Source: Oscillibacter sp. | GTDB taxonomy: Bacteria > Bacillota > Clostridia > Oscillospirales > Oscillospiraceae | Assembly: GCF_032018205.1 (NCBI RefSeq) | Contig: NZ_DALZOY010000001.1 | Span: forward strand, 72,618 to 136,617 | DNA length: 64,000 nt | Direction: 5' to 3' | Part shown: positions 1 to 64,000 of the stretch, one piece after another | Layout of the letters: each line of letters begins with the position of its first letter | How positions within the stretch are numbered: position 1 is the first letter of the stretch | The notes under the pieces: generated by a model | Database searches by the model: none | What the model was told of the DNA's origin: nothing | Seen by the model: the letters and a program-made list of their open reading frames with translations, nothing else | Position numbers and translations under genes: made by a program

Positions 1-442
1 CCTTCTCCAAAATTCCCCGCGCCACGCCTGCTGCGCAGGAGAGGTTGAAGTAGCCGTGCTTATCCATGGGGGGCACGCACATCATGGCTACGTTCACGGT
101 AAGAAAATGACGATAATAAGCCGTTATGTTCCGAAAAATCATGGGAATGTAATTGCAAAGGCCCCGGTCGCAGAGCGTGCGCTCATAGGCGGAGCAGTGC
201 CACGAGTTGTACAGGAAGTGCTCCCGGCTGGGGTCGCACTCCACCGTCTGGAGGGGAGAGAAAATCAGGTTTCCCCGGATTTTGACATCTGACAGCTCGT
301 CACGGCGCTTCGCCAGCGCCAAGTCCAAAAGCGTGGGGAAGCAGACGTTGGTGGTGTAGTCCACCCAATCGCCGGACTTCACCGCCCGGACCGCCTCCTC
401 CGGTGTGCGCAGCTTTGCGCGATAATCCGCAAAAATGTCCAT
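1..442 (-). CDS. Acetyl-CoA hydrolase/transferase family protein, butyryl-CoA:acetate CoA-transferase-like (5' part only; gene runs off the left edge)
   Basis: Absent from the ORF track because the window edge truncates it. My minus-strand translation from the ATG at 442 reads MDIFADYRAKLRTPEEAVRAVKSGDWVDYTTNVCFPTLLDLALAKRRDELSDVKIRGNLIFSPLQ...NSWHCSAYERT...VAMMCVPPMDKHGYFNLS. This fits the N-terminal pattern of But/4-hydroxybutyrate CoA-transferases (SGDWVDY, MD.HGYFN). Confidence 0.8.
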   Translation of the reverse strand, partial: MDIFADYRAKLRTPEEAVRAVKSGDWVDYTTNVCFPTLLDLALAKRRDELSDVKIRGNLIFSPLQTVECDPSREHFLYNSWHCSAYERTLCDRGLCNYIPMIFRNITAYYRHFLTVNVAMMCVPPMDKHGYFNLSCAAGVARGILEK

Positions 443-1063
443 ATTGGCAGCGTCCTTTCCCAATCGAGTCCCTTCGTTTAGAAGGGCTGATATTGCGTTT
501 AGTATAGCATCTGCACCTCACCGTCTCAAGATTTTTTTCCTGAAAGTGCGGACGAGCTCGCTTTGTCCGCGGCTCCCCAAAAAATAAAAAATAAAAGTAA
601 ACAATTACGTTTATCTTTCACTAAAAATTTTTTTTTTAAAAGATTTTGAAGCAAAAAGTAAAAAAGAGCTGAGTGCATTGCAAAAAATTCAAAAAAATAA
701 GATTTTTCGAAAAAGGAGAGGCTGTCGGGACTAAAAATGGATGTGAATATAAATACATAAAATTACGGAATATTTAAATAAAAAACACATAAAACCGAAA
801 GTTACAGAATAAGTAATTATTTTCATAAATAATAAATTGTTAAAACCTAAGGGAAAGTGGGTTAATGGGCAAGGGGATTTTACAGCCCAGAAATAAAAAA
901 GAGAAAAAACCCTCGAAAAACCTCGAAAAAGGTCGAACACACAAATTCAAATGAGAATGCGTATTATATGTCTCATAAATCACGGCAATTTGCTTTAATC
1001 TCGCAAAATATCTGTATAATTCGAGTAAAAAATGTAATTTTCGACAAAATATGAAGATTTTTG

Positions 1064-1092
1064 TTGCTTTTTATACTAAAACATCTTATAAT
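1064..1092 (+). promoter_or_regulatory. Candidate sigma-A promoter of the flgB operon
   Basis: TTGCTT (1064-1069), a 17-nt spacer, then TATAAT (1087-1092), read directly. It lies about 95 nt upstream of the flgB ATG. Prediction only. Confidence 0.4.
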
Positions 1093-1186
1093 ATGGCATT
1101 GATAAACCAGTCGCGCGGAGGATTAGAAGCCAAAAAGTGAAATGGCTTTCTCCGGCGCGGAGCCAAAGGCGAAGGGGGCGCGGAAA

Positions 1187-1576
1187 ATGGACTATGTAAC
1201 TAGCAACTCGGAATTGATGATGGAACGCTCCATGCGTTTCCTTTGGGCAAAGCAGACTGCGATTTTGGATAATATTTCAAATGCGGAGACGCCGGGGTAC
1301 AAGGCAAAATACGTCACCTTTGAGGAATCCCTGAAGAAAAGCCTTAAATCTGCTTTGGGAGCGTCGGCCCCTGCGGCGGCGTTTCGCAGCGTGCTGGAAG
1401 ACGCCCGGCCCACGGTTCGCACTGCCAGCAGCGAGAGCACTCGCATGGATGAAAACGGCGTGAACATGACGGAGCAAGGCGTGGAGCTGGCGCGGAATAC
1501 CTATCAGCTTCGCTATGCGATGAATTCCATCAGCAGCAACCTGAGTATCCTGCGCACCGCCATCAAGGGCCAGTGA
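1187..1576 (+). CDS. flgB: Flagellar basal-body rod protein FlgB
   Basis: ORF 1142..1576. The internal ATG at 1187 follows an AAGGGGG RBS. Rod-family N-terminal motif ILDNISNAETPGYKA. First gene in the conserved flgB-flgC-fliE order. Confidence 0.9.
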   Translation: MDYVTSNSELMMERSMRFLWAKQTAILDNISNAETPGYKAKYVTFEESLKKSLKSALGASAPAAAFRSVLEDARPTVRTASSESTRMDENGVNMTEQGVELARNTYQLRYAMNSISSNLSILRTAIKGQ

Positions 1577-1606
1577 CCCCACGCGGACTTGTGAGGAGGA
1601 AATGAC

Positions 1607-2062
1607 ATGGCTTTTTTAAGCTCTATGAATATCATCGGCTCCGGCCTGACGGCACAGCAGCTTCGGCTGGACGTGGTGTCGGAGAACATTACCAATATGA
1701 ACACCACCCGAACGGAGGCCGGCGGCGCCTACCGGCGCAAGATGGTGGTGCTTGAAGCACAGGACGGGCGGGACAGCTTTCGCAATGTGCTGGCCCGCAG
1801 TTCTCTTTCGTCCAACGCGGGATATAACACCGCGGGAGGCGTTCGGGTGACGGAGATTGCTGAGGACCCATCCGACCTGAAGCTGATGTACGATCCCACC
1901 CATCCTGACGCCAATGAAGACGGCTATGTGGAGCTGCCCAATGTCACGCTGGTGAAAGAGGTTACGGACGCCATGGCCGCCACGCAGGCGTACTCTGCCG
2001 GGGTTACGGCGCTGAACTCCCTGAAGACTGTAATCAATCAGGCGCTGGAGATCGGCAGATAA
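1607..2062 (+). CDS. flgC: Flagellar basal-body rod protein FlgC
   Basis: SGLTAQQLRLDVVSENITNMNTTRT at the N terminus and VTLVKEVTDAMAATQAYSA at the C terminus, both typical of FlgC. Synteny supports the call. Confidence 0.95.
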   Translation: MAFLSSMNIIGSGLTAQQLRLDVVSENITNMNTTRTEAGGAYRRKMVVLEAQDGRDSFRNVLARSSLSSNAGYNTAGGVRVTEIAEDPSDLKLMYDPTHPDANEDGYVELPNVTLVKEVTDAMAATQAYSAGVTALNSLKTVINQALEIGR

Positions 2063-2135
2063 TAACAAGAAAAGCGAGCCGCGCGAACAAAGGCGGCGAC
2101 CCGGCAACGTTTGAAATGCCGGAAGAGGAGAGGTT

Positions 2136-2456
2136 TTGATGAGCACAGAATTTACAGGAATTCAATCCACCATCCGGCCGATTTCCGACTTGTCCGCACT
2201 GAGCGGCGCACAAAAAGCGGACGGCGGGGAAACCGGCGGGGTTTTCGCGGATATTTTTCAGACGGCCATTGACAATGTGAAGTCCACCGACAAGGAAATG
2301 GTGGAAGCACAGTATCTTTTGGCCACCGGTCAGTTGGACAATCCTGCGGAGGCGACCATCGCTGCCACGAAGGCCACTGCCGCCGTGGAGCTGCTGATTC
2401 AGTTGCGGAACAAGGCGCTGGACGCCTATGGCGAACTGAATCGTATCAGCCTGTAA
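2136..2456 (+). CDS. fliE: Flagellar hook-basal body complex protein FliE
   Basis: 106 aa. FADIFQTAIDNVKSTDKE...ATIAATKATAAVELLIQLRNKALDAYGELNRISL is a FliE-like C terminus. Position after flgC fits. Confidence 0.9.
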   Translation: MMSTEFTGIQSTIRPISDLSALSGAQKADGGETGGVFADIFQTAIDNVKSTDKEMVEAQYLLATGQLDNPAEATIAATKATAAVELLIQLRNKALDAYGELNRISL

Positions 2457-2493
2457 CGGGCGGCTTTTAAAGTTTAGGTGGGGGTAAAGCAAA

Positions 2494-4113
2494 TTGCAGG
2501 AGACGCTGAAGGGCTTTGGCGGAAAACTTAAAGAGTTTTTTACCAAGATGAGTAAAAAAACGCGGATAATTTTAGGCTGTGCGCTGGGTGCAGTGATTTT
2601 GGCGGGCGCTATTTTTGCCATTGCCATGAGTCATCGGCCCTACGCTGTTTTATTTACGGGCTTGAGTCCGGAGGAGGTTACCTCCATTTCCGCTTACTTG
2701 CGGGATAACGGCGCAACGGACTTTCAGGTGCAGGGCACGGACACAGTTTTGGTGCCCGAGGCGCAAGAGGAGCAGTTAAAAGCAGACTTGCTGCTGGCGG
2801 GCTATCCCACCTCCGGCTTTGCGTATGAGACATATCGGCAGGGTGTGGGCGCCATGTCTACGGATTCTGACCGGCAAATGGCATATTTGCAGGACTTGCA
2901 GGACCGGATGGCAGGCGTCATTCGCCGCTTTGACGGCGTGAAATCCGCAGTGGTCAACATTACGCAGGGGGAAGACCGGCGCTATGTGCTGGACAGCAGC
3001 AATATGGTAAACGCCTCAGCCTCGGTCTTTGTGACCATGCAGGGGAACGGGGCGCTTCCCGACAAGGTGGCATCCGCCATCCGCTATCTGGTGGCCCACT
3101 CGGTAAAAGGCCTTGTGATTGACAATATCGCCATTTCAGATTCTCTGGGCAACGTTTATTCCGGCGCCGCCGGTACTGCCGGGGCAACGGATGCGTCCGA
3201 ATTGAAGCTGCGGCTGGAGGAGCAGGTGGACAACAAGGTCCGCTCCCAGATTATGATGGCGCTCACTCCGTTTTATGGCGCGGATAACGTTCGTGTGGCG
3301 GTAAGCAGCACCGTGGACGTGGACCACACCGTGGGCGAGAGTACAAAATATACCCTTCCCGACTGGGCGGGCGACGGCTCTACCGGCGGAGAGGGAATTA
3401 TCGGCTCCAAGGTCTACGATCAGGAAGTTGTTCGCGGGGACAGCGATACTGCCGGAGGTGTGGCGGGAAACCAGACCAACGCGGACATCAATACTTATGT
3501 TGAAAACCAGACCGGCGTGGACGACGAGAAAACCTACATCAAAAATCAGGGTGAAACCAATTACAATGTGGATACCAACAAGCAGCAGACAGAGCGGATT
3601 GCAGGCGTGATTGCTGACTTGATGGTGTCCGTCAGTATTAACAGCGCGGTTTCCGGCAGTATGACGCCTGCCGAGCTGATCAGCCACGTGGGCCATGCCG
3701 CAGGCATTGCTCCCAATGAGCAGACGGACAAAATTTCCATTCTGTTGGCCCCGTTCTACGATCCCGACGGAGGAATCGTCCCCGGAGGAAACGAACTGAA
3801 CCTGCCTCCGTGGGTGCTTCCGGCCGCCATAGGCGGCGGAGCGCTGCTGCTGGTGCTTCTGCTTCTGCTGGCCATTTTGGGAAGCAGACGCAAAAAGCGG
3901 AAGGCTTTGGCCGCTGCGTCCATGGTGGCGCAGATCGCCTCGCCGCAGGTGGCGGAGGTCGAGGTGCCTTTGAATGGCGCGGACATTATGACCGTCAAAA
4001 CGGAAAAGAGTATCCAGCTCCGTCAGAGTATCCGCAAATTTGCGGAGGAAAATCCCGAAATGGCCGCGCACATGCTGAAAAATTGGCTGAGGGGAGGCGA
4101 AGAGGATGAGTAA
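2494..4113 (+). CDS. fliF: Flagellar M-ring protein FliF
   Basis: TTG start behind an AGGTGGGGG RBS. N-terminal TM (IILGCALGAVILAGAIFAI), a long periplasmic ring region, a second TM (AAIGGGALLLVLLLLLAIL) and a charged C-terminal tail. Size and synteny fit. Confidence 0.9.
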   Translation: MQETLKGFGGKLKEFFTKMSKKTRIILGCALGAVILAGAIFAIAMSHRPYAVLFTGLSPEEVTSISAYLRDNGATDFQVQGTDTVLVPEAQEEQLKADLLLAGYPTSGFAYETYRQGVGAMSTDSDRQMAYLQDLQDRMAGVIRRFDGVKSAVVNITQGEDRRYVLDSSNMVNASASVFVTMQGNGALPDKVASAIRYLVAHSVKGLVIDNIAISDSLGNVYSGAAGTAGATDASELKLRLEEQVDNKVRSQIMMALTPFYGADNVRVAVSSTVDVDHTVGESTKYTLPDWAGDGSTGGEGIIGSKVYDQEVVRGDSDTAGGVAGNQTNADINTYVENQTGVDDEKTYIKNQGETNYNVDTNKQQTERIAGVIADLMVSVSINSAVSGSMTPAELISHVGHAAGIAPNEQTDKISILLAPFYDPDGGIVPGGNELNLPPWVLPAAIGGGALLLVLLLLLAILGSRRKKRKALAAASMVAQIASPQVAEVEVPLNGADIMTVKTEKSIQLRQSIRKFAEENPEMAAHMLKNWLRGGEEDE

Positions 4114-5239
4114 CTCCAGAAAGACCAGGGGCGGCCCAAACGCCACGGCTGAAAAGACCCAGACGGCGGCGGCCAACTTTGCGGGTGAAAATCGTGACGA
4201 GATGCCCCGGCCCCAGCAGGCTGTGAAGGAAAAGCCGCTCCCGGTTCTCTCCGGGCCTCAGAAGGCCGCGGCGGTGATTGTCTCGCTGGGTGCAGATAAA
4301 GCATCTCAAATCTACAAGTTTATGGACTCCGACGACGTGGAAACCCTGACGCTGGAGGTAGCGAAGCTGGGGTATCTGGACTCCCGCCAGACGGAGGATA
4401 TTCTCGGCGATTTTTACGAGCTGTGCCTCACCAACAAGGCGATTACCGAGGGCGGTCTGGAGTACGCCAGAACGGTTCTGGAAAAGGCATTTGGAGAGCA
4501 GACGGCAAACCAACTGCTGGAAAAAGTGGAAAAGTCCATGAAGAACCGGCAGTTTGCATTCTTGGACAAGGCGGACGCCAAATCCTTGTTTTCCGCCTTA
4601 CAGTATGAGCGGCCCCAGACCATTGCGCTGGTGCTGTCCTATGTCAGTCCCGGTAAGTCCGGCAACGTGGTGGAGCAGCTTGACCCCGCCAAGCAGATCA
4701 AAGTGGTGGAGAACATGGCCAAAATGGAAAGCCCTTCTCCCAGCACCATGAAAATTATAGAGGCGGAAATGGGGCGGCGGTTCTCCACCATCATCAGCAG
4801 CAAGCATGTGAAGGTTGGCGGCATCGACTTTGTGGCCGACATGATGAACAATATCGACCGTTCCAGCGAGAAGAGCATTTTCGACGGCTTGTCCATCTAC
4901 AATCAGGAGCTGGCGGACGAAATCCGCAAGCGGATGTTTGTATTCGAGGATTTGGTCAGTATGGACGACCGCTCGGTTCAGCGCTTCCTGCGGGACTGCG
5001 ACCCCAAAGACATTGTCCTCTCCCTCAAGGCCGCCACCGACGACGTGTCCAACAAGCTGCTCGCCAATATGTCCACCCGCATGGCGCAGAACATCCGGGA
5101 CGATCTGGAGATTACCACCAACGTCCGCATGAAGGACGTGGAAGAAGCGCAGCAGCGCATCGTGGATGTAATCCGCAAGCTGGAGGAGCAGAACGAAATT
5201 ATCATCATCAAGGGCGGAAAGGACGACATCATTGCGTAA
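4106..5239 (+). CDS. fliG: Flagellar motor switch protein FliG (with ~45-aa N-terminal extension)
   Basis: LSGPQKAAAVIVSLGADKASQIYKFM, KRMFVFEDLVSMDDRSVQRFLRD and TRMAQNIRDDLE are FliG hallmarks. Overlaps the fliF stop by 8 nt. Confidence 0.95.
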   Translation: MSNSRKTRGGPNATAEKTQTAAANFAGENRDEMPRPQQAVKEKPLPVLSGPQKAAAVIVSLGADKASQIYKFMDSDDVETLTLEVAKLGYLDSRQTEDILGDFYELCLTNKAITEGGLEYARTVLEKAFGEQTANQLLEKVEKSMKNRQFAFLDKADAKSLFSALQYERPQTIALVLSYVSPGKSGNVVEQLDPAKQIKVVENMAKMESPSPSTMKIIEAEMGRRFSTIISSKHVKVGGIDFVADMMNNIDRSSEKSIFDGLSIYNQELADEIRKRMFVFEDLVSMDDRSVQRFLRDCDPKDIVLSLKAATDDVSNKLLANMSTRMAQNIRDDLEITTNVRMKDVEEAQQRIVDVIRKLEEQNEIIIIKGGKDDIIA

Positions 5240-6155
5240 CGGGAATGTCCTGAAAAACTTTATAAGACCCAAGGCGGAGCCCTATCTTTTCCCCGACAAT
5301 CTTGAGGATGAAACGCCCGCTGCGACACAGAGAAACGCGGCGGAAGACCTGCGGGAGGGCTTTTTAGACGAGCTGTTTGTTGACGGTGCGCCCCAGGGCG
5401 GGGACGCTCCGGCAAAGGAAAAGGACAGCTTCCGGGAGTCGGAACAAACGGAGGAACCGCTTGCCGCGGCCGGCCGGATTCAATTTGCAAACGTGCAGGC
5501 CGAGGCGATTCTGGCAGCGGCGAAAGAGGAAGCAGAACAGATGAAAGCCGCCGCTGGGGCCGAGGCCCGGACCATGGCGGAGAAAGTTCGGGAGGATGCC
5601 CGCCGGGAGGGCTACCGCGAGGGTTATGCCGAGGGGATAGCCGGGGCGGAGCAGGATTTGGCGGAGCGACGCGAGACACAGGCCGCCAAGCTGGAGCAGC
5701 AGCTTCAAACCTTTTTGGAGAATATCGCTTTGGCACAGGACGAGTTGATGGATGACGCCAAGACCGACATGCGGGACCTTGCGGTGGCGGTGGCGGAAAA
5801 GGTGGTGCGCATCAGCCTGAAAAGCTCCAGCGGCGTCATTGCCAAGATGATTCAGGACGCCACGGAGAAAATGAAAAAACGGGAATGGGTCCATATTTAC
5901 GTCTCCGGCTGCGATGCCAAGGGCCTTGCCCAGATTACCCCTCGGCTGACCCGGGCGCTTTCCGGACTGTCCGACCACATCCGCATCATTCCCGTGGCGG
6001 AGGAGGAGGGCGGCACCTGCATTATCGAAACGCCAGACGCCATTATCGACGCCAGCGCCCCTACGCAGATGGCCAATATTCGGGCGATGCTGGAAAATAT
6101 CTCGCCGGACGATGGCCCATCCCAGAACTTCGGACGACGCCCGGGCGACCGGTGA
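5232..6155 (+). CDS. fliH: Flagellar assembly protein FliH (export ATPase regulator)
   Basis: Position between fliG and fliI. Charged coiled-coil centre (EAILAAAKEEAEQMKAAAGAEAR...) and a FliH/YscL-like C-terminal region. True start is uncertain. Confidence 0.75.
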   Translation: MRNGNVLKNFIRPKAEPYLFPDNLEDETPAATQRNAAEDLREGFLDELFVDGAPQGGDAPAKEKDSFRESEQTEEPLAAAGRIQFANVQAEAILAAAKEEAEQMKAAAGAEARTMAEKVREDARREGYREGYAEGIAGAEQDLAERRETQAAKLEQQLQTFLENIALAQDELMDDAKTDMRDLAVAVAEKVVRISLKSSSGVIAKMIQDATEKMKKREWVHIYVSGCDAKGLAQITPRLTRALSGLSDHIRIIPVAEEEGGTCIIETPDAIIDASAPTQMANIRAMLENISPDDGPSQNFGRRPGDR

Positions 6156-6168
6156 AAAAGGAGCAGCC

Positions 6169-7470
6169 GTGTTTGGTCAAATGATCCAGCAGCTTCAAAA
6201 CGCCGATACCTTCAGCCTCACGGGAAGGATCGAGAATATCGTCGGCATGTCCATCGAGGCTTCGGGTAAAAACGCGGCCGTGGGCGACATCTGCCGCATA
6301 TACAACGGCGACACCGGAGATCAGGTGACGGCGGAGGTGGTGGGCTTTAAAAACGACCGCATTCTCCTGATGCCTTACTCCGACATGAGCGGTATCTCCG
6401 CGGGCAACTTTGTCCGCAACACGGGAAAGCAGCTCACCCTCCCTATGGGGCTGTTTCTCAGAGGGCGCATCATCAATGCGCTGGGTCAGCCCATCGACGG
6501 CGGCCCCGCCTTTGAGGCCGGGACCTCCCACTGCGTGGAGGGCAAATACATCAATCCTCTCTCCCGCCCTGCTATTACGGAGCGGATGGAGTTCGGCGTG
6601 AAAGCCATCGACGGGCTGCTTACCATCGGAAAGGGCCAGCGTATCGGAATCTTCGCAGGTTCCGGCGTGGGCAAAAGCACCCTGATGGGTATGATCGCAA
6701 GAAACGTGAAAGCGGATATCAACGTTATTGCTCTGGTGGGCGAGCGCGGCCGAGAGGTTCTGGATTTCGTCCGCAAGGATTTGGGGGAAGAGGGCATGGC
6801 CCGCTCCATTCTGGTGGTGGCCACCTCTGACCAGCCCGCGATGCTTCGTAAAAAATGCCCCTCCGTTGCCACCGGTATTGCGGAATATTTCCGGGATCAG
6901 GGCTACGACGTGCTCTTGATGATGGATTCCCTTACTCGGTTTGCAATGGCCCAGCGGGAAATCGGTCTTGCCGTGGGCGAACCGCCCGTGGCGCGGGGAT
7001 ACACGCCCTCCATTTACGCCGAGCTTCCTAAGCTTTTGGAGCGCAGCGGAAATTTCGAGCGCGGCTCCATCACCGGAGTTTACACCGTTTTGGTGGAGGG
7101 CGACGACACCAACGAACCCATTGCCGATACCGTCCGGGGCATTCTGGACGGGCATATCGTTCTCTCCCGGCGGCTGGCCGCCGCAAACCACTATCCCGCC
7201 ATCGACGTGGGCGCAAGCATTTCCCGTCTGATGACGGATATCGTCCCCATGGAAAACCGCAGAACGGCGGGCCGCGTCCGAGACATCATGAGCGTCTATG
7301 AAAAAAGCTCAGATCTGGTGTCCATCGGCGCGTACAAGGCAGGGACGAACCCCAAGCTGGACTACGCTTTGAACAAAATCGACGCCATTGACAGTTTTCT
7401 AAAGCAGGGCATTGACGAGGCGTTTTCCTATGAGGAAACCATGGGAGAGATGGATCGCATTCTCCAATAA
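6169..7470 (+). CDS. fliI: Flagellum-specific ATP synthase FliI
   Basis: ORF 6112..7470. The likely start is the GTG at 6169, behind an AAAAGGAG RBS. Walker A GSGVGKST, Walker B VLLMMDSLTR, and F1/T3SS-ATPase-like sequence throughout. Confidence 0.95.
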   Translation: MFGQMIQQLQNADTFSLTGRIENIVGMSIEASGKNAAVGDICRIYNGDTGDQVTAEVVGFKNDRILLMPYSDMSGISAGNFVRNTGKQLTLPMGLFLRGRIINALGQPIDGGPAFEAGTSHCVEGKYINPLSRPAITERMEFGVKAIDGLLTIGKGQRIGIFAGSGVGKSTLMGMIARNVKADINVIALVGERGREVLDFVRKDLGEEGMARSILVVATSDQPAMLRKKCPSVATGIAEYFRDQGYDVLLMMDSLTRFAMAQREIGLAVGEPPVARGYTPSIYAELPKLLERSGNFERGSITGVYTVLVEGDDTNEPIADTVRGILDGHIVLSRRLAAANHYPAIDVGASISRLMTDIVPMENRRTAGRVRDIMSVYEKSSDLVSIGAYKAGTNPKLDYALNKIDAIDSFLKQGIDEAFSYEETMGEMDRILQ

Positions 7471-7501
7471 AGGCCGGATTGCCGGAGAGGGGGCCTAAGG
7501 C

Positions 7502-7957
7502 GTGAAAAAGTTTCGTTTTTCGCTGGACACCGTGCTGGATTACCGCCGACAGGTCCAGGACTCCATTCAGGTGGAGCTGGGCGCACTGACGGCGGAGGTC
7601 CGGCGGCAGGAAGCCGCGCTGGAGGCCGCGCGGCAGAAATACGCGGAAATCAACCGGGAGTACCGGGAGAAAAAGGCCGACGGCATGTTGATCGCGGAGC
7701 TCCGGGCCTATGAAACGGCGCTGGAAGTGCAGGAGGCCATGTGCGTCCGGGAGACGGGAAAGCTGAACGTCCTCCGAAGGCAGGAAGAGGCCAAGCGCCG
7801 GGAGCTGGTGGGTGCCAAGCAGGACGCTTCCTCGGTGGAAAAGCTGAGGGAGAAAAAGTTTTTGGCCTACACAAAGGAATTGGAAAAAAGCGAGGAACAG
7901 TTTATCGATGATTTGGTGTGTGCCCGCAGCGGAATTGCGCGGAGCGCAGCGCCTTAA
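7502..7957 (+). CDS. fliJ: Flagellar export protein FliJ
   Basis: 151-aa coiled-coil protein (FRFSLDTVLDYRRQVQDSIQVEL...) directly after fliI. Confidence 0.75.
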   Translation: MKKFRFSLDTVLDYRRQVQDSIQVELGALTAEVRRQEAALEAARQKYAEINREYREKKADGMLIAELRAYETALEVQEAMCVRETGKLNVLRRQEEAKRRELVGAKQDASSVEKLREKKFLAYTKELEKSEEQFIDDLVCARSGIARSAAP

Positions 7958-7998
7958 TCATAAATCGCGGCCCCATTTCATTGAAAGGAGGTGAGAAA

Positions 7999-9156
7999 AT
8001 GACGATGACGAACGAATTGCTGCAAATGATACAGGTTTATGCCCAAACCCGGACGCAGAAAACCGACGTGACCAACGACATCCAAACATCCCAAAGCGGC
8101 GCGTCCGACTTTGAAAAGCTGCTGCGAAACCGTACGGATGCGGGGCGGACAAAGACGGTGGAGCAGCCCGAACCCGGAAAAGCCGAGGCAGAGCAGCCGC
8201 AGGACCCACAGGATGAAGCCCTTCGGGAGGTGACGGCGGCGATGGCGATGCTGATGTCTCAGACCCAGCTGCCGCAGGTGCAAACCGCGGAGCTTTTGCC
8301 GGAGGAATCCACGCCGCAGGCCATGGCACCCGCAGTTTTGCAGATCGGGGAAGAATCGGCTTCGGCAGATGGCCCTGTGGAAACCGGGCTTTTGAACGCG
8401 GGAAACCTTGGCGCAAAGCAGGAAAACCCGTTGGGACGGGACACGACCGCTCTTTACACAGTCCGAAACCCGGAGACAGGGCAGGATGCGGGGCTTTCTC
8501 AAAGCACTCAAACTGCACAAGCTTCTCAAGCGACACAAATTCTATCTTCGGAGAATACGGGCGCACAGTCCGGTGGCGCGGATGCGCAGGCACAGAGTGA
8601 ATACGCCGACCTGCTTCGCAGTTCCCAGAGCAATGAAGCCCTTCAGCCCGAAAATGCCGACGCGGGAGCACCCCAGCCCCTGTTCCGCGAGACGGACGCC
8701 GTCCCCGTGAAGGTGGGCGAGCCGGTGGCGGACACCACCCGGACGGATTTGGACGACCAATTGACAGAGCAGGTGGGCAAAGCCCTGAGGGACGGCACAC
8801 AGCAAGTCAAGCTCCGCCTGAACCCCGATCATCTTGGCACGCTGACCATTGACCTGACTCGAACGCAGGACGGCGCGCTTCAGGTGGTGTTCCACACGAC
8901 CACCGAAAAGGCGGCGGACCTGTTGAGCCGCCACGCGGACAGCCTGAGCGCTCTGCTCCAGAGCAACGGTCAGAGCACGGTGCAAGTGGAGGTTCGGCGA
9001 CAGGAGGAAACCCAGCAGTATCAGCAGCAAGACCAGCAACAGGATCGGCAGCAGGAGCACAGCCGCCGCCAGCAGGACCAGCGCCGCCAAAGCGGAGAGG
9101 ATTTCCTCCAGCAGCTTCGGCTGGGCTTGGTAACACTGGACGGACAGGTGAGCTGA
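7999..9156 (+). CDS. fliK: Flagellar hook-length control protein FliK
   Basis: ORF 7918..9156. The ATG at 7999 follows an AAAGGAGGTGAG RBS. Disordered Q/A/E-rich N-terminal part and a Flg_hook-type C-terminal domain (VKLRLNPDHLGTLTIDLTRTQDGALQVVFHT). Confidence 0.85.
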   Translation: MTMTNELLQMIQVYAQTRTQKTDVTNDIQTSQSGASDFEKLLRNRTDAGRTKTVEQPEPGKAEAEQPQDPQDEALREVTAAMAMLMSQTQLPQVQTAELLPEESTPQAMAPAVLQIGEESASADGPVETGLLNAGNLGAKQENPLGRDTTALYTVRNPETGQDAGLSQSTQTAQASQATQILSSENTGAQSGGADAQAQSEYADLLRSSQSNEALQPENADAGAPQPLFRETDAVPVKVGEPVADTTRTDLDDQLTEQVGKALRDGTQQVKLRLNPDHLGTLTIDLTRTQDGALQVVFHTTTEKAADLLSRHADSLSALLQSNGQSTVQVEVRRQEETQQYQQQDQQQDRQQEHSRRQQDQRRQSGEDFLQQLRLGLVTLDGQVS

Positions 9157-9191
9157 ACGATTCGGATTCTCGAAAGAAAGGAGCAACTTAT

Positions 9192-9638
9192 ATGAGCAGC
9201 TTTATCGGCGATATCGCAAATATTGGCAGTGTCAGTTCAACGTCCAGCAGCAAGTCTGGTTCAATGACCCTGGAAATGGAGGGCTTTTTGCAGTTGATGC
9301 TTGCCCAGTTCCAGAATCAGGACCCGGAAAACGCCGCTTCTACCACCGATATGCTGAATCAGATGGTGCAGATGTCCATGGTGCAGGCCATTACCAACAT
9401 CACAGACGCCGTTACACTGAACTATTCCGCCTCTCTGGTGGGAAAAGAAGTGACCATCGGCAGCTACGACTCCGATGGAAAGCTACAGGAGCTTGTGGGA
9501 ACCGTCTCCGGCACGGGCACATACAACGGCAATCCCGTGGTATTTGTGAACGGAAAGAGTTACAGCATGAGCAGCATCATGGCAGTGGGCCGCCTGCCCG
9601 ACTACAAAGAGGAAGCGTCCGGGGATACGACCACCTGA
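9192..9638 (+). CDS. flgD: Flagellar hook capping/assembly protein FlgD
   Basis: FLQLMLAQFQNQDPENA motif plus a C-terminal beta domain. Position before flgE fits. Confidence 0.9.
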   Translation: MSSFIGDIANIGSVSSTSSSKSGSMTLEMEGFLQLMLAQFQNQDPENAASTTDMLNQMVQMSMVQAITNITDAVTLNYSASLVGKEVTIGSYDSDGKLQELVGTVSGTGTYNGNPVVFVNGKSYSMSSIMAVGRLPDYKEEASGDTTT

Positions 9639-9720
9639 ACCCAAGCAGACCGACTCTGCGTTCTGATGGCGGAGAGGACGGTTTTACTCCATCAATCAGA
9701 CTGTCAAAGGAGTGAGAGCA

Positions 9721-10089
9721 ATGATTGACAGGATATCTCCCCTGCAAAACGGCGGATTTTCCGCAAAAACTTCTGCCGCCAAGGCGGAACAGACCTCCTT
9801 CGGAGCGGAGCTTTTGCAGCGCCAGCGGGAGAGCCAACCCGTCGCATTTTCTAAGCACGCCCGTGAGCGGGCGGAACAACGCGGCATCTCCGTGGACGAA
9901 CAACTGATGGATCGGTTGAGCGACACGGTGGAAAAAGCTCAGGCCAAGGGCGCAAACAACATTCTGGCTTTTGACACCACCCGGGCATTTATCATCAACG
10001 TTCCCAACGGGCGGGTCATCACCGCCATGTCTCCTGAGGAGATGAAAGAAAACATTTTTACAAACATTGACGGCGCCGTGATCCTGTAA
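9721..10089 (+). CDS. Small conserved flagellar operon protein (the family found between flgD and flgE in Firmicutes)
   Basis: ATG at 9721 after an AAAGGAG RBS. FSKHARERAEQRGISVDEQLMDRLSDTVEKAQAKGANNILAF resembles the flgD-flgE intervening flagellar operon protein family. Function is unknown. Confidence 0.7.
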   Translation: MIDRISPLQNGGFSAKTSAAKAEQTSFGAELLQRQRESQPVAFSKHARERAEQRGISVDEQLMDRLSDTVEKAQAKGANNILAFDTTRAFIINVPNGRVITAMSPEEMKENIFTNIDGAVIL

Positions 10090-10174
10090 AACAGAGAGCA
10101 GGACCGGAAGGATGCTCTGGGGAGGGTCCGATTGACCAGTCCCCGGCGGCGCCGACCGAAAGGAGTTATTTTCC

Positions 10175-11257
10175 ATGACAGGTGCAATGTATTCCGCGAT
10201 TGCGGGCCTGAAGGCCCACATGAACAAGCTCAGCGTCATCGGCAACAATATTGCCAACATCAATACCCCTGCCTATAAGAAGGCGCAGACCCTTTTCAGC
10301 GAAGCGATTTACACCACGCTTTCCGCCGGTTCCAACGGCACGACGAAGGTGGGCGGCGTGAACCCCTCTCAGGTGGGCTACGGCGTGAGCATCGGCTCCA
10401 TTTCCATGGACATGAGCACCGCCAACTTTAATGCTGACGGTGACTCTATGCACTGCATGATTATGGGTGACGGATTTTTCCTCACAGGGCAAAAGCCCGG
10501 TGTGACCGCCTCCAACACGCTGACGGAGACCGATGCCCAGAATCTGGAGTTGAGCCGCGTGGGTGACTTTAAGTTTGACTCTCAGGGCTATCTGGTGGAT
10601 GGCCGGGGCAATGTGATTTACGGCTGGGTTACTACTTCCGGGAACGAAACGGCGGGAGCGATTGTCGACGCGGACAATCCAAAGACCAGCGGACAGTTGG
10701 TGCCCATCCGCCTGCCTATGGCAGCAAGCCAAACCTATCCCGGAGGCACTGTTACCGCCGGAACGGCGATTTATCCCGGAATCGAAACAACAGGTGGCAT
10801 GAATGTGTATCCGGCTGCCACAGAGGAGCTGTCGCCCGCATCCATTGACAGCATTGCCATTGACAAGGCCACCGGCAAAATCACCGGCAACATGAAAGAC
10901 GGCGGCGCGCCTGTGGTGGTTGGCTATATCGCGCTGGCAAACGTGGCCAATCCCAGCGGCGTCACCCGTATAGACAACGGCTATTACAAGGCCGGAGAAG
11001 GATCTGGAAAATGCACCGCCGTCTCCATCGGCGGCGCGGTGACGGCCAAGGTCAATAACAGCACGGACCCGGATGCTAAGTCCATCCAAAGCGCCGGAAC
11101 CACCACATTGCAGGACGGCGGCCTGGAATCCTCGGGCACCGACCTTGCCACTGAAATTGCCGAAATGATTACTACCCAGCGCGGGTATCAGGCCAACACG
11201 CGCATTATCACCGTCACCGACTCCATGCTGGAGGAACTGGTGAACATGAAGCGCTAA
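10175..11257 (+). CDS. flgE: Flagellar hook protein FlgE
   Basis: N terminus MYSAIAGLKAHMNKLSVIGNNIANINTPAYK and C terminus GLESSGTDLATEIAEMITTQRGYQANTRIITVTDSMLEELVNM are hook/rod family termini. 360 aa. Confidence 0.9.
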   Translation: MTGAMYSAIAGLKAHMNKLSVIGNNIANINTPAYKKAQTLFSEAIYTTLSAGSNGTTKVGGVNPSQVGYGVSIGSISMDMSTANFNADGDSMHCMIMGDGFFLTGQKPGVTASNTLTETDAQNLELSRVGDFKFDSQGYLVDGRGNVIYGWVTTSGNETAGAIVDADNPKTSGQLVPIRLPMAASQTYPGGTVTAGTAIYPGIETTGGMNVYPAATEELSPASIDSIAIDKATGKITGNMKDGGAPVVVGYIALANVANPSGVTRIDNGYYKAGEGSGKCTAVSIGGAVTAKVNNSTDPDAKSIQSAGTTTLQDGGLESSGTDLATEIAEMITTQRGYQANTRIITVTDSMLEELVNMKR

Positions 11258-11297
11258 TTTTCGGAAACGAAACCTCATGAAACCTAACGGCGCGCCG

Positions 11298-11326
11298 CCG
11301 GACACGGGGAAGCCCCCCGTGTCCGG
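11298..11326 (+). promoter_or_regulatory. GC-rich intra-operon stem-loop after flgE
   Basis: CCGGACACGGGG / CCCCGTGTCCGG form a 12-bp perfect stem with a 5-nt loop. There is no U-run, so this is not a clean terminator. It may be a processing or stability element. Confidence 0.4.
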
Positions 11327-11355
11327 GGTACGCCGGTGATTGGAAGGAGAAGCGT

Positions 11356-11571
11356 ATGATTGTCTTGACAAAGATGAACAGCGACAGGTTTTTGGTGAAC
11401 CACCTGCAAATCGAGTGCATCGAGCTGATCCCCGAGACAAAAATCGTGATGATGAACCGCAGCTACTATCTGGTGCGGGAAACGGCAGAGGAAATCGTGC
11501 GCAAAATCGCGGAGTACAACGCCAAGGTGCAGGATATCTCCCGCGCGGTGAGAGTAATCGGTCAGCGCTGA
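11356..11571 (+). CDS. flbD: Flagellar protein FlbD
   Basis: MIVLTKMNSDRFLVNHLQIECIELIPETKIVMMNRSYYLVRETAEEIV is a typical FlbD sequence. It precedes motA. Confidence 0.85.
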   Translation: MIVLTKMNSDRFLVNHLQIECIELIPETKIVMMNRSYYLVRETAEEIVRKIAEYNAKVQDISRAVRVIGQR

Positions 11572-11724
11572 GGAAAAAACGCAGCGCTTTCGGGTTTCTA
11601 CGGGGCCGACCTGATCCGTGCGCACGGAAGCCGCGCGTCTTTGGTGCGCGGGGATCAGGTAGGCGCTTATAAAAATCGGGCGGCGGCGCGGGTGCGCCCT
11701 TTGCCCGGCAGGGGTGAGAAACAG

Positions 11725-12576
11725 ATGAATATAACCTATATTATCGGCACGGTAGTGGCCATGGGCATTATGATCGCGGGCATGATGTTCTCCAGCGACG
11801 CCAGCGGTTTTGTCTTTGAGCCGGGGCAGGTCATGAACTTTCTGGATCCGGCCAGTGTTCTGATTACCATTGGCTGCACGTTTGCGGTGGTGGTGGCCAG
11901 CTTTCCGCCAAAAATGCTGAAGAATTTACCTCGGCATTTCCGGATTATGCTGAACACCAAGAAGTACGACCCTATGTATTACATTGATCAACTGGTGGAG
12001 CTGGCGCAGGTGGCCCGGAAAAACGGACTTTTGGCGCTGGAAGAAAAGGCCAATGCGCAGGACGACCCGTTTTTCAAGCAGGCCATTATGCTGATTGTGG
12101 ACGCCAACGACGCCGACAAGGTGCGGGGCATTCTCAATAACGACATCGAATGCATGTCCGCCCGCCACGACGGCGTGGCAGGAATGTATGAGCGCGGTTC
12201 CTCCGTGGCCCCAGCCTTCGGCATGGTGGGCACGCTGGTGGGTCTTATTAACATGCTGAAGAACATGAATCTCTCCGGAGACGGCGGCTCATCCAGCATC
12301 GGCTCCGACATGGGAACGGCCCTGATTACCACGCTGTACGGCTGCGTGCTGGCCCATATGATTTTCAATCCCATCGCCTCCAACCTGCGCACACGGGACG
12401 AGGAGGAGGTGCTCTGCAAGATGATTATTGTAGAGGGCATCATGTCGATCCAATCCGGCGAAAATCCCAAGTCCCTGCGGGAAAAACTGCTGACTTTCGT
12501 GGACCAGAATAAGCGCGAAGAAGGCGGCGCAAAGGGCGAGAAAAAGAGCCGGGGCAAGAAGAAAAACGAGGAATGA
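11725..12576 (+). CDS. motA: Flagellar motor stator protein MotA
   Basis: ORF 11641..12576 with the likely ATG at 11725. MotA/TolQ/ExbB channel region SSVAPAFGMVGTLVGLINML...ALITTLYGCVLAHMIFNPI. Confidence 0.9.
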   Translation: MNITYIIGTVVAMGIMIAGMMFSSDASGFVFEPGQVMNFLDPASVLITIGCTFAVVVASFPPKMLKNLPRHFRIMLNTKKYDPMYYIDQLVELAQVARKNGLLALEEKANAQDDPFFKQAIMLIVDANDADKVRGILNNDIECMSARHDGVAGMYERGSSVAPAFGMVGTLVGLINMLKNMNLSGDGGSSSIGSDMGTALITTLYGCVLAHMIFNPIASNLRTRDEEEVLCKMIIVEGIMSIQSGENPKSLREKLLTFVDQNKREEGGAKGEKKSRGKKKNEE

Positions 12577-12606
12577 TTTGGAGAAACACGAGGGGGTGAG
12601 CGGTAT

Positions 12607-13434
12607 ATGAAAAAGAGAAAGAGCGATGGCGGAGCAAGCTGGATGGACACCTATGGTGACATGGTGACGCTGTTGCTGTGCTTTTTTGTGTTGCTGTACT
12701 CCATGTCCACCATCGACCAACAGAAGTGGGTGCAGTTGGTGCAGAGCTTCAACCCCGATGCGACACACGAAGTTACGGAAAACAGCGGCAACAACGGTCA
12801 GCTTGCGGACCCCACCACTCCGGTGGATGGCGAACAGTCCGACAGCAGCCTGACACAGGCACAGATTGTGGCCTCCATTGAGCAGCTTTATCAGGATTTA
12901 AAGTCCTATGTCGCCCAGCAGGGCGCGGCGGAAAACATATCCGTCACCAAAGGCGATGGATATGTTTTCATCTCCTTTAACGATGCCGTGTTTTTTGACG
13001 GCGACAGCTATGTTCTGCGGCAGGATGGTAAAGAGGTTCTGGAGGACGTAGGCATGATCGTTGGGAAGGCCAGCCTCGCCATCGACGAGCTGCGGGTTCT
13101 GGGCCATACGGCACAGGGCGACCCCGGAAAGCCCAACAATCCAACGGTAGACCGGTTTTTGTCTTCTGACCGGGCCGCGGTGGTGCTGATTTACTTGCAG
13201 GAAATGGACATTCTGGACCCTGCCCGGATGATCAGCATGGGCTATGGGCAATTCCGCCCCGTGGCGGATAACGCGACCCGGGAGGGCCGGGCCAAAAACC
13301 GCCGGGTGGAGCTGATTGTTACTGGTAAAGACCTGACCAGCACCCTGGGCGATCAGATTGAGCAGTATTACACAGAGCGGGGAACGGAGTCGCCCGCTTC
13401 CACCGAAGCACAAGGAGACGGGACCGCCGCGTAA
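12607..13434 (+). CDS. motB: Flagellar motor stator protein MotB (OmpA-like C-terminal domain)
   Basis: WMDTYGDMVTLLLCFFVLLYSMS is the TM segment with the conserved Asp. The C terminus carries OmpA-type FRPVADNATREGRAKNRRVELIV. Confidence 0.9.
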   Translation: MKKRKSDGGASWMDTYGDMVTLLLCFFVLLYSMSTIDQQKWVQLVQSFNPDATHEVTENSGNNGQLADPTTPVDGEQSDSSLTQAQIVASIEQLYQDLKSYVAQQGAAENISVTKGDGYVFISFNDAVFFDGDSYVLRQDGKEVLEDVGMIVGKASLAIDELRVLGHTAQGDPGKPNNPTVDRFLSSDRAAVVLIYLQEMDILDPARMISMGYGQFRPVADNATREGRAKNRRVELIVTGKDLTSTLGDQIEQYYTERGTESPASTEAQGDGTAA

Positions 13435-13492
13435 TGACCCGCAATGATATGGCCGCTTCGAGGCGGCAGATGAGAATATATGGGAGAGGGGG

Positions 13493-14518
13493 ATGCCGAT
13501 GTCGGAGGTGCTTTCACAAAGCCAAATCGACGCGCTACTCAGCGCGGCGCGAAGCGGGGATAAGATTGAAACCGAGGAAGACACGTCGAAGGATAGAAAA
13601 TACAGGAAGTACGACTTTCGTAGCCCCCGCAAATTTACCAAGGACCGGCTGAAAATGCTGGACAGCATTTTTGAAAATTATTCGAGAAATCTGAATTCCC
13701 GCATCAACGGCCTGATGCACACAAGCTGCGAAATCAACGTGGAATCCGCCGAGGAGCAGCGATATTATGAGTTTTCCAACGCCCTGATTGAGGGCGATGT
13801 TCTGGCGCTGGCCTATATCAAATACGGGGAGGTGCTGGAAGATACTCCGGCGCTGCTGCACATCAGCAAGCCGCTGCTGCTGAGCATGATCGACAGGATG
13901 ATGGGCGGCGAGGGCGAGGTGGACGATGAGTTGGACCCGGAGTACACGTTTACCGATCTGGAGCTGAAGATTCTGGAGGGCCTGAGCGAGTATTTTGTGG
14001 AGAACCTGGGCGAGAGCTGGCAGAATTACATTCAGCTTGAGTTTCAGTACGGGCGCGTGGAGCCAAATCCCACGATGATTCAACCTCTGGGACTGGATGA
14101 AATCGTGGTCATCATGGATTTGACGGCAAAATTTCCAAACTGCGACGGGCATATAAGCGTGTGCCTTCCCGGCATGGTGCTGACCAATGTTTTCAGTGAA
14201 ATCAGCCGCCTTAACACGGCCCATAAAAGTCAGGACGAGGCGGCGGGGAAAGAGATTTTCGAGTCTCTGAAAACCACGGAGATCGATCTGATTGCGGAAA
14301 TCTGCCGCACAAAGCTCCAGCTTAGCGACATCTACCACCTGAACGTGGGAGACGTGATTGATTTGAAGCGGCCCAAAAACTCGGCGGTTCATATCAACAT
14401 CGGCGGGCGGCGCTGGTTTGACGGCGTGATGGGAATACACAACAAAAACATGGCGGTCAAAATAGGAAGGACCTATTACGGGCCGGAGGGAAGGAACGTC
14501 GAACAGGATGGCAGATAA
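13493..14518 (+). CDS. fliM: Flagellar motor switch protein FliM
   Basis: N-terminal CheY-P docking peptide SEVLSQSQIDALLS (alternative ATG at 13499). FliM middle domain and C-terminal SpoA-like domain (LNVGDVIDLKRP...). Confidence 0.95.
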   Translation: MPMSEVLSQSQIDALLSAARSGDKIETEEDTSKDRKYRKYDFRSPRKFTKDRLKMLDSIFENYSRNLNSRINGLMHTSCEINVESAEEQRYYEFSNALIEGDVLALAYIKYGEVLEDTPALLHISKPLLLSMIDRMMGGEGEVDDELDPEYTFTDLELKILEGLSEYFVENLGESWQNYIQLEFQYGRVEPNPTMIQPLGLDEIVVIMDLTAKFPNCDGHISVCLPGMVLTNVFSEISRLNTAHKSQDEAAGKEIFESLKTTEIDLIAEICRTKLQLSDIYHLNVGDVIDLKRPKNSAVHINIGGRRWFDGVMGIHNKNMAVKIGRTYYGPEGRNVEQDGR

Positions 14519-15989
14519 CATTTTTAACTCCATGGAGCTGGACGCAATCGGGGAAGTGATGAACATCAGCCTCGGTTCCTCCGCCACGGCGGTGTCCAAC
14601 CTGCTGGATCATCGGGTGGAAATCACCACACCCAGAGTCAGCGTATCCGATGTGGCAGATTTTAATATTGCCGATCTGGAACCTGCCGTGGGCGTGGAGA
14701 TTCGCTACATATCCGGCTTGGTGGGCAGCAATATCATGCTGCTGCGCCGCAGCGATGTGAAAGTGATCGTGGATATTCTGATGGGCTCGGAGACGCCGGA
14801 CGAAGAGTTTGAGATGAACGAGCTTACCATCAGCGCGGTGTGCGAGGTCATGAACCAGATGATGGGAGCGGCTTCCACGGCCCTGTCTGACTTTCTGGGG
14901 ATTCCGGTAAACATTTCTACACCGGAGTCATTTGAACTGCAAGATTTTGACCAATTTAAAAAAGAGCACTTTCCCATGACGGACGGTAAATGCGTGGTTG
15001 TGCGCTTCATGCTGAAAATCGACAGCGTGCTGCAAAGCGAATTTATCAATGTCATGTCCGTGGATTTGACAAGGGAACTGCTCTCAGGCCTTGGACTTGG
15101 CGAGGATGAGGACGCGGCGCCTCCGGAATCCACTTCCTCGGATCAACTGGCAGCACCACTGGAAGGCGGCCCAAAGCTGAGCCAGTCGGAAATAGAAAAG
15201 CTGATGAGCAGTGCGCAGACCGCTCCGCCTCCGGCTCCTGCCGCCTCCGGCGGCACACTGAGTCAGGATGAAATAGAAAAGCTGATGAGCGGTTCGCAGG
15301 CGGCTCCGTCTCCCGCTCCCGCTGGAGGCGTGATGAGTCAGGCTGAGATTGAAAAGCTGATGAGCGGCGCTCAGGCGGTTCCCAATCCGGCTCCCGGTCC
15401 CGCCGCCTCCGGCGGTACCCTGAATCAGGAGGAAATCGAGCGGTTGATGAGCGGTATGTCGACTCCGGCACAGCCGATTGCCGCCCCACAGCCTCCGATT
15501 CCCCCACAGCCCGCCGCCCCGGCCTATCCCGTTCAGGAGCCTCAGGCCATCCCTGGCGGGGCGCCGCCCATGCCGCCCTATGGACAGTATCCGGGCTATT
15601 ATCCGTCCCAGCCCTATTATCCGGCTCCCGGTCCCGCCCCCGCAGTGCACGCGCCCAGGGTGATTCAATCCGTTCCGGCGGAGATGCCGCACTTTGCAAA
15701 CGGCGAGCCGCTGGATCAGCAGCAGGCGGAAAATCTGGATCTGCTGATGTCGGTTCCTCTGGAGGTTTCCGTGGAGATCGGACGGGCCCGCCGGAAGGTG
15801 CAGGACGTGCTGGCCTTTACCAAAGGGTCACTGGTAATGCTGAACAAGCTGGCAGGCGATCAGGTGGACCTGTTTGTTAACGGACAGTGCATCGCCAAGG
15901 GCGATGTGGTTGTCGTGGATGACAATTTTGGAATCCGCATCACCGAGGTTTTAAAAGCCCCCGATCCCAACGAGCTGGTCAAGGGATAA
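14508..15989 (+). CDS. fliY: Flagellar motor switch phosphatase FliY (CheC-like domain + long repeat linker + FliN domain)
   Basis: Two intact CheC-type motifs, DAIGEVMN-x22-P and SAVCEVMN-x22-P. C-terminal FliN/SpoA domain LEVSVEIGRARRKVQDVLAFTKGSLVMLNKLAGDQVDLFVNGQCIAKGDVVVVDDNFGIRITEV. Confidence 0.9.
   Translation: MADNIFNSMELDAIGEVMNISLGSSATAVSNLLDHRVEITTPRVSVSDVADFNIADLEPAVGVEIRYISGLVGSNIMLLRRSDVKVIVDILMGSETPDEEFEMNELTISAVCEVMNQMMGAASTALSDFLGIPVNISTPESFELQDFDQFKKEHFPMTDGKCVVVRFMLKIDSVLQSEFINVMSVDLTRELLSGLGLGEDEDAAPPESTSSDQLAAPLEGGPKLSQSEIEKLMSSAQTAPPPAPAASGGTLSQDEIEKLMSGSQAAPSPAPAGGVMSQAEIEKLMSGAQAVPNPAPGPAASGGTLNQEEIERLMSGMSTPAQPIAAPQPPIPPQPAAPAYPVQEPQAIPGGAPPMPPYGQYPGYYPSQPYYPAPGPAPAVHAPRVIQSVPAEMPHFANGEPLDQQQAENLDLLMSVPLEVSVEIGRARRKVQDVLAFTKGSLVMLNKLAGDQVDLFVNGQCIAKGDVVVVDDNFGIRITEVLKAPDPNELVKG
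15177..15452 (+). repeat. Four tandem in-frame copies of an 11-aa LSQxEIEKLMS peptide inside fliY
   Basis: LSQSEIEKLMS at 15177-15209, LSQDEIEKLMS at 15258-15290, MSQAEIEKLMS at 15333-15365 and LNQEEIERLMS at 15420-15452. The periods are 81, 75 and 87 nt. Read directly from sequence and translation. Confidence 0.95.
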
Positions 15990-16050
15990 ATTCCATGACC
16001 CGCGCTGGGAAACTGAAAATAAAACAGATTCAGAAAAAGGAAGGTTTAAC

Positions 16051-16416
16051 ATGGCTAAGATTTTAGTGGTTGACGACGCAGCATTTATGCGCAAGGTCAT
16101 TAAGGACACTCTTTCCAAGAACGGATATACCGAGCTGTTTGAAGCGGTGGACGGTGCGGACGCCGTGGAGAAATATGGGGAGATTCACCCCGATCTGGTC
16201 ATCATGGATATCACCATGCCCAATATGGACGGGCTGGAAGCCCTGAAAACCATTCGCGGCAAGGACGGCAACGCCAATGTGGTCATGTGCTCCGCTATGG
16301 GACAGGAGAGCATGGTCATCGACGCGGTGCGTTCCGGCGCAAAGGATTTCATTGTCAAGCCCTTTAAGGCTGACCGCGTGCTTAAGACGGTGAACTCCAT
16401 CATCGGTAATCCCTGA
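16051..16416 (+). CDS. cheY: Chemotaxis response regulator CheY
   Basis: 121-aa stand-alone receiver: ILVVDDAAFMR...DLVIMDITMPNMDG...SAMGQ...KDFIVKPF. Confidence 0.95.
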   Translation: MAKILVVDDAAFMRKVIKDTLSKNGYTELFEAVDGADAVEKYGEIHPDLVIMDITMPNMDGLEALKTIRGKDGNANVVMCSAMGQESMVIDAVRSGAKDFIVKPFKADRVLKTVNSIIGNP

Positions 16417-16419
16417 TTT

Positions 16420-16803
16420 ATGCAGTGGGAGGAAATCGGCACTCTTTTGGGGATGCTGGCGGCTGTCCTCGGCGTGCTGGTTCTCGCATGGCTGTTTACC
16501 CGATATCTGGCGGGGCACGCGCCGGGGCTTGGCGGCTTTTTGCCCGGAAGAAGCGGAAAACTCCGGCTGTTGGAGCGTCTGCCGCTGGGACGGGAGCAGT
16601 CCCTTGTGATGGTTCGGGTGGGCGAAACCGTTCTCCTTCTGGGCGTCACTGGCAGAGAGATTTCTCTTTTGCGGGAGCTGAGCGCCGAGGAAGCGGAGGC
16701 GTGGGACAGCGCGGCGCAGACCGCGTCGCCCGTTGCTGGGGCAGAGGCCCCGATTCCCTTCCGGGATGCACTGCGGGAAGTTTTGAAACAGAGAAAGAAG
16801 TAG
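16420..16803 (+). CDS. fliO: Flagellar biosynthesis protein FliO/FliZ
   Basis: Single N-terminal TM (LLGMLAAVLGVLVLAWLF) and the FliO-type core LGREQSLVMVRVGETVLLLGVTGREISLL. It lies immediately upstream of fliP. Confidence 0.7.
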   Translation: MQWEEIGTLLGMLAAVLGVLVLAWLFTRYLAGHAPGLGGFLPGRSGKLRLLERLPLGREQSLVMVRVGETVLLLGVTGREISLLRELSAEEAEAWDSAAQTASPVAGAEAPIPFRDALREVLKQRKK

Positions 16804-16815
16804 GAGGAGCATAAC

Positions 16816-17484
16816 GTGACGGACGCACTGGTCAATGTCAACGGGGACAACGTACAGGCCCTCCAAATTCTTTTCCTGACCACGATGATGACTCTGCTGC
16901 CCTCGCTGCTGGTGATGATGACGTCCTTTACCCGGTATATCATCACATTTTCCTTTCTGCGCACGGCGATGGGAACGCAGCAGACCCCGCCTAACGTGGT
17001 GCTGATTGGGGTGGCGCTGTTTTTAACGATGTTTACCATGAACCCTGTGTTTACCACCATCAAGACCGAGGCATACGACCCCTATGTGGCGGAGGAAATC
17101 GGGCAGGAGGAATTTCTTGACCGGGCGCAGGTTCCGCTGAAGGATTTTATGCTGAGAAACACTGAAACCTCTTCCCTGAACCTGTTCTGCGATTTGGACG
17201 GGGCTGTGGACCGGCCTGCGGATGAGGCCGCGGCCAAGGCGCTGCCGATGCATGTTGTGGTGCCCTCCTTTATGACCAGCGAGCTGAAGCGGGCCTTTGA
17301 GATTGGGTTTCTGGTCTACATTCCATTTATGCTGATCGACGTGGTGGTGGCCTCCGCGCTGATGTCCATGGGTATGATCATGCTGCCCCCGTCCATGATT
17401 TCAACGCCCTTCAAGCTGCTTTTGTTTATCGTGCTCAACGGCTGGGAACTGGTGTTCTCAACGCTGGTACAGGGATTCCACTAG
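16816..17484 (+). CDS. fliP: Flagellar export apparatus protein FliP
   Basis: LLVMMTSFTRYIITFSFLRTAMGTQQTPPNVVLIGVALFLTMFTM and FMTSELKRAFEIGFLVYIPFMLIDVVVASALMSMGM are FliP signatures. Confidence 0.95.
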   Translation: MTDALVNVNGDNVQALQILFLTTMMTLLPSLLVMMTSFTRYIITFSFLRTAMGTQQTPPNVVLIGVALFLTMFTMNPVFTTIKTEAYDPYVAEEIGQEEFLDRAQVPLKDFMLRNTETSSLNLFCDLDGAVDRPADEAAAKALPMHVVVPSFMTSELKRAFEIGFLVYIPFMLIDVVVASALMSMGMIMLPPSMISTPFKLLLFIVLNGWELVFSTLVQGFH

Positions 17485-17498
17485 AAAGGGGCGATGGC

Positions 17499-17753
17499 AT
17501 GGAACTGAATGCGGGCGAGGTGCTCCGGCAGGGTGTTTTCGTGGTGATCCGTCTGGCGGGTCCCATGCTCATCCTGAGCATGATAGTGGGCGTGCTGGTG
17601 GCCATTTTTCAGGCCGTCACACAGATTCACGACCAGACGCTGGGCTTTGTTTTGAAGCTGGTGGTCATTGGGCTGGTGCTGTTTATCGGCGGCGGCTGGA
17701 TGATGAACACGCTGGTGGATTACAGTCGGTATCTGTTCACGCTGATGTTGTAA
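17499..17753 (+). CDS. fliQ: Flagellar export apparatus protein FliQ
   Basis: 84 aa with two TM segments. GPMLILSMIVGVLVAIFQAVTQIHDQTLGFVLKL is FliQ-like. Confidence 0.9.
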   Translation: MELNAGEVLRQGVFVVIRLAGPMLILSMIVGVLVAIFQAVTQIHDQTLGFVLKLVVIGLVLFIGGGWMMNTLVDYSRYLFTLML

Positions 17754-17766
17754 GGCGGGGCGCGGC

Positions 17767-18537
17767 ATGATCGACTGGGGCAGGCTTACGCTGCTGTTTT
17801 ACATTCTGATGCGGATGAGCGGCTTTGTAATGTTCAATCCGCTGCTGGGACGGCGAAATATTCCCGGCATGATCCGGGCGGGCCTTACGCTGGTGCTGAC
17901 GTGGTTCGTTGCCTCGTTTACGAAGGGAACCGCCCCCGTGCCGGTGCATCTGGTTGAGTTTGCCGTCCGGCTGCTGCTGGAGCTGGGCGTTGGCTTTATG
18001 GTGGGAATGGCGGTGCAGTTTTTCATTTACCTCATCCCCCAGCAGGCGGGCGAAATCATAGATAACCAGATGGGCATGTCCATGTCCAAGGAATACGACC
18101 CCGCTTCCAACATTTCCATGTCCGTCAGCGGTACGCTGTTTACCATTTTGATGACTCTGCTATTTTTCGCGGCAAACGGACACAACACCCTTCTGCGCAT
18201 CCTGCTGACCTCCGGAGAGATCATCCCCTTTGGGCAGGCGGCGCTGGGACAGGCCGCCATGCAGGCGGGGATAGAACTGTTTATTGAGTGCTTTGTGCTG
18301 GGAGTGAAGCTGGCAATTCCAATTTTGGCGGCGGAGCTGCTGGGACAGATTGGAATGGGCGTTTTAATGAAGGTCATTCCGCAGATCAACGTGTTTTCCA
18401 TCAACATCGAGCTGAAGGTCATTATCGGACTGGTGCTGCTGATGCTGTTTATGTCGCCCATCAGCGAATTTCTGCTGCGGGCGGAAAATCAAATGCTGGT
18501 TGCTGTGCGGGAAACGCTGACGGTGCTGGCCCCTTAA
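17767..18537 (+). CDS. fliR: Flagellar export apparatus protein FliR
   Basis: Polytopic 256-aa protein in the fliP-fliQ-fliR-flhB order. Confidence 0.9.
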   Translation: MIDWGRLTLLFYILMRMSGFVMFNPLLGRRNIPGMIRAGLTLVLTWFVASFTKGTAPVPVHLVEFAVRLLLELGVGFMVGMAVQFFIYLIPQQAGEIIDNQMGMSMSKEYDPASNISMSVSGTLFTILMTLLFFAANGHNTLLRILLTSGEIIPFGQAALGQAAMQAGIELFIECFVLGVKLAIPILAAELLGQIGMGVLMKVIPQINVFSINIELKVIIGLVLLMLFMSPISEFLLRAENQMLVAVRETLTVLAP

Positions 18538-18567
18538 AAGGGGGGATGGCAAAAGGGGGGAACGTCT

Positions 18568-19668
18568 GTGCCAGAGGGCAACAAAACAGAAAAGGCGACT
18601 CCCAAAAAGCGACGGGACCAACGAAAAAAAGGCAATGTCTTTCTCAGTAAGGACGCGGTGGCGGTGGCAACGCTGCTGGTGGGCTATATGACACTGCGCA
18701 TGACCATGTCGAGCGCGGTGGGGCAGATAGATTCCTTTTTCCGGGTATGTATGACTCTTGCGGGGAATCTCTCCTCGGTTTCTCTGGAGGCGCAGCTTCC
18801 CGACCTTCTCAAGGAGGGGGCCTACACCCTGTTTATGGCGGTGGGGCCCACCATCTTGGCGGTAGCGGCGACGGCTGTGGCGGCCACCTTCGCGCAGACC
18901 CGGCTGCTGGTGTCCGGGCAGTCCATCCAGCCCAAGTTCAGCCGTCTTAACCCGTTGGAGGGCTTTAAAAAGCTGTTTTCTTTGCGCAGCGTGGTGGAGG
19001 CTGGGAAGGGCATTATCAAAATCACCATTCTCCTGCTGATCATTTATCGTTTTATCAGTGGATGCATGGTTGCCTTCGCCAATTACTTAAACACGGATAT
19101 AACCGCCGTTTGCGGCGATATTCTCAGCCGCCTCAGCGGCATGATCCTCCAGATTATCATTGCGTTCGTTGCTCTGGCAGGCTTTGATTTCTACTATCAG
19201 TGGTGGGATTACGAGCGCCAGATGCGCATGACGAAACAGGAGATCAAGGAGGAATATAAACAGACCGAAGGCGATCCTCAGATCAAGGGCAAAATCAAGG
19301 AAGCCCAGCGAAAAATGGCCCAGTCCCGCATGATGCAGCAGGTGCCTCAGGCGGACGTGGTTATCAGAAACCCCACCCATGTGGCGGTGGCTCTGCGATA
19401 CAAGCCGGAGACGGATGCTGCCCCAGTGGTCCTTGCCAAGGGACTGGACGAGGTGGCCCTGCGCATCGTGAAAACGGCGGAGGAGCATGGTATCCCCACG
19501 GTGGAGGACGTCCCTCTGGCCCGGTCCATCTACGCCTCCGCCGAGCTGAATCGGCAAATTCCGCCGGAGCTGTACGGCGCGGTGGCGGATGTGCTGGTAT
19601 ACGTTTTCCGGATGAGCAACCGGAATTTGAGCAAGGAAATGGAGCTGGACGGGCAGGAAAGCCGTTGA
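18568..19668 (+). CDS. flhB: Flagellar export switch protein FlhB
   Basis: N terminus EKATPKKRRDQRKKGNV, four TM segments and the NPTH autocleavage site (VVIRNPTHVAVALRY). Confidence 0.95.
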   Translation: MPEGNKTEKATPKKRRDQRKKGNVFLSKDAVAVATLLVGYMTLRMTMSSAVGQIDSFFRVCMTLAGNLSSVSLEAQLPDLLKEGAYTLFMAVGPTILAVAATAVAATFAQTRLLVSGQSIQPKFSRLNPLEGFKKLFSLRSVVEAGKGIIKITILLLIIYRFISGCMVAFANYLNTDITAVCGDILSRLSGMILQIIIAFVALAGFDFYYQWWDYERQMRMTKQEIKEEYKQTEGDPQIKGKIKEAQRKMAQSRMMQQVPQADVVIRNPTHVAVALRYKPETDAAPVVLAKGLDEVALRIVKTAEEHGIPTVEDVPLARSIYASAELNRQIPPELYGAVADVLVYVFRMSNRNLSKEMELDGQESR

Positions 19669-19753
19669 CGACTTTGAAGCCGAAGGCTCTCCGAATCTCC
19701 CCCAAGGCAATGGGCCAGAACCCAGAAATTAACCGAGGAAAGGCGGAACTGCG

Positions 19754-21856
19754 ATGAGAAGACTTGCAAACAACATCATATCTCTCCTCGTGGTCGTCAT
19801 CGTCCTGTTTTTGATTCTGCCGCTTCCCCCAATGATGATGGACATTCTGCTGATTATCAACATCTCGCTGTCCATCGTGATTCTGCTGATTACCATGAAC
19901 ATCTCGGACGCGCTGGAATTTTCCATTTTTCCCTCGCTGCTGCTGGTGACCACGCTGTTCCGATTGGGACTGAACGTGTCCTCCACCCGGTTGATTCTCT
20001 CCAACGGAGGCTATGCGGGCGCCGTGATTAAGGCGTTTGGTCAATTGATTACCAACGGGAATATTGTCATCGGTGTCATCATCTTCCTGATTATTGTGCT
20101 GATGCAGTTCATCGTTATCACCAAGGGAGCCGAGCGCGTGGCCGAGGTGGCCGCCCGCTTCACACTGGACGCTATGCCCGGCAAACAGATGGCCATTGAC
20201 GCGGATCTCTCCTCCGGCCTGATTAACGAACAGGACGCGCGGACTCGCCGGGAAAAGGTGCAGCGTCAGGCGGATTTTTACGGCGCAATGGACGGCGCAA
20301 CCAAAATCGTCAAGGGCGACGCCATTATGAGCCTGATTATTACCACCATCAACTTTGTGGCGGGACTGGTGATCGGCATTGTGCAGGGTGGCGGAGACTT
20401 CGCAAGCGTTTTGCAGGTGTATTCCATCGCCACCGTGGGCGACGGGTTGGTGTCCCAGCTCCCCGCGCTGATGATTTCCACCGCCACGGGTATGATTGTT
20501 ACCCGCAGCGTGTCTGAGGACAGCCTGAACAACGATGTGCTCCGGCAGTTCAAGGCCCAGCCCCGGGCGATTATGGTGGCAGGTATCGTGCTTTTATTCT
20601 TGGCAGTTATGCCCAACACGCCTCATCTGGCCCTGCTGGTGGTGGGCACCGCACTTACATTTTGGGGCTGGCGAGGCCTGCAAAGCATGCAGACGGAGAA
20701 AACGCAGCTTGCTGCGCAGGAGGAAAAAGAGGCTGTCGAGGCCGCGCAGGCTGCCAAGGCTCCCGGAGAAAACGAGTATTATAAGGACATTAACAATATC
20801 TATTCTCTGCTGGATGTGGAACCCATTGAAATGGAATTTGGATACAGCCTGATCCCGCTGGTGGACGAGGCACGGGGCGGGCGGCTCATCAGCCGCATCG
20901 TCATCTTCCGTCGCCAGTATGCTCAGGACATGGGCTTTGTGGTCCCCTCGGTGCGGCTGCACGACTCTGCAACGCTTGGCACCAATCAGTATGTCATTAA
21001 GATTAAGGGCGAGGAGGTCGCCAAGGGCGAAATCCTTGTGGACTATTATCTGGCGCTGGAGCCCACGACTCCCAGCGGCGAGATCGACGGCATTGAAACC
21101 ATCGAACCGGCATACGGCATTCCCTCCCGCTGGATTTTGCCGGAAAGTCGGGAAATGGCGGAGATTTACGGGTATACCGTCATTGACCCCCTCTCCGTGA
21201 TGCTGACGCATCTCTCCGAAACCATTAAAAAGCATGTGTACGAGCTGCTGGACCGGGAGGAGACAATCCGGCTGGCGGAAAACCTGAAAAAGGCTGCCCC
21301 CCAGTTGGTGGAGGAAACCATTCCCGCTCTGATCTCCTATGCGATGCTGGAGCGGATTTTGCGAAGCCTTTTGAAGGAGGGCGTCCCCATCAAAAACTTG
21401 GGCACCATTGTGGAGGCCGCTGCGGACGCCATGAATACCACTCGGGACCCGGATTTGATCACCGAGGCGGTTCGATCGGCTTTGACCCGGACCATTACCC
21501 GCCGCTTCTGCGAGCATGGGCAGCTTCGGGTGGTAACGCTGGACGCAGAGGTGGAAAAGCAAATCGTTTCCTCCCTCACCAAAAACGATCAGGGTGTGTA
21601 TTTGGCAATGGGCGCGGACATGATGCAGCAGATTGTCTCCCAACTGGGGGAATCCGTGAAAAGGTTTGCAGAGTTGGGGCAGACCCCCGTCATTCTCACA
21701 AGCCCTGTCATCCGTGTGTACTTGAGCAGAATGCTGTCTCAGTTTTTCCCCAATCTGTATGTGCTGTCCTTCAATGAGATTACAACGGATATTCAGATTC
21801 AGGCACTTGGCAACATCACGATGCAGCAGAAGAAGGAGACGGTGGAAAAGGTCTGA
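19754..21856 (+). CDS. flhA: Flagellar export gate protein FlhA
   Basis: 700 aa. FHIPEP-type region (ITKGAERVAEVAARFTLDAMPGKQMAIDADL) and a large cytoplasmic C-terminal domain. Confidence 0.95.
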   Translation: MRRLANNIISLLVVVIVLFLILPLPPMMMDILLIINISLSIVILLITMNISDALEFSIFPSLLLVTTLFRLGLNVSSTRLILSNGGYAGAVIKAFGQLITNGNIVIGVIIFLIIVLMQFIVITKGAERVAEVAARFTLDAMPGKQMAIDADLSSGLINEQDARTRREKVQRQADFYGAMDGATKIVKGDAIMSLIITTINFVAGLVIGIVQGGGDFASVLQVYSIATVGDGLVSQLPALMISTATGMIVTRSVSEDSLNNDVLRQFKAQPRAIMVAGIVLLFLAVMPNTPHLALLVVGTALTFWGWRGLQSMQTEKTQLAAQEEKEAVEAAQAAKAPGENEYYKDINNIYSLLDVEPIEMEFGYSLIPLVDEARGGRLISRIVIFRRQYAQDMGFVVPSVRLHDSATLGTNQYVIKIKGEEVAKGEILVDYYLALEPTTPSGEIDGIETIEPAYGIPSRWILPESREMAEIYGYTVIDPLSVMLTHLSETIKKHVYELLDREETIRLAENLKKAAPQLVEETIPALISYAMLERILRSLLKEGVPIKNLGTIVEAAADAMNTTRDPDLITEAVRSALTRTITRRFCEHGQLRVVTLDAEVEKQIVSSLTKNDQGVYLAMGADMMQQIVSQLGESVKRFAELGQTPVILTSPVIRVYLSRMLSQFFPNLYVLSFNEITTDIQIQALGNITMQQKKETVEKV

Positions 21857-21924
21857 TTGAATTTTGAAGTCTGGCGCGGCGCATGCGGCTTTATAAGAGC
21901 TTTGCGAAAGGAGGGGGCAGAAGC

Positions 21925-22782
21925 GTGAGTGATACGGCTGTTTTAAACAATCACACGGAAGAAGCTCTCTCCAAAACGCTTCTGACGGAGCGGGAGCTGG
22001 AGGCCCTGCCCACCGACGAGCTGCTGAGCCTTTATAAGCGCACGGGAGCGGAGGCGTACAAGTGGCCTCTGGTGCTGCGGTACGAGGGGCTGATTAAAAG
22101 CATCGCCCTGCAAATCTGTGGCGTGTACAACGGCTTTGCCCAAGTGGACGACATTGTGAACGAGGGCATTCTCACATTGATGAACTCTGTGGATAAGTTC
22201 GACCCCGAAAAGGGCGCGAGATTTGAAACCTATGTGTCCAAGCGCATCCGGGGTATGATTATCGACCTTGCCCGCCAACAGGACTGGCTGCCCCGCAGCG
22301 TGCGCCGCCGTGCACGGGAGATTGATCAGGCGGTGAGCAGTCTCAATAACCACTTGGGCCGCTTTCCCACCGACGAGGAGATTGCCGGGCACATGGGCCT
22401 GAGCGTGGAGAAGTATCGGGAAGATGCGGCAGCGGCCGCCTTTTGCAACATTGTTTCGCTGGAGGCGCTGTTTGAACGCCGCAGCGAGGGGGACACGGGT
22501 GTTTCCATTCCGGCGGCGGAAGACCTCTCGCCGGAGGACAGCGTGCAGCAAAAGGAGCTGCGGGAGCTGCTGGGCGACGGAATCCGGGCGCTGCGAAAAA
22601 ATGAGCAAATGGTGCTGTCCCTGTATTACGAGCGGGGACTGAATATGCGGAACATCGCGCAAGCCATGGACATCAGCGAGCCCCGCGTGTCGCAGATTCA
22701 CAGCCGGGCTATTCAAAAATTACGCGTGTATCTGGGGCCCTATATGGGGCAAAAGCCGGAGCGCGGCGAGAAAAGAGAGTGA
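21925..22782 (+). CDS. fliA: Flagellar sigma factor, FliA/SigD (sigma-28) family
   Basis: ORF 21883..22782. The GTG at 21925 follows an AAGGAGGGGG RBS. Region 2 (DDIVNEGILTLMNSVDKFDPEKGARFETYVSKRIRGMIID) and region 4 (LNMRNIAQAMDISEPRVSQIHSRAIQKLR) are present. Confidence 0.9.
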   Translation: MSDTAVLNNHTEEALSKTLLTERELEALPTDELLSLYKRTGAEAYKWPLVLRYEGLIKSIALQICGVYNGFAQVDDIVNEGILTLMNSVDKFDPEKGARFETYVSKRIRGMIIDLARQQDWLPRSVRRRAREIDQAVSSLNNHLGRFPTDEEIAGHMGLSVEKYREDAAAAAFCNIVSLEALFERRSEGDTGVSIPAAEDLSPEDSVQQKELRELLGDGIRALRKNEQMVLSLYYERGLNMRNIAQAMDISEPRVSQIHSRAIQKLRVYLGPYMGQKPERGEKRE

Positions 22783-22786
22783 TAAA

Positions 22787-23536
22787 ATGTTCAAGGGCTT
22801 TTACAACCTGACCTCCGCCATGCTGTCTCAGGGCAAGCGACTGGACGTGATTTCCAACAACATGGCAAACGTTGCCACCTCCGGCTATAAGGCGGACACC
22901 TATACCGACACCACTTTCCGGGAATACGTGGTCAGCCGGGTGGGGAACAAGGACAAGAGCGACCCCGCTGAAATTGGGCCTGCCAGCTATATTTTGGCGC
23001 CTAGCCGGCTTTACACGGACTATACCCAGGGTTCGCTGGAAGAGACGGGGATGCCTCTGGACTTTGCCCTTCAGGGAGACGGCTTTTTCGCCGTCCACTC
23101 GGGGGACGAGACGGTTTATACCCGCGCAGGCAATTTTGCGCTGGATGAAGAAGGCTATCTGTGCCTTTCGGACGGGAGCCGGGTGTTGGACCCCAACGGA
23201 GAGGAGATTCTTCTGGGAACCGACAAAATCAAAGGAGACGCCTCCGGCGGAATCTACACGGAGGAAGGTCTGCTTGTAGCGCAATTGGGCGTTTTCTCCT
23301 TTGAGGACAATGCAGAGCTTCAGCGTAACCCACAGGGCTATTTTACCGGCGACGGCGCAGAGGCCACGGTCGGAACCAGTGTTCTCTGGAAGACGCAGGA
23401 GCGGGCCAACGTGGACCTTATTCAGCAGATGACCGGCATGATGACCGCCCAGCGCGCGTTTCAAAGCGCGGCGGAGGTAAGCCGGATGTACGACCAGCTA
23501 ATGACCAAGGCGGCAACCAATTTGGGCAACGTATAA
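22787..23536 (+). CDS. Flagellar basal-body rod protein (FlgF/FlgG family)
   Basis: N terminus FKGFYNLTSAMLSQGKRLDVISNNMANVATSGYK and C terminus MTAQRAFQSAAEVSRMYDQLMTKA are rod family termini. Confidence 0.85.
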   Translation: MFKGFYNLTSAMLSQGKRLDVISNNMANVATSGYKADTYTDTTFREYVVSRVGNKDKSDPAEIGPASYILAPSRLYTDYTQGSLEETGMPLDFALQGDGFFAVHSGDETVYTRAGNFALDEEGYLCLSDGSRVLDPNGEEILLGTDKIKGDASGGIYTEEGLLVAQLGVFSFEDNAELQRNPQGYFTGDGAEATVGTSVLWKTQERANVDLIQQMTGMMTAQRAFQSAAEVSRMYDQLMTKAATNLGNV

Positions 23537-23552
23537 AGGACGGTGAGCGGAT

Positions 23553-24317
23553 TTGAACAGTTCTTTCTATACCGCCGCGGTGGGCGCGGCACAGCAGCAG
23601 CAGCGGATGAACGTGCAGGCGAACAACATCGCCAACGTGAATACATACGGATTTAAGGCCCAGAAACCCAGCTTTTCCTCCCTGATGTACGGCAACGTGG
23701 CCGGAGCGGAGGGGGCAGAGCTTCCCCGTGGCTCCGGCGCGAAGATGTCCATGGCGGGAACGGACTTTGCAGACGGCGCACTGTCCGAAACCGGGCAGAA
23801 GCAGGATTACGCCATTATCGGCGACGGTTTTTTCGGGCTTTATGATCCCGCCAGCGGGGAAGTGTCCTATACGCGGGACGGGTCCTTTACTCTCTCTGAG
23901 TTTCAGCGCCAGAAGCTTTCGGCGGACGGTGAGCAGGAACTGGACGAGGAAGGCCAGCCCGAGATGGAAACCGTGTTTATGCTCTCTGACGGAATGGGCC
24001 GGTTTGTCCTGAACGACAAGGGCGCGGTGACCGAGGTGAAGGACCGGGAGGCGAAACAGCCGGTGGGCGTGTTTGACTTTGCGAATACCGACGGGATGCT
24101 CCGCATGGGCGAGAACCGCTATATCCCGGTGGCGAAAAACGGTCAGGTTCGCTTTGGTACCGGCGCCGTTCGCCAGGGTGCACTGGAAGCTTCCAACGCT
24201 GATTTAGCGGAACAAATGACAAAAGTCATTGAAGCGCAGCGCAGTTTCAGTTATAATCTAAGAATGGTCACCGTTACGGATGAAATTGAGACTACGGTGA
24301 ACAACCTCAGGTCCTAA
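23553..24317 (+). CDS. flgG: Flagellar basal-body rod protein FlgG family
   Basis: TTG start. NVQANNIANVNTYGFK and LEASNADLAEQMTKVIEAQRSFSYNLRMVTVTDEI are rod family termini. Confidence 0.85.
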   Translation: MNSSFYTAAVGAAQQQQRMNVQANNIANVNTYGFKAQKPSFSSLMYGNVAGAEGAELPRGSGAKMSMAGTDFADGALSETGQKQDYAIIGDGFFGLYDPASGEVSYTRDGSFTLSEFQRQKLSADGEQELDEEGQPEMETVFMLSDGMGRFVLNDKGAVTEVKDREAKQPVGVFDFANTDGMLRMGENRYIPVAKNGQVRFGTGAVRQGALEASNADLAEQMTKVIEAQRSFSYNLRMVTVTDEIETTVNNLRS

Positions 24318-24349
24318 GGGTGCGCCTCCGGCGCGGAAAGGGAAGTCGC

Positions 24350-24976
24350 ATGGAGATTAAAAGTTATGAGGATTTGAACGGGCTGGAGATTGATACGCTC
24401 AAGGAGATCGGGAGCATTGGCACGGGAAACGCCGCCACGGCGCTTTCCCAGATGATTGGCAAAGAGGTCCGCATCACTCTGCCGGAGGTTCGGATTATGG
24501 GCTATAACGAAGCCATTGAGTGGATTGGCGGGCCTGAGGCCATCACCGCCGGGGTTTTGAGCCAGCTTGGCGGCGAAATCAACGGCATTATGCTCTCCGT
24601 GCAGCAGATGGATTTCATCAATCTGGTGCTGTCCAATGTGCTGGGAAAGCCTGTGTCGGATTTCAATATGCTGCGGGAAATGGAAATCTCCACACTGGTG
24701 GAGGTGGGCAACATCATGATTTCCACATTTATCAACGCCCTCAGCGGTCTTGCCGACATCTCCATCCGGCTGACGGTTCCGGCCTTCGCCGTGGACATGC
24801 AGGGCGCGATTCTCACGGTACCCATGGCGGCTTACGGCGGCCAGTCGGACTATATCATGACCATCGGCGGCAACTTTGTGTGCGACGGAAGGCAGGTTCC
24901 CTGCCGGCTGCTGCTCTCGCCGGATATCCGGTCTTTGAATTTCCTCCTGCGAAAGTTGGGCGTAATGGATGAATGA
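24350..24976 (+). CDS. cheC: Chemotaxis protein CheC (CheY-P phosphatase family)
   Basis: ORF 24320..24976 with an ATG at 24350. The first motif is DTLKEIGS-x22-P, with Ser where the consensus has Asn. The second motif, STLVEVGN-x22-P, is intact. Confidence 0.85.
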   Translation: MEIKSYEDLNGLEIDTLKEIGSIGTGNAATALSQMIGKEVRITLPEVRIMGYNEAIEWIGGPEAITAGVLSQLGGEINGIMLSVQQMDFINLVLSNVLGKPVSDFNMLREMEISTLVEVGNIMISTFINALSGLADISIRLTVPAFAVDMQGAILTVPMAAYGGQSDYIMTIGGNFVCDGRQVPCRLLLSPDIRSLNFLLRKLGVMDE

Positions 24977-25448
24977 CAAGCTGATTGTCGGTATTGCCGA
25001 CATGAAACTGGCGCAGGAGGGTGAGAAGCTGATTACCTATGCGCTGGGCTCCTGCATTGGAATCTGTCTGTACGAGCCGAATCGCCGTCTGGCGGCGCTG
25101 ATACACATTATGTTGCCGCTGAATATGGAAACCGGGCGGAAAAACACCTTTAAATATGCGGATACCGGCATCCGCGCCACACTGCGGGAGATGGAGATGA
25201 AGGGCGCTTGCCGGGCTGCCATCACGGCGAAAATTGCAGGCGGAGCCCGCATGTTTGAGGTTTCCGGTGGTAGCCTTGGCAATATCGGTCAACGCAACGG
25301 AGAAAGCGTCCGTCAGATTTTGAAGATGGAGAAAATTCGGCTGGTCTGGGAAGATGTGGGCGGTACCGTTGCCCGCACCATGGAGTTTGACGGCGCCACG
25401 GGAAGCGGTATTATTCGATCCTATGGATATCCTGAAATTAAATTCTGA
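24969..25448 (+). CDS. cheD: Chemoreceptor glutamine deamidase CheD
   Basis: IVGIADMKLA...LITYALGSCIGICLYEP...ALIHIMLP are CheD catalytic Cys/His motifs. Overlaps the cheC stop. Confidence 0.9.
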   Translation: MNDKLIVGIADMKLAQEGEKLITYALGSCIGICLYEPNRRLAALIHIMLPLNMETGRKNTFKYADTGIRATLREMEMKGACRAAITAKIAGGARMFEVSGGSLGNIGQRNGESVRQILKMEKIRLVWEDVGGTVARTMEFDGATGSGIIRSYGYPEIKF

Positions 25449-25569
25449 GCCGATGGCTTATGGGGATTCCCCAATTAAATAAACAGTGTGCTGCGCCGGG
25501 AACCGACACGCCCGCAGAGTCGGAGGCCTTCTCCGGCAAATGGGCGGGCACCGTGAAAGGAATGACGTT

Positions 25570-26502
25570 ATGGGACAGAGCAACAGCAATATTTTGCTGG
25601 AAACGGGAACCAATGAAATTGAAATTATGGAGTTCACCGTCAATGATAATCTCTTCGGCATCAACGTGGCCAAGGTCCGGGAGATTATGCTGTCCGCGCC
25701 GGTGAAGTCCATGCCACACGTTCACCCGGCGGTGGAGGGTATTTTTAAACCGAGGGATCAGGTAATTACGGTCATTAACCTGCCGAGGTTTCTGGTGGAC
25801 ACGGACGTGGAGAAGCAGGGCAAGGACTTGTTTATCGTCACGAATTTCAACATGATGTACGTTGCTTTCCGGGTCCACAGCGTGGTGGGCATCAGCCGTA
25901 TCTCCTGGCGGGACATTCAAAAGCCGGACAAGACCATTTCCGGCGGCGCGGACGGCGTGGCCACCGGTATCGCCCAGTGCGGCGACGATTTGGTGACCAT
26001 TCTGGACTTTGAAAAGATTGTGGCGGAGATTGCTCCGGAAACGTCCATTCAAGTCGGTGAAATTGACCGGATGGGGCCCCGGATTCGCAGCGACCGGCCC
26101 ATTTACCTCGCGGAAGACTCCCTGCTTTTGAGCCAGATGATTCGGGAAGCGCTGGGCAAGGCGGGCTATACCAACCTGCATGCCTATCCCAACGGACAGG
26201 AGCTGTGGGACGAGCTGATACAGATGAAGGCCCGGGGAACCGCACCGGACGAGGTGGCCATGGTCATCACCGACATCGAAATGCCTCAGATGGACGGGCA
26301 TCACCTGACAAAGCTCATCAAGGATGATCAGCTTCTGCGGAAAATTCCCGTGGTGCTGTTCTCCTCCCTGATTTCCGAGGAAATGAGGATTAAGGGCAAG
26401 CAGGTGGGTGCGGACGAGCAGCTTTCCAAACCTGAAATCGGACATCTGGTATCCGTCATGGACCAGCTTTTGAGCAAGGCGGCCCCGGCGGAAAAAGCAT
26501 GA
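25570..26502 (+). CDS. cheV: Chemotaxis coupling protein CheV (CheW-like + receiver domain)
   Basis: ORF 25486..26502 with the likely ATG at 25570. The N-terminal half is CheW-like (EIMEFTVNDNLFGINVAKVREI). The C-terminal half is a receiver (IYLAEDSLLL...MVITDIEMPQMDG...SKP). Confidence 0.85.
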   Translation: MGQSNSNILLETGTNEIEIMEFTVNDNLFGINVAKVREIMLSAPVKSMPHVHPAVEGIFKPRDQVITVINLPRFLVDTDVEKQGKDLFIVTNFNMMYVAFRVHSVVGISRISWRDIQKPDKTISGGADGVATGIAQCGDDLVTILDFEKIVAEIAPETSIQVGEIDRMGPRIRSDRPIYLAEDSLLLSQMIREALGKAGYTNLHAYPNGQELWDELIQMKARGTAPDEVAMVITDIEMPQMDGHHLTKLIKDDQLLRKIPVVLFSSLISEEMRIKGKQVGADEQLSKPEIGHLVSVMDQLLSKAAPAEKA

Positions 26503-26517
26503 AAGCGATGAGTGGGA

Positions 26518-27786
26518 ATGAGAAAGGACCGAAATAAGAACAAATACATCGTCCGCCAGCCCATCCGTAACGCTCAGAAGCAGTCCATCGGCTACGAGAT
26601 TTTGTACCACGGAGAAAATCAGGCATTCTGTGGGCTGATGAGTGACAAGGAATTTGCCGCTGCGGACACGGTGTATAACTTCCTGATTCAGAACACCGAC
26701 AAGCTTTTAAAGGGTTCGTTTTATTTTATGACCTTTACGGCCACGCTGCTGCTGAAAAAAACGCCGGACCTGTTCGATCGGTCGGAGCTGGTGATTCAGA
26801 TTGACGACAGCGTGATCATTCATCCGGCGGCGCTGGGCGCTGTGCATGAATATGCAGCCAAGGGCTATCGAATCGCGGTGAACGAGTTTCAGTTTCTGCC
26901 CCGGTATCTCGCATTGCTTGACACAATCGACTATCTAAAGCTGAATTTTGCCACCACCAGCGAAGAGAAGCTTAAAAATATCATCGAAATTGCCCACAGC
27001 CTGAAAAAACTGTGCATTGCCACCAATGTGGACACGGAGGAGCTGTATGCCAAGGCGGAAGAACTGGGCGTGGACGCCATGGAGGGCACCCGCGTGGCGG
27101 AGAAGCTGGCCACCAAAATTCACAACAGCGGCTATCTGCAAAGCAACTTCTTCCGCCTGATTGTGGCCATGAGCCGGGAGGAGCCTGAGATTGGCGAGGT
27201 GGAGGAACTGGTTTCCGTGGACGCCACCTTGAGCTATGCGCTGCTGCGGCTGGCCAACTCCTGTTATTTTGCCCGCCGCAACCGGGCCACCACCGTGCGT
27301 CAGGCCATCATGACAGTGGGGCTGAACCAGCTTCGCCAGTGGGTCTATCTTCTCAGCGCCAACAACGCAGAGAACGAGATGGATGCCGACGCGGAGGAAT
27401 TTTTGAAGCTGTCCCTCCTGCGGGGCACTTTTTGCAGCAAGCTGATGAAGTATGCCACAGGCATGGCCATTTCCACATCCGATGCATACCTTATGGGTAT
27501 GTTCTCCACGCTGCACTATCTGATTGACGCGCCAATGGAGGAAATATTGGAGGAGATTCCGGTTCCGGAGGCTGTCAAGGCCGCGCTGCTGCACCGCGAG
27601 GGCAGAGCAGGTCAGCTTTTTGAGCTGGCACTATGCTATGAGCGGGCGGACTGGAACGGGGTTGCCGCCGCCACAGAAGCGCTGGGCATCCCGGCGAACC
27701 TGCTCACGGGGACTTATTTTGCCTGTGTGGACGACGTGAACAGCATCTGGACGCAGGTGACCAACCCTCGCCCGGACGACGGCTGA
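26518..27786 (+). CDS. Degenerate EAL domain + HDOD domain signalling protein
   Basis: EAL-like N-terminal half (YIVRQPI...GYEILYH). Most catalytic positions are substituted (see findings). The HDOD-like C-terminal half reads VSVDATLSYALLRLANSCYFARRNRATTVRQAIMTVGLNQLRQWV. Last gene of the plus-strand operon. Confidence 0.8.
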   Translation: MRKDRNKNKYIVRQPIRNAQKQSIGYEILYHGENQAFCGLMSDKEFAAADTVYNFLIQNTDKLLKGSFYFMTFTATLLLKKTPDLFDRSELVIQIDDSVIIHPAALGAVHEYAAKGYRIAVNEFQFLPRYLALLDTIDYLKLNFATTSEEKLKNIIEIAHSLKKLCIATNVDTEELYAKAEELGVDAMEGTRVAEKLATKIHNSGYLQSNFFRLIVAMSREEPEIGEVEELVSVDATLSYALLRLANSCYFARRNRATTVRQAIMTVGLNQLRQWVYLLSANNAENEMDADAEEFLKLSLLRGTFCSKLMKYATGMAISTSDAYLMGMFSTLHYLIDAPMEEILEEIPVPEAVKAALLHREGRAGQLFELALCYERADWNGVAAATEALGIPANLLTGTYFACVDDVNSIWTQVTNPRPDDG

Positions 27787-27808
27787 GCCAGCATTTGAAA
27801 ACATGAAG

Positions 27809-27850
27809 AGCGCTCCTCCTCTGCAATTAAGCAGAGGAGGAGCGCTTTTA
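27809..27850 (+). terminator. Rho-independent terminator of the fla/che operon
   Basis: AGCGCTCCTCCTCTGC / GCAGAGGAGGAGCGCT form a 16-bp perfect stem with loop AATTAA, followed by TTTTA. Confidence 0.7.
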
Positions 27851-27905
27851 TCGACATATCAAACGACTGCTTGTGGAAGCACTGATTTTCAGTTCACATA
27901 TAAAG

Positions 27906-27938
27906 AAGCTCCCGCCGCATACGCGGCGGGAGCTTTTT
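27906..27938. terminator. Bidirectional terminator-like hairpin
   Basis: AAGCTCCCGCCGC / GCGGCGGGAGCTT form a 13-bp stem with loop ATAC. TTTTT follows on the plus strand and TTCTTTAT follows on the minus strand. It is a candidate terminator for the flagellin transcript. Confidence 0.6.
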
Positions 27939-28121
27939 CTTGCTTGTCTCGCAACCCTCGTCCTGTCGGTGGAAAATACGAAGTATTTTCTTCCGACGCG
28001 CCCCGTCTCCCTATCCCGCGAAAGCGCTCTGCGCTTTCGCGGGAAGAGGAGGAGCAAGGGAATGAAGCGACGTTTTCGCCCCAAGGCGGAAACAGAGCGA
28101 AATGGACTTTGCTCCGACGAC

Positions 28122-29621
28122 TTACTGCAGCAGCTGCAGCACGCCCTGAGGAACCTGATTGGCCTGAGCCAGCATGGCCTGAGCGGACTGAACCAGAATG
28201 TTGTTCTTGGTGTAGTCCATCATTTCCTTGGCCACATCCACGTCGCGGACAGTGGACTCGGCGTCCTGGATATTCTCGGTCATGACGCCCAGGTTGTTGA
28301 TGGTGTGGTCCAGACGGTTCTGGAGAGCACCCAGCGTGCCACGGGTGGAAGAAACGCTGTTGATGGCGTTCTTCAGCTTGTCAATGGCGGCGGTAGCGCC
28401 CTCCTGCGTGGAGATATCAATGCCGTCAATGCCCAGCGCGGAAGCATGCATGTCGCCCACCGAGACAGACAACTGGTTGAACGACTCAGCAGTGTCGCCA
28501 ATCTGCAGGGTCAGACCGCTGCCGTTGGAGGTGACATTCAGAGTCGTAGCCGTAGAATCGTAGTTGACTGTGACATTCTTGATGCCGTTGTCTTCCAAGG
28601 CTTTTTGGAGATTGGCAGTCGTAGCGGCAGCATCTGAGCCAAGTTCAACGCCAATGGTTCCATCCGGAACATCGGCAGTATTTCCACCCGGAGCAACAAA
28701 GGAGAACGTCTTACCGCCAATGGAAACACTGTCTCCACCAGCCAGAGCCGCACCGAGGGCAATGGATTTACCAGCACCGGTGCCAGCAACCGCGCCATCG
28801 GCGGCCGCAGGGGCAGCCAGAGCGTCGGCGTCGCTGTCGCTGGTGGCAAGGCCAGTGACCTGAGGAGCATTAGCACCCTTGGTCTTGCTGGTCAGAACCA
28901 ATTTCTGACCGTCGTTGGAAACATCGAACATGCCGGAGAGGGTGGAGTCCTTGGAAATGGCCTCGCGGATGTTCTTAAGGGTACCGGCGGCGTCTGCGCC
29001 GGTCTCATACGTCACCTTTGCATTCTTGGAGGTTCCATCGGTGTCCGTATAGGTAACAGTAAATTCAAAGGACTTTGCTGATGTGCCTGCACCAACTGCT
29101 CCGCTCGTGAAGCTGGAAGCGGTAGCTGCAATATCTGTGGTAGCATCGGCCAGAGCTGCGCCGTCGATAACAGCCTTACCAACGGATACATCGCTTCCCA
29201 GAGAGCCGTCCAGCAGCTTGATGCCGTTGAAGTTGGAGCTGTCGGCGATACGGTCGATTTCAGAGGTGAGCTGGGAAACTTCCTTCTGGAGGTTCGCCCG
29301 GTCAGTCTCGTTATCATAGGTGCCGTTGGCGGACTGGTCAGCCAGAGTCACCATGCGGTTGAGCATGTCGTGAACTTCGGTCAGCGCGCCTTCAGCGGTC
29401 TGCACCAGGTTGATGCCGCTCTTGGCGTTGGAAGAGGCCTGCTCCAGACCGGAGATCTGCGCCCGCATCTTCTCGGAAATGGCAAGACCGGCGGCGTCGT
29501 CGCCTGCGCGGTTGATCCGATAGCCGGAAGACAGCTTCTCAAGGTTCTTGCTCAGAGCGGAAGTGTTGCTGGAATAGTTGCGATAAGAGTTCATCGCCAT
29601 GATATTGTGTTGGATACGCAT
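28122..29621 (-). CDS. fliC: Flagellin
   Basis: ORF 28122..29636. The ATG at 29621 sits behind a GGAGGT RBS (29629-29634). N terminus [59 protein letters not shown] and C terminus ...[34 protein letters not shown] are canonical flagellin termini. Confidence 0.95.
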
Positions 29622-29668
29622 AATTGTTACCTCCATGTATTTTAGGGGCGGGAATCCTTTCCCTGCCC
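29622..29668 (-). promoter_or_regulatory. Flagellin 5' leader with two GGA motifs (hairpin loop + Shine-Dalgarno), a CsrA-site-like arrangement
   Basis: The minus-strand RNA reads GGGCAGGGA-AAGGAU-UCCCGCCC (29645-29668) and folds as a hairpin with AAGGAU in the loop. The SD region CAUGGAGGUAAC lies 10-20 nt downstream. Both were read directly. The functional assignment is inference. Confidence 0.4.
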
Positions 29669-29751
29669 TTTTTTATAGGCGGCGCTTCCGGCTTCAGAGG
29701 CCTCATGAAACCTTTGGCGGCCGCACAGGGGATTTTACCCTTGTATCCCAT

Positions 29752-29780
29752 ATATCGTCCGCTTTTTCCAAAACATAAGG
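29752..29780 (-). promoter_or_regulatory. Weak sigma-28-like promoter candidate for flagellin
   Basis: The minus strand reads CTTAT-N15/16-GACGATAT. The -10 element matches GCCGATAT at 7 of 8 positions. The -35 element matches TAAA poorly. Confidence 0.3.
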
Positions 29781-29904
29781 GGCTTTTCAGAAAATTTTCT
29801 GATTTCGCCCAATTCCGCATTTCGCACCGCCTAAGAACCCTCCGCATACGATATCAGGACGGGAGCGCGAAAGGCGCGCCCGGTAGGTAAAGGAGGATTC
29901 TGCC

Positions 29905-30663
29905 ATGACGATCGCTCTTGAGCACGTGGCGCTGACCTATCAAGCAATCGACGGAGAAATTGAGGCGCTGCGGGATGTGTCGTTTGAGCTGGAGGAGGGA
30001 GAATTTCTGGGTCTCGTCGGCCCCTCCGGGTGCGGCAAATCCACGCTGCTGAGCCTGATCGGCGGTCTGGAACCGCCTACCTCCGGAAGAATTTTAATAG
30101 ACGGGAAATCCGTTGTCGCCCCCTCGGAACAGGTGGGGCTAATGCCCCAGCGGGACCAACTTTTCGAGTGGCGCACCGTGTGGGGCAACGTGACGCTGGG
30201 ACTGGAGCTGCGGGGCGAACGAGACCCGGAGCAATATGAACGCGTCCGGGGACTTTTGGAGCAGTATGGACTGGGGGCGTTTATCAACAAGCGGCCCTCC
30301 CAGCTTTCCGGGGGAATGCGCCAGCGCTGTGCCCTAATTCGCACCATGGCCGCAGGGCCAAAAATGCTTCTGCTGGACGAACCTTTTTCCGCGCTGGATT
30401 ATCAGACGCGGCTGTCCGTCTCCGCAGACATTCACGACATTATCCGGCAGGAGGGGAAAACCGCCCTTCTGGTTACACACGACATATCCGAGGCCATCAG
30501 TCTTTCCGACCGGGTGGTGGTTTTGAGCCGCCGCCCCGCCGTGGTGAAGTCCGTTCACGATCTGGGGGCGCTGCGGAATTTAAAGCCCATGGAACGGCGG
30601 GACGCGCCGGAGTTTCGCGGGTTTTTCAACGCCATCTGGAAGGAGTTGGATTTTAATGCCTGA
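29905..30663 (+). CDS. ABC transporter ATP-binding protein (NitT/TauT nitrate/sulfonate/taurine-type)
   Basis: Walker A GPSGCGKST, signature LSGGMRQR, Walker B LLLDEPFSALD and H-loop VTHD. Confidence 0.9.
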   Translation: MTIALEHVALTYQAIDGEIEALRDVSFELEEGEFLGLVGPSGCGKSTLLSLIGGLEPPTSGRILIDGKSVVAPSEQVGLMPQRDQLFEWRTVWGNVTLGLELRGERDPEQYERVRGLLEQYGLGAFINKRPSQLSGGMRQRCALIRTMAAGPKMLLLDEPFSALDYQTRLSVSADIHDIIRQEGKTALLVTHDISEAISLSDRVVVLSRRPAVVKSVHDLGALRNLKPMERRDAPEFRGFFNAIWKELDFNA

Positions 30664-31471
30664 TTTAACTCTCTCTCCCCGGCGGCTGGCATGGCTGCGC
30701 TGCCAAAAGCGCCAGCGGTCCGCCGTGCGTGTGGTGCAGATTTTTTTGCTGCTGTTCTTCCTGATTCTATGGGAAGTCTCCGCCCGGTTGGGGTGGATTG
30801 ACGCGTTTATTTTCAGCTCTCCGTTCCGCGTGGCAAAAACAGTGTCCGTGCTGTATCAAAGCGGGGACCTGTGGGTACATCTGTGGACCTCGTGCGCGGA
30901 AACGGCGGCGGGGTTTATTTTGGGGACCCTCACCGGTACGTTGGTTGCGGTACTTCTGTGGTGGAGCAATTTTCTCTCCCGCGTGTTGGAGCCGTATCTG
31001 GTGGTGCTCAACGCCCTGCCCAAAACGGCGCTGGGGCCGATTTTCATTGTCTGGATCGGCGCGGGAACCTCCAGTATCATCGCCATGACCCTTGCAATCT
31101 CCTTGATTGTCACCATTCTCAACATGCTGGCGGGTTTTATCTCCACCGACGGAGAAAAGCTTCGGCTCTTGAAGTCCATGGGGGCGAGCCGGGGGCAGAT
31201 TTTACGAAAGCTGGTGCTGCCCTCCAATCTCCCTACGTTGTTCAACACCCTGCGGGTCAATGTGGGCCTTTCGTGGGTGGGCGTTGTGATGGGCGAATTT
31301 TTGGTTTCCAAAGCCGGGCTTGGGTACCTGATTGTGTACGGCTCCCAAGTGTTTAACATGGATTTGGTAATGGCCTCTGTGCTGGTCCTGGCGGCGGCGG
31401 CGGTGGTGATGTACCGAATCGTGCTGTGGCTGGAAAAATTTTTAAAGAAACGTTTAGGAGTGATCGCATGA
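30656..31471 (+). CDS. ABC transporter permease (NitT/TauT-type)
   Basis: Polytopic protein with a BPD-transporter-like region (LNALPKTALGPIFIVWIG...). Overlaps the ATPase stop. Confidence 0.85.
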   Translation: MPDLTLSPRRLAWLRCQKRQRSAVRVVQIFLLLFFLILWEVSARLGWIDAFIFSSPFRVAKTVSVLYQSGDLWVHLWTSCAETAAGFILGTLTGTLVAVLLWWSNFLSRVLEPYLVVLNALPKTALGPIFIVWIGAGTSSIIAMTLAISLIVTILNMLAGFISTDGEKLRLLKSMGASRGQILRKLVLPSNLPTLFNTLRVNVGLSWVGVVMGEFLVSKAGLGYLIVYGSQVFNMDLVMASVLVLAAAAVVMYRIVLWLEKFLKKRLGVIA

Positions 31472-32460
31472 AAAAACTGTTTGCCCTGCTCTGCGCCGTG
31501 GCCATCACGGCGTCCCTGTGCGCCTGCGGAAAAACCGAAACGCAGGAAACCGTTACCGTACAACTGAATGAAGTAACCCATTCCGTGTTCTACGCGCCCC
31601 AGTATGCCGCCCTGAAGCTGGGCTTTTTTGCCGACGAAGGGCTGGATGTGGAGTTGACCAACGGCGGCGGGGCCGACAAGGTGATGACCGCCGTTCTGTC
31701 GGGACAGAGTGACATCGGCCTAGCCGGGCCGGAGGCCTGTGTTTACGTATACAATCAGGGAAAAACTGATTATCCCAAAGTCTTTGCCCAGTTGACAAAG
31801 CGGGACGGCTCTTTCTTGGTGGGACGGGAAAACGTTCCCTTTAACTGGGCCGACTTGAAGGGAAAAACTATTATCGGCGGACGCGCCGGAGGAATGCCGG
31901 AAATGACCCTTGAATACGTCATGCGGCAAAACGGGGTGATTCCCCATGTGGACGCGGTGGTAGATACCTCTGTGCAGTTCAACATGATGGCGGGTGCTTT
32001 TACAGGCGGAAACGGAGATTATGTCACATTGTTTGAGCCTACCGCCACAGAGGTGGAGGCCGCCGGGAAGGGCGTAATTCTCACTTCCATTGGTCAGGAA
32101 AGCGGAGAAATTCCCTACACTGCATATTTCGCCTCTCAGGGGTACATGGAGAAAAATCCCGACGTGATTCAGCGGTTTACCAACGCCGTTGCCAGGGGGC
32201 AGACATGGGTGCAGGAGCATTCCGCCGCCGAGATTGCCGAGGCCATTGCCGATCAGTTCCCCGACACAGGCGTGGAAGTGCTGACAAAAGTGGCCCAGCG
32301 CTATAAGGACATCGATGCATGGAACGCCACCCCCGTGATGGAAAAGTCCGCGCTGGAGCGGCTGGAGCTGGTGATGGAAACCGCCGGTGAGCTGGCCCGC
32401 GAGGATTGGGTGAATTTCGACGAGCTGGTGGACAACAGCTTTGCTCTGGCGGTAAAATAA
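31468..32460 (+). CDS. ABC transporter substrate-binding lipoprotein (NMT1/THI5/SsuA-like)
   Basis: ORF 31426..32460 with an ATG at 31468. Lipoprotein signal MKKLFALLCAVAITASLCAC. Body HSVFYAPQYAALKLGFFADEGLDVELT fits the NMT1/SsuA fold family. Substrate unknown. Confidence 0.8.
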   Translation: MKKLFALLCAVAITASLCACGKTETQETVTVQLNEVTHSVFYAPQYAALKLGFFADEGLDVELTNGGGADKVMTAVLSGQSDIGLAGPEACVYVYNQGKTDYPKVFAQLTKRDGSFLVGRENVPFNWADLKGKTIIGGRAGGMPEMTLEYVMRQNGVIPHVDAVVDTSVQFNMMAGAFTGGNGDYVTLFEPTATEVEAAGKGVILTSIGQESGEIPYTAYFASQGYMEKNPDVIQRFTNAVARGQTWVQEHSAAEIAEAIADQFPDTGVEVLTKVAQRYKDIDAWNATPVMEKSALERLELVMETAGELAREDWVNFDELVDNSFALAVK

Positions 32461-32478
32461 AAACGTTATCGCGCAAAA

Positions 32479-32517
32479 ATGCCCGGAAGGCTATTGGCCT
32501 TCCGGGCATATATTTTC
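32479..32517 (+). terminator. Terminator after the ABC operon
   Basis: ATGCCCGGAAGGC / GCCTTCCGGGCAT form a 13-bp stem with loop TATTG, followed by ATATTTT. Confidence 0.6.
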
Positions 32518-32547
32518 AAGATTTTTTATCCCCCGTCTGTCCCATTT

Positions 32548-32752
32548 GCGGAAACCCCGGTTTCCGCGAAGGCGCAGGCGCAACGCAGCGGTGTGAGGTT
32601 TCGGCGCAGCCGGAAGCGAGCATAGCGCAGTTTGCGACACTACGCGTCTCCCGTCCTCCTCGCGGAAACCCCGGTTTCCGCGAAGGCGCAGGCGCAACGC
32701 AGCGGTGTGAGGTTTCGGCGCAGCCGGAAGCGAGCATAGCGCAGTTTGCGAC
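32548..32752. repeat. Two perfect 91-bp direct repeats (32548-32638 and 32662-32752) separated by 23 bp
   Basis: The two copies are identical base for base on reading. Each begins with the palindrome GCGGAAACC-CC-GGTTTCCGC and contains GCGCAG three times. The last base of copy 2 overlaps the stop codon of the minus-strand GNAT gene. Confidence 0.95.
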
Positions 32753-33267
32753 TAAGCCAGCCGCTGGTTCAAAAATTCCTCCCGGTTGAGAAGGAAGTGG
32801 ACATAGCCGCAGCCTTGGGAGACACGCTGCATTCCCACCTTTTCAAAGGCCCGAAGAGAACGCAGATTGTCCGCGTGCACGTTGGCGGCAACGGTGTTGG
32901 CCCGCCGTTGAAAAAATGCGGTTTCCAGACACCGGATAATGGCCTGCGTACCGTATCCGTTGCCCCAGAGGGTCTGCCGCCCGATGGCCACCACCAGCTC
33001 ATAAGCGTCGTTCTTCTTCAGCTCCGCCAGACGGACGAAGCCGATGGGTTCCGGGTCCTCTTCCCGGCAGACAAAGAAAAACCGGCCCTGCCGGTTGAGC
33101 TGGCAGGTGAGAAACACCGGGTCGGGCGTCTCCCGCAGACGGGAGGTGATGCTCCGGTCTTCATTCAGATAGCGTGTGACGGCGGGATTTTCCAGCCAGC
33201 TAATCAGCCGGTCGGTGCGGGGTTGGTTGATGTCAGGATGCAAAAAAACAGAAGGAGCTCTCTCCAT
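32752..33267 (-). CDS. GNAT family N-acetyltransferase
   Basis: ORF 32752..33408 with the likely ATG at 33267 behind a GAGGT RBS. Acetyl-CoA-binding-type core VVAIGRQTLWGNGYGTQAIIRCLETAFFQ...ANVHADNLRSLRAFEKVG. Confidence 0.8.
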   Translation of the reverse strand: MERAPSVFLHPDINQPRTDRLISWLENPAVTRYLNEDRSITSRLRETPDPVFLTCQLNRQGRFFFVCREEDPEPIGFVRLAELKKNDAYELVVAIGRQTLWGNGYGTQAIIRCLETAFFQRRANTVAANVHADNLRSLRAFEKVGMQRVSQGCGYVHFLLNREEFLNQRLA

Positions 33268-33423
33268 ATCACTTACCTCACAGTAAAAAATACTCAAAAG
33301 CCCTTCCTTGCAATGCAACGACGGTTCTTTATTATTCAGTTCCCGCGGCATTTTGATTTGCGGTTGAGTCCAGTATATCACAGGCGGTTTGGAAAAGCAA
33401 GCCCACAAACCCTTGGAACAGAA

Positions 33424-33456
33424 ACCGCCCGGAAAACCACTGGTTTTCCGGGCGGT
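33424..33456 (-). terminator. Strong hairpin ending the minus-strand operon 38416->33465
   Basis: ACCGCCCGGAAAACC / GGTTTTCCGGGCGGT form a 15-bp perfect stem with a 3-nt loop. The minus strand continues TTCTGTTCC. Confidence 0.6.
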
Positions 33457-33464
33457 GCTTCCTA

Positions 33465-34271
33465 TTAAAGGGGAAGAGCGCGCACCGCTCCGTCCTCCAG
33501 CAGGTAGAGATGCGTCTTGTCGCCGGAGAGGAGATAGGTGCCCGCGATTACGTTTGCCTGCCCCGCTTCACGCGGGAGATAAACCTGAAGCTTCAGGCAC
33601 AGGATGCCGTCCACCAGCACCGCGCCGTCCATGGGGTACACGGAGTAGTCCCGCAGGCTTTCCGCCTCCAGACCCAGTTTGGCGGGGGAGAGGGATTTAA
33701 GAAAATCCACCGCTTCCACATAGGTCATCGGTTCCTTTTCCGTTTCCGCCTCGCTCACGGTCCCCTCCGGGCGAGTGAGGGTAATCTGGCAGTTTTCAGT
33801 GGTCCAGGAAATGTCCATCCGCAAAAGCCACCCGTCCTCGGACGCGGCCTTCGCCAGAGACACAAAACCCTCTTCGTCGGCGTAGTTGGGCGGGTCTGTC
33901 ACGGCGCCATTCTCATCCACAATCCGAAAGCCGCCATCCTCCGTCGTCAGCCGCTCCACATACTGGCGCACGCTCTCCCCGCCGGTTTCCAGCTTTTGAT
34001 AGGTGTAGTAATACGCCTCGACCGGAATGCTTCCGGCCCCAGAGGATGCGGCTGCGTCCGCCGTGTCCGGCGTTTCCATGTCCGTCAGCTCGCCGCTGTT
34101 TTCCCGGCCCAGTACGGAGCTGAGGGATTCCACTGTGTCTTCGCCCAGCGCATATTCTTCCGGCGGCTCCAGTGCCGCTGCGTTTCGAAAAATCAACTGA
34201 TAGACCGCTGTCCCCAAGCACACGGCGGCGGCCAGGGCCAGAGGAATCAAAACGCGCCTTTGTTTTAACAT
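33465..34271 (-). CDS. Hypothetical membrane-anchored/secreted protein
   Basis: ORF 33465..34364 with the likely ATG at 34271. N-terminal signal/anchor MLKQRRVLIPLALAAAVCLGTAVYQLIF followed by an acidic extracellular part. I recognise no family. Confidence 0.65.
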   Translation of the reverse strand: MLKQRRVLIPLALAAAVCLGTAVYQLIFRNAAALEPPEEYALGEDTVESLSSVLGRENSGELTDMETPDTADAAASSGAGSIPVEAYYYTYQKLETGGESVRQYVERLTTEDGGFRIVDENGAVTDPPNYADEEGFVSLAKAASEDGWLLRMDISWTTENCQITLTRPEGTVSEAETEKEPMTYVEAVDFLKSLSPAKLGLEAESLRDYSVYPMDGAVLVDGILCLKLQVYLPREAGQANVIAGTYLLSGDKTHLYLLEDGAVRALPL

Positions 34272-34321
34272 ATATTTGCCTCGCTTCTGTTTGTTCAAGA
34301 GGGGCTCACAGCTCCGCTCAT

Positions 34322-35533
34322 TTACGAATCGCTGCGGAAGGCCCAGTCCGTGTCTCTGATGCACTGCATGTAGATGTCCATTACCTCATAGGCATCCACG
34401 TCCAGCGCAGGCGGCTCCATCGGCGTTCTTTGCTCATAGGAAACGGCGTATTCCAGATACGTCTTTAAAGGGCCTGAGTCTTCACCCAGCAGGACCTTTT
34501 TGGTTTCCGCCGGGAGGTGAACCTCCCCCAGCAGGTCCGCCATGGACCGACCCAGAATGAGGTCCATCAGACTGAACATCCCCGTGAGAAAGCCGGAAGT
34601 TTTCTTACGACTGTGGGGCGAGTGCTCCATCAGCCGCTCCATGAAAATTCCGCGAAGATATGCCTCGCGCACCGTCTCGTCCGAGCAGGTGGTGTTGGAC
34701 TCCCGGGCCAGCAGCAGAACCACCCAGTGGTACAGTTCGTCAATCCCCAGATAGGTCACGGCCCGCTCAATCACTTCGAGAGAGTTGCCCCGATAGTATT
34801 GCAGCGTCCTCACTTTTTTCAGGAGGCGAAAGGTTAGCGCTGCGTCGGAGCGAATCATCTCCGAGCAGTAGCGCAAATCTACGTCGGTCCGGTTCAGCTC
34901 CCGCAAAAGGCGCGTATAGGTGGCGGAGTTAATATTCGCCGTCTCCTTGCGCAGATTCGTGGGCCGCTGAAAGAAAAACCCCTGAAACTTGCTGTAACCC
35001 TGACGCATAGCCCGCTCATAGGTTTCCCGGTCTTCTACTTTTTCAGCCAACAAAGCCATGCGACCACGACGATATTTTCGCGCAATTTCTTCCTGCTTTT
35101 CTTCACTGGTAGCCAAAAAGTCCACCTTCAGCACGTCAATCAGCGGAAGAATGGGGTCAAAGATCGGGTCGCCGGTGTAGTCGTCCAGCGCCAGACGATA
35201 ACCGCGGCTTTTCAGATCCTTCAAACGCCTGATCAGTTTGTCCGTCACGTGAATGCTCTCCAGCAGCTCTATCGTAATTTTCCGGGGGTCCGTCAGCAAC
35301 ACAAAGTCACTCATCACCAGCGACTCCGTAAAATTGACGTATGCACCCCGCCCATCGGTCAGATTGTTCAGACCAAAGGCCATCAATGCGTCGGACAGAA
35401 GGATGCGGGTGGCCCGGTCCCCATCCGCAAACGAGGCTCGGTCCTCTCCGTCGCCCGCCCGGTAAAGCAGCTCGTAGCCCTCTACCCGCAGATTGCGGTC
35501 GAAAATGGCCTGCCGGGCAATGTATCTCTGCAT
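34322..35533 (-). CDS. EAL domain (catalytic residues intact) + HDOD domain protein, putative c-di-GMP phosphodiesterase
   Basis: YIARQAIFD, GYELLYR, AYVNFT, ITIELLES, LALDDYTGD, LKVD, AEKVE and FQGFFF match EAL catalytic positions in order. The C-terminal half is HDOD-like (MIRSDAALTFRLLKKVRTLQYYRGNSLEVIERAVTYLGIDELYHWV). Confidence 0.85.
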   Translation of the reverse strand: MQRYIARQAIFDRNLRVEGYELLYRAGDGEDRASFADGDRATRILLSDALMAFGLNNLTDGRGAYVNFTESLVMSDFVLLTDPRKITIELLESIHVTDKLIRRLKDLKSRGYRLALDDYTGDPIFDPILPLIDVLKVDFLATSEEKQEEIARKYRRGRMALLAEKVEDRETYERAMRQGYSKFQGFFFQRPTNLRKETANINSATYTRLLRELNRTDVDLRYCSEMIRSDAALTFRLLKKVRTLQYYRGNSLEVIERAVTYLGIDELYHWVVLLLARESNTTCSDETVREAYLRGIFMERLMEHSPHSRKKTSGFLTGMFSLMDLILGRSMADLLGEVHLPAETKKVLLGEDSGPLKTYLEYAVSYEQRTPMEPPALDVDAYEVMDIYMQCIRDTDWAFRSDS

Positions 35534-35559
35534 AGCCCAATCCTCCGTTTCACCGCGCT

Positions 35560-37566
35560 TTAGGCGCGGGGTTCCTCCATCTGGATACTCACGCGGTCCC
35601 CGTCTGCCAGCACGCGCATAAATGCGCTGCTCTCCCCGTTGACCCGCAGTGTCACAGGTCGATCCAGATGCTCAAAATCAAGACCCGCATGCTCCAGCAA
35701 ATCCATTAAATAGTAGGGCGCGTTCTTCGGTTTAGCCGGAAGCTTCAGCGGGGCTCCGTTTAGAAAAAACAGGCGGGGAGGAAGCAATTCCTCAAAAGGC
35801 TGGGGGGCGGACACGCGCTCTGCCTCCGGCTTTTCGGCGGAAGAACTCGCTGTCGGGGAACTATCCGCTGAGCCGTCGGCAGGCAGGCATTCCTGGGCTG
35901 CGGAAGCGTCCTCGCCCACGGCGTGAGAAGAAGCCGCTTCTTTGTTCGTCCCTTCTAATACCGTCGCCTTTACGGGGACGATGGCGTTGGTGACCACGGC
36001 GTCTCCCGGACGCAACTCATAGTCGGGGCCCACGGGCGCTCCATTCACAAGGCAAACGGCTGCGGCGGACTCACCGCCCAGCGCCTCGGCAATGGTTCGC
36101 CGACCCGCTTTTCCTGAGCGGGCGGGGGTAAATTCAATAGAGTCCGCCGCCTGAATCACTGTGGAGGGCGGAAGCTCCGTTCCGTTGATGCGCAGAGAGG
36201 ACGGCTCCGCAGGCTCGCCCCGGTACAGGGTCCGCTGTCCGTCAATGGTAACGGCAAGTGAGGAACCGGTCCGGCCGATCAGGTCGGCGTAGTTGTAGCC
36301 GTTCATCTGCAAAACGTCCAGCGCGGTTAAAGCGCCGCTGCGGAAAAGCTTGGCAGGATGACCGTTGAGAGAAACGCGATAGCTGTCTGAAATCAAGCCT
36401 AGACCAGCGGAGACGGCGATGCCCAAAGGCGTGGTATATTCCGGGTCGTTCAATTCTTCGGTGTCGGAAAAGGCGCTCATTTTAAAGTTAGACCCGGCCA
36501 CGCTTACCCGCCGGGGATCCATTTCCAGCGCGGAGGCCACCGCCTGCGGCAGCCCCTCCAGCTTGCTGCCCCCGCCCGCCAGAAAGACCGCCGAGGGCGC
36601 GCCGCCGTTAATTTCCCGGATGCGGCGGGCCAGCTCGTCCGCAAGCTGGCCTTCAGCCGGGATAATCACCTCTTTCACAGCAGAGGAGGGAAGCTCCTGC
36701 TCAAAACCCAAAATGTCGGTAAAGCGCAGAGTTTCTCGACAGGCCGCTTCTGATTTCAGGCGCTCCGCCGTGGAAAAGTCGGTGAGAAAGGCCCGCATAA
36801 TGGCTTCAGTAATCTCGTCGCCCGCCACGGTGGCCATGGTATAGCCCACTACGCTGCCGTCCCGGCAGGCGGCAATGTCCGAGGTACCCGCCCCGATGTC
36901 CGCCATCACCAGATTCAAAAGCCGCAACTCCGGCGGAATGGCGGCGTTAATGGCGGCAATGGGCTCCAGCGTCAGGCTGACCACCTCCAGGTCCGCCGTC
37001 TGCATGGCGGAATACAAGCTGTCCACCACCTCGGAGGGCAGGAAGGTTGCCACTACTTCACATTCCAGCTTTTGTCCGTTATGGCCTTTCAGAATGGAAA
37101 GGGGATAGCTGTCCACAAGATACTGGGAGACAGTGTATCCCACCAGATAAAACCGGCCCAGCCGCTGGTCGTTCTTGTTCAGGTTGGACTCGGCGGCGGA
37201 AACAGCCCCCGCCTCAAGCTGACCGATGAGGTCCTCTCCGATGCGGCGAACCTCCGGCAGCTCCAGCTCAAAGTGGCCCGCCTCCGTGTGCAAAGCCCGT
37301 CCGGCAGCGGCAATGCACACCCGCGTCAGCTTGCAGTCCAGCCGGGCTTCCAGCCGGGCAGTTACCTCGGCGGCAACCTTTCCCACCTGAGCAATGTCCT
37401 CAATTTGACCGTCCATCATGGCGCGCTTGCTGTGCTCCAGTTTTTCCACGGCCAGAATGTGCACCCGCTCGCCCTCTGCTCGGCCTGCCATGCCGATGAT
37501 GCTTCTGGTGCCGATGTCCAGCGCGAAAATCATGTCCCGACTCTGCTGCTCGCGTACTTTTTCCAC
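35560..37566 (-). CDS. FtsA-like actin-fold ATPase with ~270-aa C-terminal repeat extension
   Basis: GTG start behind an AGAGGAGTGAG RBS. The actin-fold phosphate motifs are FALDIGTRSIIG and LVMADIGAGTSDIAACRDG...ATVAGDEITEAI. FLAGGGSKLEGL is also present. The C-terminal part contains three LNG...(I/V)NG...D.(I/V) modules. Confidence 0.8.
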   Translation of the reverse strand: MEKVREQQSRDMIFALDIGTRSIIGMAGRAEGERVHILAVEKLEHSKRAMMDGQIEDIAQVGKVAAEVTARLEARLDCKLTRVCIAAAGRALHTEAGHFELELPEVRRIGEDLIGQLEAGAVSAAESNLNKNDQRLGRFYLVGYTVSQYLVDSYPLSILKGHNGQKLECEVVATFLPSEVVDSLYSAMQTADLEVVSLTLEPIAAINAAIPPELRLLNLVMADIGAGTSDIAACRDGSVVGYTMATVAGDEITEAIMRAFLTDFSTAERLKSEAACRETLRFTDILGFEQELPSSAVKEVIIPAEGQLADELARRIREINGGAPSAVFLAGGGSKLEGLPQAVASALEMDPRRVSVAGSNFKMSAFSDTEELNDPEYTTPLGIAVSAGLGLISDSYRVSLNGHPAKLFRSGALTALDVLQMNGYNYADLIGRTGSSLAVTIDGQRTLYRGEPAEPSSLRINGTELPPSTVIQAADSIEFTPARSGKAGRRTIAEALGGESAAAVCLVNGAPVGPDYELRPGDAVVTNAIVPVKATVLEGTNKEAASSHAVGEDASAAQECLPADGSADSSPTASSSAEKPEAERVSAPQPFEELLPPRLFFLNGAPLKLPAKPKNAPYYLMDLLEHAGLDFEHLDRPVTLRVNGESSAFMRVLADGDRVSIQMEEPRA

Positions 37567-37681
37567 GGTGGCTCACTCCTCTGCGCTTGCGGGCGTGTAA
37601 AAATACGTGCGCCCGGTATATTCTGTATTGTGTCCGGCGGCAATGTCGCCCGCCGCCCTTTGCTATTCGACCCACGGCAGT

Positions 37682-38416
37682 TCAACGCTTTTTCGTGTAT
37701 TTTGGCTTTCGCACCCGGATTTCGCCGTATCGTCCTCCGGACATATCGCCGGCAATCGTTCCGTCCACCAGCGTCACCACCCGGCGGTGCATCACGTTGA
37801 CGATGGTGCTGGCATGGGTGGCCATGATAACCGTGGTGCCCAACCGGTTCAGCTCTGAGAGTACATGCATCAAATCCCAGATGTTGTCGGCATCCAGATT
37901 GGCGGTCAGTTCATCCAGCACCAACACCGGCGGACTGTTTATCAGTGCCCGGGCCAGCTCCACCCGCCGGGCCTGCCCGATGGAAAGCTCTCCCGGATAC
38001 TTTCCGCCAAGGCCGCCAAGTCCTACAATGCCCAAGGCTTTTTCCGTTCGCTCCCGCAGTTTTTTCTCTCGGGTCAGTCCGCTCACACGGGCCACCATGG
38101 CAAGATTCTCATAAATCGTGCGTCGCCGCATTAGGTGTGGCTCCTGCGCTACATATCCAAAGCTTCTGCGGACCCTTGCCGAGGAAAACAGCGGCAGCGG
38201 GGCCACATTCAGCCCGTCCAACAGCACCTGTCCCTCGTCTGCGCGGATTTGACCGGCAATCAGTTGCAGCAGTGTGCTTTTTCCCGCGCCGCTGCTGCCA
38301 ACAACGAACACGAATTCCCCCTGCCGGACAATGAGATTGATGTCGCTGACAGCCTCAATCAATCCGTGCTCGCCGCGATAGCGCTTTGTTGCGTTTTTCA
38401 GTTCGACTGTCGGCAT
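37682..38416 (-). CDS. FtsE-like ABC ATPase (no cognate permease adjacent)
   Basis: ORF 37682..38467 with an ATG at 38416. Walker A GSSGAGKST, a variant signature LSIGQARR, Walker B VLVLDELTANLD and H-loop MATH. Overall FtsE-like. Confidence 0.85.
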   Translation of the reverse strand: MPTVELKNATKRYRGEHGLIEAVSDINLIVRQGEFVFVVGSSGAGKSTLLQLIAGQIRADEGQVLLDGLNVAPLPLFSSARVRRSFGYVAQEPHLMRRRTIYENLAMVARVSGLTREKKLRERTEKALGIVGLGGLGGKYPGELSIGQARRVELARALINSPPVLVLDELTANLDADNIWDLMHVLSELNRLGTTVIMATHASTIVNVMHRRVVTLVDGTIAGDMSGGRYGEIRVRKPKYTKKR

Positions 38417-38612
38417 CAGGCCTGCTCTCCATCTCCGCCGCGTTTTGCGGCGGCAACATCTATACATTTTTAACGGGTTCTGTTATAATCTTACTGAAAT
38501 CCAAAGAAATTTGCGATGGAGCGGGTTCTCTCCGTAACATCCTCGACAAAAAATTCCTATTTTCGCGTTTATTTGTACTTTATCATAAAACGCAACATAT
38601 GAAAAGCCCTAA

Positions 38613-39548
38613 ATGATACAAAAATTTGGAAGGAGGCGGCGGCCGGTGAAGCGCGGTTCTCGCTTAAAAAAACTGCTTGCCGTCGCTGTGCTTGCCATCG
38701 TGTGCATCGGGACGGCGGAACTGGCCGTATGCCGGGTGGCAGACCCGGTGCTGTACGAGCGGATCATGACTCCTGTGCGGCGGACAGCCTCCTCCGCATG
38801 GGCCATGGTGTCCGATGGCGCCCGGACGGTATACAGGGTGGCGTCCGACGGCGCTTCCAGCGTGTGGGACAAAGCGGCCTCCGCTGTCACCGGGGTGCTG
38901 CGCAAGGACGGGGAGGAGCTGGAAAGCCAGGCGGTTCTGGAGCCGGACGAAGAGCCGATCGCCTTGGCGGACCCTACTGTTACCGCGCTGGAGCAGAGGG
39001 AGACGGGCGAGGTTCTCACCGGCGGAAACCGGGAGGTTTTTTATTACAATCAGACCGACGAGACTTGGGCGGACCAGCCCTATGGGCGAGACACTCTGGG
39101 CCGGTATGGCTGCGGTCCCACCTGCCTGTCCATGGCTGTTTCCAGCCTGACCGACCGGGCGGTGGACCCCGGGGAGATGGCGCAGTGGGCTGCTGAAAAC
39201 GGGCATTGGGCGCGGCGCAGCGGGTCCTATCTCTCCATTGTAAATGGTGTGGCTGCGGCCTATGGGCTGGAAGTGGAGTCCCTGCCGGACTGCGACTCGG
39301 AGCGATTGCGGCTGGAGCTGGCCGCGGGGAAGATGGCCGTGGCCCTGATGACCAAGGGCCATTTCACCAACGGTGGGCATTTCATCCTCCTGCGCGGGGC
39401 CACGCTGGACGGCGGCATTCTGGTGGCGGACCCCAGCAGCCGGGAGAGAAGCCTTGCCGTGTGGGACCCGCAGGTAATTTTGGATGAGCTGTCTAAAAGT
39501 CGGAGCAGCGGCGCGCCGCTGTGGCTTTTATCTCCGGCGGATTCATAA
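38613..39548 (+). CDS. Membrane-anchored papain-like cysteine peptidase (peptidase C39-like fold)
   Basis: The likely real start is the GTG at 38646, behind GGAAGGAGG. N-terminal TM LLAVAVLAIVCIG. Catalytic-type motifs are YGCGPTCLSM (Cys), GGHFILLRG (His) and LVADPSS (Asp). Confidence 0.7.
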   Translation: MIQKFGRRRRPVKRGSRLKKLLAVAVLAIVCIGTAELAVCRVADPVLYERIMTPVRRTASSAWAMVSDGARTVYRVASDGASSVWDKAASAVTGVLRKDGEELESQAVLEPDEEPIALADPTVTALEQRETGEVLTGGNREVFYYNQTDETWADQPYGRDTLGRYGCGPTCLSMAVSSLTDRAVDPGEMAQWAAENGHWARRSGSYLSIVNGVAAAYGLEVESLPDCDSERLRLELAAGKMAVALMTKGHFTNGGHFILLRGATLDGGILVADPSSRERSLAVWDPQVILDELSKSRSSGAPLWLLSPADS

Positions 39549-39569
39549 GTAAACAAAAAAAGGAAAACA

Positions 39570-39616
39570 GGCGGAGAGACCGCCCCGGTTGGGGGCGCTC
39601 CCTCCGCCGCTTTTTT
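39570..39616. terminator. Bidirectional terminator between convergent genes
   Basis: Long imperfect GC-rich hairpin: outer arms GGCGGAG...CTCCGCC, inner arms GCCCC-GGTT-GGGGC. An A-run lies upstream and TTTTTTG downstream. Confidence 0.6.
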
Positions 39617-39631
39617 GTTTCAGAATCCGTC

Positions 39632-40036
39632 TCAATGCTTGCGGTAAAACGATTTGTCCCGGCAGAGCTTTTCGTTTACGTGACGGTCCAGCTCGGCAAG
39701 CTGCTCCAGTGTACGGCGGTTTTGGGCAATTTGATCAGCAACCTCCCGCTCCGCCTCACTGTGGGGCGGGCCGTTTTGCTTTACCAGCCGGTCAAAGGCG
39801 GCCTCGTCCTCGCCGCTTAAGTCGCAGCGTTTCAATTCCAGCGCGGCGTTCAACTCCTGCAATTCAAGCAGGGGCCGGTGCCTGCCTGTCAGCAGCAGCC
39901 GCACGGAAACCTGATCTTCCCGGTCCACGGCTTCAGCCAGCTCCCGGGTGACGCCAATCACCTCGCCCAGCTTGCGGAAAATGCTTCGCTCCAGCACGAG
40001 CAGCCCCGGCAGGGACCTTTCCCACAGCTCACTCAT
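39632..40036 (-). CDS. Small helical protein downstream of fliS, FliT/FlgN-type export chaperone candidate
   Basis: 134 aa and predicted helical (…ELAEAVDREDQVSVRLLL…LQELNAALELK…). Overlaps the fliS stop by 4 nt. The assignment rests on position and composition only. Confidence 0.4.
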   Translation of the reverse strand: MSELWERSLPGLLVLERSIFRKLGEVIGVTRELAEAVDREDQVSVRLLLTGRHRPLLELQELNAALELKRCDLSGEDEAAFDRLVKQNGPPHSEAEREVADQIAQNRRTLEQLAELDRHVNEKLCRDKSFYRKH

Positions 40037-40407
40037 CGTTCCGGCGAGTCCTTTTCCGCCGCGCGGAAGGTGTCCCGCAGGTCGCCTACCATGGTGAGAA
40101 GCTGCTTTAGCTCCGTCTGGTTCCGCCCGGCCTTGACGCGGCTGAAATCATAGCAAAAAAAGTCGTACAGCCGGTGCAGTTCCCGGCTGATGGGATACTG
40201 ATTGTCCAACGTGTTGTCCAAATAGTGAAGAATATCCAGACACCGGTCCACCGACGCCTCAAACAGCGGATAATCCGCCTGTCCCAGCGCGATGTCCGCC
40301 CGGGCCGCGCGCTTTACCAGCTCATCATATAAAACAATCAGCAGTTCTCCCGGGGTCATGGTGCTGACGGACTGCTGCTTATACTGCTGATACCCCTGTG
40401 CTTCCAT
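40033..40407 (-). CDS. fliS: Flagellin-specific chaperone FliS
   Basis: YQQYKQQSVSTMTPGELLIVLYDELVKRAARA...CLDILHYLDNTLDNQYPISRELHRLYDFF is a typical FliS four-helix sequence. Confidence 0.9.
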   Translation of the reverse strand: MEAQGYQQYKQQSVSTMTPGELLIVLYDELVKRAARADIALGQADYPLFEASVDRCLDILHYLDNTLDNQYPISRELHRLYDFFCYDFSRVKAGRNQTELKQLLTMVGDLRDTFRAAEKDSPER

Positions 40408-40456
40408 GCGTGTTCCTCCGTTTTTTGGTCGCGGTTTTGCCGCGGGTTTACTTGTC

Positions 40457-43054
40457 TCAGCCGCCCATCATGCTTGAAATCATGGAGCTTTGAGAATTCA
40501 TGGAGCTGGTCAGCGTTTCCAGTCGGGTGAACATTCTGGTATAGTAATCCACCTGATCGGAAAGCTTGTCCTGCCATCTTGTGACCTGATCGTCATACTC
40601 GTCAATCTGATCCTGTATGTTGTTTGACAGCAGCGACAAAGGCGAGTAGACCGAGCCGGCCTTCTGCACCAGAATGCCTTTTGTCGCGCCGGTGGTGGAG
40701 GCGTAGTCGGAGATGACCTTGCTGACGGTGACCATCAGTCCGCCGCTTCCGGTGGTGGAGGTAAACGCATCACGCACGCTGTCGGGGTCGCTGCTCAGCG
40801 CGTCTCGCAGCGCGTCCTCGTCTATCTGAAGGGAAGTAACGCCGTCGGAGTAGGTGGTGGAGATTCCCATTTTCGAAAGCGTGCTACTGGAAGAGCCTCC
40901 CGGAGAGATGGCGGAAATCAGCTTGCTGTACAGGCTGGTAAGATCGCTGTCGCCAAACAAAATACCCTGCTTCGCCTTCTCCTCGTATTTTTCTATGGCG
41001 GAGTCGGTCATTTCGCTTTTGTCGTCGTCGGTAAGCGGCTCATAGCGACTTTTGTCGCTCTTGTAATTGGGAAGGGAGGAGTAAGCATCGTGGACCGATT
41101 TTAAGATTTCGTTCAGTTCGTCCACCATGCCGGTAATGGTGTCCACCAGCGTGTCCGCGTCTGAAACGGAGGTAAACGTGACCGCTTCGGGGCTGTCTTG
41201 CAGCGTGCCGAGAACGGTGTTCCCGTTGGTGTCCAACGTGTCGGCGGAATAGGTTCCGAATGTTCCCTTTAGGGTGACGGACAGACCGTCCACGCTGAAG
41301 GTATTGTCCGAGCGGGTAATGGAGCCCATCGGCACGCCGTTGACCTCCATGCTGAACACCGCATCCTGCCCCGCCTTGTACGCATCCGCGGGGGCCGTCT
41401 GAATGCCAGCGGCGACCTGCCCGTCGGAGTCGTTCACCGCGCCGAACAGAAGGGCGGCCAGGTTGAGCTTTCCTTTGTTCTCCCCCTCCGAAATGGTGTC
41501 GTTAATAACAATTTGGCTGGCCGCGCCGGTTTCTCTGGAAGCAATCTGAATCTGGTTGGTGGTTTTGGAGAAGCTGGCGCTCAGGCCCACGGATTCGGAA
41601 TTGATGGCAGAAAACACGGCGTCCAGAGAAGAGTCCCGGGTAAAGGTCAGCTTTTTGCCGCTGATTTCCAGCTCATAACCGTAAAGCTGCTTGCCGTCGG
41701 ACCCCAACCGATAGCCGTCCTTGTCGGTTTTGTTGCCGTCGGAGTCCACATAGGTGCCGTCGCTTTTTTTGGTGATCTTACTGGAGTCGGAGCGAAGCAC
41801 CGTTCCCTCGATTCCGCCCAGTGTTTCGGGGTCGCTGCCCACGGCCGGTTTCGGCTCCAACAAAGAGCCAAGCGTCTTGCCGGTATCCAGATAGCTGGAG
41901 GTAAAGCTGCCACTAAGGCCCAAGGCCGTGCCCACGGCGGAAGTGGCGGAAATGGTGATGGTAGAGCCCTTCTGTCCTGTGAATTGCAGCTTGCCGCCAT
42001 TCATCTTCACCTTCACGTTGGAGCCAAACGCATCCTTCACGGCGCTTTGCAGGCCGTCTACAAAAGCTTCGGTCGGTTTCGAATTGCTGGAATCGTATGT
42101 AGGCAGCGTGATGGTTTTGGTCTTGCCGTCCACCGACATGGAAATCGTCTTTCCGGAAAGGTATTTGCCCGCAGTGCCGCTTTTGTCCACCAGATCAATC
42201 AGGTTTCCGTTGTCTGAGGGGATGGTGAGGAAGGATTCCTTTTTGCTGGGATCAATATTCAGGGTTTCCTTCAGCTTACCGGTGGCGCCGGTCACGGTGA
42301 CGGTGTTTCCAGCACTCTGATTGTCAATGAAGCTCACCTTTCCGTCGTCGCCCAAAGAAGCTTTCACCATGGTCAGGGCGGGGACGCTCTCTCCCTTGGA
42401 ATCCGTCACCGTGGTGGAGGCCAGCTTCACGTTGATGGCCCGCACAAAGTCGTCCGCCGAGGCATACGTCTCCAAATCGCCAAAGCTCAGGTCGATGGAA
42501 CGGCTGCTGCCGTAGCTCAGGGTCAGCGTGCCGCTGACCTTGCTCAAATCCATTGGATTGGATAGATTTAGGGTTTTGCCCAAAATATTGGCAATGCCGT
42601 CCGTGCCGGTGATGCCGGTCATGTTGGAATTCTTAAACAAATCCGCCGCGGAAGCGCTGTAGGTAGACTTGGTGGCCAACTGCTTCACGCCCGAAATCTG
42701 CACGTTGCTGGAGGTTTTGCCGGAGGCGGAAACCTTGGACGCGTTGGCTCCGTTGGTGGAGGTGATCACGGCTTTATTGAAATAGCTGGGGCTGAGCAGG
42801 TTTGTGGACGAGTTGTAGGAGGTGTATTTCTGGGCAAATTTAATCATGGGGCTGGAAATTTCGCGGATGCCCTCCTGCTGCCATGTCAGCTTGGTTTGCT
42901 TTTGCTGAAGGGACGAAATTTTAAGATTATAGCCGCTGACGGCGTTTTCAATCATCGACTCCGTATCCATTCCCGTGGCGAGGCCGGACAAAACGTTTCG
43001 ATTGCCGTAGATGCTGCTGGAATTGCTGCTGGTGACTCCGCTGACGGATGCCAT
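40457..43054 (-). CDS. fliD: Flagellar filament cap protein FliD (unusually long, ~865 aa)
   Basis: ORF 40457..43183. The ATG at 43054 follows an AAGGAAGGAGCG RBS. N terminus SIYGNRNVLSGLATGMDTESMIENAVSGYNLKISSLQQKQTKL. C terminus DEYDDQVTRWQDKLSDQVDYYTRMFTRLETLTSSMNSQSSMISSMMGG. Confidence 0.9.
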   Translation of the reverse strand: MASVSGVTSSNSSSIYGNRNVLSGLATGMDTESMIENAVSGYNLKISSLQQKQTKLTWQQEGIREISSPMIKFAQKYTSYNSSTNLLSPSYFNKAVITSTNGANASKVSASGKTSSNVQISGVKQLATKSTYSASAADLFKNSNMTGITGTDGIANILGKTLNLSNPMDLSKVSGTLTLSYGSSRSIDLSFGDLETYASADDFVRAINVKLASTTVTDSKGESVPALTMVKASLGDDGKVSFIDNQSAGNTVTVTGATGKLKETLNIDPSKKESFLTIPSDNGNLIDLVDKSGTAGKYLSGKTISMSVDGKTKTITLPTYDSSNSKPTEAFVDGLQSAVKDAFGSNVKVKMNGGKLQFTGQKGSTITISATSAVGTALGLSGSFTSSYLDTGKTLGSLLEPKPAVGSDPETLGGIEGTVLRSDSSKITKKSDGTYVDSDGNKTDKDGYRLGSDGKQLYGYELEISGKKLTFTRDSSLDAVFSAINSESVGLSASFSKTTNQIQIASRETGAASQIVINDTISEGENKGKLNLAALLFGAVNDSDGQVAAGIQTAPADAYKAGQDAVFSMEVNGVPMGSITRSDNTFSVDGLSVTLKGTFGTYSADTLDTNGNTVLGTLQDSPEAVTFTSVSDADTLVDTITGMVDELNEILKSVHDAYSSLPNYKSDKSRYEPLTDDDKSEMTDSAIEKYEEKAKQGILFGDSDLTSLYSKLISAISPGGSSSSTLSKMGISTTYSDGVTSLQIDEDALRDALSSDPDSVRDAFTSTTGSGGLMVTVSKVISDYASTTGATKGILVQKAGSVYSPLSLLSNNIQDQIDEYDDQVTRWQDKLSDQVDYYTRMFTRLETLTSSMNSQSSMISSMMGG

Positions 43055-43143
43055 ACTGATCGCTCCTTCCTTGATCCGCGCCTGCGCGGGGCTTCCCCGG
43101 GGCGGCGGCTTAAAAGAAAATTTAATTCTATCTCTATACTTTT

Positions 43144-43170
43144 CTATCGACATATAGTATAGTAAAGTTA
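43144..43170 (-). promoter_or_regulatory. Sigma-28-like promoter candidate for fliD-fliS
   Basis: The minus strand reads TAAC-N15-GTCGATAG, against the Firmicute SigD consensus TAAA-N15-GCCGATAT. It lies about 90 nt upstream of the fliD ATG. Confidence 0.4.
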
Positions 43171-43197
43171 AGAGTTTCGACAAAGTTTTTTAATCAA

Positions 43198-43992
43198 ATG
43201 GGAGGTTTCGGTTTGGCAACAATCATGACGGTCACAAATCAGAAGGGCGGCGTGGGAAAGACCACCACTGCCGCCGCGCTGCTGTATGCGCTGTATGAGC
43301 GCGGACAGCGCGTTCTTGGCGTGGACCTGGATCCGCAGGGCAGTTTGAGCTTCAGCCTCGGACTGGATACGGAAAACTGCGCCACGGTCTACGATTTGTT
43401 TAAAGACCGGGTTACGGTGGACGAGGCCATCACCAATTCCCACGGAATCGACCTCCTTCCCGCCAACATTCTTTTGTCGGCGGCGGAGCTGGAATTTAAC
43501 CGCACCGGACGCGAGTTTATGCTGCGCAATAAGCTGATGGGCGTGGCAGAGCGGTATGACTATGTCATCATCGACACGCCGCCCGCGCTGAACGTGCTGA
43601 CGGTGAACGCGTATGTGGCTTCGGACACGCTGGTGATTCCCATGGTGCCGGAAATCCTGAGTCTTTTGGGCGTGGCCCAGATCAAGGAAACCATTGACAC
43701 TGTGCAGAGTTGTTATAACCCCAAGCTTAGAGTTCTGGGGATTCTGCTGAATAAATATAACGCCCGCCTGACTCTGAACCGCGAAGTCAGCGAGATGGCC
43801 GACCAGATTGCCAAGCAGTTAAAAACCAGCGTATTTAAATCCGTAATTCGTTCCAGTATCGCCGTGGCGGAGGCTCCCGCCCACGGCGAAAGTATTCTCA
43901 GCTACGCGCCCAATTCAAAGCCCGCCGACGATTTCCAGCATCTCACCTCGGAAATTACTTCTTTGCTGCAAGAGCGGCAAGGGACCCGGTGA
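43198..43992 (+). CDS. ParA/Soj-family (deviant Walker A) ATPase, no ParB adjacent
   Basis: The start may be the TTG at 43213 or the ATG at 43225, after GGGAGG. Deviant Walker A NQKGGVGKTT. Also YVIIDTPPAL and a Soj-like C terminus IRSSIAVAEAPAHGESILSYAPNSKPADDF. Confidence 0.85.
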   Translation: MGGFGLATIMTVTNQKGGVGKTTTAAALLYALYERGQRVLGVDLDPQGSLSFSLGLDTENCATVYDLFKDRVTVDEAITNSHGIDLLPANILLSAAELEFNRTGREFMLRNKLMGVAERYDYVIIDTPPALNVLTVNAYVASDTLVIPMVPEILSLLGVAQIKETIDTVQSCYNPKLRVLGILLNKYNARLTLNREVSEMADQIAKQLKTSVFKSVIRSSIAVAEAPAHGESILSYAPNSKPADDFQHLTSEITSLLQERQGTR

Positions 43993-44020
43993 AACGGTCT
44001 GCCAGCAGGAGGAATGCATC

Positions 44021-44737
44021 ATGCCCGCCAACAAAAAGTCTACCAATAAAACGGCTCACGTGCTGAATGTCATCACGGCAGGCCGGGCAACGGCTGAGGA
44101 AGTAGCCCCCGCTTCGCTGGCTTCTCCGCCTGCGGCAACGGTCGAGGCCGTTACCCCGCCGCCTGTCATCGCGCCGCCGCCGGTCATTGCGCCGGTTGTT
44201 CCCATGGTGGAGGTGGAGCACGCCCCCGAGGAGCTTTCCAATCAGATTCGGGAGGCCCTGCGGGAGGAGGTGGAGCGGGCGGAGAGCGACACGTTTTCTG
44301 TCCTTCAGCCGGAGGTTATTAAGACGGGAGATTACGAGTTGCCGTCCAGTTCGTCTTCGCCCACCGCGTCTTCGGCTGCTGTGCCGCCTATTTCTTCCAT
44401 CGGACGGCGCACACCCGTGAGGTCCGCACAGCCAATGCTTGCCGGAGAGCCTCAGGCCCCGTCAGGTACGGGAGATGAGAGTGAGTACGTCAACGTCATG
44501 CAGGCGCTGGTGCGGGAAAAAGTGCCTAAATATATCAAGCTTCTGGGCGTTTGCCCGTGCAGCCGGTGTCAGGCGGATGTGGAGGCGTTGGCGCTGAGCC
44601 ATCTGGAGCCAAAGTACATTGTACTGCAAAAATGCCAGAGGTTTCCTTACTCCGTGTATGAAAACCACTATAACGCCGCAGTCACATCCCAGATCATCTC
44701 CGCCTGCCGCGTGGTGATGGAAAATCCCAGACATTGA
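44021..44737 (+). CDS. ComFB-domain protein with Lys-rich N-terminus and Pro/Ala-rich disordered linker
   Basis: AGGAGG RBS. The C-terminal ~85 aa read YVNVMQALVREKVPKYIKLLGVCPCSRCQADVEALALSHLEPKYIV...SQIISACRVVMENPRH. This matches the ComFB fold family (CxCxxC, LxPxY and a terminal PRH). The N terminus is MPANKKSTNKTAH. A tandem PPVIAPPPVIAP follows. Confidence 0.8.
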   Translation: MPANKKSTNKTAHVLNVITAGRATAEEVAPASLASPPAATVEAVTPPPVIAPPPVIAPVVPMVEVEHAPEELSNQIREALREEVERAESDTFSVLQPEVIKTGDYELPSSSSSPTASSAAVPPISSIGRRTPVRSAQPMLAGEPQAPSGTGDESEYVNVMQALVREKVPKYIKLLGVCPCSRCQADVEALALSHLEPKYIVLQKCQRFPYSVYENHYNAAVTSQIISACRVVMENPRH

Positions 44738-44748
44738 CCGTTTTTTAG

Positions 44749-44784
44749 AAAGACCGCCGCCCGGCTGGGTGGCGGTCTTTTTTT
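44749..44784 (+). terminator. Rho-independent terminator after the ParA-ComFB pair
   Basis: AAAGACCGCC / GGCGGTCTTT stem followed by TTTT. Confidence 0.75.
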
Positions 44785-44996
44785 ACGGGAGCGGTGGGCA
44801 GCACCAATCTGTCTGCCTATGGTGTTGCCCTGCTTTTTTGGGAGCGCTGGGCTTGCGGACGGTTGTCCGGAAATATCGGAGCTGCTTCTGCGGTTTCATC
44901 TGAAAACAATCTGTCAATATGCGGCAAAGCTCCCCTCTGTTCGACAACAGAGGGGAACCTTTTATTGAAATATTACAAATTGTATTGAAACAAGCT

Positions 44997-45926
44997 TTAA
45001 AATGACACAATTTCCTGTCGGGGTTTCTTGCCGTCCGCCACCGAGACGATGTGCATCACCGGACCGGGACCCTTGTAGGCGGGGTGCTCCTCCACGTCCA
45101 TTTTGGCCGTAATTTCCATCCAGTCGTGATTTTTGAAGCGGTCAAGTCCCTCGCCGCGGGCAATCAGGCCCAAGAAGGTCACGTCCTTCTCACAGCACAC
45201 CATGGCAAATCGGCCCGGACAGTCTATACCGGGATACTGGGAGGAGTGGCACATTACCACCATCATGTGGACCAGCTTGCCCCGATACCGGTCGGGGTGG
45301 TCCATCACGTCCACATACCACACGCCGAAGTCCTCGTCGGGGATGTCGATGACCTCCTGCGTCATGTCAAAGGGGCACTCGTCGCCGGTGAGATAGTCCT
45401 CGCTGGTGCCGTCTGCATTCTCCAGATAGATGTCCGCACGGCGGTTCACCATCCGCAGGTTGCGCTTGCGCAGGCTTTCCCGCAGCTCCGGGGTGCAGCG
45501 GTTGAAGACCAGCATGTCCGCGCCTGTAATCTTCTCCATCATAAGCTGCCCCATGTTTTTGGCATAGGCTTCAAAGGTGGAGGCCTGCACCATGCACATA
45601 ATCTGATACAGCACCCAGTTGGCTGGAAGCACGTCCCGGTAAAGCCGCTCAAGCTGCCACATGCCGTTGTATTCAATCAGCACCTGACGAGGCTTGTACT
45701 TTTTTTCGCACTCCTTCAAAAATGAGCAGGTCAGCGCTTTCTCACTCTCTATGGTCACCACCGTGACATTGGAAAGAGCGGCCTTGTCGTATTCCTCTTC
45801 GCCCTCCTCGCAGCAGAGAAGAAGGGTCTTGTCCTCCTTGGCGAAGCCGTCCTGTAAAATGCCGTTGATAAAATTGGTTTTGCCGCCGTCCAGAAAGCCG
45901 GCGATGAGATAAACGGGTATATCCAT
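44997..45926 (-). CDS. CobW/HypB/UreG-superfamily GTP-binding protein (second, divergent copy)
   Basis: P-loop-like IAGFLDGGKTNFI. Cys-rich C-terminal part (MVVMCHSSQYPGIDCPGRFAMVCCEKD). Tandem with the COG0523-type gene. Confidence 0.7.
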   Translation of the reverse strand: MDIPVYLIAGFLDGGKTNFINGILQDGFAKEDKTLLLCCEEGEEEYDKAALSNVTVVTIESEKALTCSFLKECEKKYKPRQVLIEYNGMWQLERLYRDVLPANWVLYQIMCMVQASTFEAYAKNMGQLMMEKITGADMLVFNRCTPELRESLRKRNLRMVNRRADIYLENADGTSEDYLTGDECPFDMTQEVIDIPDEDFGVWYVDVMDHPDRYRGKLVHMMVVMCHSSQYPGIDCPGRFAMVCCEKDVTFLGLIARGEGLDRFKNHDWMEITAKMDVEEHPAYKGPGPVMHIVSVADGKKPRQEIVSF

Positions 45927-45961
45927 AAATGAAAAATCCTTTACAGCAATTGAAACTTATT

Positions 45962-47116
45962 TTATAGGCCAAACAGCACTTTGAGCTTCGCTTCGTTCAG
46001 CTCCGCACCGATGACACACAGGCGGCCCGTGTAGTCGGGGGCGCCCCGCCGGACCTCCGCCTCCTCGGGCACGAAGTCAAAGTGAAGCCAGCCGCCATCC
46101 GCCGCCGGAAGAATGCCCTTGGCCCGCAGAACCTTGCCAAAGTCGCCGGAGTCCAGCTTTTCCAGAATGGCGCGAATGCTCATTTCTGTGAAGACCTTGG
46201 GTGTCTCCGCACCCCAACTGGTAAACACCTCGTCCGCGTGATGGTGGTGGCAGGAACAATCGGGGTCACTGCACTCGTGCGCATGGTCATGATGGTGTTC
46301 ATGCTCGTGATCGTGCTCATGGTGATGATCGTGCTCATGCTCATGGTCATGATGATGCTCGTGGTGGTGATCATGGCAGGAGCAGTCGGGGTCGCCGCAC
46401 TCGCATTCATGGTCATGATGGTGTTCATGGTCATGGTCGTGATCGTGATGATGCTCGTGCTCATGGGCATCCGCCGTGTGTTCGGCGCGGATGCGCTCCA
46501 GCAGTTCGTCCGCCAGAGATACTTTTTCAATGGCAGAGAGAATGGTTTTGCCGTCCAATTGGTCCCAAGGAGTGGTGAGAATGGCGGCCTGAGGGTTCAG
46601 CTCCCGCAGCATGGCCACGGCGGCATCCAGCTTTTCAGCCGACAGCTTCTGTGTCCGGGAGAGAATAATGGTTCCTGCGGATTCCACCTGATTGTTGTAG
46701 AACTCGCCAAAGTTTTTCATATAGACCTTCACCTTGGATGCGTCCGCCACCGTGACAAAGCTGTTCAGCTCCATGTCGGCGCTCTTGGACACCGTGTCCT
46801 GCACGGCGGCAATCACGTCGCTGAGCTTGCCCACACCGGAGGGCTCGATCAAAATGCGGTCAGGGTGAAACTGCCGCTGCACGTCCTGAAGCGCTTGGCT
46901 GAAGTCGCCCACCAGAGAGCAGCAGATGCAGCCGGAGGACATCTCGGAAATCTGCACGCCGGATTCCTTTAAAAAGCCGCCGTCAATGCTGATTTCGCCG
47001 AATTCGTTCTCAATGAGCACCAGCTTTTCGTCCTGATAGGCCTCGGCCAGCAGCTTTTTGATAAGCGTTGTTTTTCCGGCGCCGAGAAAGCCGGAAATAA
47101 TGTCAATTTTTGTCAT
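45962..47116 (-). CDS. COG0523/CobW-family metallochaperone GTPase with long His-rich insert
   Basis: ORF 45962..47170 with an ATG at 47116. P-loop GFLGAGKTTL, metal motif GCICCS and a His/Asp/Glu-rich tract of roughly 75 aa. The C-terminal domain is CobW_C-like. Confidence 0.9.
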   Translation of the reverse strand: MTKIDIISGFLGAGKTTLIKKLLAEAYQDEKLVLIENEFGEISIDGGFLKESGVQISEMSSGCICCSLVGDFSQALQDVQRQFHPDRILIEPSGVGKLSDVIAAVQDTVSKSADMELNSFVTVADASKVKVYMKNFGEFYNNQVESAGTIILSRTQKLSAEKLDAAVAMLRELNPQAAILTTPWDQLDGKTILSAIEKVSLADELLERIRAEHTADAHEHEHHHDHDHDHEHHHDHECECGDPDCSCHDHHHEHHHDHEHEHDHHHEHDHEHEHHHDHAHECSDPDCSCHHHHADEVFTSWGAETPKVFTEMSIRAILEKLDSGDFGKVLRAKGILPAADGGWLHFDFVPEEAEVRRGAPDYTGRLCVIGAELNEAKLKVLFGL

Positions 47117-47165
47117 GGAATCAAGTCCTTCGCTTTTAAATTTGGGGAGCTGACTAATACCTCGT

Positions 47166-47193
47166 ATCATACCATTTTTTCTTAAAATTGCAA
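47166..47193 (-). promoter_or_regulatory. Candidate sigma-A promoter for the CobW pair
   Basis: The minus strand reads TTGCAA-N16-TATGAT with a TGg extended -10. The -35 element lies inside the AT-rich palindrome AAAATTGCAATGTTT. Confidence 0.4.
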
Positions 47194-47627
47194 TGTTTAT
47201 ATGGAAAATTCATGCCCCGTCCATAAATTTGGACCAAATTTATCCGGTCGGCGGGGAATTTGCTTTCTCTCCGCCAAAGGCCCCAAGGACCCACGGAGAA
47301 GCAAAACGACACTAAGGGAGCACCGTAAAAAAATGCCCTTGCGTCTTCCTGCCGCAATTGGCGTTATGCCAAAATAAACAAAAAGAAAAAGAGAACTAAC
47401 GTTTACGCAATTGGTAAAAATTATAAAATGAGATAAACGGTGCATGCGAAATTGTATAAAACATACAATTGTTGCGAAATTGTGAACCCGTTGTTGCAAC
47501 ATTTCAACGGCGGTGCTAGAATAAAACCGAAAGGGAGCCAATACAGTTCTTCATGAGAGGGTATTTATACGGCTCCGAAAAGCCGCGGAAGAGCCGCGAA
47601 CAAAATGGAAGAGGGGGAAACTAAAAA

Positions 47628-49061
47628 ATGGCAGAGATAATTGCTGAAATTAACGGCAAAATCAATGGCATCGTCTGGGGCATTCCGATGATGATTCTGA
47701 TTATCGGAACCGGCCTTTACCTGACCATCCGCACCGGGTTCCTGCAGTTCTCGAAGTTTGGCTACGCAATGAAGAACACCATCGGAAAGGTCTTTCATAA
47801 GGTGGAGGCCAAAGAGGGCGCGGTAACGCCGCTCCAGGCGCTGACCACCGCGCTGGCGGCCACCGTGGGCACCGGCAACATCGCGGGTGTGTGCGGCGCG
47901 ATCGCCGTGGGCGGTCCCGGCGCGATTTTCTGGATGTGGGTCTCCGCGCTGGTGGGTATGTGCACCAAGTTTGCCGAGGTTACCCTTGCCATCAAATACC
48001 GTGAGCGCAACGATAAGGGCGACTGGGTCGGCGGTCCCATGTATTACATTAAAAACGGTCTGGGCCAGAATTGGAAGTGGCTGGGCACGTTGTTTGCCAT
48101 CTTTGGTATGCTGGCTGCCTTCGGCATCGGCAACATGACGCAGGTGAACACCATCGCCACCACCATCGGCTCCGCCATTGGTGAGTTCGTCACTATGAGC
48201 GATGGCACCATGAATATCGTTTATCTGATTATCGGCATCGCTGTGGCTTCCATTTCCGCGCTGGTATATCTGGGCGGACTGAAGCGTATCGGCAGCGTGA
48301 CCGAGAAGCTGGTTCCTGTCATGGCCATTATTTACATCCTCGGCTGTCTGGCGGTGATTGTCACCAATTCCCAGCATGTCGGGAAGGTTTTCAGCGACAT
48401 TTTTATTGGCGCCTTTAACCCTGCCGCCGTGGTGGGCGGCGCAGCCGGCGTCGGCATCAAGCAGGCCATCACCAAGGGCGTTGGCCGCGGCATCTTCTCC
48501 AACGAGGCCGGTCTTGGCTCCGCTCCTATCGCCCACGCCGCCGCCGACACGGACAGTGCTGTCCGTCAGGGCCTGTTCGGCGTGTTCGAGGTGTTTGCCG
48601 ATACCATCGTGATCTGCACCCTGACCGCGCTGACCGTGATGTGCGCCTATACCGGCGATAACGCCATGTCCATTGAATTTGGACAGTCCGCGGGCGCGGG
48701 CCTGGCGATCTCCGCATTCTCCACCACCTTCGGCGGAAAGGCTGCCGGTGTGGTCGTCGCCATCGGACTGACCCTGTTTGCTCTGTCCACGGTTCTGAGT
48801 TGGGGTCTGTATGGCACCCGCTGCGCGGAGTTCCTGTTCGGCACCAGAATCATCAAGCCGTATCAGGTGCTGTTCTGCCTGTTTATGATTGTGGGTGCCA
48901 CCATGGAGCTTCAGTTGGCATGGGATATTGCCGACACGCTGAATGGCCTGATGGCGATTCCCAACCTGATTGCGCTACTGCTGCTGTCTCCTGTGGTCTT
49001 CAAGCTGGTGAGAGAGTACTTCTCCGACCCGGCCCGGGCGCTGGAGAAAAAAGCAAAGTAA
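47628..49061 (+). CDS. Alanine/glycine:cation symporter (AGCS family)
   Basis: LQALTTALAATVGTGNIAGVCGAIAVGGPGAIFWMW and GIFSNEAGLGSAPIAHAAA are AGCS signatures. Polytopic, 477 aa. Confidence 0.9.
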   Translation: MAEIIAEINGKINGIVWGIPMMILIIGTGLYLTIRTGFLQFSKFGYAMKNTIGKVFHKVEAKEGAVTPLQALTTALAATVGTGNIAGVCGAIAVGGPGAIFWMWVSALVGMCTKFAEVTLAIKYRERNDKGDWVGGPMYYIKNGLGQNWKWLGTLFAIFGMLAAFGIGNMTQVNTIATTIGSAIGEFVTMSDGTMNIVYLIIGIAVASISALVYLGGLKRIGSVTEKLVPVMAIIYILGCLAVIVTNSQHVGKVFSDIFIGAFNPAAVVGGAAGVGIKQAITKGVGRGIFSNEAGLGSAPIAHAAADTDSAVRQGLFGVFEVFADTIVICTLTALTVMCAYTGDNAMSIEFGQSAGAGLAISAFSTTFGGKAAGVVVAIGLTLFALSTVLSWGLYGTRCAEFLFGTRIIKPYQVLFCLFMIVGATMELQLAWDIADTLNGLMAIPNLIALLLLSPVVFKLVREYFSDPARALEKKAK

Positions 49062-49088
49062 GTGATTCAGCCCTTGTGTTTCCGAAAG

Positions 49089-49131
49089 AAAAGCACATCC
49101 TGGCGGCAATGCCGCCAGGATGTGCTTTTTG
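49089..49131. terminator. Bidirectional terminator between symporter and mgtE
   Basis: AAAAGCACATCCTGGCGGC / GCCGCCAGGATGTGCTTTT form a 19-bp perfect stem with loop AAT. A-runs and T-runs flank it. Confidence 0.8.
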
Positions 49132-49225
49132 TCGAGCGGTTTTCCGCAAAAGAGTTTCCAGAACCCTGCCGCCGGAGCGCAGAGAAGAGGCAATGCGAAA
49201 TAACGCTGCTTTAAATGAGGAGCTA

Positions 49226-50614
49226 TCAGCCCAGATGCAGAATGGCTGAGGCAAAAGAAAAGTAAATGGAAAGAGAGATGGCATCTACGATGGTGGTGAT
49301 GATGGGAGAGGCCATCACCGCTGGGTCAAAGCCCACCCGCTTTGCCAGCAGAGGAAGGGCGCAGCCCACCACCTTGGCGGAAAATACTGTGACGATCAAA
49401 GTGGAGCACACAACCAGAGCCACCGTGGGGGTCACGGCGGAATTGTGGAACAGCATCTGATCTATCAAAATCAGCTTGAGAAAGTTGGCTGTGGCCAGCG
49501 TCAGTCCGCACAGCAGGGAAACCCGAATTTCCTTCCAGATGACCCGAAGAATATCGCTGAATGCAATCTCATTCAGTGAAATTCCGCGAATCACAGTAAC
49601 CGCCGATTGGGAGCCGGCATTGCCGCCTGTGTCCATCAGCATGGGGATATAGGCGGTCAGGATGGTCGCGGCGGCCAGCGCGTTTTCAAAGCTGGAAATA
49701 ATCTGCCCTGTAAAGGTTGCGGAAATCATCAGAAGCAAAAGCCACGGAATGCGGGATTTAAACATCTCGAAAATATCGGTTTTCAGATATGGCTTGTCGG
49801 AGGGGAGAATTGCCGCCATCTTTTCGATGTCCTCGGTGACCTCCTCCTGCAAAACGTCCATGGCGTCGTCAACGGTGACGATGCCCACCAGTCGGTTTTC
49901 CGTGTCCACCACCGGCAGAGCCAGAAAGTCGTATTTAGAAAGGGTACGGGCGGTGTATTCCTGATCGTCCAGCGTGGAGACGGAGACGAAGTTGGTCTCC
50001 ATGATGTCTCCGATGACTGCGTCCTCTTCCGCCAGCAGCAGTGTGCGCAGAGAAACCAGACCGATGAGGTGACGGTTGTCATCAATGACATAGCAGATGT
50101 TGATGGTTTCCTTGTCGGGGCCGGTGCGGCGGATGCGCTTGAATGCATCCTCCACGGTCATGGAGGTCTTCAGGTCTACAAACTCCGTGGTCATGATGCT
50201 GCCGGCGGAATCCTCTGGATATTTCAGGATTTCGTTGATGCTCTTGCGCATGTCTGGATCGGAGTGCATCAAGATGCGCTTGACCACGTTGGCGGGCATT
50301 TCCTCAACAATGTCCACCGCATCGTCTAAATACAGCTCGTCCAGCACCTCTTTCAGCTCCGTGTTGGAAAAGCCCTGAATCAAAAGCTCCTGCTCGTCCG
50401 AATCCAGCTCCACAAATACCGCCGCAGCCAGCTCCTTGGGAAGCAGGCGAAAAAGAAGCGGAAGGTCCTCCTCCGAAAGGCCGTCCATCAAAGGGGCAAT
50501 GTCCGCCGCCTCTAGGAGACACAGGAGGTCCCGCAAGGCAGCATACTGTTTTCGGCGAATGAACTCCTCTATTTTTTCGATCAGTTCCATGCGCTTGTTT
50601 TCAAATTCCAACAT
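49226..50614 (-). CDS. mgtE: Magnesium transporter MgtE
   Basis: MgtE N domain (LFRLLPKELAAAVFVELD), a CBS pair, and a TM domain with PMLMDTGGNAGSQS. The RBS is AAAGGAGGAC. Confidence 0.95.
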   Translation of the reverse strand: MLEFENKRMELIEKIEEFIRRKQYAALRDLLCLLEAADIAPLMDGLSEEDLPLLFRLLPKELAAAVFVELDSDEQELLIQGFSNTELKEVLDELYLDDAVDIVEEMPANVVKRILMHSDPDMRKSINEILKYPEDSAGSIMTTEFVDLKTSMTVEDAFKRIRRTGPDKETINICYVIDDNRHLIGLVSLRTLLLAEEDAVIGDIMETNFVSVSTLDDQEYTARTLSKYDFLALPVVDTENRLVGIVTVDDAMDVLQEEVTEDIEKMAAILPSDKPYLKTDIFEMFKSRIPWLLLLMISATFTGQIISSFENALAAATILTAYIPMLMDTGGNAGSQSAVTVIRGISLNEIAFSDILRVIWKEIRVSLLCGLTLATANFLKLILIDQMLFHNSAVTPTVALVVCSTLIVTVFSAKVVGCALPLLAKRVGFDPAVMASPIITTIVDAISLSIYFSFASAILHLG

Positions 50615-50664
50615 ACGCGGGTCCTCCTTTCTTCATATAATCGGCGGGGCAGGCGCCCCAAAAA

Positions 50665-50700
50665 GTAAAAAAATCCCAATCGTCCCGTCCGGTACGATTG
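50665..50700 (-). terminator. Terminator hairpin of the M-box expression platform
   Basis: The minus-strand RNA reads CAAUCGUACC-GGAC-GGGACGAUUG followed by GGAUUUUUUUACUUUUU. It lies between the aptamer and the mgtE start. Confidence 0.6.
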
Positions 50701-50744
50701 AGAAAATCTTTCTCGAAAAACACTGCCGAGAGACAGCTCCGCCT

Positions 50745-50900
50745 CCCCACCGTTCAAGCTTTAGCTTCACAAGGCAGTGAAATTGCATTAGATGATACCT
50801 TAAAGTTCGATATCGCCTGTTCAAACCATCTCATGATGTCTCCATCATTTCGCGGCAGCAACCCATATCCCTGTGGTAGCCTTACCTACCGGACGCTGTT
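50745..50900 (-). promoter_or_regulatory. M-box (ykoK-type) magnesium riboswitch aptamer
   Basis: The minus-strand RNA contains CCGGUAGGUAAGGCUACC, GUUGCUGCCGCGAAAUGAU, GAACAGG, UUUAAGGUAUCAUCUAAUGCA and GUGAAGCUAAAGCUUGAACGG. These parallel the conserved blocks of the B. subtilis mgtE M-box as I recall it (GUUAGGUGAGGCU, GCUGCCC.AAA, AACAG, UAAGGUGAU..UAAUGCA, GUGCUAAAGCUCUACG). It sits upstream of mgtE, the classical context. Confidence 0.8.
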
Positions 50901-51052
50901 CACTTTTCTCTCTTATAGTATGCCAAAAAAGCCGCTGTGTCAACCGGTAGAGCTGTAAAATTGGAGAAAAGAAAAAATTAAGGTGGAAGCCGCCCGCTTC
51001 GCCGCGGCACGGCAAGATTTCAGCAAGACAAACGTTTGTACGATAAAAGCGC

Positions 51053-51081
51053 TTGTGGGATCACAAAGCGTATGATATAAT
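51053..51081 (+). promoter_or_regulatory. Candidate sigma-A promoter for radC-uvrB
   Basis: TTGTGG-N17-TATAAT with a TGa extended -10, about 45 nt upstream of radC. Confidence 0.4.
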
Positions 51082-51127
51082 AGTATACCTGTAAATCTCA
51101 AAGAATAACGCTGCGGGGGGGGAGCCC

Positions 51128-51802
51128 ATGGGAATCCATGACGGACACCGGGAAAAGATGCGCCGGCGCTTTCTGGAAACGGGTCTTGCGGGCTTTGCCG
51201 ACCACGAGGCGCTGGAGCTGCTTTTATTTTACGCCATTCCCCGCAGGGATACCAACGCTTTGGCCCATGTGCTTTTGGAACGGTACGGCTCTTTGGGGGC
51301 GACGCTCACCGCCCCGGTGGAGGACCTTCAAAAGGTGGACGGCGTGGGTGAGAGCGCGGCGCTGCTGCTGCGGCTGGTACCCATGCTGACGGAGCGGAGC
51401 AGAGAAAAGGAGAGCGCGCCGGTGATTCTCAACTCCACGGAGCGGGCGGGGGAATACCTCCTTCGCCGGTTTGACGGAAAAAAGTACGAGCTGGTCTATG
51501 AGCTGTGTCTGGACAGAAAGGGAAAGCTTTTGGTGAGTAAACTTTTGACCGAGGGCGACGTGAACGGGGCGGAGCTGAACATCCGCAAGCTGGTGGAAAA
51601 CGCTCTGCTTGCCAATGCCAGCGCCGTGATTCTCTCCCATAACCACCCCAGCGGCGTGGCGCTGCCCTCCGGAGAAGACTTTGCAACCACCGACCGGGTG
51701 CGTATGGCGCTTGAAGGCGTGGGCATCCAGTTGGTGGACCACATCATCGTGGCGGACGGGGATTTCGTTTCCATGCGGGACTCCGGCTATTTCACAACCT
51801 GA
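51128..51802 (+). CDS. radC: RadC-family JAB-domain protein
   Basis: GFADHEALELLLFYAIPRRDTN, a helix-hairpin-helix-like segment and the JAMM motif AVILSHNHPSG...PSGEDFATT. Confidence 0.9.
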   Translation: MGIHDGHREKMRRRFLETGLAGFADHEALELLLFYAIPRRDTNALAHVLLERYGSLGATLTAPVEDLQKVDGVGESAALLLRLVPMLTERSREKESAPVILNSTERAGEYLLRRFDGKKYELVYELCLDRKGKLLVSKLLTEGDVNGAELNIRKLVENALLANASAVILSHNHPSGVALPSGEDFATTDRVRMALEGVGIQLVDHIIVADGDFVSMRDSGYFTT

Positions 51803-51826
51803 TAAAACCGCCCAAAAGGAGGGCTT

Positions 51827-53794
51827 ATGCCAAAATTTAAAGTCGTTTCCCCCTACGAGCCTTCCGGCGACCAGCCGGAGGCCATTCAAAAGCTGGCATG
51901 GGGAATTGAAAACGGGCTGGACGAGCAGATTTTGCTGGGCGTCACCGGCTCGGGCAAGACCTTTACCATGGCCAAGGTCATTGAGAAAATACAGCGGCCT
52001 ACGTTGGTGCTGGCTCATAATAAAACACTGGCCTCCCAGCTTTGTGAGGAGTTCAAGGCGTTCTTTCCAGACAACGCCGTGGAGTATTTTGTCTCGTATT
52101 ACGACTATTATCAGCCCGAGGCATATATTCCCCATACGGATACCTATATCGCCAAGGACGCGTCCACCAACGACGAGATTGACCGTCTGCGCTTATCCGC
52201 CACCTGCGCCCTGCTGGAGCGCCGGGATGTGATCGTGGTGTCCTCCGTCTCGTGTATTTACGGATTGGGAGAACCGGAGGATTTTGCGCGGCTGATGATT
52301 TCCATGCGCACGGGACAGACACTGAACCGGGACGAGCTGCTGCGCCGTCTGGTGGAGGATCGGTACGAGCGCAACGACATTGCCTTTGAACGAAATATGT
52401 TTCGCGTCCGGGGAGACACGGTGGAAATTTACCCCGCCTATTTCAGAGACAAGGCCCTTCGTGTTGAATTTTTCGGAGACGAGATTGACCGCATCACGGA
52501 GTTTAACCCCGTCACGGGCGCGGCCTATCGCCTTCTGGAGCACGCGGTGGTCTATCCCGCCAGCCACTATGTCACCACCAAGGATAAAATGGAGCGGGCT
52601 ATCGTTGAAATTCGGGAGGAGCTGGAGGAGCAGGTTCGGTATTTTACCGAGCGTAACAAGCTGGTAGAGGCCCAGCGCATCCGCCAGCGTGTGGAGTACG
52701 ACATTGAGATGATGACGGAGTTGGGCTATTGCTCCGGCATTGAGAATTACTCCCGCATCATCTCACAGCGGCCCGCGGGGTCCGCGCCGATGACGCTGTT
52801 GGACTTTTTCCCCAAGGACTTCATGCTGTTTGTGGATGAGAGCCACGTGACGCTGCCGCAGGTGCGGGCCATGTACAACGGCGACCATGCCCGTAAACAA
52901 AGCCTGATTGACTATGGTTTCCGCCTTCCCTGCGCCTTTGACAACCGCCCCCTGAAATTTGAGGAGTTTGAGGAGCGGGCGGGTCAGGCGTTGTACGTCT
53001 CCGCCACCCCCGCCATCTATGAGCGGGAGCACGCGGGTCAGGTGGTGGAGCAGGTCATTCGACCCACCGGACTTTTGGACCCGGTGGTGGAGGTGCTCCC
53101 GGTGGAAGGCCAGATCGACGATCTGATTGCGGAGATTCAGGCCCGGTCCGAGCGGCGGGAGCGGGTGCTGGTGACGACTCTCACCAAGAAAATGGCGGAG
53201 GATCTGACGGAATATTTTAAAAACGCCGGAATCAAGGTTCGCTATATGCACTCCGACGTGGAAACGATTGAGCGGATGGAGATTATCCGGGGCCTGCGGC
53301 TGGGAGAGTTTGACGTGCTGGTGGGAATCAACCTCCTGCGTGAGGGCCTGGACTTACCCGAGGTAAGTCTTGTGGCCGTGTTGGACGCGGATAAGGAGGG
53401 GTTCCTCCGCAGCGAAACCTCCCTCATTCAGACCATGGGCCGCGCGGCGCGAAACGCCGACGGTCTGGTCATTCTCTACGCGGATAAGATTACCCCCTCC
53501 ATGCGAGCCGCCATGGACGAGACGGAGCGCCGCCGGAAAATTCAGGACGAGTATAACAAGGCCCACGGCATTGTGCCAAAAACCATCATCAAGGACGTGC
53601 GGAACACGCTGGAGATTTCTAAGTCCGCCGACCCGGAAACGGCAGGAAAGCGCCGGAAGGTGAAACTAAACGACCGGGAGCGGGCGGAGGAGATTGCGCG
53701 GCTTGAAAAGGAGATGAAGGAGGCGGGCAAGATGCTGGAATTCGAGTATGCCGCCATCCTTCGGGACCGTATTATCGAACTGCGAGGAGGATAA
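51827..53794 (+). CDS. uvrB: Excinuclease ABC subunit B
   Basis: [20 protein letters not shown], Walker [11 protein letters not shown], helicase motifs and a C-terminal UVR domain ([15 protein letters not shown]). Confidence 0.97.
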
Positions 53795-53866
53795 TCGGGC
53801 CGCGCCGCACAGCGTTTTTACAGGGGCTTTTTTCTGCATCAGGCCCGGTTCCTTTGCCGGGGAAAA

Positions 53867-54868
53867 GTGAAGAAGGGAAAACAGCGAATGAAAGGCGGGG
53901 GCCACAGCCGCGAAGCCGCCACACTGCCGGAAGGAGAGCGCATGGAGGAAAACAGAGAACTCACAAAAGCGCAAGCACAGGAGCAAAAACCCGCGCCCAA
54001 AGAGCCCGCCGACTGGCGGGCCTATGCCTGCATTCTGGCGGGGGCGGCGCTGTGGGGCATGATCGGCCTGTGGAACCGCCGATTGATGAGCGGCGGCCTT
54101 TCCCCGTGGTCCATTGTGCTGGTGCGAAACACCGGGGGGCTTGCCCTACTGTCCGCGATCTTCGGCGTTCGGGACCGCAGCGTGTTCCGGGTGAAACGGG
54201 AGCATTTGAAATACTTTTTCGGCACCGGCGTGGTCAGCGTACTGCTGTTCACCGTGTGCTACTTCTCCTGTCAGAAAATCACGTCTCTTGCGGTGGCGTC
54301 GATCCTGCTGTACACAGCTCCATCCATCGTGGTGATTTTGTCCGCGATTCTCTGGAAAGAGCCGGTGACGAAGAAAAAGCTGCTGGCGCTGCTGCTGACG
54401 CTGCTGGGCTGCGCCCTTGTGTGCGGCGTTTTTGCGGGGGATTTGACGGTCACTCCGGCGGGGATTCTGCTGGGCCTTGGCGCGGGATTTTTCTACGCGC
54501 TGTACAGCATCTTCGGGCGATACGCCTTGCAGGCCGGGTACGACGCCCGGACCACCACCGTGTGGACCTTCGTGTTTGCCGGCGTGGGTTCGCTGTTTTT
54601 TATCAGACCGGCGGAACTGGCGGCGCTGAGTGCCGCGCCCACCCTTTGGCTGGGCGCGCTGGGGCTGGTGGCGGTGTCCACCGTGGCGCCGTACCTGCTG
54701 TATACGTCGGGCCTTGCCCGGGTGGAGTCCGGCAAGGCGTCCATCATGGCAAGTCTTGAACCGGTGGTGGCAACCCTTGTCGGCGTGCTGGTGTTTCAGG
54801 AGCCTATGAACGGGCTGACGCTTTTGGGAATCGTGTGCGTCCTTGCGGGCGTGGTGATTTTGAGGTGA
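53867..54868 (+). CDS. EamA/DMT-family transporter
   Basis: Ten-TM-like repeat architecture (ACILAGAALWGMIGLW..., LYTAPSIVVILSAILWKE..., VAPYLLYTSGLARVESGKASIMASLEPVVATLVGVLVF). The true start may be the ATG at 53942. Confidence 0.8.
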   Translation: MKKGKQRMKGGGHSREAATLPEGERMEENRELTKAQAQEQKPAPKEPADWRAYACILAGAALWGMIGLWNRRLMSGGLSPWSIVLVRNTGGLALLSAIFGVRDRSVFRVKREHLKYFFGTGVVSVLLFTVCYFSCQKITSLAVASILLYTAPSIVVILSAILWKEPVTKKKLLALLLTLLGCALVCGVFAGDLTVTPAGILLGLGAGFFYALYSIFGRYALQAGYDARTTTVWTFVFAGVGSLFFIRPAELAALSAAPTLWLGALGLVAVSTVAPYLLYTSGLARVESGKASIMASLEPVVATLVGVLVFQEPMNGLTLLGIVCVLAGVVILR

Positions 54869-54872
54869 GACG

Positions 54873-55370
54873 ATGAAGCAAAAAGACGAAAAGACCAACG
54901 TGATGCGGCTGCTGGACCAGAAAAAGATTCCCTACACCGCCCACTTTTACGAGGATACGGATGGCCCCGAAGGGGACCGGGAATACGGCCTCCATGTGGC
55001 CCAGGCCATGGGGCAGAACCCGGACCGGGTTTTTAAGACGCTGGTTGCCCAAGGCGCGTCCGGTGGAATTTATGTATATGAGGTCCCGGTGGCGGACAGC
55101 CTTGATTTGAAAAAGGCCGCCAAGGCCGTGGGGGAGAAGTCCGTGCAGCTGCTCCCCGTGGCGTCTATTTTGGCCGTCACTGGCTATATTCGTGGCGGGT
55201 GCAGCCCCGTGGGGATGAAAAAGCGGTTTCCCACCGTGTTTCACCAAACGGCGGCGGACTTTGAAGCGGTCTATATTTCCGCCGGGAAAATCGGCGCGCA
55301 GGTGGAGGTTCCCGTGCGGGACCTGCTGGCGCTGCTGGGGGCGGAGACGGCAGATATTGTGGTGGAGTGA
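54873..55370 (+). CDS. ybaK: Cys-tRNA(Pro)/Cys-tRNA(Cys) deacylase YbaK/EbsC family
   Basis: TNVMRLLDQKKIPYTAHFY...FKTLVAQG...GYIRGGCSPVGMKKRFPT are YbaK-type motifs. Confidence 0.85.
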   Translation: MKQKDEKTNVMRLLDQKKIPYTAHFYEDTDGPEGDREYGLHVAQAMGQNPDRVFKTLVAQGASGGIYVYEVPVADSLDLKKAAKAVGEKSVQLLPVASILAVTGYIRGGCSPVGMKKRFPTVFHQTAADFEAVYISAGKIGAQVEVPVRDLLALLGAETADIVVE

Positions 55371-55458
55371 CCCCGGCGCGATGCGCCGGGAGATGGCGGC
55401 GGGGAACGTACCCCGCGGGAAACGTCTCTTCGGGGGACGGCAAGGAGTTTTTTAGAAT

Positions 55459-58284
55459 ATGCAAGACAAAATCGTTGTAAAGGGCGCCCGCGCCAACAAT
55501 CTTAAAAATGTGGATGTGACCATTCCCCGGGACAAGCTGGTGGTACTCACCGGACTCAGTGGGTCGGGAAAGTCCTCTCTGGCCTTTGACACCATTTATG
55601 CCGAGGGCCAGCGCCGCTATGTGGAAAGCCTGTCCTCCTACGCCCGGATGTTTTTGGGACAGATGGAAAAGCCGGACGTGGACTATATCGACGGGCTTAG
55701 TCCCGCCATCTCCATTGACCAGAAGACCACCTCCAAAAACCCACGGTCCACCGTGGGCACCGTGACGGAGGTGTACGACTATCTGCGCCTTCTCTGGGCG
55801 CGAGCGGGCACGCCCCACTGTCCCAAGTGCGGCAAGGAAATTCGCCAGCAGACCATTGACCAGATCATTGATCAGGTGATGGCTCTGCCGGAGGGGACCC
55901 GCATTCAGGTGATGGCCCCGGTGGTGCGGGGAAAAAAGGGCGAGTATGTCAAGACCTTTGAGGACGCACGGAAATCAGGTTACGTCCGCGTCCGAGTGGA
56001 CGGCTCCCTCTACGAGCTGGACGAAGAGCTGAAGCTGGAGAAAAACAAAAAGCACACCATTGAAATCGTGGTGGACCGGCTGATTATCCGGGAGGACGTG
56101 CGCCAGCGGCTGACGGACTCGGTGGAAACCGCATCCTCTCTGACAGGGGGCGTAGTGCTGATCAATCTGGTGCGGGAGGAGCAGGATTTGACCTTCTCCC
56201 AGAACTACGCCTGCGAGGACTGCGGCGTTTCCCTTGAGGAGCTGGCGCCCCGGCTGTTCTCCTTCAACAATCCCTTCGGCGCATGCCCTGCCTGCATGGG
56301 TCTTGGCAGTCAGCAGAAGGTGGACCCCGCGCTGGTGGTGCCGGACGGAGAGCTGTCCATTCTGGACGGGGCCATTCAGGCCTCCGGCTGGAACAACATC
56401 CGAGGCGACGGCATTTCCCGGATGTACTTCGACGCGCTGTCCAAAAAGTACCGGTTCTCCCTGTCTGTTCCGTTCAATGACCTGCCGGAGGACATTAAGA
56501 CCGTCATTTTTTACGGTACCGGCAATGAAAAGCTGGACCTGCACTACGACCAGCCCCGGGGAAAAGGTGTGCTGCACCAGCCCTTCGAGGGCATCTGTAC
56601 CAATCTTGAGCGCCGCTATCAGGAGACCCAAAGCGACTCCATGCGCCGGGAGCTGGAGGAATTCATGACCCAGCAGCCCTGCCCCACCTGCGGGGGGAAG
56701 CGCCTGCGCAAGGAGGCGTTAGCCGTCACCGTGGGAGATGTGAGCATTTATGACTTCACAAAAATGTCCGTGGTGGACGAGCTGGACTGGGTGGGCAGGC
56801 TGAAGCTGACGGAACAGCAGATGCTGATTGCCGATCGGATTCTCCGGGAGATTAAAAGCCGTCTTGGGTTTTTGCAGTCCGTGGGCCTTGGATATCTGAC
56901 CCTCTCCCGCGCGGCGGGGACCCTATCCGGCGGCGAGAGCCAGCGCATCCGTCTGGCGACACAGATCGGCTCCTCTTTGATGGGGGTGCTGTATATTCTG
57001 GACGAGCCTTCCATCGGATTGCACCAGCGGGACAATGACAAGCTGCTTGCAACCCTCAAGCGCCTGCGGGATTTGGGAAATACCCTTCTGGTGGTGGAGC
57101 ACGACGAGGACACCATGCGCGCGGCGGACTATTTAATTGACGTTGGTCCCGGTGCGGGCGTCCACGGCGGCGAAATCGTGGCCGCCGGAACGCCGGAGGA
57201 GGTCATGGAAAATCCCAACTCCGTCACGGGGCAATACCTTTCCGGACGGCGGAAGATCGCCGTCCCCGCAGTCCGGCGTACGGGCAGCGGCAGCGTTTTG
57301 AAGGTTGTGGGCGCGGCGGAAAACAACCTGAAGAACGTGAATGTGGAAATTCCGCTGGGGACCTTTACCTGTGTCACCGGCGTGTCCGGGTCGGGAAAGT
57401 CGTCTCTTGTGAACGAGATTATTTTCAAAAAGCTGGGCGCGGAGTTGATGCGCATGAAGACGCGGCCCGGAAAGTGCGGGCGCATCGAAGGGCTGGAGTA
57501 CCTTGACAAGGTGGTGGACATTGACCAAAGTCCCATCGGGCGCACGCCCCGCAGTAACCCTGCCACCTACACCGGGCTGTTCAACGACATTCGAGATATG
57601 TTCGCCGCCACGCAGGAGGCCAGAAGCCGGGGCTATGGCCCGGGCCGGTTCAGCTTCAACGTCCGGGGCGGACGGTGCGAGGCCTGCTCCGGCGACGGAC
57701 TGCTGAAAATTGAAATGCATTTCCTGCCGGATATCTTTGTTCCTTGCGAGGTATGCAAGGGCGCGCGGTATAACCGGGAGACGCTGGAGGTTCGCTATAA
57801 GGGCAAAAACATTGCTCAGGTGCTGGACATGACCGTGGAGGAAGCAGCGGAGTTTTTCTCCGCTCTGCCCAAGATCAACAAGAAGCTGAAAACCCTGTGC
57901 GACGTGGGCCTTGGCTATGTGAAGCTGGGCCAGTCCTCGACCGAGCTTTCCGGCGGCGAGGCACAGCGGGTGAAGCTGGCGACGGAGCTGAGCAAGGTGG
58001 CCACGGGTCGCACCATTTATATTCTGGACGAGCCCACCACCGGCCTTCACAGCGAGGATGTCCGGCGGCTTCTGGAAGTCCTTCAGAAGCTGGTGGAGGG
58101 CGGCAACACGGTGCTGGTCATCGAGCACAATCTGGATGTCATCAAGTGCGCCGACTACCTCATTGATCTTGGCCCCGAAGGGGGCGACGGCGGTGGGACC
58201 ATCGTCTGCACCGGCACGCCGGAGGAGGTAGCCGCCTGCCCGGAGAGTTACACCGGACAATACTTGAAAAAAATGCTCCTCTGA
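55459..58284 (+). CDS. uvrA: Excinuclease ABC subunit A
   Basis: [50 protein letters not shown], zinc-finger Cys clusters and two ABC modules. 941 aa. Confidence 0.97.
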
Positions 58285-58310
58285 TGGAGGATTGGATGGG
58301 AGACGGAAGC

Positions 58311-58793
58311 ATGAACATTCGCACCGCCCAAATGGCGGACTTAAAGGCGCTGGCGGCGGTGGAAGCCGCGTGTTTTCCGGCGGCGGAGGCGGCGACAGAA
58401 GAGGACTTTGCCGCGCGACTCCGGGTTTATCCCCGGCACTTTTGGCTTTTGGAGGAGGATGGGAAAATCGTCTCCTTTGTCAATGGCATGGCAACAAACG
58501 AGGAAACCATCCGGGACGAGATGTTCTCCGATGCGTCTTTCCACAGGGAGGACGGGGCGTGGCAGGCGATTTTCGGCGTGAATACCCTGCCGGACTATCG
58601 CCGCCGGGGCCTTGCCCCCCGGCTGCTGCGGGAGGCGGAGCAGGATGCACGGCTTGCCGGTCGGCGGGGCTGCATCCTCACCTGCAAGGCCGCGCTGCTT
58701 CCGTGGTATGAAGGCCTTGGCTATCGCAATCAGGGTGTGTCTGGGTCTGTTCACGGCGGCGCGGTGTGGTACGATATGACGCTGGAATTTTGA
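58311..58793 (+). CDS. GNAT family N-acetyltransferase
   Basis: ORF 58284..58793 with an ATG at 58311. The core reads IFGVNTLPDYRRRGLAPRLLREAEQDARLAG. Confidence 0.8.
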   Translation: MNIRTAQMADLKALAAVEAACFPAAEAATEEDFAARLRVYPRHFWLLEEDGKIVSFVNGMATNEETIRDEMFSDASFHREDGAWQAIFGVNTLPDYRRRGLAPRLLREAEQDARLAGRRGCILTCKAALLPWYEGLGYRNQGVSGSVHGGAVWYDMTLEF

Positions 58794-58828
58794 CGGGAGT
58801 TGAAAAGCTTCCGGCTACGCAAAGGCAG

Positions 58829-58864
58829 AAGACGGACTGCGGCGATGCCGCAGTCCGTCTTTTT
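58829..58864 (+). terminator. Rho-independent terminator after uvrA-GNAT
   Basis: AAGACGGACTGCGGC / GCCGCAGTCCGTCTT stem with loop GAT, followed by TTTT. Confidence 0.8.
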
Positions 58865-58981
58865 AACGATGCAAACGCAAGGAAAAATTGGAGATTGCTC
58901 CGGGGAAAGCTGCGTGATTGCTTTTGGGCGCGGCAGGCATCTTTGCCCTGTGCCGTATGTTTGACTTTATAGGAAACAGAA

Positions 58982-59016
58982 AACGCCGGTGCCGCCAATA
59001 AGGCGGCACCGGCGTT
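58982..59016 (-). terminator. Terminator of the suf operon
   Basis: AACGCCGGTGCCGCC / GGCGGCACCGGCGTT form a 15-bp stem. The minus strand continues TTTCTGTTTCC. Confidence 0.6.
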
Positions 59017-59108
59017 GAACATCTCTGACGTTATGCGGTATTCCGTACGGGGTTTCGTGGAAATTCGACAAAAAGTGACATGATAAATGTGAGAACATCA
59101 CCGAAAAG

Positions 59109-60032
59109 TCACGCCAGAAAACCTTTCAAAATGCGGTCTTCCGCTTCTTCCTCAGTCAGGCCAAGGGTTTGCAGCTTTAAAAGCTGATCGCCCGCAATTT
59201 TGCCGATGGCGGCCTCGTGAATGAGCTGTGCGTCCATGCAATTGGAGGCAATTTCCGGAATGGAGCGGATTTTTGCGTCCCCCATGATAATGGAGTCGCA
59301 CTGCACATGGCCAAAGCTTCTGGCGTTGCCGGTCATCAGCGGGCGGAAGGTCTGCACGGAAGTGTCCTGCGCCACAGACCGGGAAATCACCCGCCCCTTG
59401 GATTCTTCACCGTCAAGCACAATCTCCATGTCGCTGTTGGCCGTTTGCTCTCCGTGGGTGAGCAAGCGCTCCGTCACCACAGCCTCCGCGTTTTTCCCAC
59501 AGACAATTTTGGTGTAGCGCTTGGTGGAGTCAATGCCCCGGATTTGAGTGGTGTCCATCTGGATAGAGGCCCCCTCCTCCAGATATACGATGGTCTGGGG
59601 ATTCATGATTTTGCCGCCCTTGCCATCCCCTTCGCCATAGTGCTTTTCCGTATAGTGAACGTGAGAATTTTTCCCCACATAAAAGGTGTGTACGCCGTCG
59701 TGGCGGCTGGATGTGTCTCCGCAGTTGTGGATGCCGCAGCCAGCCACAATGTTAACATTGCTGTTTTCGCCGATATAAAAGTCGTTGTAGACAAGCTCCT
59801 CAATGCCCGGCTTGGTGATGATAACCGGGATATAGCAGGTTTCCCCCGCCGTGCCGGGCTTGATGCGGATGTCGATGCCGGGCTTGTCCTCCTTGCCAGT
59901 GATCTCAATGTTTTCCGAGCTCTGCCGTCCGTCGCATCCCGTGTCCTTGCGGATGTTGAAGGCCCCCACCGGTTTCCCGATCAGGTCCGCGATCTTTTCA
60001 AGCAGGGCGCGGTCCACTTCCGTATCCATCAT
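59109..60032 (-). CDS. SufB/SufD-family Fe-S cluster assembly protein (short clostridial type)
   Basis: Beta-helix-type repeats (NSNVNIVAGCGIHNCGDTSSRHDGVHTFYVGKNSHVHYTEKHYG...) and the C terminus LIHEAAIGKIAGDQLLKLQTLGLTEEEAEDRILKGFL. Confidence 0.85.
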   Translation of the reverse strand: MMDTEVDRALLEKIADLIGKPVGAFNIRKDTGCDGRQSSENIEITGKEDKPGIDIRIKPGTAGETCYIPVIITKPGIEELVYNDFYIGENSNVNIVAGCGIHNCGDTSSRHDGVHTFYVGKNSHVHYTEKHYGEGDGKGGKIMNPQTIVYLEEGASIQMDTTQIRGIDSTKRYTKIVCGKNAEAVVTERLLTHGEQTANSDMEIVLDGEESKGRVISRSVAQDTSVQTFRPLMTGNARSFGHVQCDSIIMGDAKIRSIPEIASNCMDAQLIHEAAIGKIAGDQLLKLQTLGLTEEEAEDRILKGFLA

Positions 60033-60769
60033 CGTGCTGCGCCCCCTTTCGTCAAAACCGGGCAGAAGCCCGTGGTGTCCGCCAGAATTTCCGGCAAAAT
60101 CTCGTCGGCGGAGCCACGAAGAGTGACGCCCCCGTCGCCGATGACCACCACCTCGTCCGCCAGGGAGATAATCCGCTCCTGATGGGAAATGACGATCATG
60201 GTGGCGCTGCCGGACTGGTGAATCTGCTCAAAGGTCTCGGTCAGCCGGGAGAAGCTCCACAGATCGATGCCCGCCTCCGGCTCGTCAAAAATCATAAGCT
60301 GTGCGCTCCGGGCCAGAAGCGTGGCAATCTCAATGCGCTTCACCTCGCCGCCGGAGAGGGACGCGTCCACCTCCCGGTCCAGATAGTCGTTGGCGCACAG
60401 GCCCACCCGGGTGAGATACTGGCAGCAAAGCTCCTTGGAAAGCGGCCCATCTCCCGCCGCGATGGTCAGAAGGTCCCGGACGGTCAATCCCTTGAACCGG
60501 GGAGGCTGTTGAAATCCGTAGCTGATGCCCCGCTTCGCTCGCTCTGTGATGCCGAGATCGGTCACGTCCTCCCCATTCCATAAAATTTTGCCCGATGTGG
60601 GCTTCACAAGCCCCATGACAATTTTCGCCAAAGTGGTTTTTCCGCCGCCGTTAGGCCCGGTGAACACCACCAGACGGTGGTCGTCGACGGTCAGGGAGAT
60701 GTCCTTCAAAATCTCCAGCTTGCCCTCCGGCTCCTGAACGGCGTAATGGATATGTTGCAATTCCAGCAC
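60029..60769 (-). CDS. sufC: Fe-S cluster assembly ATPase SufC
   Basis: ORF 60029..60799. The likely start is the GTG at 60769, 9 nt after AAGGAGG. Walker A GPNGGGKTT, signature LSGGEVKR and Walker B LMIFDEPEAGID. Confidence 0.9.
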   Translation of the reverse strand: MLELQHIHYAVQEPEGKLEILKDISLTVDDHRLVVFTGPNGGGKTTLAKIVMGLVKPTSGKILWNGEDVTDLGITERAKRGISYGFQQPPRFKGLTVRDLLTIAAGDGPLSKELCCQYLTRVGLCANDYLDREVDASLSGGEVKRIEIATLLARSAQLMIFDEPEAGIDLWSFSRLTETFEQIHQSGSATMIVISHQERIISLADEVVVIGDGGVTLRGSADEILPEILADTTGFCPVLTKGGAAR

Positions 60770-61038
60770 AGCGCGATTCCTCCTTGCGCGTTTTTTCAAA
60801 ATACGCGGTTATTCTACCATTTTTTTTCTAAAAAGGCAATGCTAACAGCCGGATTTAGGTATTCTGTCCGAAGTGCGGCGGATTTATCTGTCGCCCTGTT
60901 TTTACTGGCACACGGAGCGCGGCTGATGCATACCATGAAGAAGAGGACTGGACTCCGCCGGGAATTTGCTTCGCGCGGCGGGGCGCGGCGCGTTTTTTAA
61001 TACTTGCCGGCGCGAAGCGGCGGAATGGAGCGTTTTTT

Positions 61039-61692
61039 ATGCAACAGCAGGCCGATACATACGACTACCGGCAATATGACAAAATCTGGCAGCGGGTTTC
61101 TCCCAATCTGGACCCCTATCCCGGCGTGACCCCGGAGTGCGCCACGGCAAAAACTCCCGCCGTCAGTGCCGCCGTCTCCGAGCCGGAGGAAACCGCCTGC
61201 ACGGCACAGGTCAAAGCCGCCTCCGTGGAGGACGGCCTCTCCTGTATTGAAGCAAACCCATGCTGTATGGGTACGTCGGCCATGGAGATGCTGCGGGTTT
61301 TGCAAAGCTTTATCGAAGAGGAGCTGGCGGCCAAGCGCTATTATCTGGCCTTTTCACGGCAGGCCCCCGGCTGGGCGCGCCAGACGCTGCGGGACATGGC
61401 CGAGGACGCGGGCGCCCATGCACGCAGGCTGATGGCGGTGCACTATCTTATCACCTGCCAGTGCTATCAGCCCACTTCGGCCTATGAGCGCATTTATGTG
61501 GGCCAGCTTTGCCCTGCTCTGCGGGCTCGGTATCAGGACGAGGTATGCCGTGCCCAGCAATATGAGCGGGCAGCGGAGAGCACCTCGGACCCCTGCCTTT
61601 CAAAGCTTTTGTTCGAGCTGAGCGCGGATGGATACCGGCATGCGGATCAGTTGATGATGCTGCTGGAGCGGGCCATGCGTCAGCAGCAGTAA
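61039..61692 (+). CDS. Ferritin-like/rubrerythrin-like domain protein (metal ligands look partly degenerate)
   Basis: Four-helix-bundle-type repeats are FIEEELAAKRYYLAF...MAEDAGAHARRL and QQYERAAEST...LSADGYRHADQL. The N-terminal ~80 aa are Cys-containing and of low complexity. Confidence 0.55.
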   Translation: MQQQADTYDYRQYDKIWQRVSPNLDPYPGVTPECATAKTPAVSAAVSEPEETACTAQVKAASVEDGLSCIEANPCCMGTSAMEMLRVLQSFIEEELAAKRYYLAFSRQAPGWARQTLRDMAEDAGAHARRLMAVHYLITCQCYQPTSAYERIYVGQLCPALRARYQDEVCRAQQYERAAESTSDPCLSKLLFELSADGYRHADQLMMLLERAMRQQQ

Positions 61693-61723
61693 AATGGCGG
61701 AAAGGCTCCGGAGAGCTTTCGCG

Positions 61724-61758
61724 CAAGAGAGCCGCCTGCTATGCAGGCGGCTCTCTTG
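61724..61758 (+). terminator. Hairpin after the ferritin-like gene
   Basis: CAAGAGAGCCGCCTGC / GCAGGCGGCTCTCTTG form a 16-bp perfect stem with loop TAT. The U-tail is weak (CATTCC). Confidence 0.45.
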
Positions 61759-61784
61759 CATTCCGGCAAAACCCGGAGTGCGGC

Positions 61785-61813
61785 TTGCATTTCTCCGGGA
61801 AATTTGGTATACT
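61785..61813 (+). promoter_or_regulatory. Near-consensus sigma-A promoter ~240 nt upstream of rpe
   Basis: TTGCAT (61785-61790), a 17-nt spacer, then TATACT (61808-61813), with a TGg extended -10. Confidence 0.45.
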
Positions 61814-62051
61814 AAAAGACAAAATTACCGCGAGATAAGCCGGGAAACGCAAAGCAGCGGGCCGGCAGGCTACCCTGCCGGCCCTATTCAAAAAAGCGGT
61901 GGCACCGCGTCGGGGCCGGACACCGCGTGGGGTGCCGCGTGGCGCCCTTCCGCTTAGGCTATCCTATGCCGGCCGGGGCAGGCGGTTCCTGCCGCCGAAA
62001 GGGTCCGGCTATTGCGCGGGCGCTGATTTTTCATTGAAAAGAGGGCTTATA

Positions 62052-62696
62052 ATGATAAAGATATCGCCGTCTATCCTGTCCGCTGACTTTGCCAACCTGG
62101 AGCGGGACATTCGGAAAATTTCCACCGCTGACTATGTGCATGTGGACGTGATGGATGGTGTGTTTGTCCCAAACATCTCCATCGGCCTGCCGGTGGTAAA
62201 GGCAATTCGGCCCGTGACGCAGCAGCCGCTGGACGTTCACCTGATGATTGTGCAGCCGGGACGGTACGCCGGGCGGTTCTGCGACGCAGGGGCGGACATT
62301 GTCACCCTCCATGTGGAGGCGGATACGGAGGAGAACCTTCTCTCCGCCATCGACGTGATTCACGCCAAGGGCAAGCGGGCGGGCGTGGTGCTTAAGCCTG
62401 CCACCCCGGTTTCGGCGGTGCTGCCCTATCTTGAGCGGGTAGAGCTGATTCTGGTGATGACCGTGGAGCCAGGGTTTGGCGGTCAGAGCTTTATGACCGA
62501 CCAATTGGACAAGATCCGAGCCATCCGCGCTCTGATTAACGAGCGCAATCCCGCCTGCGAGCTGGAGGTGGACGGGGGAATCGGTCCCGATACCTACCGT
62601 GCCTGCGTTGACGCGGGAGCAAACGTGCTGGTGGCGGGCAGCGCGGTATACGGTGCGGAGGACATTGCCGCCCGCATTCAGCTTCTGCGGGGCTGA
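62052..62696 (+). CDS. rpe: Ribulose-phosphate 3-epimerase
   Basis: ORF 61899..62696. The ATG at 62052 follows AAAAGAGGG. Motifs are MIKISPSILSADFANLERDI, HVDVMDGVFVPN, LDVHLM, MTVEPGFGGQSF and VDGGI. Confidence 0.95.
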   Translation: MIKISPSILSADFANLERDIRKISTADYVHVDVMDGVFVPNISIGLPVVKAIRPVTQQPLDVHLMIVQPGRYAGRFCDAGADIVTLHVEADTEENLLSAIDVIHAKGKRAGVVLKPATPVSAVLPYLERVELILVMTVEPGFGGQSFMTDQLDKIRAIRALINERNPACELEVDGGIGPDTYRACVDAGANVLVAGSAVYGAEDIAARIQLLRG

Positions 62697-62751
62697 GAAG
62701 CGCCCCTGAATCGGCGCACCGCCGCCATCAATTAAAAAGCGAGGTCTGACC

Positions 62752-63351
62752 ATGGAATATTTTCCCGCGCCGCTGGAAAAGCTGGTGGAGCAGTTTGCCC
62801 GCCTGCCGGGTATCGGCGGAAAGTCCGCCCAGCGGCTGGCGTTTTATGTGCTGGGGCTGCCGGAGGAGGAGGCACTGGAGTTTTCGCGTGCAATTATAGA
62901 CGCGAAAAAACACGTCACCTGCTGTCCCGTGTGCCAGAATTTTACTGCCGGGGGCCTGTGCCCCATCTGCTCCTCGCCCAAGCGGGACGGAAGTGTGATC
63001 TGCGTGGTGGCGGACCCCCGGGATGTGGCGGCGCTGGAGCGGTCCCGGGAATTTGGAGGGCACTATCATGTGCTTCACGGAGTCCTGTCACCTATGAACC
63101 ATGTAGGCCCGGACGACCTTGCCATCCGCCCCCTGCTGGACCGGGTGGCCAAGGGGGGCATCGAGGAGGTCATTATGGCCACCAACCCGGACACGGAGGG
63201 GGAGGCCACCGCTATGTATCTTGCGCGGCTTTTAAAGCCCTTTGATGTGAAGGTGACCCGTCTGGCCTACGGCATCCCTGTGGGCGGCCATCTGGAATTT
63301 ACGGACGACGCCACGCTTTCCCGCGCCCTGGAGGGCCGTCGGGAGATATAA
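62752..63351 (+). CDS. recR: Recombination protein RecR
   Basis: LPGIGGKSAQRLAFYVL, a C4 zinc finger (CCPVCQNFT...CPIC) and a Toprim region (VCVVADPRDVAALE...ATNPDTEGEATAMY). Confidence 0.95.
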   Translation: MEYFPAPLEKLVEQFARLPGIGGKSAQRLAFYVLGLPEEEALEFSRAIIDAKKHVTCCPVCQNFTAGGLCPICSSPKRDGSVICVVADPRDVAALERSREFGGHYHVLHGVLSPMNHVGPDDLAIRPLLDRVAKGGIEEVIMATNPDTEGEATAMYLARLLKPFDVKVTRLAYGIPVGGHLEFTDDATLSRALEGRREI

Positions 63352-63431
63352 AGACAGGAAAAAGAAAACCGGGGCCGGTCCGTCCGGCCCATACAAATAA
63401 TTGCTCAAACGAAGAAAGTTGAGGATCATCT

Positions 63432-64000
63432 ATGCCCGAAATCAAAAGAACCGCCATGGTTACCGTCTGCGGACGGCCCAACGTGGGAAAATCCAGCCTG
63501 ACCAACGCGCTGGTGGGCGAAAAAGTCGCCATCGTGTCCAACAAGGCCCAGACCACCCGCAACCGCATCTGCGGCGTGGTGAACCGGGGAGAAATCCAGT
63601 TTGTCCTGATGGACACGCCGGGTCTGCACAAGCCCAAGTCCGCGCTGGGGGACTATATGGTGAAAATTGTCACCTCCAGCCTTTCCGACGTTGACTGCGC
63701 ATTGCTGCTGGTGGAGCCCATCGCCCACGTGGGCGCGCCGGAATTGGCGCTGATTGCCCGGGTGCGGGAGGAAAACATCCCCACGATTCTGTGCATCAAT
63801 AAGACGGACACTGTGAAGCCCGACGAGCTGCTGCCGGTCATTGCGGCGTACAATGAGGTGTGGGACGGCTTTGCCGCCATCATCCCCATCTCCGCCCACC
63901 GGAAGGACGGACTGGATGACCTGCTGGGCGAGATGAACAAATACGTCAAGGAAGGGCCTCAGCTTTTCCCGGACGGGCAGACCTCCGACCAGCCGGAGCG
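63432..64000 (+). CDS. era: GTPase Era (5' part; runs off the right edge)
   Basis: Absent from the ORF track because it is truncated. My translation from the ATG at 63432 reads MPEIKRTAMVTVCGRPNVGKSSLTNALVGEKVAIVSNKAQTTRNRI...MDTPGLHKPK...INKTD. The G1, G3 and G4 motifs are present and the N terminus is Era-like. Confidence 0.9.
   Translation, partial: MPEIKRTAMVTVCGRPNVGKSSLTNALVGEKVAIVSNKAQTTRNRICGVVNRGEIQFVLMDTPGLHKPKSALGDYMVKIVTSSLSDVDCALLLVEPIAHVGAPELALIARVREENIPTILCINKTDTVKPDELLPVIAAYNEVWDGFAAIIPISAHRKDGLDDLLGEMNKYVKEGPQLFPDGQTSDQPE

What the first reader, a model, noticed from the sequence alone, without database searches (positions are those of the whole stretch)
15177..15660. FliY carries four internal tandem copies of a CheY-P-docking-like peptide instead of one N-terminal copy
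FliY (14508-15989) starts directly with its CheC-like domain. Both [D/S]xxxExxN-x22-P phosphatase motifs are intact. It ends in a FliN/SpoA domain.

The linker between these domains holds four copies of an 11-aa peptide: LSQSEIEKLMS, LSQDEIEKLMS, MSQAEIEKLMS and LNQEEIERLMS. Each is followed by a 14-18-aa Pro/Ala/Gly spacer. A P/Y/Q-rich tract of about 65 aa follows (15453-15660).

The peptide closely resembles the LSQxEIDxLL motif that docks CheY-P at the N terminus of FliM. FliM here has SEVLSQSQIDALLS, beginning at the 13499 ATG. My recollection is that B. subtilis FliY also carries the motif at its N terminus. In this FliY the N-terminal copy is absent, and the motif is internal and quadruplicated.

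The copies share near-identical DNA (GAAAAGCTGATGAGC), which suggests recent in-frame duplication.

A multivalent CheY-P capture arm on the C-ring phosphatase would be an unusual switch/adaptation architecture. I do not know of a description of it.
Basis: partly seen in the sequence, partly recalled or inferred. Interest (0 to 1): 0.7.

Follow-up and report, generated by a model that had tools for sequence, protein, structure and literature searches.

The report
FliY with internal tandem CheY-docking motifs
In this Oscillibacter genome the flagellar-motor phosphatase FliY lacks the usual signal-protein docking peptide at its start and instead has four copies in a floppy internal linker; this layout turns out to be common in two families of gut Clostridia, I found no description of it, and its binding partner has not been tested.

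Summary
ORF 14508-15989 is a bona fide FliY: a CheC-like domain with both phosphatase sites intact, plus a C-terminal FliN/SpoA domain. It starts directly with the CheC domain. Its ~200-aa Pro/Ala/Gly-rich linker carries four copies of [LM][SN]QxEIE[KR]LMS.

A profile built only from such internal copies hits nothing but FliY linkers and FliM N-termini among 2041 ORFs of 80 related loci. In the six-frame window it hits only the four copies and the FliM N-terminus. The repeat is therefore the "EIDAL" CheY-P/FlhG-docking motif class, with a consistent variant flavour (IE[RK]LM rather than IDALL).

The layout is not unique to this genome. It is clade-wide in Oscillospiraceae and Lachnospiraceae, with 0-6 copies. 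Motifs are conserved while spacers drift, and copies are homogenised within lineages.

FliY proteins with the classical N-terminal motif have flhF-flhG after flhA (5 of 5 loci). Those without it never do (0 of 58).

Best reading: relocated, multiplied CheY-P docking peptides that feed the FliY phosphatase and the switch. Binding is untested, and the AlphaFold fusion model was inconclusive. I rate it a new variant of a known kind, of moderate interest.

The parts
13493..14518 (+). fliM (341 aa). Its N-terminal EIDAL-type motif LSQSQIDALL lies at about 13511-13540.
   Evidence: Pfam FliM plus FliMN_C. The motif profile scores it at 10.6 bits.
14508..15989 (+). fliY (493 aa), which overlaps the fliM stop by 11 nt.
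   Evidence: The product is 100% identical to P0001, from Oscillibacter sp..
14508..15122 (+). CheC-like phosphatase domain (aa 1-205). Active-site motifs lie at aa 12-42 (14541-14633) and aa 109-139 (14832-14924). There is no N-terminal docking peptide.
   Evidence: Pfam CheC twice. PDB 4HYN (T. maritima FliY middle domain) matches at E = 1e-31. The site residues are invariant columns in A1. The NF005995 match starts at profile position 32.
15123..15731 (+). Low-complexity Pro/Ala/Gly/Ser/Gln-rich linker (aa 206-408) between the CheC and FliN domains.
   Evidence: Composition. In the AlphaFold2 fusion the 28-aa segment before motif 1 (aa 196-223, which includes linker residues 206-223) has pLDDT below 50.
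15177..15209 (+). Motif copy 1, LSQSEIEKLMS.
   Evidence: Scores 21.3 bits.
15258..15290 (+). Motif copy 2, LSQDEIEKLMS.
   Evidence: Scores 26.8 bits.
15333..15365 (+). Motif copy 3, MSQAEIEKLMS.
   Evidence: Scores 25.7 bits.
15420..15452 (+). Motif copy 4, LNQEEIERLMS.
   Evidence: Scores 25.4 bits.
15453..15660 (+). Pro/Tyr/Gln-rich tract (aa 316-385).
   Evidence: Similar Tyr/Pro-rich tracts occur in related Oscillospiraceae FliY proteins.
15732..15989 (+). FliN/SpoA domain (aa 409-493) plus the stop codon.
   Evidence: Pfam FliMN_C. TIGR02480 fliN. PDB 1O6A and 1YAB.
16051..16416 (+). cheY (121 aa), the presumed ligand of the motifs.
   Evidence: Pfam Response_reg. T. maritima CheY structures 1TMY and 4IGA match at E = 2e-40.
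19754..22782 (+). flhA (19754-21856) followed directly by a sigma-70-family factor gene (21883-22782). No flhF or flhG lies between them.
   Evidence: No FlhF or MinD-type Walker A motif occurs in any frame of the window.
24320..26502 (+). cheC (24320-24976), cheD (24969-25448) and cheV (25486-26502), forming a B. subtilis-type adaptation set.
   Evidence: Pfam CheC, CheD, and CheW plus Response_reg.

Best explanation
**What it is.** FliY here is the C-ring-resident CheY-P phosphatase. Its CheY-docking peptide has been moved from the N terminus into the disordered CheC-FliN linker and multiplied to four copies.

**How it most likely works (inferred).**
- Each copy is a short amphipathic helix ([LM]SQxEIE[KR]LM). 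It would bind the alpha4-beta5-alpha5 face of CheY/CheY-P, as the FliM and classical FliY N-terminal peptides do.
- The copies are strung on flexible Pro/Ala/Gly spacers of 14-18 aa. Together they would act as a multivalent "fishing line" anchored to the base of the C ring by the FliN domain.
- This would raise the local CheY-P concentration next to FliY's two EXXN active sites, and next to FliM. It would speed signal termination at the motor and perhaps buffer CheY-P.
- Copy number is tuned lineage by lineage through unequal recombination within the repeat array.

**Shown versus inferred.**
- Shown: the domain identity, the intact active sites, the absence of an N-terminal copy, the motif-class identity, conservation under selection, and the clade-wide distribution.
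- Inferred: the binding partner, the kinetic consequence, and any benefit of multivalency.
For: **1. Motif identity.** An HMM was built from 144 FliY-internal instances. At 8 bits or more it hits only FliY linkers (115 hits) and FliM N-termini (55 hits) among 2041 ORFs of 80 loci, and no other protein. The same holds in the window. The logos share the core [LM]-S-Q-x-[EQ]-I-[DE]-x-L-[LM].

**2. Selection on the peptide.** Among 11 relatives at 89-100% identity, pairwise column identity is 0.93 for motif columns and 0.75 for spacers. All indels fall in the spacers. The four copies use different synonymous codons for the conserved residues.

**3. Breadth.**
- Of the 120 closest homologues, 117 match a strict motif pattern 1-6 times, always after the CheC domain and never at the N terminus. 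The 3 others that I inspected carry degenerate copies.
- Of 69 complete FliY proteins from GTDB species genomes, 46 have 1-4 internal copies. Three have one N-terminal copy and 20 have none.
- Variants such as LDQSAIDALLNGGG x3 occur in other relatives.

**4. A matching enzyme.** Both phosphatase sites are intact. The gene sits in fliM-fliY-cheY order, in a fla/che locus that also has cheC, cheD and cheV.

**5. A matching ligand.** CheY is very close to T. maritima CheY, which is solved with a FliM peptide in 4IGA.

**6. Model behaviour.** In the AlphaFold2 fusion, the motif forms the only helix outside CheY (residues 150-158). Its pLDDT is about 60, against less than 50 for the linker.

**7. 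Precedent.** From established knowledge (Szurmant et al. 2003; Sircar et al. 2013; not read here), the N-terminal peptide of B. subtilis and T. maritima FliY binds CheY. CheY binding to the EIDAL motif of FliM is quoted in PMC6946799.
Against: - There is no binding or activity data.
- The AlphaFold2 fusion gave only about 60 pLDDT for the motif and no coordinates, so docking is not demonstrated.
- The internal copies differ systematically from FliM N-termini at three positions. D becomes E at the position matching E. coli FliM D12 (95% E against 100% D). A becomes R/K at the next position. L becomes M at the last. This could mean altered affinity or a different partner.
- Twenty of 69 complete FliY proteins in related genomes have no motif anywhere yet keep the active sites. 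The peptide is therefore dispensable for a FliY.
- The same motif class is also the FlhG docking site.
Confidence: 0.6

Rival explanations
1. The internal motifs are docking sites for the MinD-like ATPase FlhG, which controls flagellar number and placement, rather than for CheY. This would mirror the reported use of the N-terminal EIDAL motif of FliY or FliM by FlhG.
For: - The literature states that the EIDAL motif of FliM is necessary and sufficient for FlhG interaction. In B. subtilis FlhG binds FliY rather than FliM (PMC12826062).
- Motif position in FliY tracks flhF/flhG. All five informative loci with an N-terminal FliY motif have flhF-flhG right after flhA.
Against: - That same association argues against FlhG as the partner here. 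None of 38 loci with internal motifs, and none of 20 loci with no motif, has flhF/flhG downstream of flhA. A sigma-factor gene follows directly.
- The 64-kb window has no FlhF-type or MinD-type Walker A motif in any frame.
- An flhG elsewhere in the genome could not be excluded.
Confidence: 0.1
2. The motifs bind CheY-P, but their main role is not substrate delivery to the phosphatase. They would act as extra switch-input or buffering sites. They would hold CheY-P at the C ring, changing motor sensitivity and cooperativity or shielding CheY-P, as FliM-N does.
For: - The motif-identity evidence is the same as for the best explanation.
- The motifs lie on the FliN-proximal side of a roughly 200-aa tether, close to the base of the C ring.
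- Many FliY proteins keep intact active sites without any docking peptide. Catalysis therefore does not need the peptide.
Against: - FliM keeps its own N-terminal motif in most of these genomes, so an extra input site is not obviously needed.
- No data separate this reading from the phosphatase-tether model, and the two are not mutually exclusive.
Confidence: 0.2
3. The repeat is a neutral low-complexity expansion or an assembly artefact with no function.
For: - The linker is compositionally biased.
- Copy number varies from 0 to 6 among relatives.
- In several lineages the units are 95-100% identical in DNA.
Against: - The motif is much better conserved than the spacers (0.93 against 0.75) and carries synonymous changes.
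- The same 10-residue core is kept across two families of Clostridia.
- The identical protein is found in two independent assemblies, and ten near relatives also have four copies.
- The window's copies are only 72% alike in DNA, so they are not prone to collapse or expansion during assembly.
Confidence: 0.03
4. The repeats mark internal translation starts, as in SctQ/SpaO-type genes. These would yield a short FliN-like isoform whose N terminus carries the docking motif.
For: - Copy 3 starts with ATG and is preceded by GGAGG (GCT GGA GGC GTG ATG).
- 35% of all internal copies start with Met, and a Gly-Gly usually precedes them.
Against: - Across loci, SD-like 4-5-mers upstream of Met-type copies (12%) are no more frequent than upstream of Leu-type copies (16%).
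- The Gly codon that would create GGAGG (GGA) is rare before Met-type copies, at 1 of 24.
Confidence: 0.03

Closest known systems
Classical FliY of Bacillus subtilis and Thermotoga maritima (NCBIfam NF005995; middle-domain structure PDB 4HYN)
   Same: - CheC-like middle domain with two D/S-x3-E-x2-N-x22-P sites.
- C-terminal FliN/SpoA domain.
- Gene next to fliM and cheY in a fla/che operon.
- Scores above the family cut-off.
   Different: - The classical protein has one CheY-binding (EIDAL) peptide at the extreme N terminus and a short, motif-free CheC-FliN linker.
- Here the N-terminal peptide is absent and the profile match starts at position 32.
- Four copies sit in a roughly 200-aa linker.
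- Classical-type loci carry flhF-flhG; this one does not.
FliM N-terminal CheY-P docking peptide (the "EIDAL motif", LSQxEIDALL)
   Same: - Same sequence-motif class. It is the only other thing the internal-repeat profile detects.
- It is a short helix next to disordered sequence.
   Different: - FliM has a single copy at the N terminus, with D-A-L-L where the FliY internal copies have E-[RK]-L-M.
- Binding of the FliY internal copies to CheY-P is not shown.
CheC and CheX stand-alone CheY-P phosphatases
   Same: Same catalytic fold and EXXN sites. A cheC gene lies in the same window.
   Different: They have no FliN domain, no C-ring anchoring and no docking peptide.
FlhG-EIDAL interaction in flagellar number control (FliM-N in Shewanella and Vibrio, FliY in B. 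subtilis)
   Same: The same peptide motif class serves as the docking site.
   Different: No flhG lies in this locus or in any of the 58 related loci that lack an N-terminal FliY motif.

Membership tests
FliY (CheC-FliN fusion C-ring phosphatase) | CheC-like domain with two D/S-x3-E-x2-N-x22-P active-site motifs | tested here: met
   Pfam CheC gives two stretches. D12/E16/N19/P42 and S109/E113/N116/P139 are present and are invariant columns in A1.
FliY (CheC-FliN fusion C-ring phosphatase) | C-terminal FliN/SpoA (FliMN_C) domain | tested here: met
   PF01052 at aa 412-482, E = 1.2e-21. TIGR02480 scores 94.7 bits against a cut-off of 84.
FliY (CheC-FliN fusion C-ring phosphatase) | Whole-protein score above the curated NCBIfam equivalog cut-off | tested here: met
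   NF005995 scores 300.5 bits against a cut-off of 218.
FliY (CheC-FliN fusion C-ring phosphatase) | N-terminal CheY-P-binding peptide preceding the CheC domain (B. subtilis and T. maritima type) | tested here: not met
   The protein starts 11 residues before the first active-site Asp. The profile match begins at position 32. No upstream extension is possible. The motif is internal instead.
FliY (CheC-FliN fusion C-ring phosphatase) | Location beside fliM in a flagellar/chemotaxis operon | tested here: met
   The order is motA-motB-fliM-fliY-cheY-fliOPQR-flhB-flhA.
FliY (CheC-FliN fusion C-ring phosphatase) | CheY-P phosphatase activity and incorporation into the C ring | not testable with these tools
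   This needs biochemistry or cryo-ET.
EIDAL-type CheY-P docking peptide | Sequence core [LM]SQxEI[DE]xL[LM] | tested here: met
   The four copies score 21-27 bits. A profile built from internal copies finds only FliM N-termini outside FliY. Logos are compared.
EIDAL-type CheY-P docking peptide | Position at the extreme N terminus of a C-ring protein | tested here: not met
   The copies start at aa 224, 251, 276 and 305 of 493.
EIDAL-type CheY-P docking peptide | Binds the alpha4-beta5-alpha5 face of (phospho-)CheY | tested here: inconclusive
   In the AlphaFold2 fusion of CheY, linker and motif, CheY has pLDDT above 90 and the motif helix about 60. No coordinates or PAE were available. The single-sequence run was uninformative.

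The most novel reading that the evidence does not exclude
In a large clade of Clostridia that lacks flhF/flhG in the flagellar operon, FliY has dropped the N-terminal EIDAL peptide. This would imply that in classical FliY the N-terminal peptide is kept mainly for FlhG. In its place the clade has evolved a copy-number-variable array of a variant peptide (EIE[RK]LM) in the CheC-FliN linker. Every FliY subunit of the C ring would then be a multivalent CheY-P trap. Signal-termination rate and motor sensitivity would be tuned by repeat number, which changes quickly through unequal recombination.
Probability: 0.3. Interest if true: 0.7.

Novelty: new variant of a known kind. Interest (0 to 1): 0.55.

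Why it matters
FliY is the main CheY-P phosphatase in the Firmicute-type chemotaxis pathway, and it acts at the motor itself. A natural series of FliY proteins with 0 to 6 tethered docking peptides would allow a direct test. One could ask how local substrate capture and multivalency set the speed of signal termination and the sensitivity of the flagellar switch.

The clean split between two FliY classes also matters. N-terminal-motif FliY comes with flhF/flhG, and FliY with internal or no motif comes without. This offers a way to separate the two known jobs of the EIDAL motif: CheY-P docking and FlhG docking.

The organisms concerned, Oscillospiraceae and Lachnospiraceae, are abundant motile gut anaerobes. 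Their motors have hardly been studied.

Tried and rejected
1. **Assembly artefact.** Rejected. The identical protein appears in two independent assemblies, near relatives also have four copies, and the copies are only 72% alike in DNA.
2. **PF28396 as a described family for the repeat.** PF28396 is precomputed on most homologues. It is SepQ_C, a weak hit next to or over the FliN domain, and it is absent from some multi-copy proteins. It is unrelated to the motif.
3. **Internal translation start at Met-type copies.** No SD enrichment was found.
4. **AlphaFold2 of a CheY-linker-motif fusion.**
   - The single-sequence run was useless, with mean pLDDT 49.6.
   - The run with 55 CheY homologues folded CheY well but left the motif at about 60 pLDDT. 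No coordinates were returned, so it is inconclusive.
5. **Pfam scan of the linker alone.** It gave only sub-threshold chance hits.
6. **Literature.**
   - Only five held papers mention both EIDAL and FliY. [quoted passage not shown]
   - Sircar 2013 and Muff & Ordal 2008 are not held.
   - Two broad searches returned nothing useful.
7. **CheY surface changes against motif flavour.** I looked by eye at the fusions for co-variation between CheY surface residues and motif flavour. I saw no simple charge complementarity and did not pursue it.
Full report
**1.

The ORF at 14508-15989 (+) encodes a 493-aa protein.
- Pfam finds two CheC stretches and a C-terminal FliMN_C domain at aa 412-482.
- The NCBIfam FliY equivalog NF005995 scores 300.5 bits against a cut-off of 218. 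The alignment starts at profile position 32 at residue 4, so the N-terminal segment of the family profile has no counterpart.
- The ORF begins at the first start codon after an in-frame stop. It overlaps the fliM stop by 11 nt and follows a purine-rich stretch. An N-terminal extension is therefore impossible.
- Both phosphatase signatures are intact: D12-x3-E16-x2-N19-x22-P42 and S109-x3-E113-x2-N116-x22-P139. These columns are invariant in a 24-sequence alignment of diverse relatives.
- The closest solved structures are the T. maritima FliY middle domain (4HYN, E = 1e-31) and FliN (1O6A, 1YAB).

- 15177-15209: LSQSEIEKLMS
- 15258-15290: LSQDEIEKLMS
- 15333-15365: MSQAEIEKLMS
- 15420-15452: LNQEEIERLMS

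The spacers are 16, 14 and 18 aa, and a P/Y/Q-rich tract follows (15453-15660). FliM (13493-14518) carries SEVLSQSQIDALLS at its N terminus.

One detail needs correcting. The DNA copies are not near-identical.
- Tandem Repeats Finder gives a period of 81 nt, 3.3 copies and 72% matches.
- The 33-nt motif DNA matches at 23-29 of 33 positions between copies.
- Conserved Ile, Glu, Ser and Leu are written with different synonymous codons.

**2. Not chance, not an artefact**

I built an HMM from 144 non-redundant internal FliY instances and ran it on all 2041 plus-strand ORFs of 80 related genomic loci.
- At 8 bits or more it hits 115 positions in FliY linkers and 55 FliM N-termini.
- It hits nothing else.

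On the six-frame translation of the window (665 segments, 82 k residues) the result is the same. The four copies score 21-27 bits and the FliM N-terminus 10.6. The next best segment scores 6.7.

The identical 493-aa protein is present in a JGI metagenome contig of 240 kb and in an independent Logan assembly. Ten further cluster representatives at 89-97% identity also carry four copies. One near relative has five and one has three.

**3. What it is**

The window comes from an Oscillibacter sp. (family Oscillospiraceae).

It carries a B. subtilis-type fla/che locus:
- the rod gene flgC, then fliF-fliG-fliH-fliI-fliJ-fliK-flgD-flgE;
- flbD, motA, motB;
- fliM-fliY-cheY-fliOPQR-flhB-flhA;
- a sigma factor gene, rod genes, cheC, cheD, cheV, and an EAL/HDOD protein gene.

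CheY is very close to T. maritima CheY (E = 2e-40).

The internal-motif layout is a clade property rather than a peculiarity of this genome.
- Of the 120 closest homologues (at least 50% identity; Oscillibacter, Intestinimonas, Lawsonibacter and others), 117 match a strict pattern 1-6 times, always after the CheC domain and never at the N terminus. The 3 that do not match carry degenerate copies such as LSQDEIGQLI.
- A search of 1.84 billion cluster representatives shows three classes:
  - (a) the CheC domain starts at about aa 12 and there are internal copies. These include variants such as LDQSAIDALLNGGG x3, MDQSSIDRAL x2 and LDQDAINAML x2.
  - (b) the same start but no motif.
  - (c) the classical type, with one N-terminal copy and the CheC domain starting at about aa 32 or later.
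- I fetched 80 loci from GTDB species genomes. They come from Oscillospiraceae, Butyricicoccus, Caproiciproducens, Clostridium aminobutyricum, and Lachnospiraceae such as Lacrimispora, Hungatella, [Clostridium] symbiosum, Oribacterium, Dorea and Acetatifactor. The 69 complete FliY proteins have 0 (20), 1 (14), 2 (18), 3 (15) or 4 (2) copies. Three of the single-copy ones are N-terminal.

**4. Selection and dynamics**

Among 11 four-copy relatives (89-100% identity), mean pairwise column identity is as follows:

| Region | Identity |
|---|---|
| CheC domain | 0.99 |
| FliN domain | 0.99 |
| 40 motif columns | 0.93 |
| P/Y/Q tract | 0.83 |
| Spacers | 0.75 |

- Every indel lies in a spacer.
- The position-specific variants are kept across these relatives: first copy LSQSEIE, last copy LNQ[EA]EIERLM (LSQEEIERLM in P0011). 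This four-copy array is therefore older than their divergence, and "recent duplication" does not describe this gene.

Elsewhere the array is dynamic.
- Within one protein, 42-nt units are on average 87% identical. Between proteins they are 63% identical.
- Several lineages have 95-100% identical units.
- The repeat period ranges from 24 to 44 aa.
- This is the signature of repeated unequal recombination, or concerted evolution, with purifying selection on the peptide.

**5. Relation to the known motif**

The logos from 478 internal copies, 76 FliM N-termini and 15 classical FliY N-termini share [LM]-S-Q-x-[EQ]-I-[DE]-x-L-[LM]. The internal copies have a consistent flavour, G-G-[TK]-[LM]-S-Q-E-E-I-E-[RK]-L-[ML]-x-G.

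| Position | Internal copies | FliM N-termini |
|---|---|---|
| Matches E. coli FliM D12 | 95% Glu | 100% Asp |
| Next position | 82% Arg/Lys | 72% Ala |
| Last position | 64% Met | 96% Leu |

This is compatible with the same binding mode. From memory of structure 1F4V, which I did not check here, FliM D12 pairs with CheY K119 and Glu could do the same. A shifted affinity or a different partner is equally possible.

**6. The FlhG angle**

The EIDAL motif has a second documented partner, the MinD-like ATPase FlhG.
- FlhG binds FliM-N in polar flagellates and FliY in B. subtilis (PMC12826062).
- In the window, flhA (ending at 21856) is followed 27 nt later by a sigma-factor gene. No FlhF-type or MinD-type Walker A motif exists in any frame.
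- Of the 61 loci with at least 2.2 kb downstream of flhA, all 38 with internal motifs and all 20 with no motif have the sigma gene adjacent and no flhF/flhG. The 3 with an N-terminal FliY motif have flhF-flhG (Pfam-confirmed).
- Two further N-terminal-class proteins with enough context, P0254 and P0268, also have SRP54-type and ParA-type genes right after flhA.

The association is therefore 5 of 5 against 0 of 58. It is phylogenetically clustered, and it says nothing about flhG copies elsewhere in the genome. Still, it makes FlhG an unlikely partner of the internal copies. It also suggests that the N-terminal copy of classical FliY is tied to FlhG.

**7. Structural test**

- A fusion of the window's CheY, 28 residues of natural FliY sequence ahead of motif 1 (aa 196-223), motif 1 and its spacer was uninformative without an alignment, with mean pLDDT 49.6.
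- With 55 CheY homologues, CheY folds at pLDDT above 90 and the linker stays below 50. The motif forms the only extra helix (residues 150-158) at about 60 pLDDT.
- No coordinates or PAE are returned, so this neither shows nor excludes docking.

**8. Mechanism proposed**

Probability about 0.6. FliY is anchored at the base of the C ring by its FliN domain. Its roughly 200-aa disordered linker presents four amphipathic helical peptides that bind CheY/CheY-P at the alpha4-beta5-alpha5 face. They concentrate substrate for the two EXXN sites of the adjacent CheC-like domain and near FliM. Copy number tunes capture.

- Shown: domains, active sites, motif class, conservation, distribution.
- Inferred: the partner, the kinetic effect, multivalency.

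The rivals are:
- buffering or switch-input rather than substrate delivery (0.2; not exclusive of the main model);
- FlhG docking (0.1);
- a neutral repeat or artefact (0.03);
- an internal translation start (0.03). SD-like sequences are no commoner before Met-type copies (12%) than before Leu-type copies (16%).

**9. Novelty**

The protein is a FliY by every sequence, domain and gene-context criterion tested, except for the position of the docking peptide; its phosphatase activity and place in the C ring could not be tested. The motif is a known class. What I could not find described is its relocation into the linker, its tandem multiplication with copy-number variation, its variant consensus, and the link to absence of flhF/flhG.

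[quoted passage not shown] Key subscription papers were not available, so prior mention cannot be fully excluded.

Verdict: a new variant of a known kind, of moderate interest (0.55). It gives a clear, cheap experimental path.

Noticed in passing
window 21856-21883 (flhA/sigma junction); loci L001-L080, L083, L086: This locus and 58 related Oscillospiraceae and Lachnospiraceae loci have a sigma-factor gene directly after flhA and no flhF/flhG. The five loci whose FliY has the classical N-terminal motif all have flhF-flhG there.
   Followed up: partly
window 15453-15660: A Pro/Tyr/Gln-rich tract (PPMPPYGQYPGYYPSQPYYPAPGP) lies between the last motif and the FliN domain. Similar Tyr/Pro-rich tracts recur in other Oscillospiraceae FliY proteins. 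Several more distant FliY relatives carry a Gln/Met-rich, helix-like segment there instead (e.g. LLNQMQQSQ..MMEMM). Its function is unknown.
   Followed up: partly
window 26512-27786: A 424-aa protein with a partial EAL match (profile positions 113-234 only) and an HDOD domain is encoded right after cheV in the flagellar/chemotaxis cluster. It may be a degenerate c-di-GMP-related regulator of motility.
   Followed up: no
loci L010-L017, L041, L043, L047, L050-L056 and others (Lachnospiraceae): The gene order differs from the window. cheY lies directly after fliM, and fliY starts about 0.5 kb further downstream, whereas the window has fliM-fliY-cheY. The content of the roughly 0.5-kb gap was not examined.
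   Followed up: no
proteins P0135, P0156, P0166, P0215 (804-863 aa): Some FliY relatives are about twice as long and match the query in four stretches. In P0215 a loose pattern for the first CheC active-site motif matches at aa 119, 320 and 521 and a docking motif lies at aa 30, which suggests tandem CheC modules.
   Followed up: no
window 27803-28285: A 160-aa ORF downstream of the EAL/HDOD gene has no Pfam match.
   Followed up: no
protein P0001 and its relatives: NCBI names these 490-aa CheC-FliN fusion proteins "flagellar motor switch protein FliN", although they score above the FliY equivalog cut-off. Database names therefore hide the FliY identity.
   Followed up: yes

Follow-up and report, generated by a model that had tools for sequence, protein, structure and literature searches.

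Why does a flagellar locus of Oscillibacter carry, beside fliD (the gene for the flagellar cap), a ParA/Soj-type ATPase gene followed by a gene for a ComFB-domain protein, and do the two products act together? ComFB proteins constitute a third widespread family of c-di-GMP receptors and were recognised as such only in 2023-2025 (PMC12448109, PMC12265714). They bind c-di-GMP, and some also c-di-AMP. Two of them, BsComFB and SoComFB, are known to control the motility conferred by flagella, and the downstream targets of the family are stated as unknown in the same papers (PMC12448109, PMC12265714). Here we describe the two genes, their conservation in related bacteria and their surroundings in a 64-kb stretch of DNA (referred to as the window), and we weigh what the pair might do.

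The operon and its boundaries

The ParA gene and the gene for its 238-aa ComFB-domain partner constitute a two-gene operon that is divergent from fliD, with both reading frames located where the initial annotation placed them. The features are:

40457..43054, minus strand: fliD (flagellar cap), start taken as ATG 43054 (MASVSG...); Pfam FliD_N and FliD_C
43113..43191, no strand assigned: conserved fliD-parA intergenic block of approximately 75 nt, with the inverted repeat CTATAC...GTATAG
43144..43171, minus strand: sigma-28/SigD-like promoter element facing fliD, TTAAC, 15 nt, GTCGATAG (consensus match only)
43213..43992, plus strand: ParA, a ParA/Soj-type deviant Walker A ATPase of 259 aa
44021..44737, plus strand: ComFB-domain partner, 238 aa; Shine-Dalgarno sequence AGGAGG at 44007-44012
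44750..44785, plus strand: intrinsic terminator closing the ParA-ComFB operon, a 16-bp stem followed by a U-tract

The ParA stop codon is separated from the partner gene, which has its own Shine-Dalgarno sequence, by a 28-nt gap, and a strong terminator is present only 3' of the second gene (folding energy -34.3 kcal/mol, z = -6.6, equalled by 0/200 shuffles). An operon with a terminator of its own, transcribed away from a fliD gene that is located directly upstream on the opposite strand (identified by Pfam), was what the initial annotation had proposed, and both points stand.

The listed ParA reading frame starts at ATG 43198 (264 aa). We consider TTG 43213 to be the probable start, giving 259 aa, since it lies 7 nt past the Shine-Dalgarno sequence GGGAGG (43200-43205) and since relatives keep the start at this position as TTG or GTG but do not share the ATG at 43198; the annotated ParA orthologue of O. 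valericigenes is also 259 aa long. On the opposite strand, the mechanical fliD ORF reaches to TTG 43183.

The intergenic block is nearly invariant across Oscillibacter (eight intergenic regions aligned), while at the protein level these loci share only 47-88% identity, and it presumably holds both divergent promoters. Using a stricter sigma-28-type regex, a fliD-facing (minus-strand) element was detected in 19/79 loci and a parA-facing element in 1/79, and a sigma-28/SigD-type promoter for parA was rejected on the basis of the latter count. Given that such a promoter was not found facing parA, we infer the membership of parA in the flagellar regulon from position only.

The ATPase and its ComFB-domain partner

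The assignment of the first protein to the ParA/Soj-type ATPases was confirmed by matches to Pfam AAA_31 (1.9e-50, 171.7 bits, cutoff 27) and CbiA (1.6e-28). It carries the deviant Walker A motif KGGVGKTT (TNQKGGVGKTTT), which is invariant among the aligned orthologues, and it has the ParA/MinD superfamily signature KGGxxGK[ST] with the N-terminal signature lysine. The Walker A' (VDLDPQG) and Walker B (YVIIDTPP) motifs are invariant both among the 22 sequences of alignment A4 and in a consensus for the clade that represents the window protein and 78 orthologues. The similarity to Thermus thermophilus Soj, Myxococcus xanthus ParA and Helicobacter pylori Soj is approximately 40%. The C-terminus, ...DDFQHLTSEITSLLQERQGTR, ends just past the last core helix, tails are short and unconserved among the orthologues, and ParA has neither a C-terminal amphipathic membrane-targeting helix (as judged by eye) nor an N-terminal extension. 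On these grounds, together with the Soj-like sequence, an FlhG-like identity was rejected.

For non-specific DNA binding by Soj, we take the relevant basic residues to be R189 and R218 (Bacillus subtilis numbering), and the Arg of 'ydgR' in T. thermophilus Soj presumably corresponds to R189. The ParA arginine in NKYNARLTL aligns with the latter and is invariant in A4; the second arginine, in 'PRNVRL', is replaced ('RSSIAV'), such that one of the two is kept. As regards partner binding, we projected our own alignment onto the M. xanthus ParA residues given in PMC12462528, and the bipartite pocket described there for the partner peptide appears to be largely kept: equivalents of Y81, E82 (as D), E117, V116, L150, L152 and L155 are present. 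The positions of D110, G151, L187 and L192 are L, N, T and Y, respectively, throughout the clade, and these four changes would be in keeping with a pocket of altered specificity.

The partner is composed of three conserved modules:

44021..44077, plus strand: basic N-terminal peptide, aa 1-19, MPANKKSTNKTAHVLNVIT; family core K-T-x-H-V-L-x-L-[LI]
44198..44287, plus strand: acidic amphipathic helix within a Pro/Ala-rich linker, aa approximately 60-89, VEVEHAPEELSNQIREALREEV
44480..44734, plus strand: Zn-Cys ComFB domain, aa 154-238, with C178, C180 and C183 plus C229 and D186

MPANKKSTNKTAHVLNV, PPVIAPPPVIAP, CPCSRC, LEPKY and NPRH were each found in the 238-aa protein, in keeping with the Lys-rich N-terminal peptide and the motifs first ascribed to it. 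The disordered linker of about 150 aa that was also ascribed to it needs revision; a Pro/Ala-rich linker is present, but it is approximately 134 aa long and, given the helix at approximately 60-89, not wholly disordered.

Outside the ComFB domain, no part of the partner is better conserved than the N-terminal peptide. It is conserved in 78 orthologues, and K10, T11, A12, H13, V14, L15 and N16 are invariant (alignment A1); in a set of 141 new 50%-identity representatives the strict motif was present in 110, nearly all others having a one-residue variant. On its own, the peptide is predicted by AF2 to be unstructured, and its invariant Lys and His are placed amid hydrophobic residues. With these features it fits known ParA-binding motifs, although in register it departs from the ParB consensus LG(R/K)GLxxLL. 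We propose that it is a ParA-binding, ATPase-stimulating motif. A profile search with the peptide alone in a set of 5.8 billion proteins returned only short fragments (29-76 aa), apparently length-filtered.

The linker helix has the family consensus LS-x-Q-I-x-x-A-L-E-x-E-L and is conserved in 78 orthologues, with L72 and L80 invariant and A79 nearly so (A1); AF2 places a helix at residues 70-89 (pLDDT about 70-82) in a model where approximately 55% of the protein is of low confidence or disordered. The linkers of 13/80 orthologues contain one to six repeats of GKMSQEDIEKMLAG, which matches the FliM N-terminal motif of the Oscillibacter studied here, VLSQSQIDALLSA; the window's own partner lacks this FliM-like repeat. 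The helix (LSxQIxxAL) was itself considered as a FliM-N/EIDAL motif and rejected, because the register is off by one residue and both elements co-occur in some orthologues; we treat the two as distinct.

For the C-terminal region, the proposed ComFB domain was corroborated by profile (Pfam PF10719, 2.9e-13, 50.1 bits, cutoff 25, residues 157-236), by sequence (BsComFB, 4WAI, 5.9e-5) and by fold, since a Foldseek search with the AF2 model retrieved 4WAI (E 8.8e-5, TM 0.70) and the CdgR-c-di-GMP structure 8HJA (E 4.6e-3); the pLDDT of the domain is >90. The Zn-type cysteines C178, C180 and C183 (corresponding to C25, C27 and C30 of BsComFB) are present in 77-78/78 orthologues. A fourth cysteine, C229, is present in 77/78, at a position unlike that of BsComFB C88.

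The c-di-GMP contacts in BsComFB are D33, N40, R/K41, A36, L37, V47 and Y55 (PMC12448109). Among the 78 orthologues, the equivalents of D33 (D186 in the window) and A36 are kept in 78/78 and that of L37 in 75/78, while V47 is represented by a hydrophobic residue in 72/78; with Y46, whose equivalent is also kept, and the three cysteines, D33, A36 and L37 are found in 75-78 of 78. The N40 equivalent varies (T32/N22/S21/C3; S193 in the window), as does that of K41 (N29/H15/S12/G12/R7; H194 in the window). N40 is both a ligand and a dimer residue in BsComFB. The equivalent of Y55 is ambiguous in the alignment, and Y213 is invariant. Because N40 and K41 are changed and Y55 is ambiguous, binding of cyclic dinucleotides by the partner may be weak, altered or lost, and some ComFB family members may not bind nucleotide, as PMC12448109 warns.

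Conservation of the pairing and its genomic context

A ParA orthologue is located directly upstream of the partner gene, on the same strand, in 79/80 related loci from Oscillospiraceae, Acutalibacter and Lachnospiraceae. The median distance between the two genes is 24.5 nt, with 68/76 loci at no more than 60 nt and five pairs overlapping, and the pairing persists at ParA identities down to 51%. Directly upstream of ParA the divergent neighbour is fliD in 70/78 loci. In the cultured type strain O. valericigenes Sjm18-20, independent gene calls give FliD on the minus strand followed by ParA (259 aa) and ComFB (236 aa) on the plus strand; the ComFB gene is OBV_05890, immediately preceded by that for ParA.

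Metagenome DNA was scanned with a pattern consisting of the N-terminal peptide NKTAHVLN only, giving 77 N-terminal matches. ParA was found upstream in 73/73 cases with enough sequence and a ComFB domain downstream in 60/66; the six lacking the latter resemble frameshifts, truncations or an assembly chimera. One sequence (L177) with an apparent peptide and a non-ComFB C-terminus was discarded as an assembly chimera, since TRAP solute-binding-like sequence follows right after a PEPEPE repeat. Conservation of the adjacency had been set beforehand as a refutation test, and the pairing withstood it in both data sets; the association with flagellar loci, as first claimed, is likewise borne out by the position of fliD.

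At 50% identity the partner family falls into at least 467 clusters (E <= 1e-30), and among its best 150 matches nearly all carry the N-terminal peptide or a one-residue variant. Matches to the module are present in at least 161 GTDB species, and the genera include the abundant flagellated gut bacteria Oscillibacter, Lawsonibacter, Flavonifractor, Acutalibacter, Dorea and Blautia. A description of a ParA-ComFB pairing was not found in the literature. The module is a widespread variant of the ParA-partner systems and apparently undescribed.

In the window, flhA is directly followed by a gene for a fliA-type sigma factor, and flhF and flhG are both absent from their usual slot; the initial annotation had noted that flhG is missing there, and flhF can now be added. 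The window ORFs scanned contained no further gene for a ParA/MinD protein or an SRP-type GTPase. The ParA gene adjoins fliD, 21 kb from flhA and outside the cheC-cheD-cheV block. The pair sits among the late flagellar genes fliD, fliS and flagellin. Pfam detected no ParB-family protein among approximately 55 window ORFs scanned, nor was a Firmicutes-type parS site found in the 64-kb window with up to three mismatches allowed, and the reported lack of a parB/parS-like partner therefore holds within the window. The locus is chromosomal and flagellar and lies away from replication-origin genes. Bacteria of this group bear peritrichous flagella and lack type IV pili (PMC3558957).

Genes related to c-di-GMP are also present in the window:

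34322..35533, minus strand: PdeH/YuxH-like EAL-HDOD protein, candidate c-di-GMP phosphodiesterase or sensor; Pfam EAL and HDOD
26512-27786, plus strand: second EAL-HDOD copy, inside the che gene block; Pfam EAL and HDOD

An EAL-HDOD homologue is located within 8 kb in 32/80 loci, and in 24/80 a convergent gene of one EAL-HDOD-like family directly follows comFB.

Possible functions and relation to known systems

We give an even chance to the reading that the operon encodes a ParA with a partner dedicated to it, that the two form part of the flagellar gene set in peritrichous Clostridia and that they respond to a second messenger. ATP-bound, Soj-like ParA would dimerise and probably sit on the nucleoid. 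The partner would be a dimer joined through its C-terminal Zn-binding ComFB domain, and would present to ParA two N-terminal peptides (core KTxHVLxLL), each borne by a long, flexible Pro/Ala linker. Its ComFB domain may sense c-di-GMP, possibly c-di-AMP, and/or bind a flagellar or chemotaxis target; as a precedent, c-di-GMP-loaded B. subtilis ComFB blocks flagellar function. ParA could then distribute, tether or sequester the ComFB effector, or the motility component bound to it, along the nucleoid, and the net output would be that the second messenger tunes flagellar or chemotactic activity. The cargo would be flagellar or chemotactic, and the sequence does not favour flagella over chemoreceptor arrays. 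A bolder version, which we hold only tentatively and consider somewhat unlikely, is that the pair represents an unrecognised ParA positioning class, where the adaptor is itself a cyclic-dinucleotide receptor and c-di-GMP switches the spatial organisation of flagellar/chemotaxis components. In peritrichous gut Clostridia without FlhF/FlhG, nucleoid-bound ParA would space or hold these components via the ComFB adaptor, which in some lineages would bear up to six FliM-like CheY-P-binding motifs.

The pair might instead be regulatory and move no cargo, controlling late flagellar transcription (fliD, flagellin) or FliA activity in a FleN-FleQ-like manner or like CdgR of cyanobacteria, which works with transcription factors. 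FleN-FleQ of Pseudomonas, in which a ParA/MinD-type ATPase has a c-di-GMP-binding partner, FleQ, is a precedent, and the highly conserved 75-nt regulatory block common to the operon and fliD and the one putative DNA-binding Arg kept in ParA also point in this direction. ComFB-family proteins have been proposed to work via transcription factors (PMC12448109, bioRxiv 10.64898/2026.03.27.713163), and FlhG-FlrA partner switching is described in a review (PMC11407121). We nevertheless find regulation an unlikely explanation: Pfam identifies only ComFB in the partner, with no DNA-binding or sigma-factor-binding domain recognisable, a peptide at the end of a long, flexible linker is what ParA cargo adaptors typically have, and BsComFB acts on flagellar function and not on flagellar abundance (PMC12265714). 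The location among late flagellar genes and the disordered N-terminus could also be accounted for by a secreted or titrated, FlgM-like late-flagellar checkpoint, with the N-terminus as a type III export signal and ParA unrelated or merely co-transcribed. This is very improbable, considering that export signals are not conserved in sequence whereas the N-terminal peptide is nearly invariant over Oscillospiraceae and Lachnospiraceae and is coupled to the ParA gene in every metagenome case with enough sequence; moreover, a Zn-bound, folded and dimeric ComFB domain would be a poor export substrate.

The gap left by FlhG raises another option, that in genomes without flhF and flhG ParA substitutes for FlhG and sets the number or spacing of peritrichous flagella via the C-ring (FliM or FliY), with the ComFB protein as a c-di-GMP- and/or CheY-P-sensitive modulator. 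The direct flhA-fliA junction, the lack of another ParA/MinD or SRP-type GTPase among the ORFs scanned and the FliM-like repeats in some partner linkers argue for it; these repeats resemble a FliM N-terminal peptide class that Schuhmacher et al. in 2015 are reported to have found bound by CheY-P and by FlhG. FlhG-FliM binding is supported by a review (PMC11407121). We judge substitution to be quite unlikely, as ParA is Soj-like with its best matches to AAA_31/CbiA, lacks the membrane helix and the N-terminal extension, and has in the window a partner without the FliM-like repeat, and as the module also occurs in Lachnospiraceae. An ordinary DNA-partition ParA, with ParB/parS elsewhere and the ComFB gene as a chance neighbour, has in its favour that the sequence is closest to chromosomal Soj/ParA, and is hardly credible in view of the persistent adjacency over ParA identities down to 51%, the failure to find ParB or parS in the 64 kb, the flagellar location, the clade-wide replacement of the ParB-pocket positions G151, L187, L192 and D110, and the NCBIfam ParA_partition score of 116.9, which is under the cutoff of 180.

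If the bolder version, with a cyclic-dinucleotide receptor as adaptor, is true, second-messenger control would act directly on a ParA-type Brownian-ratchet machine. A ComFB subfamily that is always encoded with ParA and has a putative peptide for docking to it gives c-di-GMP research a specific output partner that experiments can address. In ParA/MinD research, the subfamily is a candidate for a new partner class, and therefore possibly a new cargo, in Gram-positive anaerobes. The pair could exemplify small-molecule input into the ParA cycle and might be a route by which a second messenger acts on how motility is controlled in space. The presence of the module in the cultured O. valericigenes Sjm18-20 makes experiments feasible.

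Among known systems, ParABS (ParA/Soj with ParB/Spo0J) has in common with the present pair a deviant Walker A ATPase of approximately 40% similarity, a partner gene immediately downstream, an unstructured N-terminal partner peptide with a basic residue amid hydrophobics, and most of the peptide pocket. It differs in that the partner here has no ParB/Srx or HTH domain and parS is lacking, in the peptide itself (KTxHVLxLL vs LG(R/K)GLxxLL) and four pocket positions, and in that the locus is flagellar and not origin-proximal. FlhG/FleN is likewise a ParA/MinD-family ATPase tied to flagellar genes, and some of the orthologous partners have FliM-N-like motifs, the peptide class bound by FlhG. However, our ParA is Soj-like, without a membrane-targeting helix, and is not encoded between flhF and fliA; unlike FleQ in FleN-FleQ, the ComFB partner is not an enhancer-binding protein.

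The systems that move protein cargo, i.e. McdA-McdB (carboxysomes), ParC-ParP/PpfA-TlpT (chemoreceptor arrays) and PomZ-PomXY, resemble the pair in having a ParA-type ATPase beside a non-DNA-binding and largely disordered adaptor. In these systems the N-terminal region of the adaptor engages the ATPase, and the other end binds or forms the cargo (PMC11407121). Here, the cargo-side domain is ComFB and not CheW-like, MCP or McdB-type, and the pair is located beside fliD and not in a che or carboxysome operon; relative to ParC-ParP/PpfA-TlpT, the ComFB partner thus has neither the CheW-like/MCP domain nor the che-cluster position. Compared with BsComFB, the partner is longer by approximately 150 N-terminal residues, on which the conserved peptide and helix lie, it is obligately encoded beside ParA, and its equivalents of N40 and K41 are changed; none of the ComFB neighbourhoods and architectures listed in PMC12448109 includes ParA. 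With BsComFB and the ComFB/CdgR receptors it shares the Pfam family, the fold, the Zn-Cys triad and the equivalents of D33, A36, L37 and Y46, and BsComFB, which also has a flagella-proximal gene, provides a precedent for motility control.

Organization of the parA-comFB operon

The two-gene operon described in the initial annotation was recovered in full, i.e., both ORFs with their domains, the terminator and the divergent fliD.

Operon genes (ORF listing):
43198-43992, + strand, parA ORF, start likely TTG 43213
44021-44737, + strand, comFB-type partner ORF

In the Pfam scan ParA matched AAA_31 (1.9e-50) and CbiA (1.6e-28) and it carries the deviant Walker A motif KGGVGKTT, while fliD and fliS were identified upstream of the operon in divergent orientation. 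Folding predicted a strong terminator 3' of the second gene (-34.3 kcal/mol, z = -6.6), which is followed by a U-tract. The ParA start is most likely TTG 43213 and not ATG 43198; the TTG is positioned 7 nt downstream of GGGAGG and TTG or GTG is kept in relatives, ATG 43198 is unconserved, and the Oscillibacter valericigenes orthologue is annotated with a length of 259 aa.

A block of ≈75 nt between fliD and parA (43113-43191) is near-invariant among Oscillibacter species, the proteins of which differ by 12-50%. It contains the inverted repeat CTATAC-N17-GTATAG and a sigma-28-like element directed at fliD, and no clear parA promoter was detected. A G+C-rich palindromic stretch, GGGGCTTCCCCGGGG (43088-43103), is located between the conserved block and the fliD start, in the presumed fliD 5' leader, and is kept in the closest relatives only.

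Conservation of the ParA-ComFB pairing

The adjacency on which the initial annotation had mainly staked its proposal is conserved. Scanning one genome per GTDB species with patterns derived from the partner (the 238-aa ComFB-domain protein) gave 161 relatives, and among the best 80 of these a ParA orthologue (51-99% identity) is present directly upstream on the same strand in 79 loci, the remaining locus being a 937-bp contig. With starts corrected, the median parA-comFB gap is 24.5 nt (≤60 nt in 68/76 loci; five pairs overlap), and the divergent upstream neighbour is fliD in 70 of 78 loci. The window comes from an Oscillibacter, and the ParA proteins of loci L001 and L002 show 99% identity. 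The module was found in the Oscillospiraceae genera Oscillibacter, Lawsonibacter, Flavonifractor, Pygmaiobacter and Evtepia, in Acutalibacter, and in the Lachnospiraceae Dorea, Blautia, Faecalicatena and Hominisplanchenecus. Independent gene calls for the complete genome of O. valericigenes Sjm18-20 give the same order: FliD(-), ParA(+), ComFB(+); the ComFB gene there is OBV_05890.

Because the genome scan had used partner-derived patterns, a second and independent scan of metagenome contigs was performed with the back-translated N-terminal peptide NKTAHVLN as sole pattern. Of 119 matches, 77 were of the N-terminal type (Met, then K/R-rich residues, then the motif) and the others were chance matches in unrelated frames. 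All 73 N-terminal matches having at least 700 nt of upstream sequence carry a ParA gene of the same clade directly upstream, and a ComFB domain terminates 60 of the 66 complete ORFs; the six others comprise frameshifted or truncated versions of proteins found intact elsewhere, and one apparent assembly chimera. In this chimera (L177; protein from ≈4568) the N-peptide, helix and repeats run through a low-complexity PEPEPE stretch into sequence resembling a TRAP/DctP solute-binding protein, and a ComFB domain is missing further downstream; as a candidate partner with another C-terminus it was rejected, being most likely a chimeric assembly at the repeat. Searched exhaustively with a profile, 1.84 billion representative proteins gave 467 clusters at E ≤ 1e-30. 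The strict N-peptide motif is present in 110 of the 141 new representatives that were inspected, and nearly all the others have a one-residue variant, e.g. SKTDHVLNLL or SKTEHVLNLL. Together, the two scans and the cluster and representative counts indicate that N-peptide, ParA and ComFB domain constitute an obligate triad and that the family is large. The ParA-ComFB pairing is real and beyond chance, and that ParA is an ordinary partition protein with the comFB gene as a chance neighbour is the most improbable of the explanations considered here.

Partner modules and the putative ParA pocket

The partner matches Pfam ComFB (PF10719) at 2.9e-13 over residues 157-236 and the Bacillus subtilis ComFB (BsComFB) structure 4WAI by sequence at 5.9e-5. 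In an AlphaFold2 model based on an alignment of 28 sequences, the C-terminal domain (154-236) is confident (pLDDT above 90), a helix is present at 70-89 (pLDDT about 70-82), and the remainder, including the N-terminal peptide, is of low confidence. Foldseek with this model retrieved 4WAI (E 8.8e-5, TM 0.70) and the cyanobacterial CdgR c-di-GMP complex 8HJA (E 4.6e-3).

Alignments of 28 and of 78 orthologues reveal three conserved modules with Pro/Ala/Glu-rich spacers between them, the varying length of which gives proteins of ≈200-580 aa. Module 1, the N-peptide, consists of Met, a short K/R/S-rich stretch and [ST][NS]KT[ADE]HVLxL[LI], with K10, T11 and V14 invariant and near-invariance at H13 and L15; module 2 is an acidic amphipathic helix with the consensus PPILEVAxxxDxxLSxQIxxALExEL (VEVEHAPEELSNQIREALREEV in the window); and module 3 is the ComFB domain. 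The linker, initially annotated as disordered, is not purely so, since it holds the conserved acidic helix. The BsComFB positions named in PMC12448109 were scored over the 78 orthologues.

BsComFB positions in the partner orthologues:
D33, A36 and Y46, each kept in 78/78
L37, kept in 75/78
N4, kept in 66/66 aligned
V47, hydrophobic residue in 72/78
C25, C27 and C30, kept in 77-78/78
N40, T in 32, N in 22, S in 21, C in 3; S in the window
K41, N in 29, H in 15, S in 12, G in 12, R in 7; H in the window
Y55, equivalent ambiguous in the alignment

Binding of c-di-GMP by BsComFB is strongly impaired in the D33A and N40A variants and weaker in K41A. Given these effects, the kept D33 and the changed N40 and K41, nucleotide binding by the partner ComFB domain is plausible but not assured.

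The ParA clade (the window ParA and its orthologues upstream of comFB) keeps every catalytic motif (TNQKGGVGKTTT, DLDPQG and IIDTPP), and the window ParA is ≈40% similar to Thermus thermophilus Soj, Myxococcus xanthus ParA (8RAY) and Helicobacter pylori Soj. The orthologue alignment lacks an N-terminal extension and a conserved C-terminal amphipathic helix, and by these features the ATPase resembles ParA and not MinD or FlhG. The R of 'ydgR' in T. thermophilus Soj is matched by the Arg in NKYNARLTL and presumably corresponds to B. subtilis Soj R189, a residue for non-specific DNA binding; a second Soj arginine ('PRNVRL') is not retained. The partner-peptide pocket of M. xanthus ParA is experimentally defined (PMC12462528), and we infer the corresponding clade positions through the 8RAY alignment.

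M. xanthus ParA pocket positions and clade residues:
Y81, Y
E82, D
E117, E
V116, L
L150, L
L152, V
L155, V
D110, L (clade-wide change)
G151, N (clade-wide change)
L187, T (clade-wide change)
L192, Y (clade-wide change)

This pattern reads as a peptide pocket that is retained with altered specificity, which is what a ParA that must bind another peptide and ignore the host ParB would need.

Flagellar setting, proposed mechanism and known systems

According to Pfam scans the left 28 kb of the window is a B. subtilis-like fla/che block including a flgC-like rod gene, fliF-G-H-I-J-K, flgD, flgE, motA, motB, fliM, fliY and cheY, continuing after cheY with fliO, fliP, fliR, flhB and flhA. A fliA-type sigma factor gene follows directly 3' of flhA (19754-22782), and then two rod genes, cheC, cheD, cheV and an EAL-HDOD gene. 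Operons of the B. subtilis fla type normally have flhF and flhG between flhA and fliA; since flhA here runs directly into the fliA-type gene, both are absent from this slot, as initially annotated. No second ParA/MinD or SRP-type GTPase was detected among the window ORFs scanned. The initial report of no parB or parS likewise holds within the 64 kb, for ParB-family proteins in Pfam scans of the ORFs and for parS with up to 3 mismatches allowed.

Between the che block and fliS-fliD are genes for flagellin, for a second EAL-HDOD protein and for an FtsA/PilM-like protein. The last of these (35560-37566, - strand), inside the flagellar region, encodes an actin-fold protein of 668 aa that resembles FtsA/PilM/MreB and has a weak ThiS/ubiquitin-like C-terminus; its O. 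valericigenes counterpart (663 aa) adjoins an MCP gene (L201 1-1647), and it is present in 10/80 loci. A Peptidase_C39_2-like gene (38613-39548, +), which is flanked by an ABC ATPase gene and a fliS-proximal 134-aa ORF and runs on the opposite strand, also has an O. valericigenes counterpart (L201 4622-5503); the minus-strand ORF overlapping it (38664-39380) is probably spurious. To the right of the operon two CobW-type genes are followed by housekeeping genes, namely an alanine symporter gene, mgtE, radC, uvrB, uvrA and suf. The two CobW/G3E-family GTPase genes (44997-45926, -, with a DUF1980_C domain; 45962-47170, -, with a long insert rich in His, Asp, Glu and Cys, HEHHHDHDHDHEHHH..., of the sort typical for zinc metallochaperones) are convergent with the operon, have no evident connection to the Zn-binding ComFB domain, and the CobW neighbour is kept in the closest relatives only (L001-L005).

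EAL-HDOD genes (Pfam EAL, HDOD):
26512-27786, + strand, EAL-HDOD gene 1, in the che block
34322-35533, - strand, EAL-HDOD gene 2, in the flagellar region

We take this pair to have the architecture of B. subtilis PdeH/YuxH; in these candidate enzymes the Pfam match to EAL is confined to the C-terminal half of that domain. An EAL-HDOD homologue is found within 8 kb in 32/80 related loci, and in 24/80 (e.g. L006, L009 and L018) one gene family is directly downstream of and convergent with comFB, which from its resemblance to the window EAL-HDOD protein reads as EAL-HDOD-like. Moreover, in 13/80 orthologues, from Oscillospiraceae and Lawsonibacter MAGs (L013, L016, L017, L019, L022, L024, L025, L026, L029 and L033-L036), the spacer that joins module 2 to module 3 has 1-6 tandem copies of a ≈34-aa repeat, each with GKMSQEDIEKMLAG (in L017 at residues about 283-466), a position-for-position match to the N-terminus of the window FliM, VLSQSQIDALLSA (13493-13550). 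We presume that CheY-P, and in other bacteria FlhG, bind FliM-N-like peptides of this class; a review (PMC11407121) supports the FlhG-FliM binding. Such repeats could make the partner a multivalent CheY-P binder, and they are absent from the window's own partner.

The initial interpretation is supported in part: the reading of the partner as the adaptor of ParA is strengthened by the obligate ParA neighbour and the conserved N-peptide, and the two proteins probably act together via this peptide. In the mechanism that we favour, the ComFB-dimerised partner would show two N-peptides to the ParA-ATP dimer and stimulate ParA, the ComFB domain would serve to sense c-di-GMP, to hold a motility component, or both, and ParA would then distribute, tether or sequester the ComFB effector or motility component on the nucleoid. 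For this whole chain, with ParA and partner as a dedicated pair of the flagellar gene set, we consider the chances to be about even. A purely regulatory pair, on the model of FleN-FleQ or of CdgR and its transcription factors, is unlikely, and an FlhG substitute working on the C-ring somewhat less likely still; that the partner is an exported FlgM-like factor is highly improbable. A pilus or competence role for the partner ComFB is also unlikely because O. valericigenes, which has peritrichous flagella and 'oscillatory' motility, is without type IV pilus genes (PMC3558957).

Binding of c-di-GMP is known for ComFB/CdgR proteins, and of c-di-AMP for some of them; c-di-GMP-bound BsComFB inhibits flagellar function, Shewanella oneidensis ComFB also affects swimming, and the targets are not established in the literature (PMC12448109, PMC12265714). 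The PNAS survey lists comFA/comFC, type IV pili, hfq, GGDEF and flagellar genes as ComFB neighbourhoods, and stand-alone, tandem, REC, CheR, PATAN, GGDEF, PspA-like and Ig-like architectures, with no mention of ParA in either (PMC12448109). A full-text search for ComFB together with ParA gave nothing relevant, so that within the literature searchable here the pairing is undescribed, as the initial annotation had supposed. The module is widespread in flagellated gut Clostridia and is also present in a cultured type strain. N-terminal partner regions are a common feature of ParA/MinD systems (PMC11407121), and module 1 is alike in kind to these N-termini but differs in exact sequence. ParA-partner systems and ComFB receptors are both of known kinds, and what is new here is a ParA-partner system with a partner from a subfamily of ComFB receptors.
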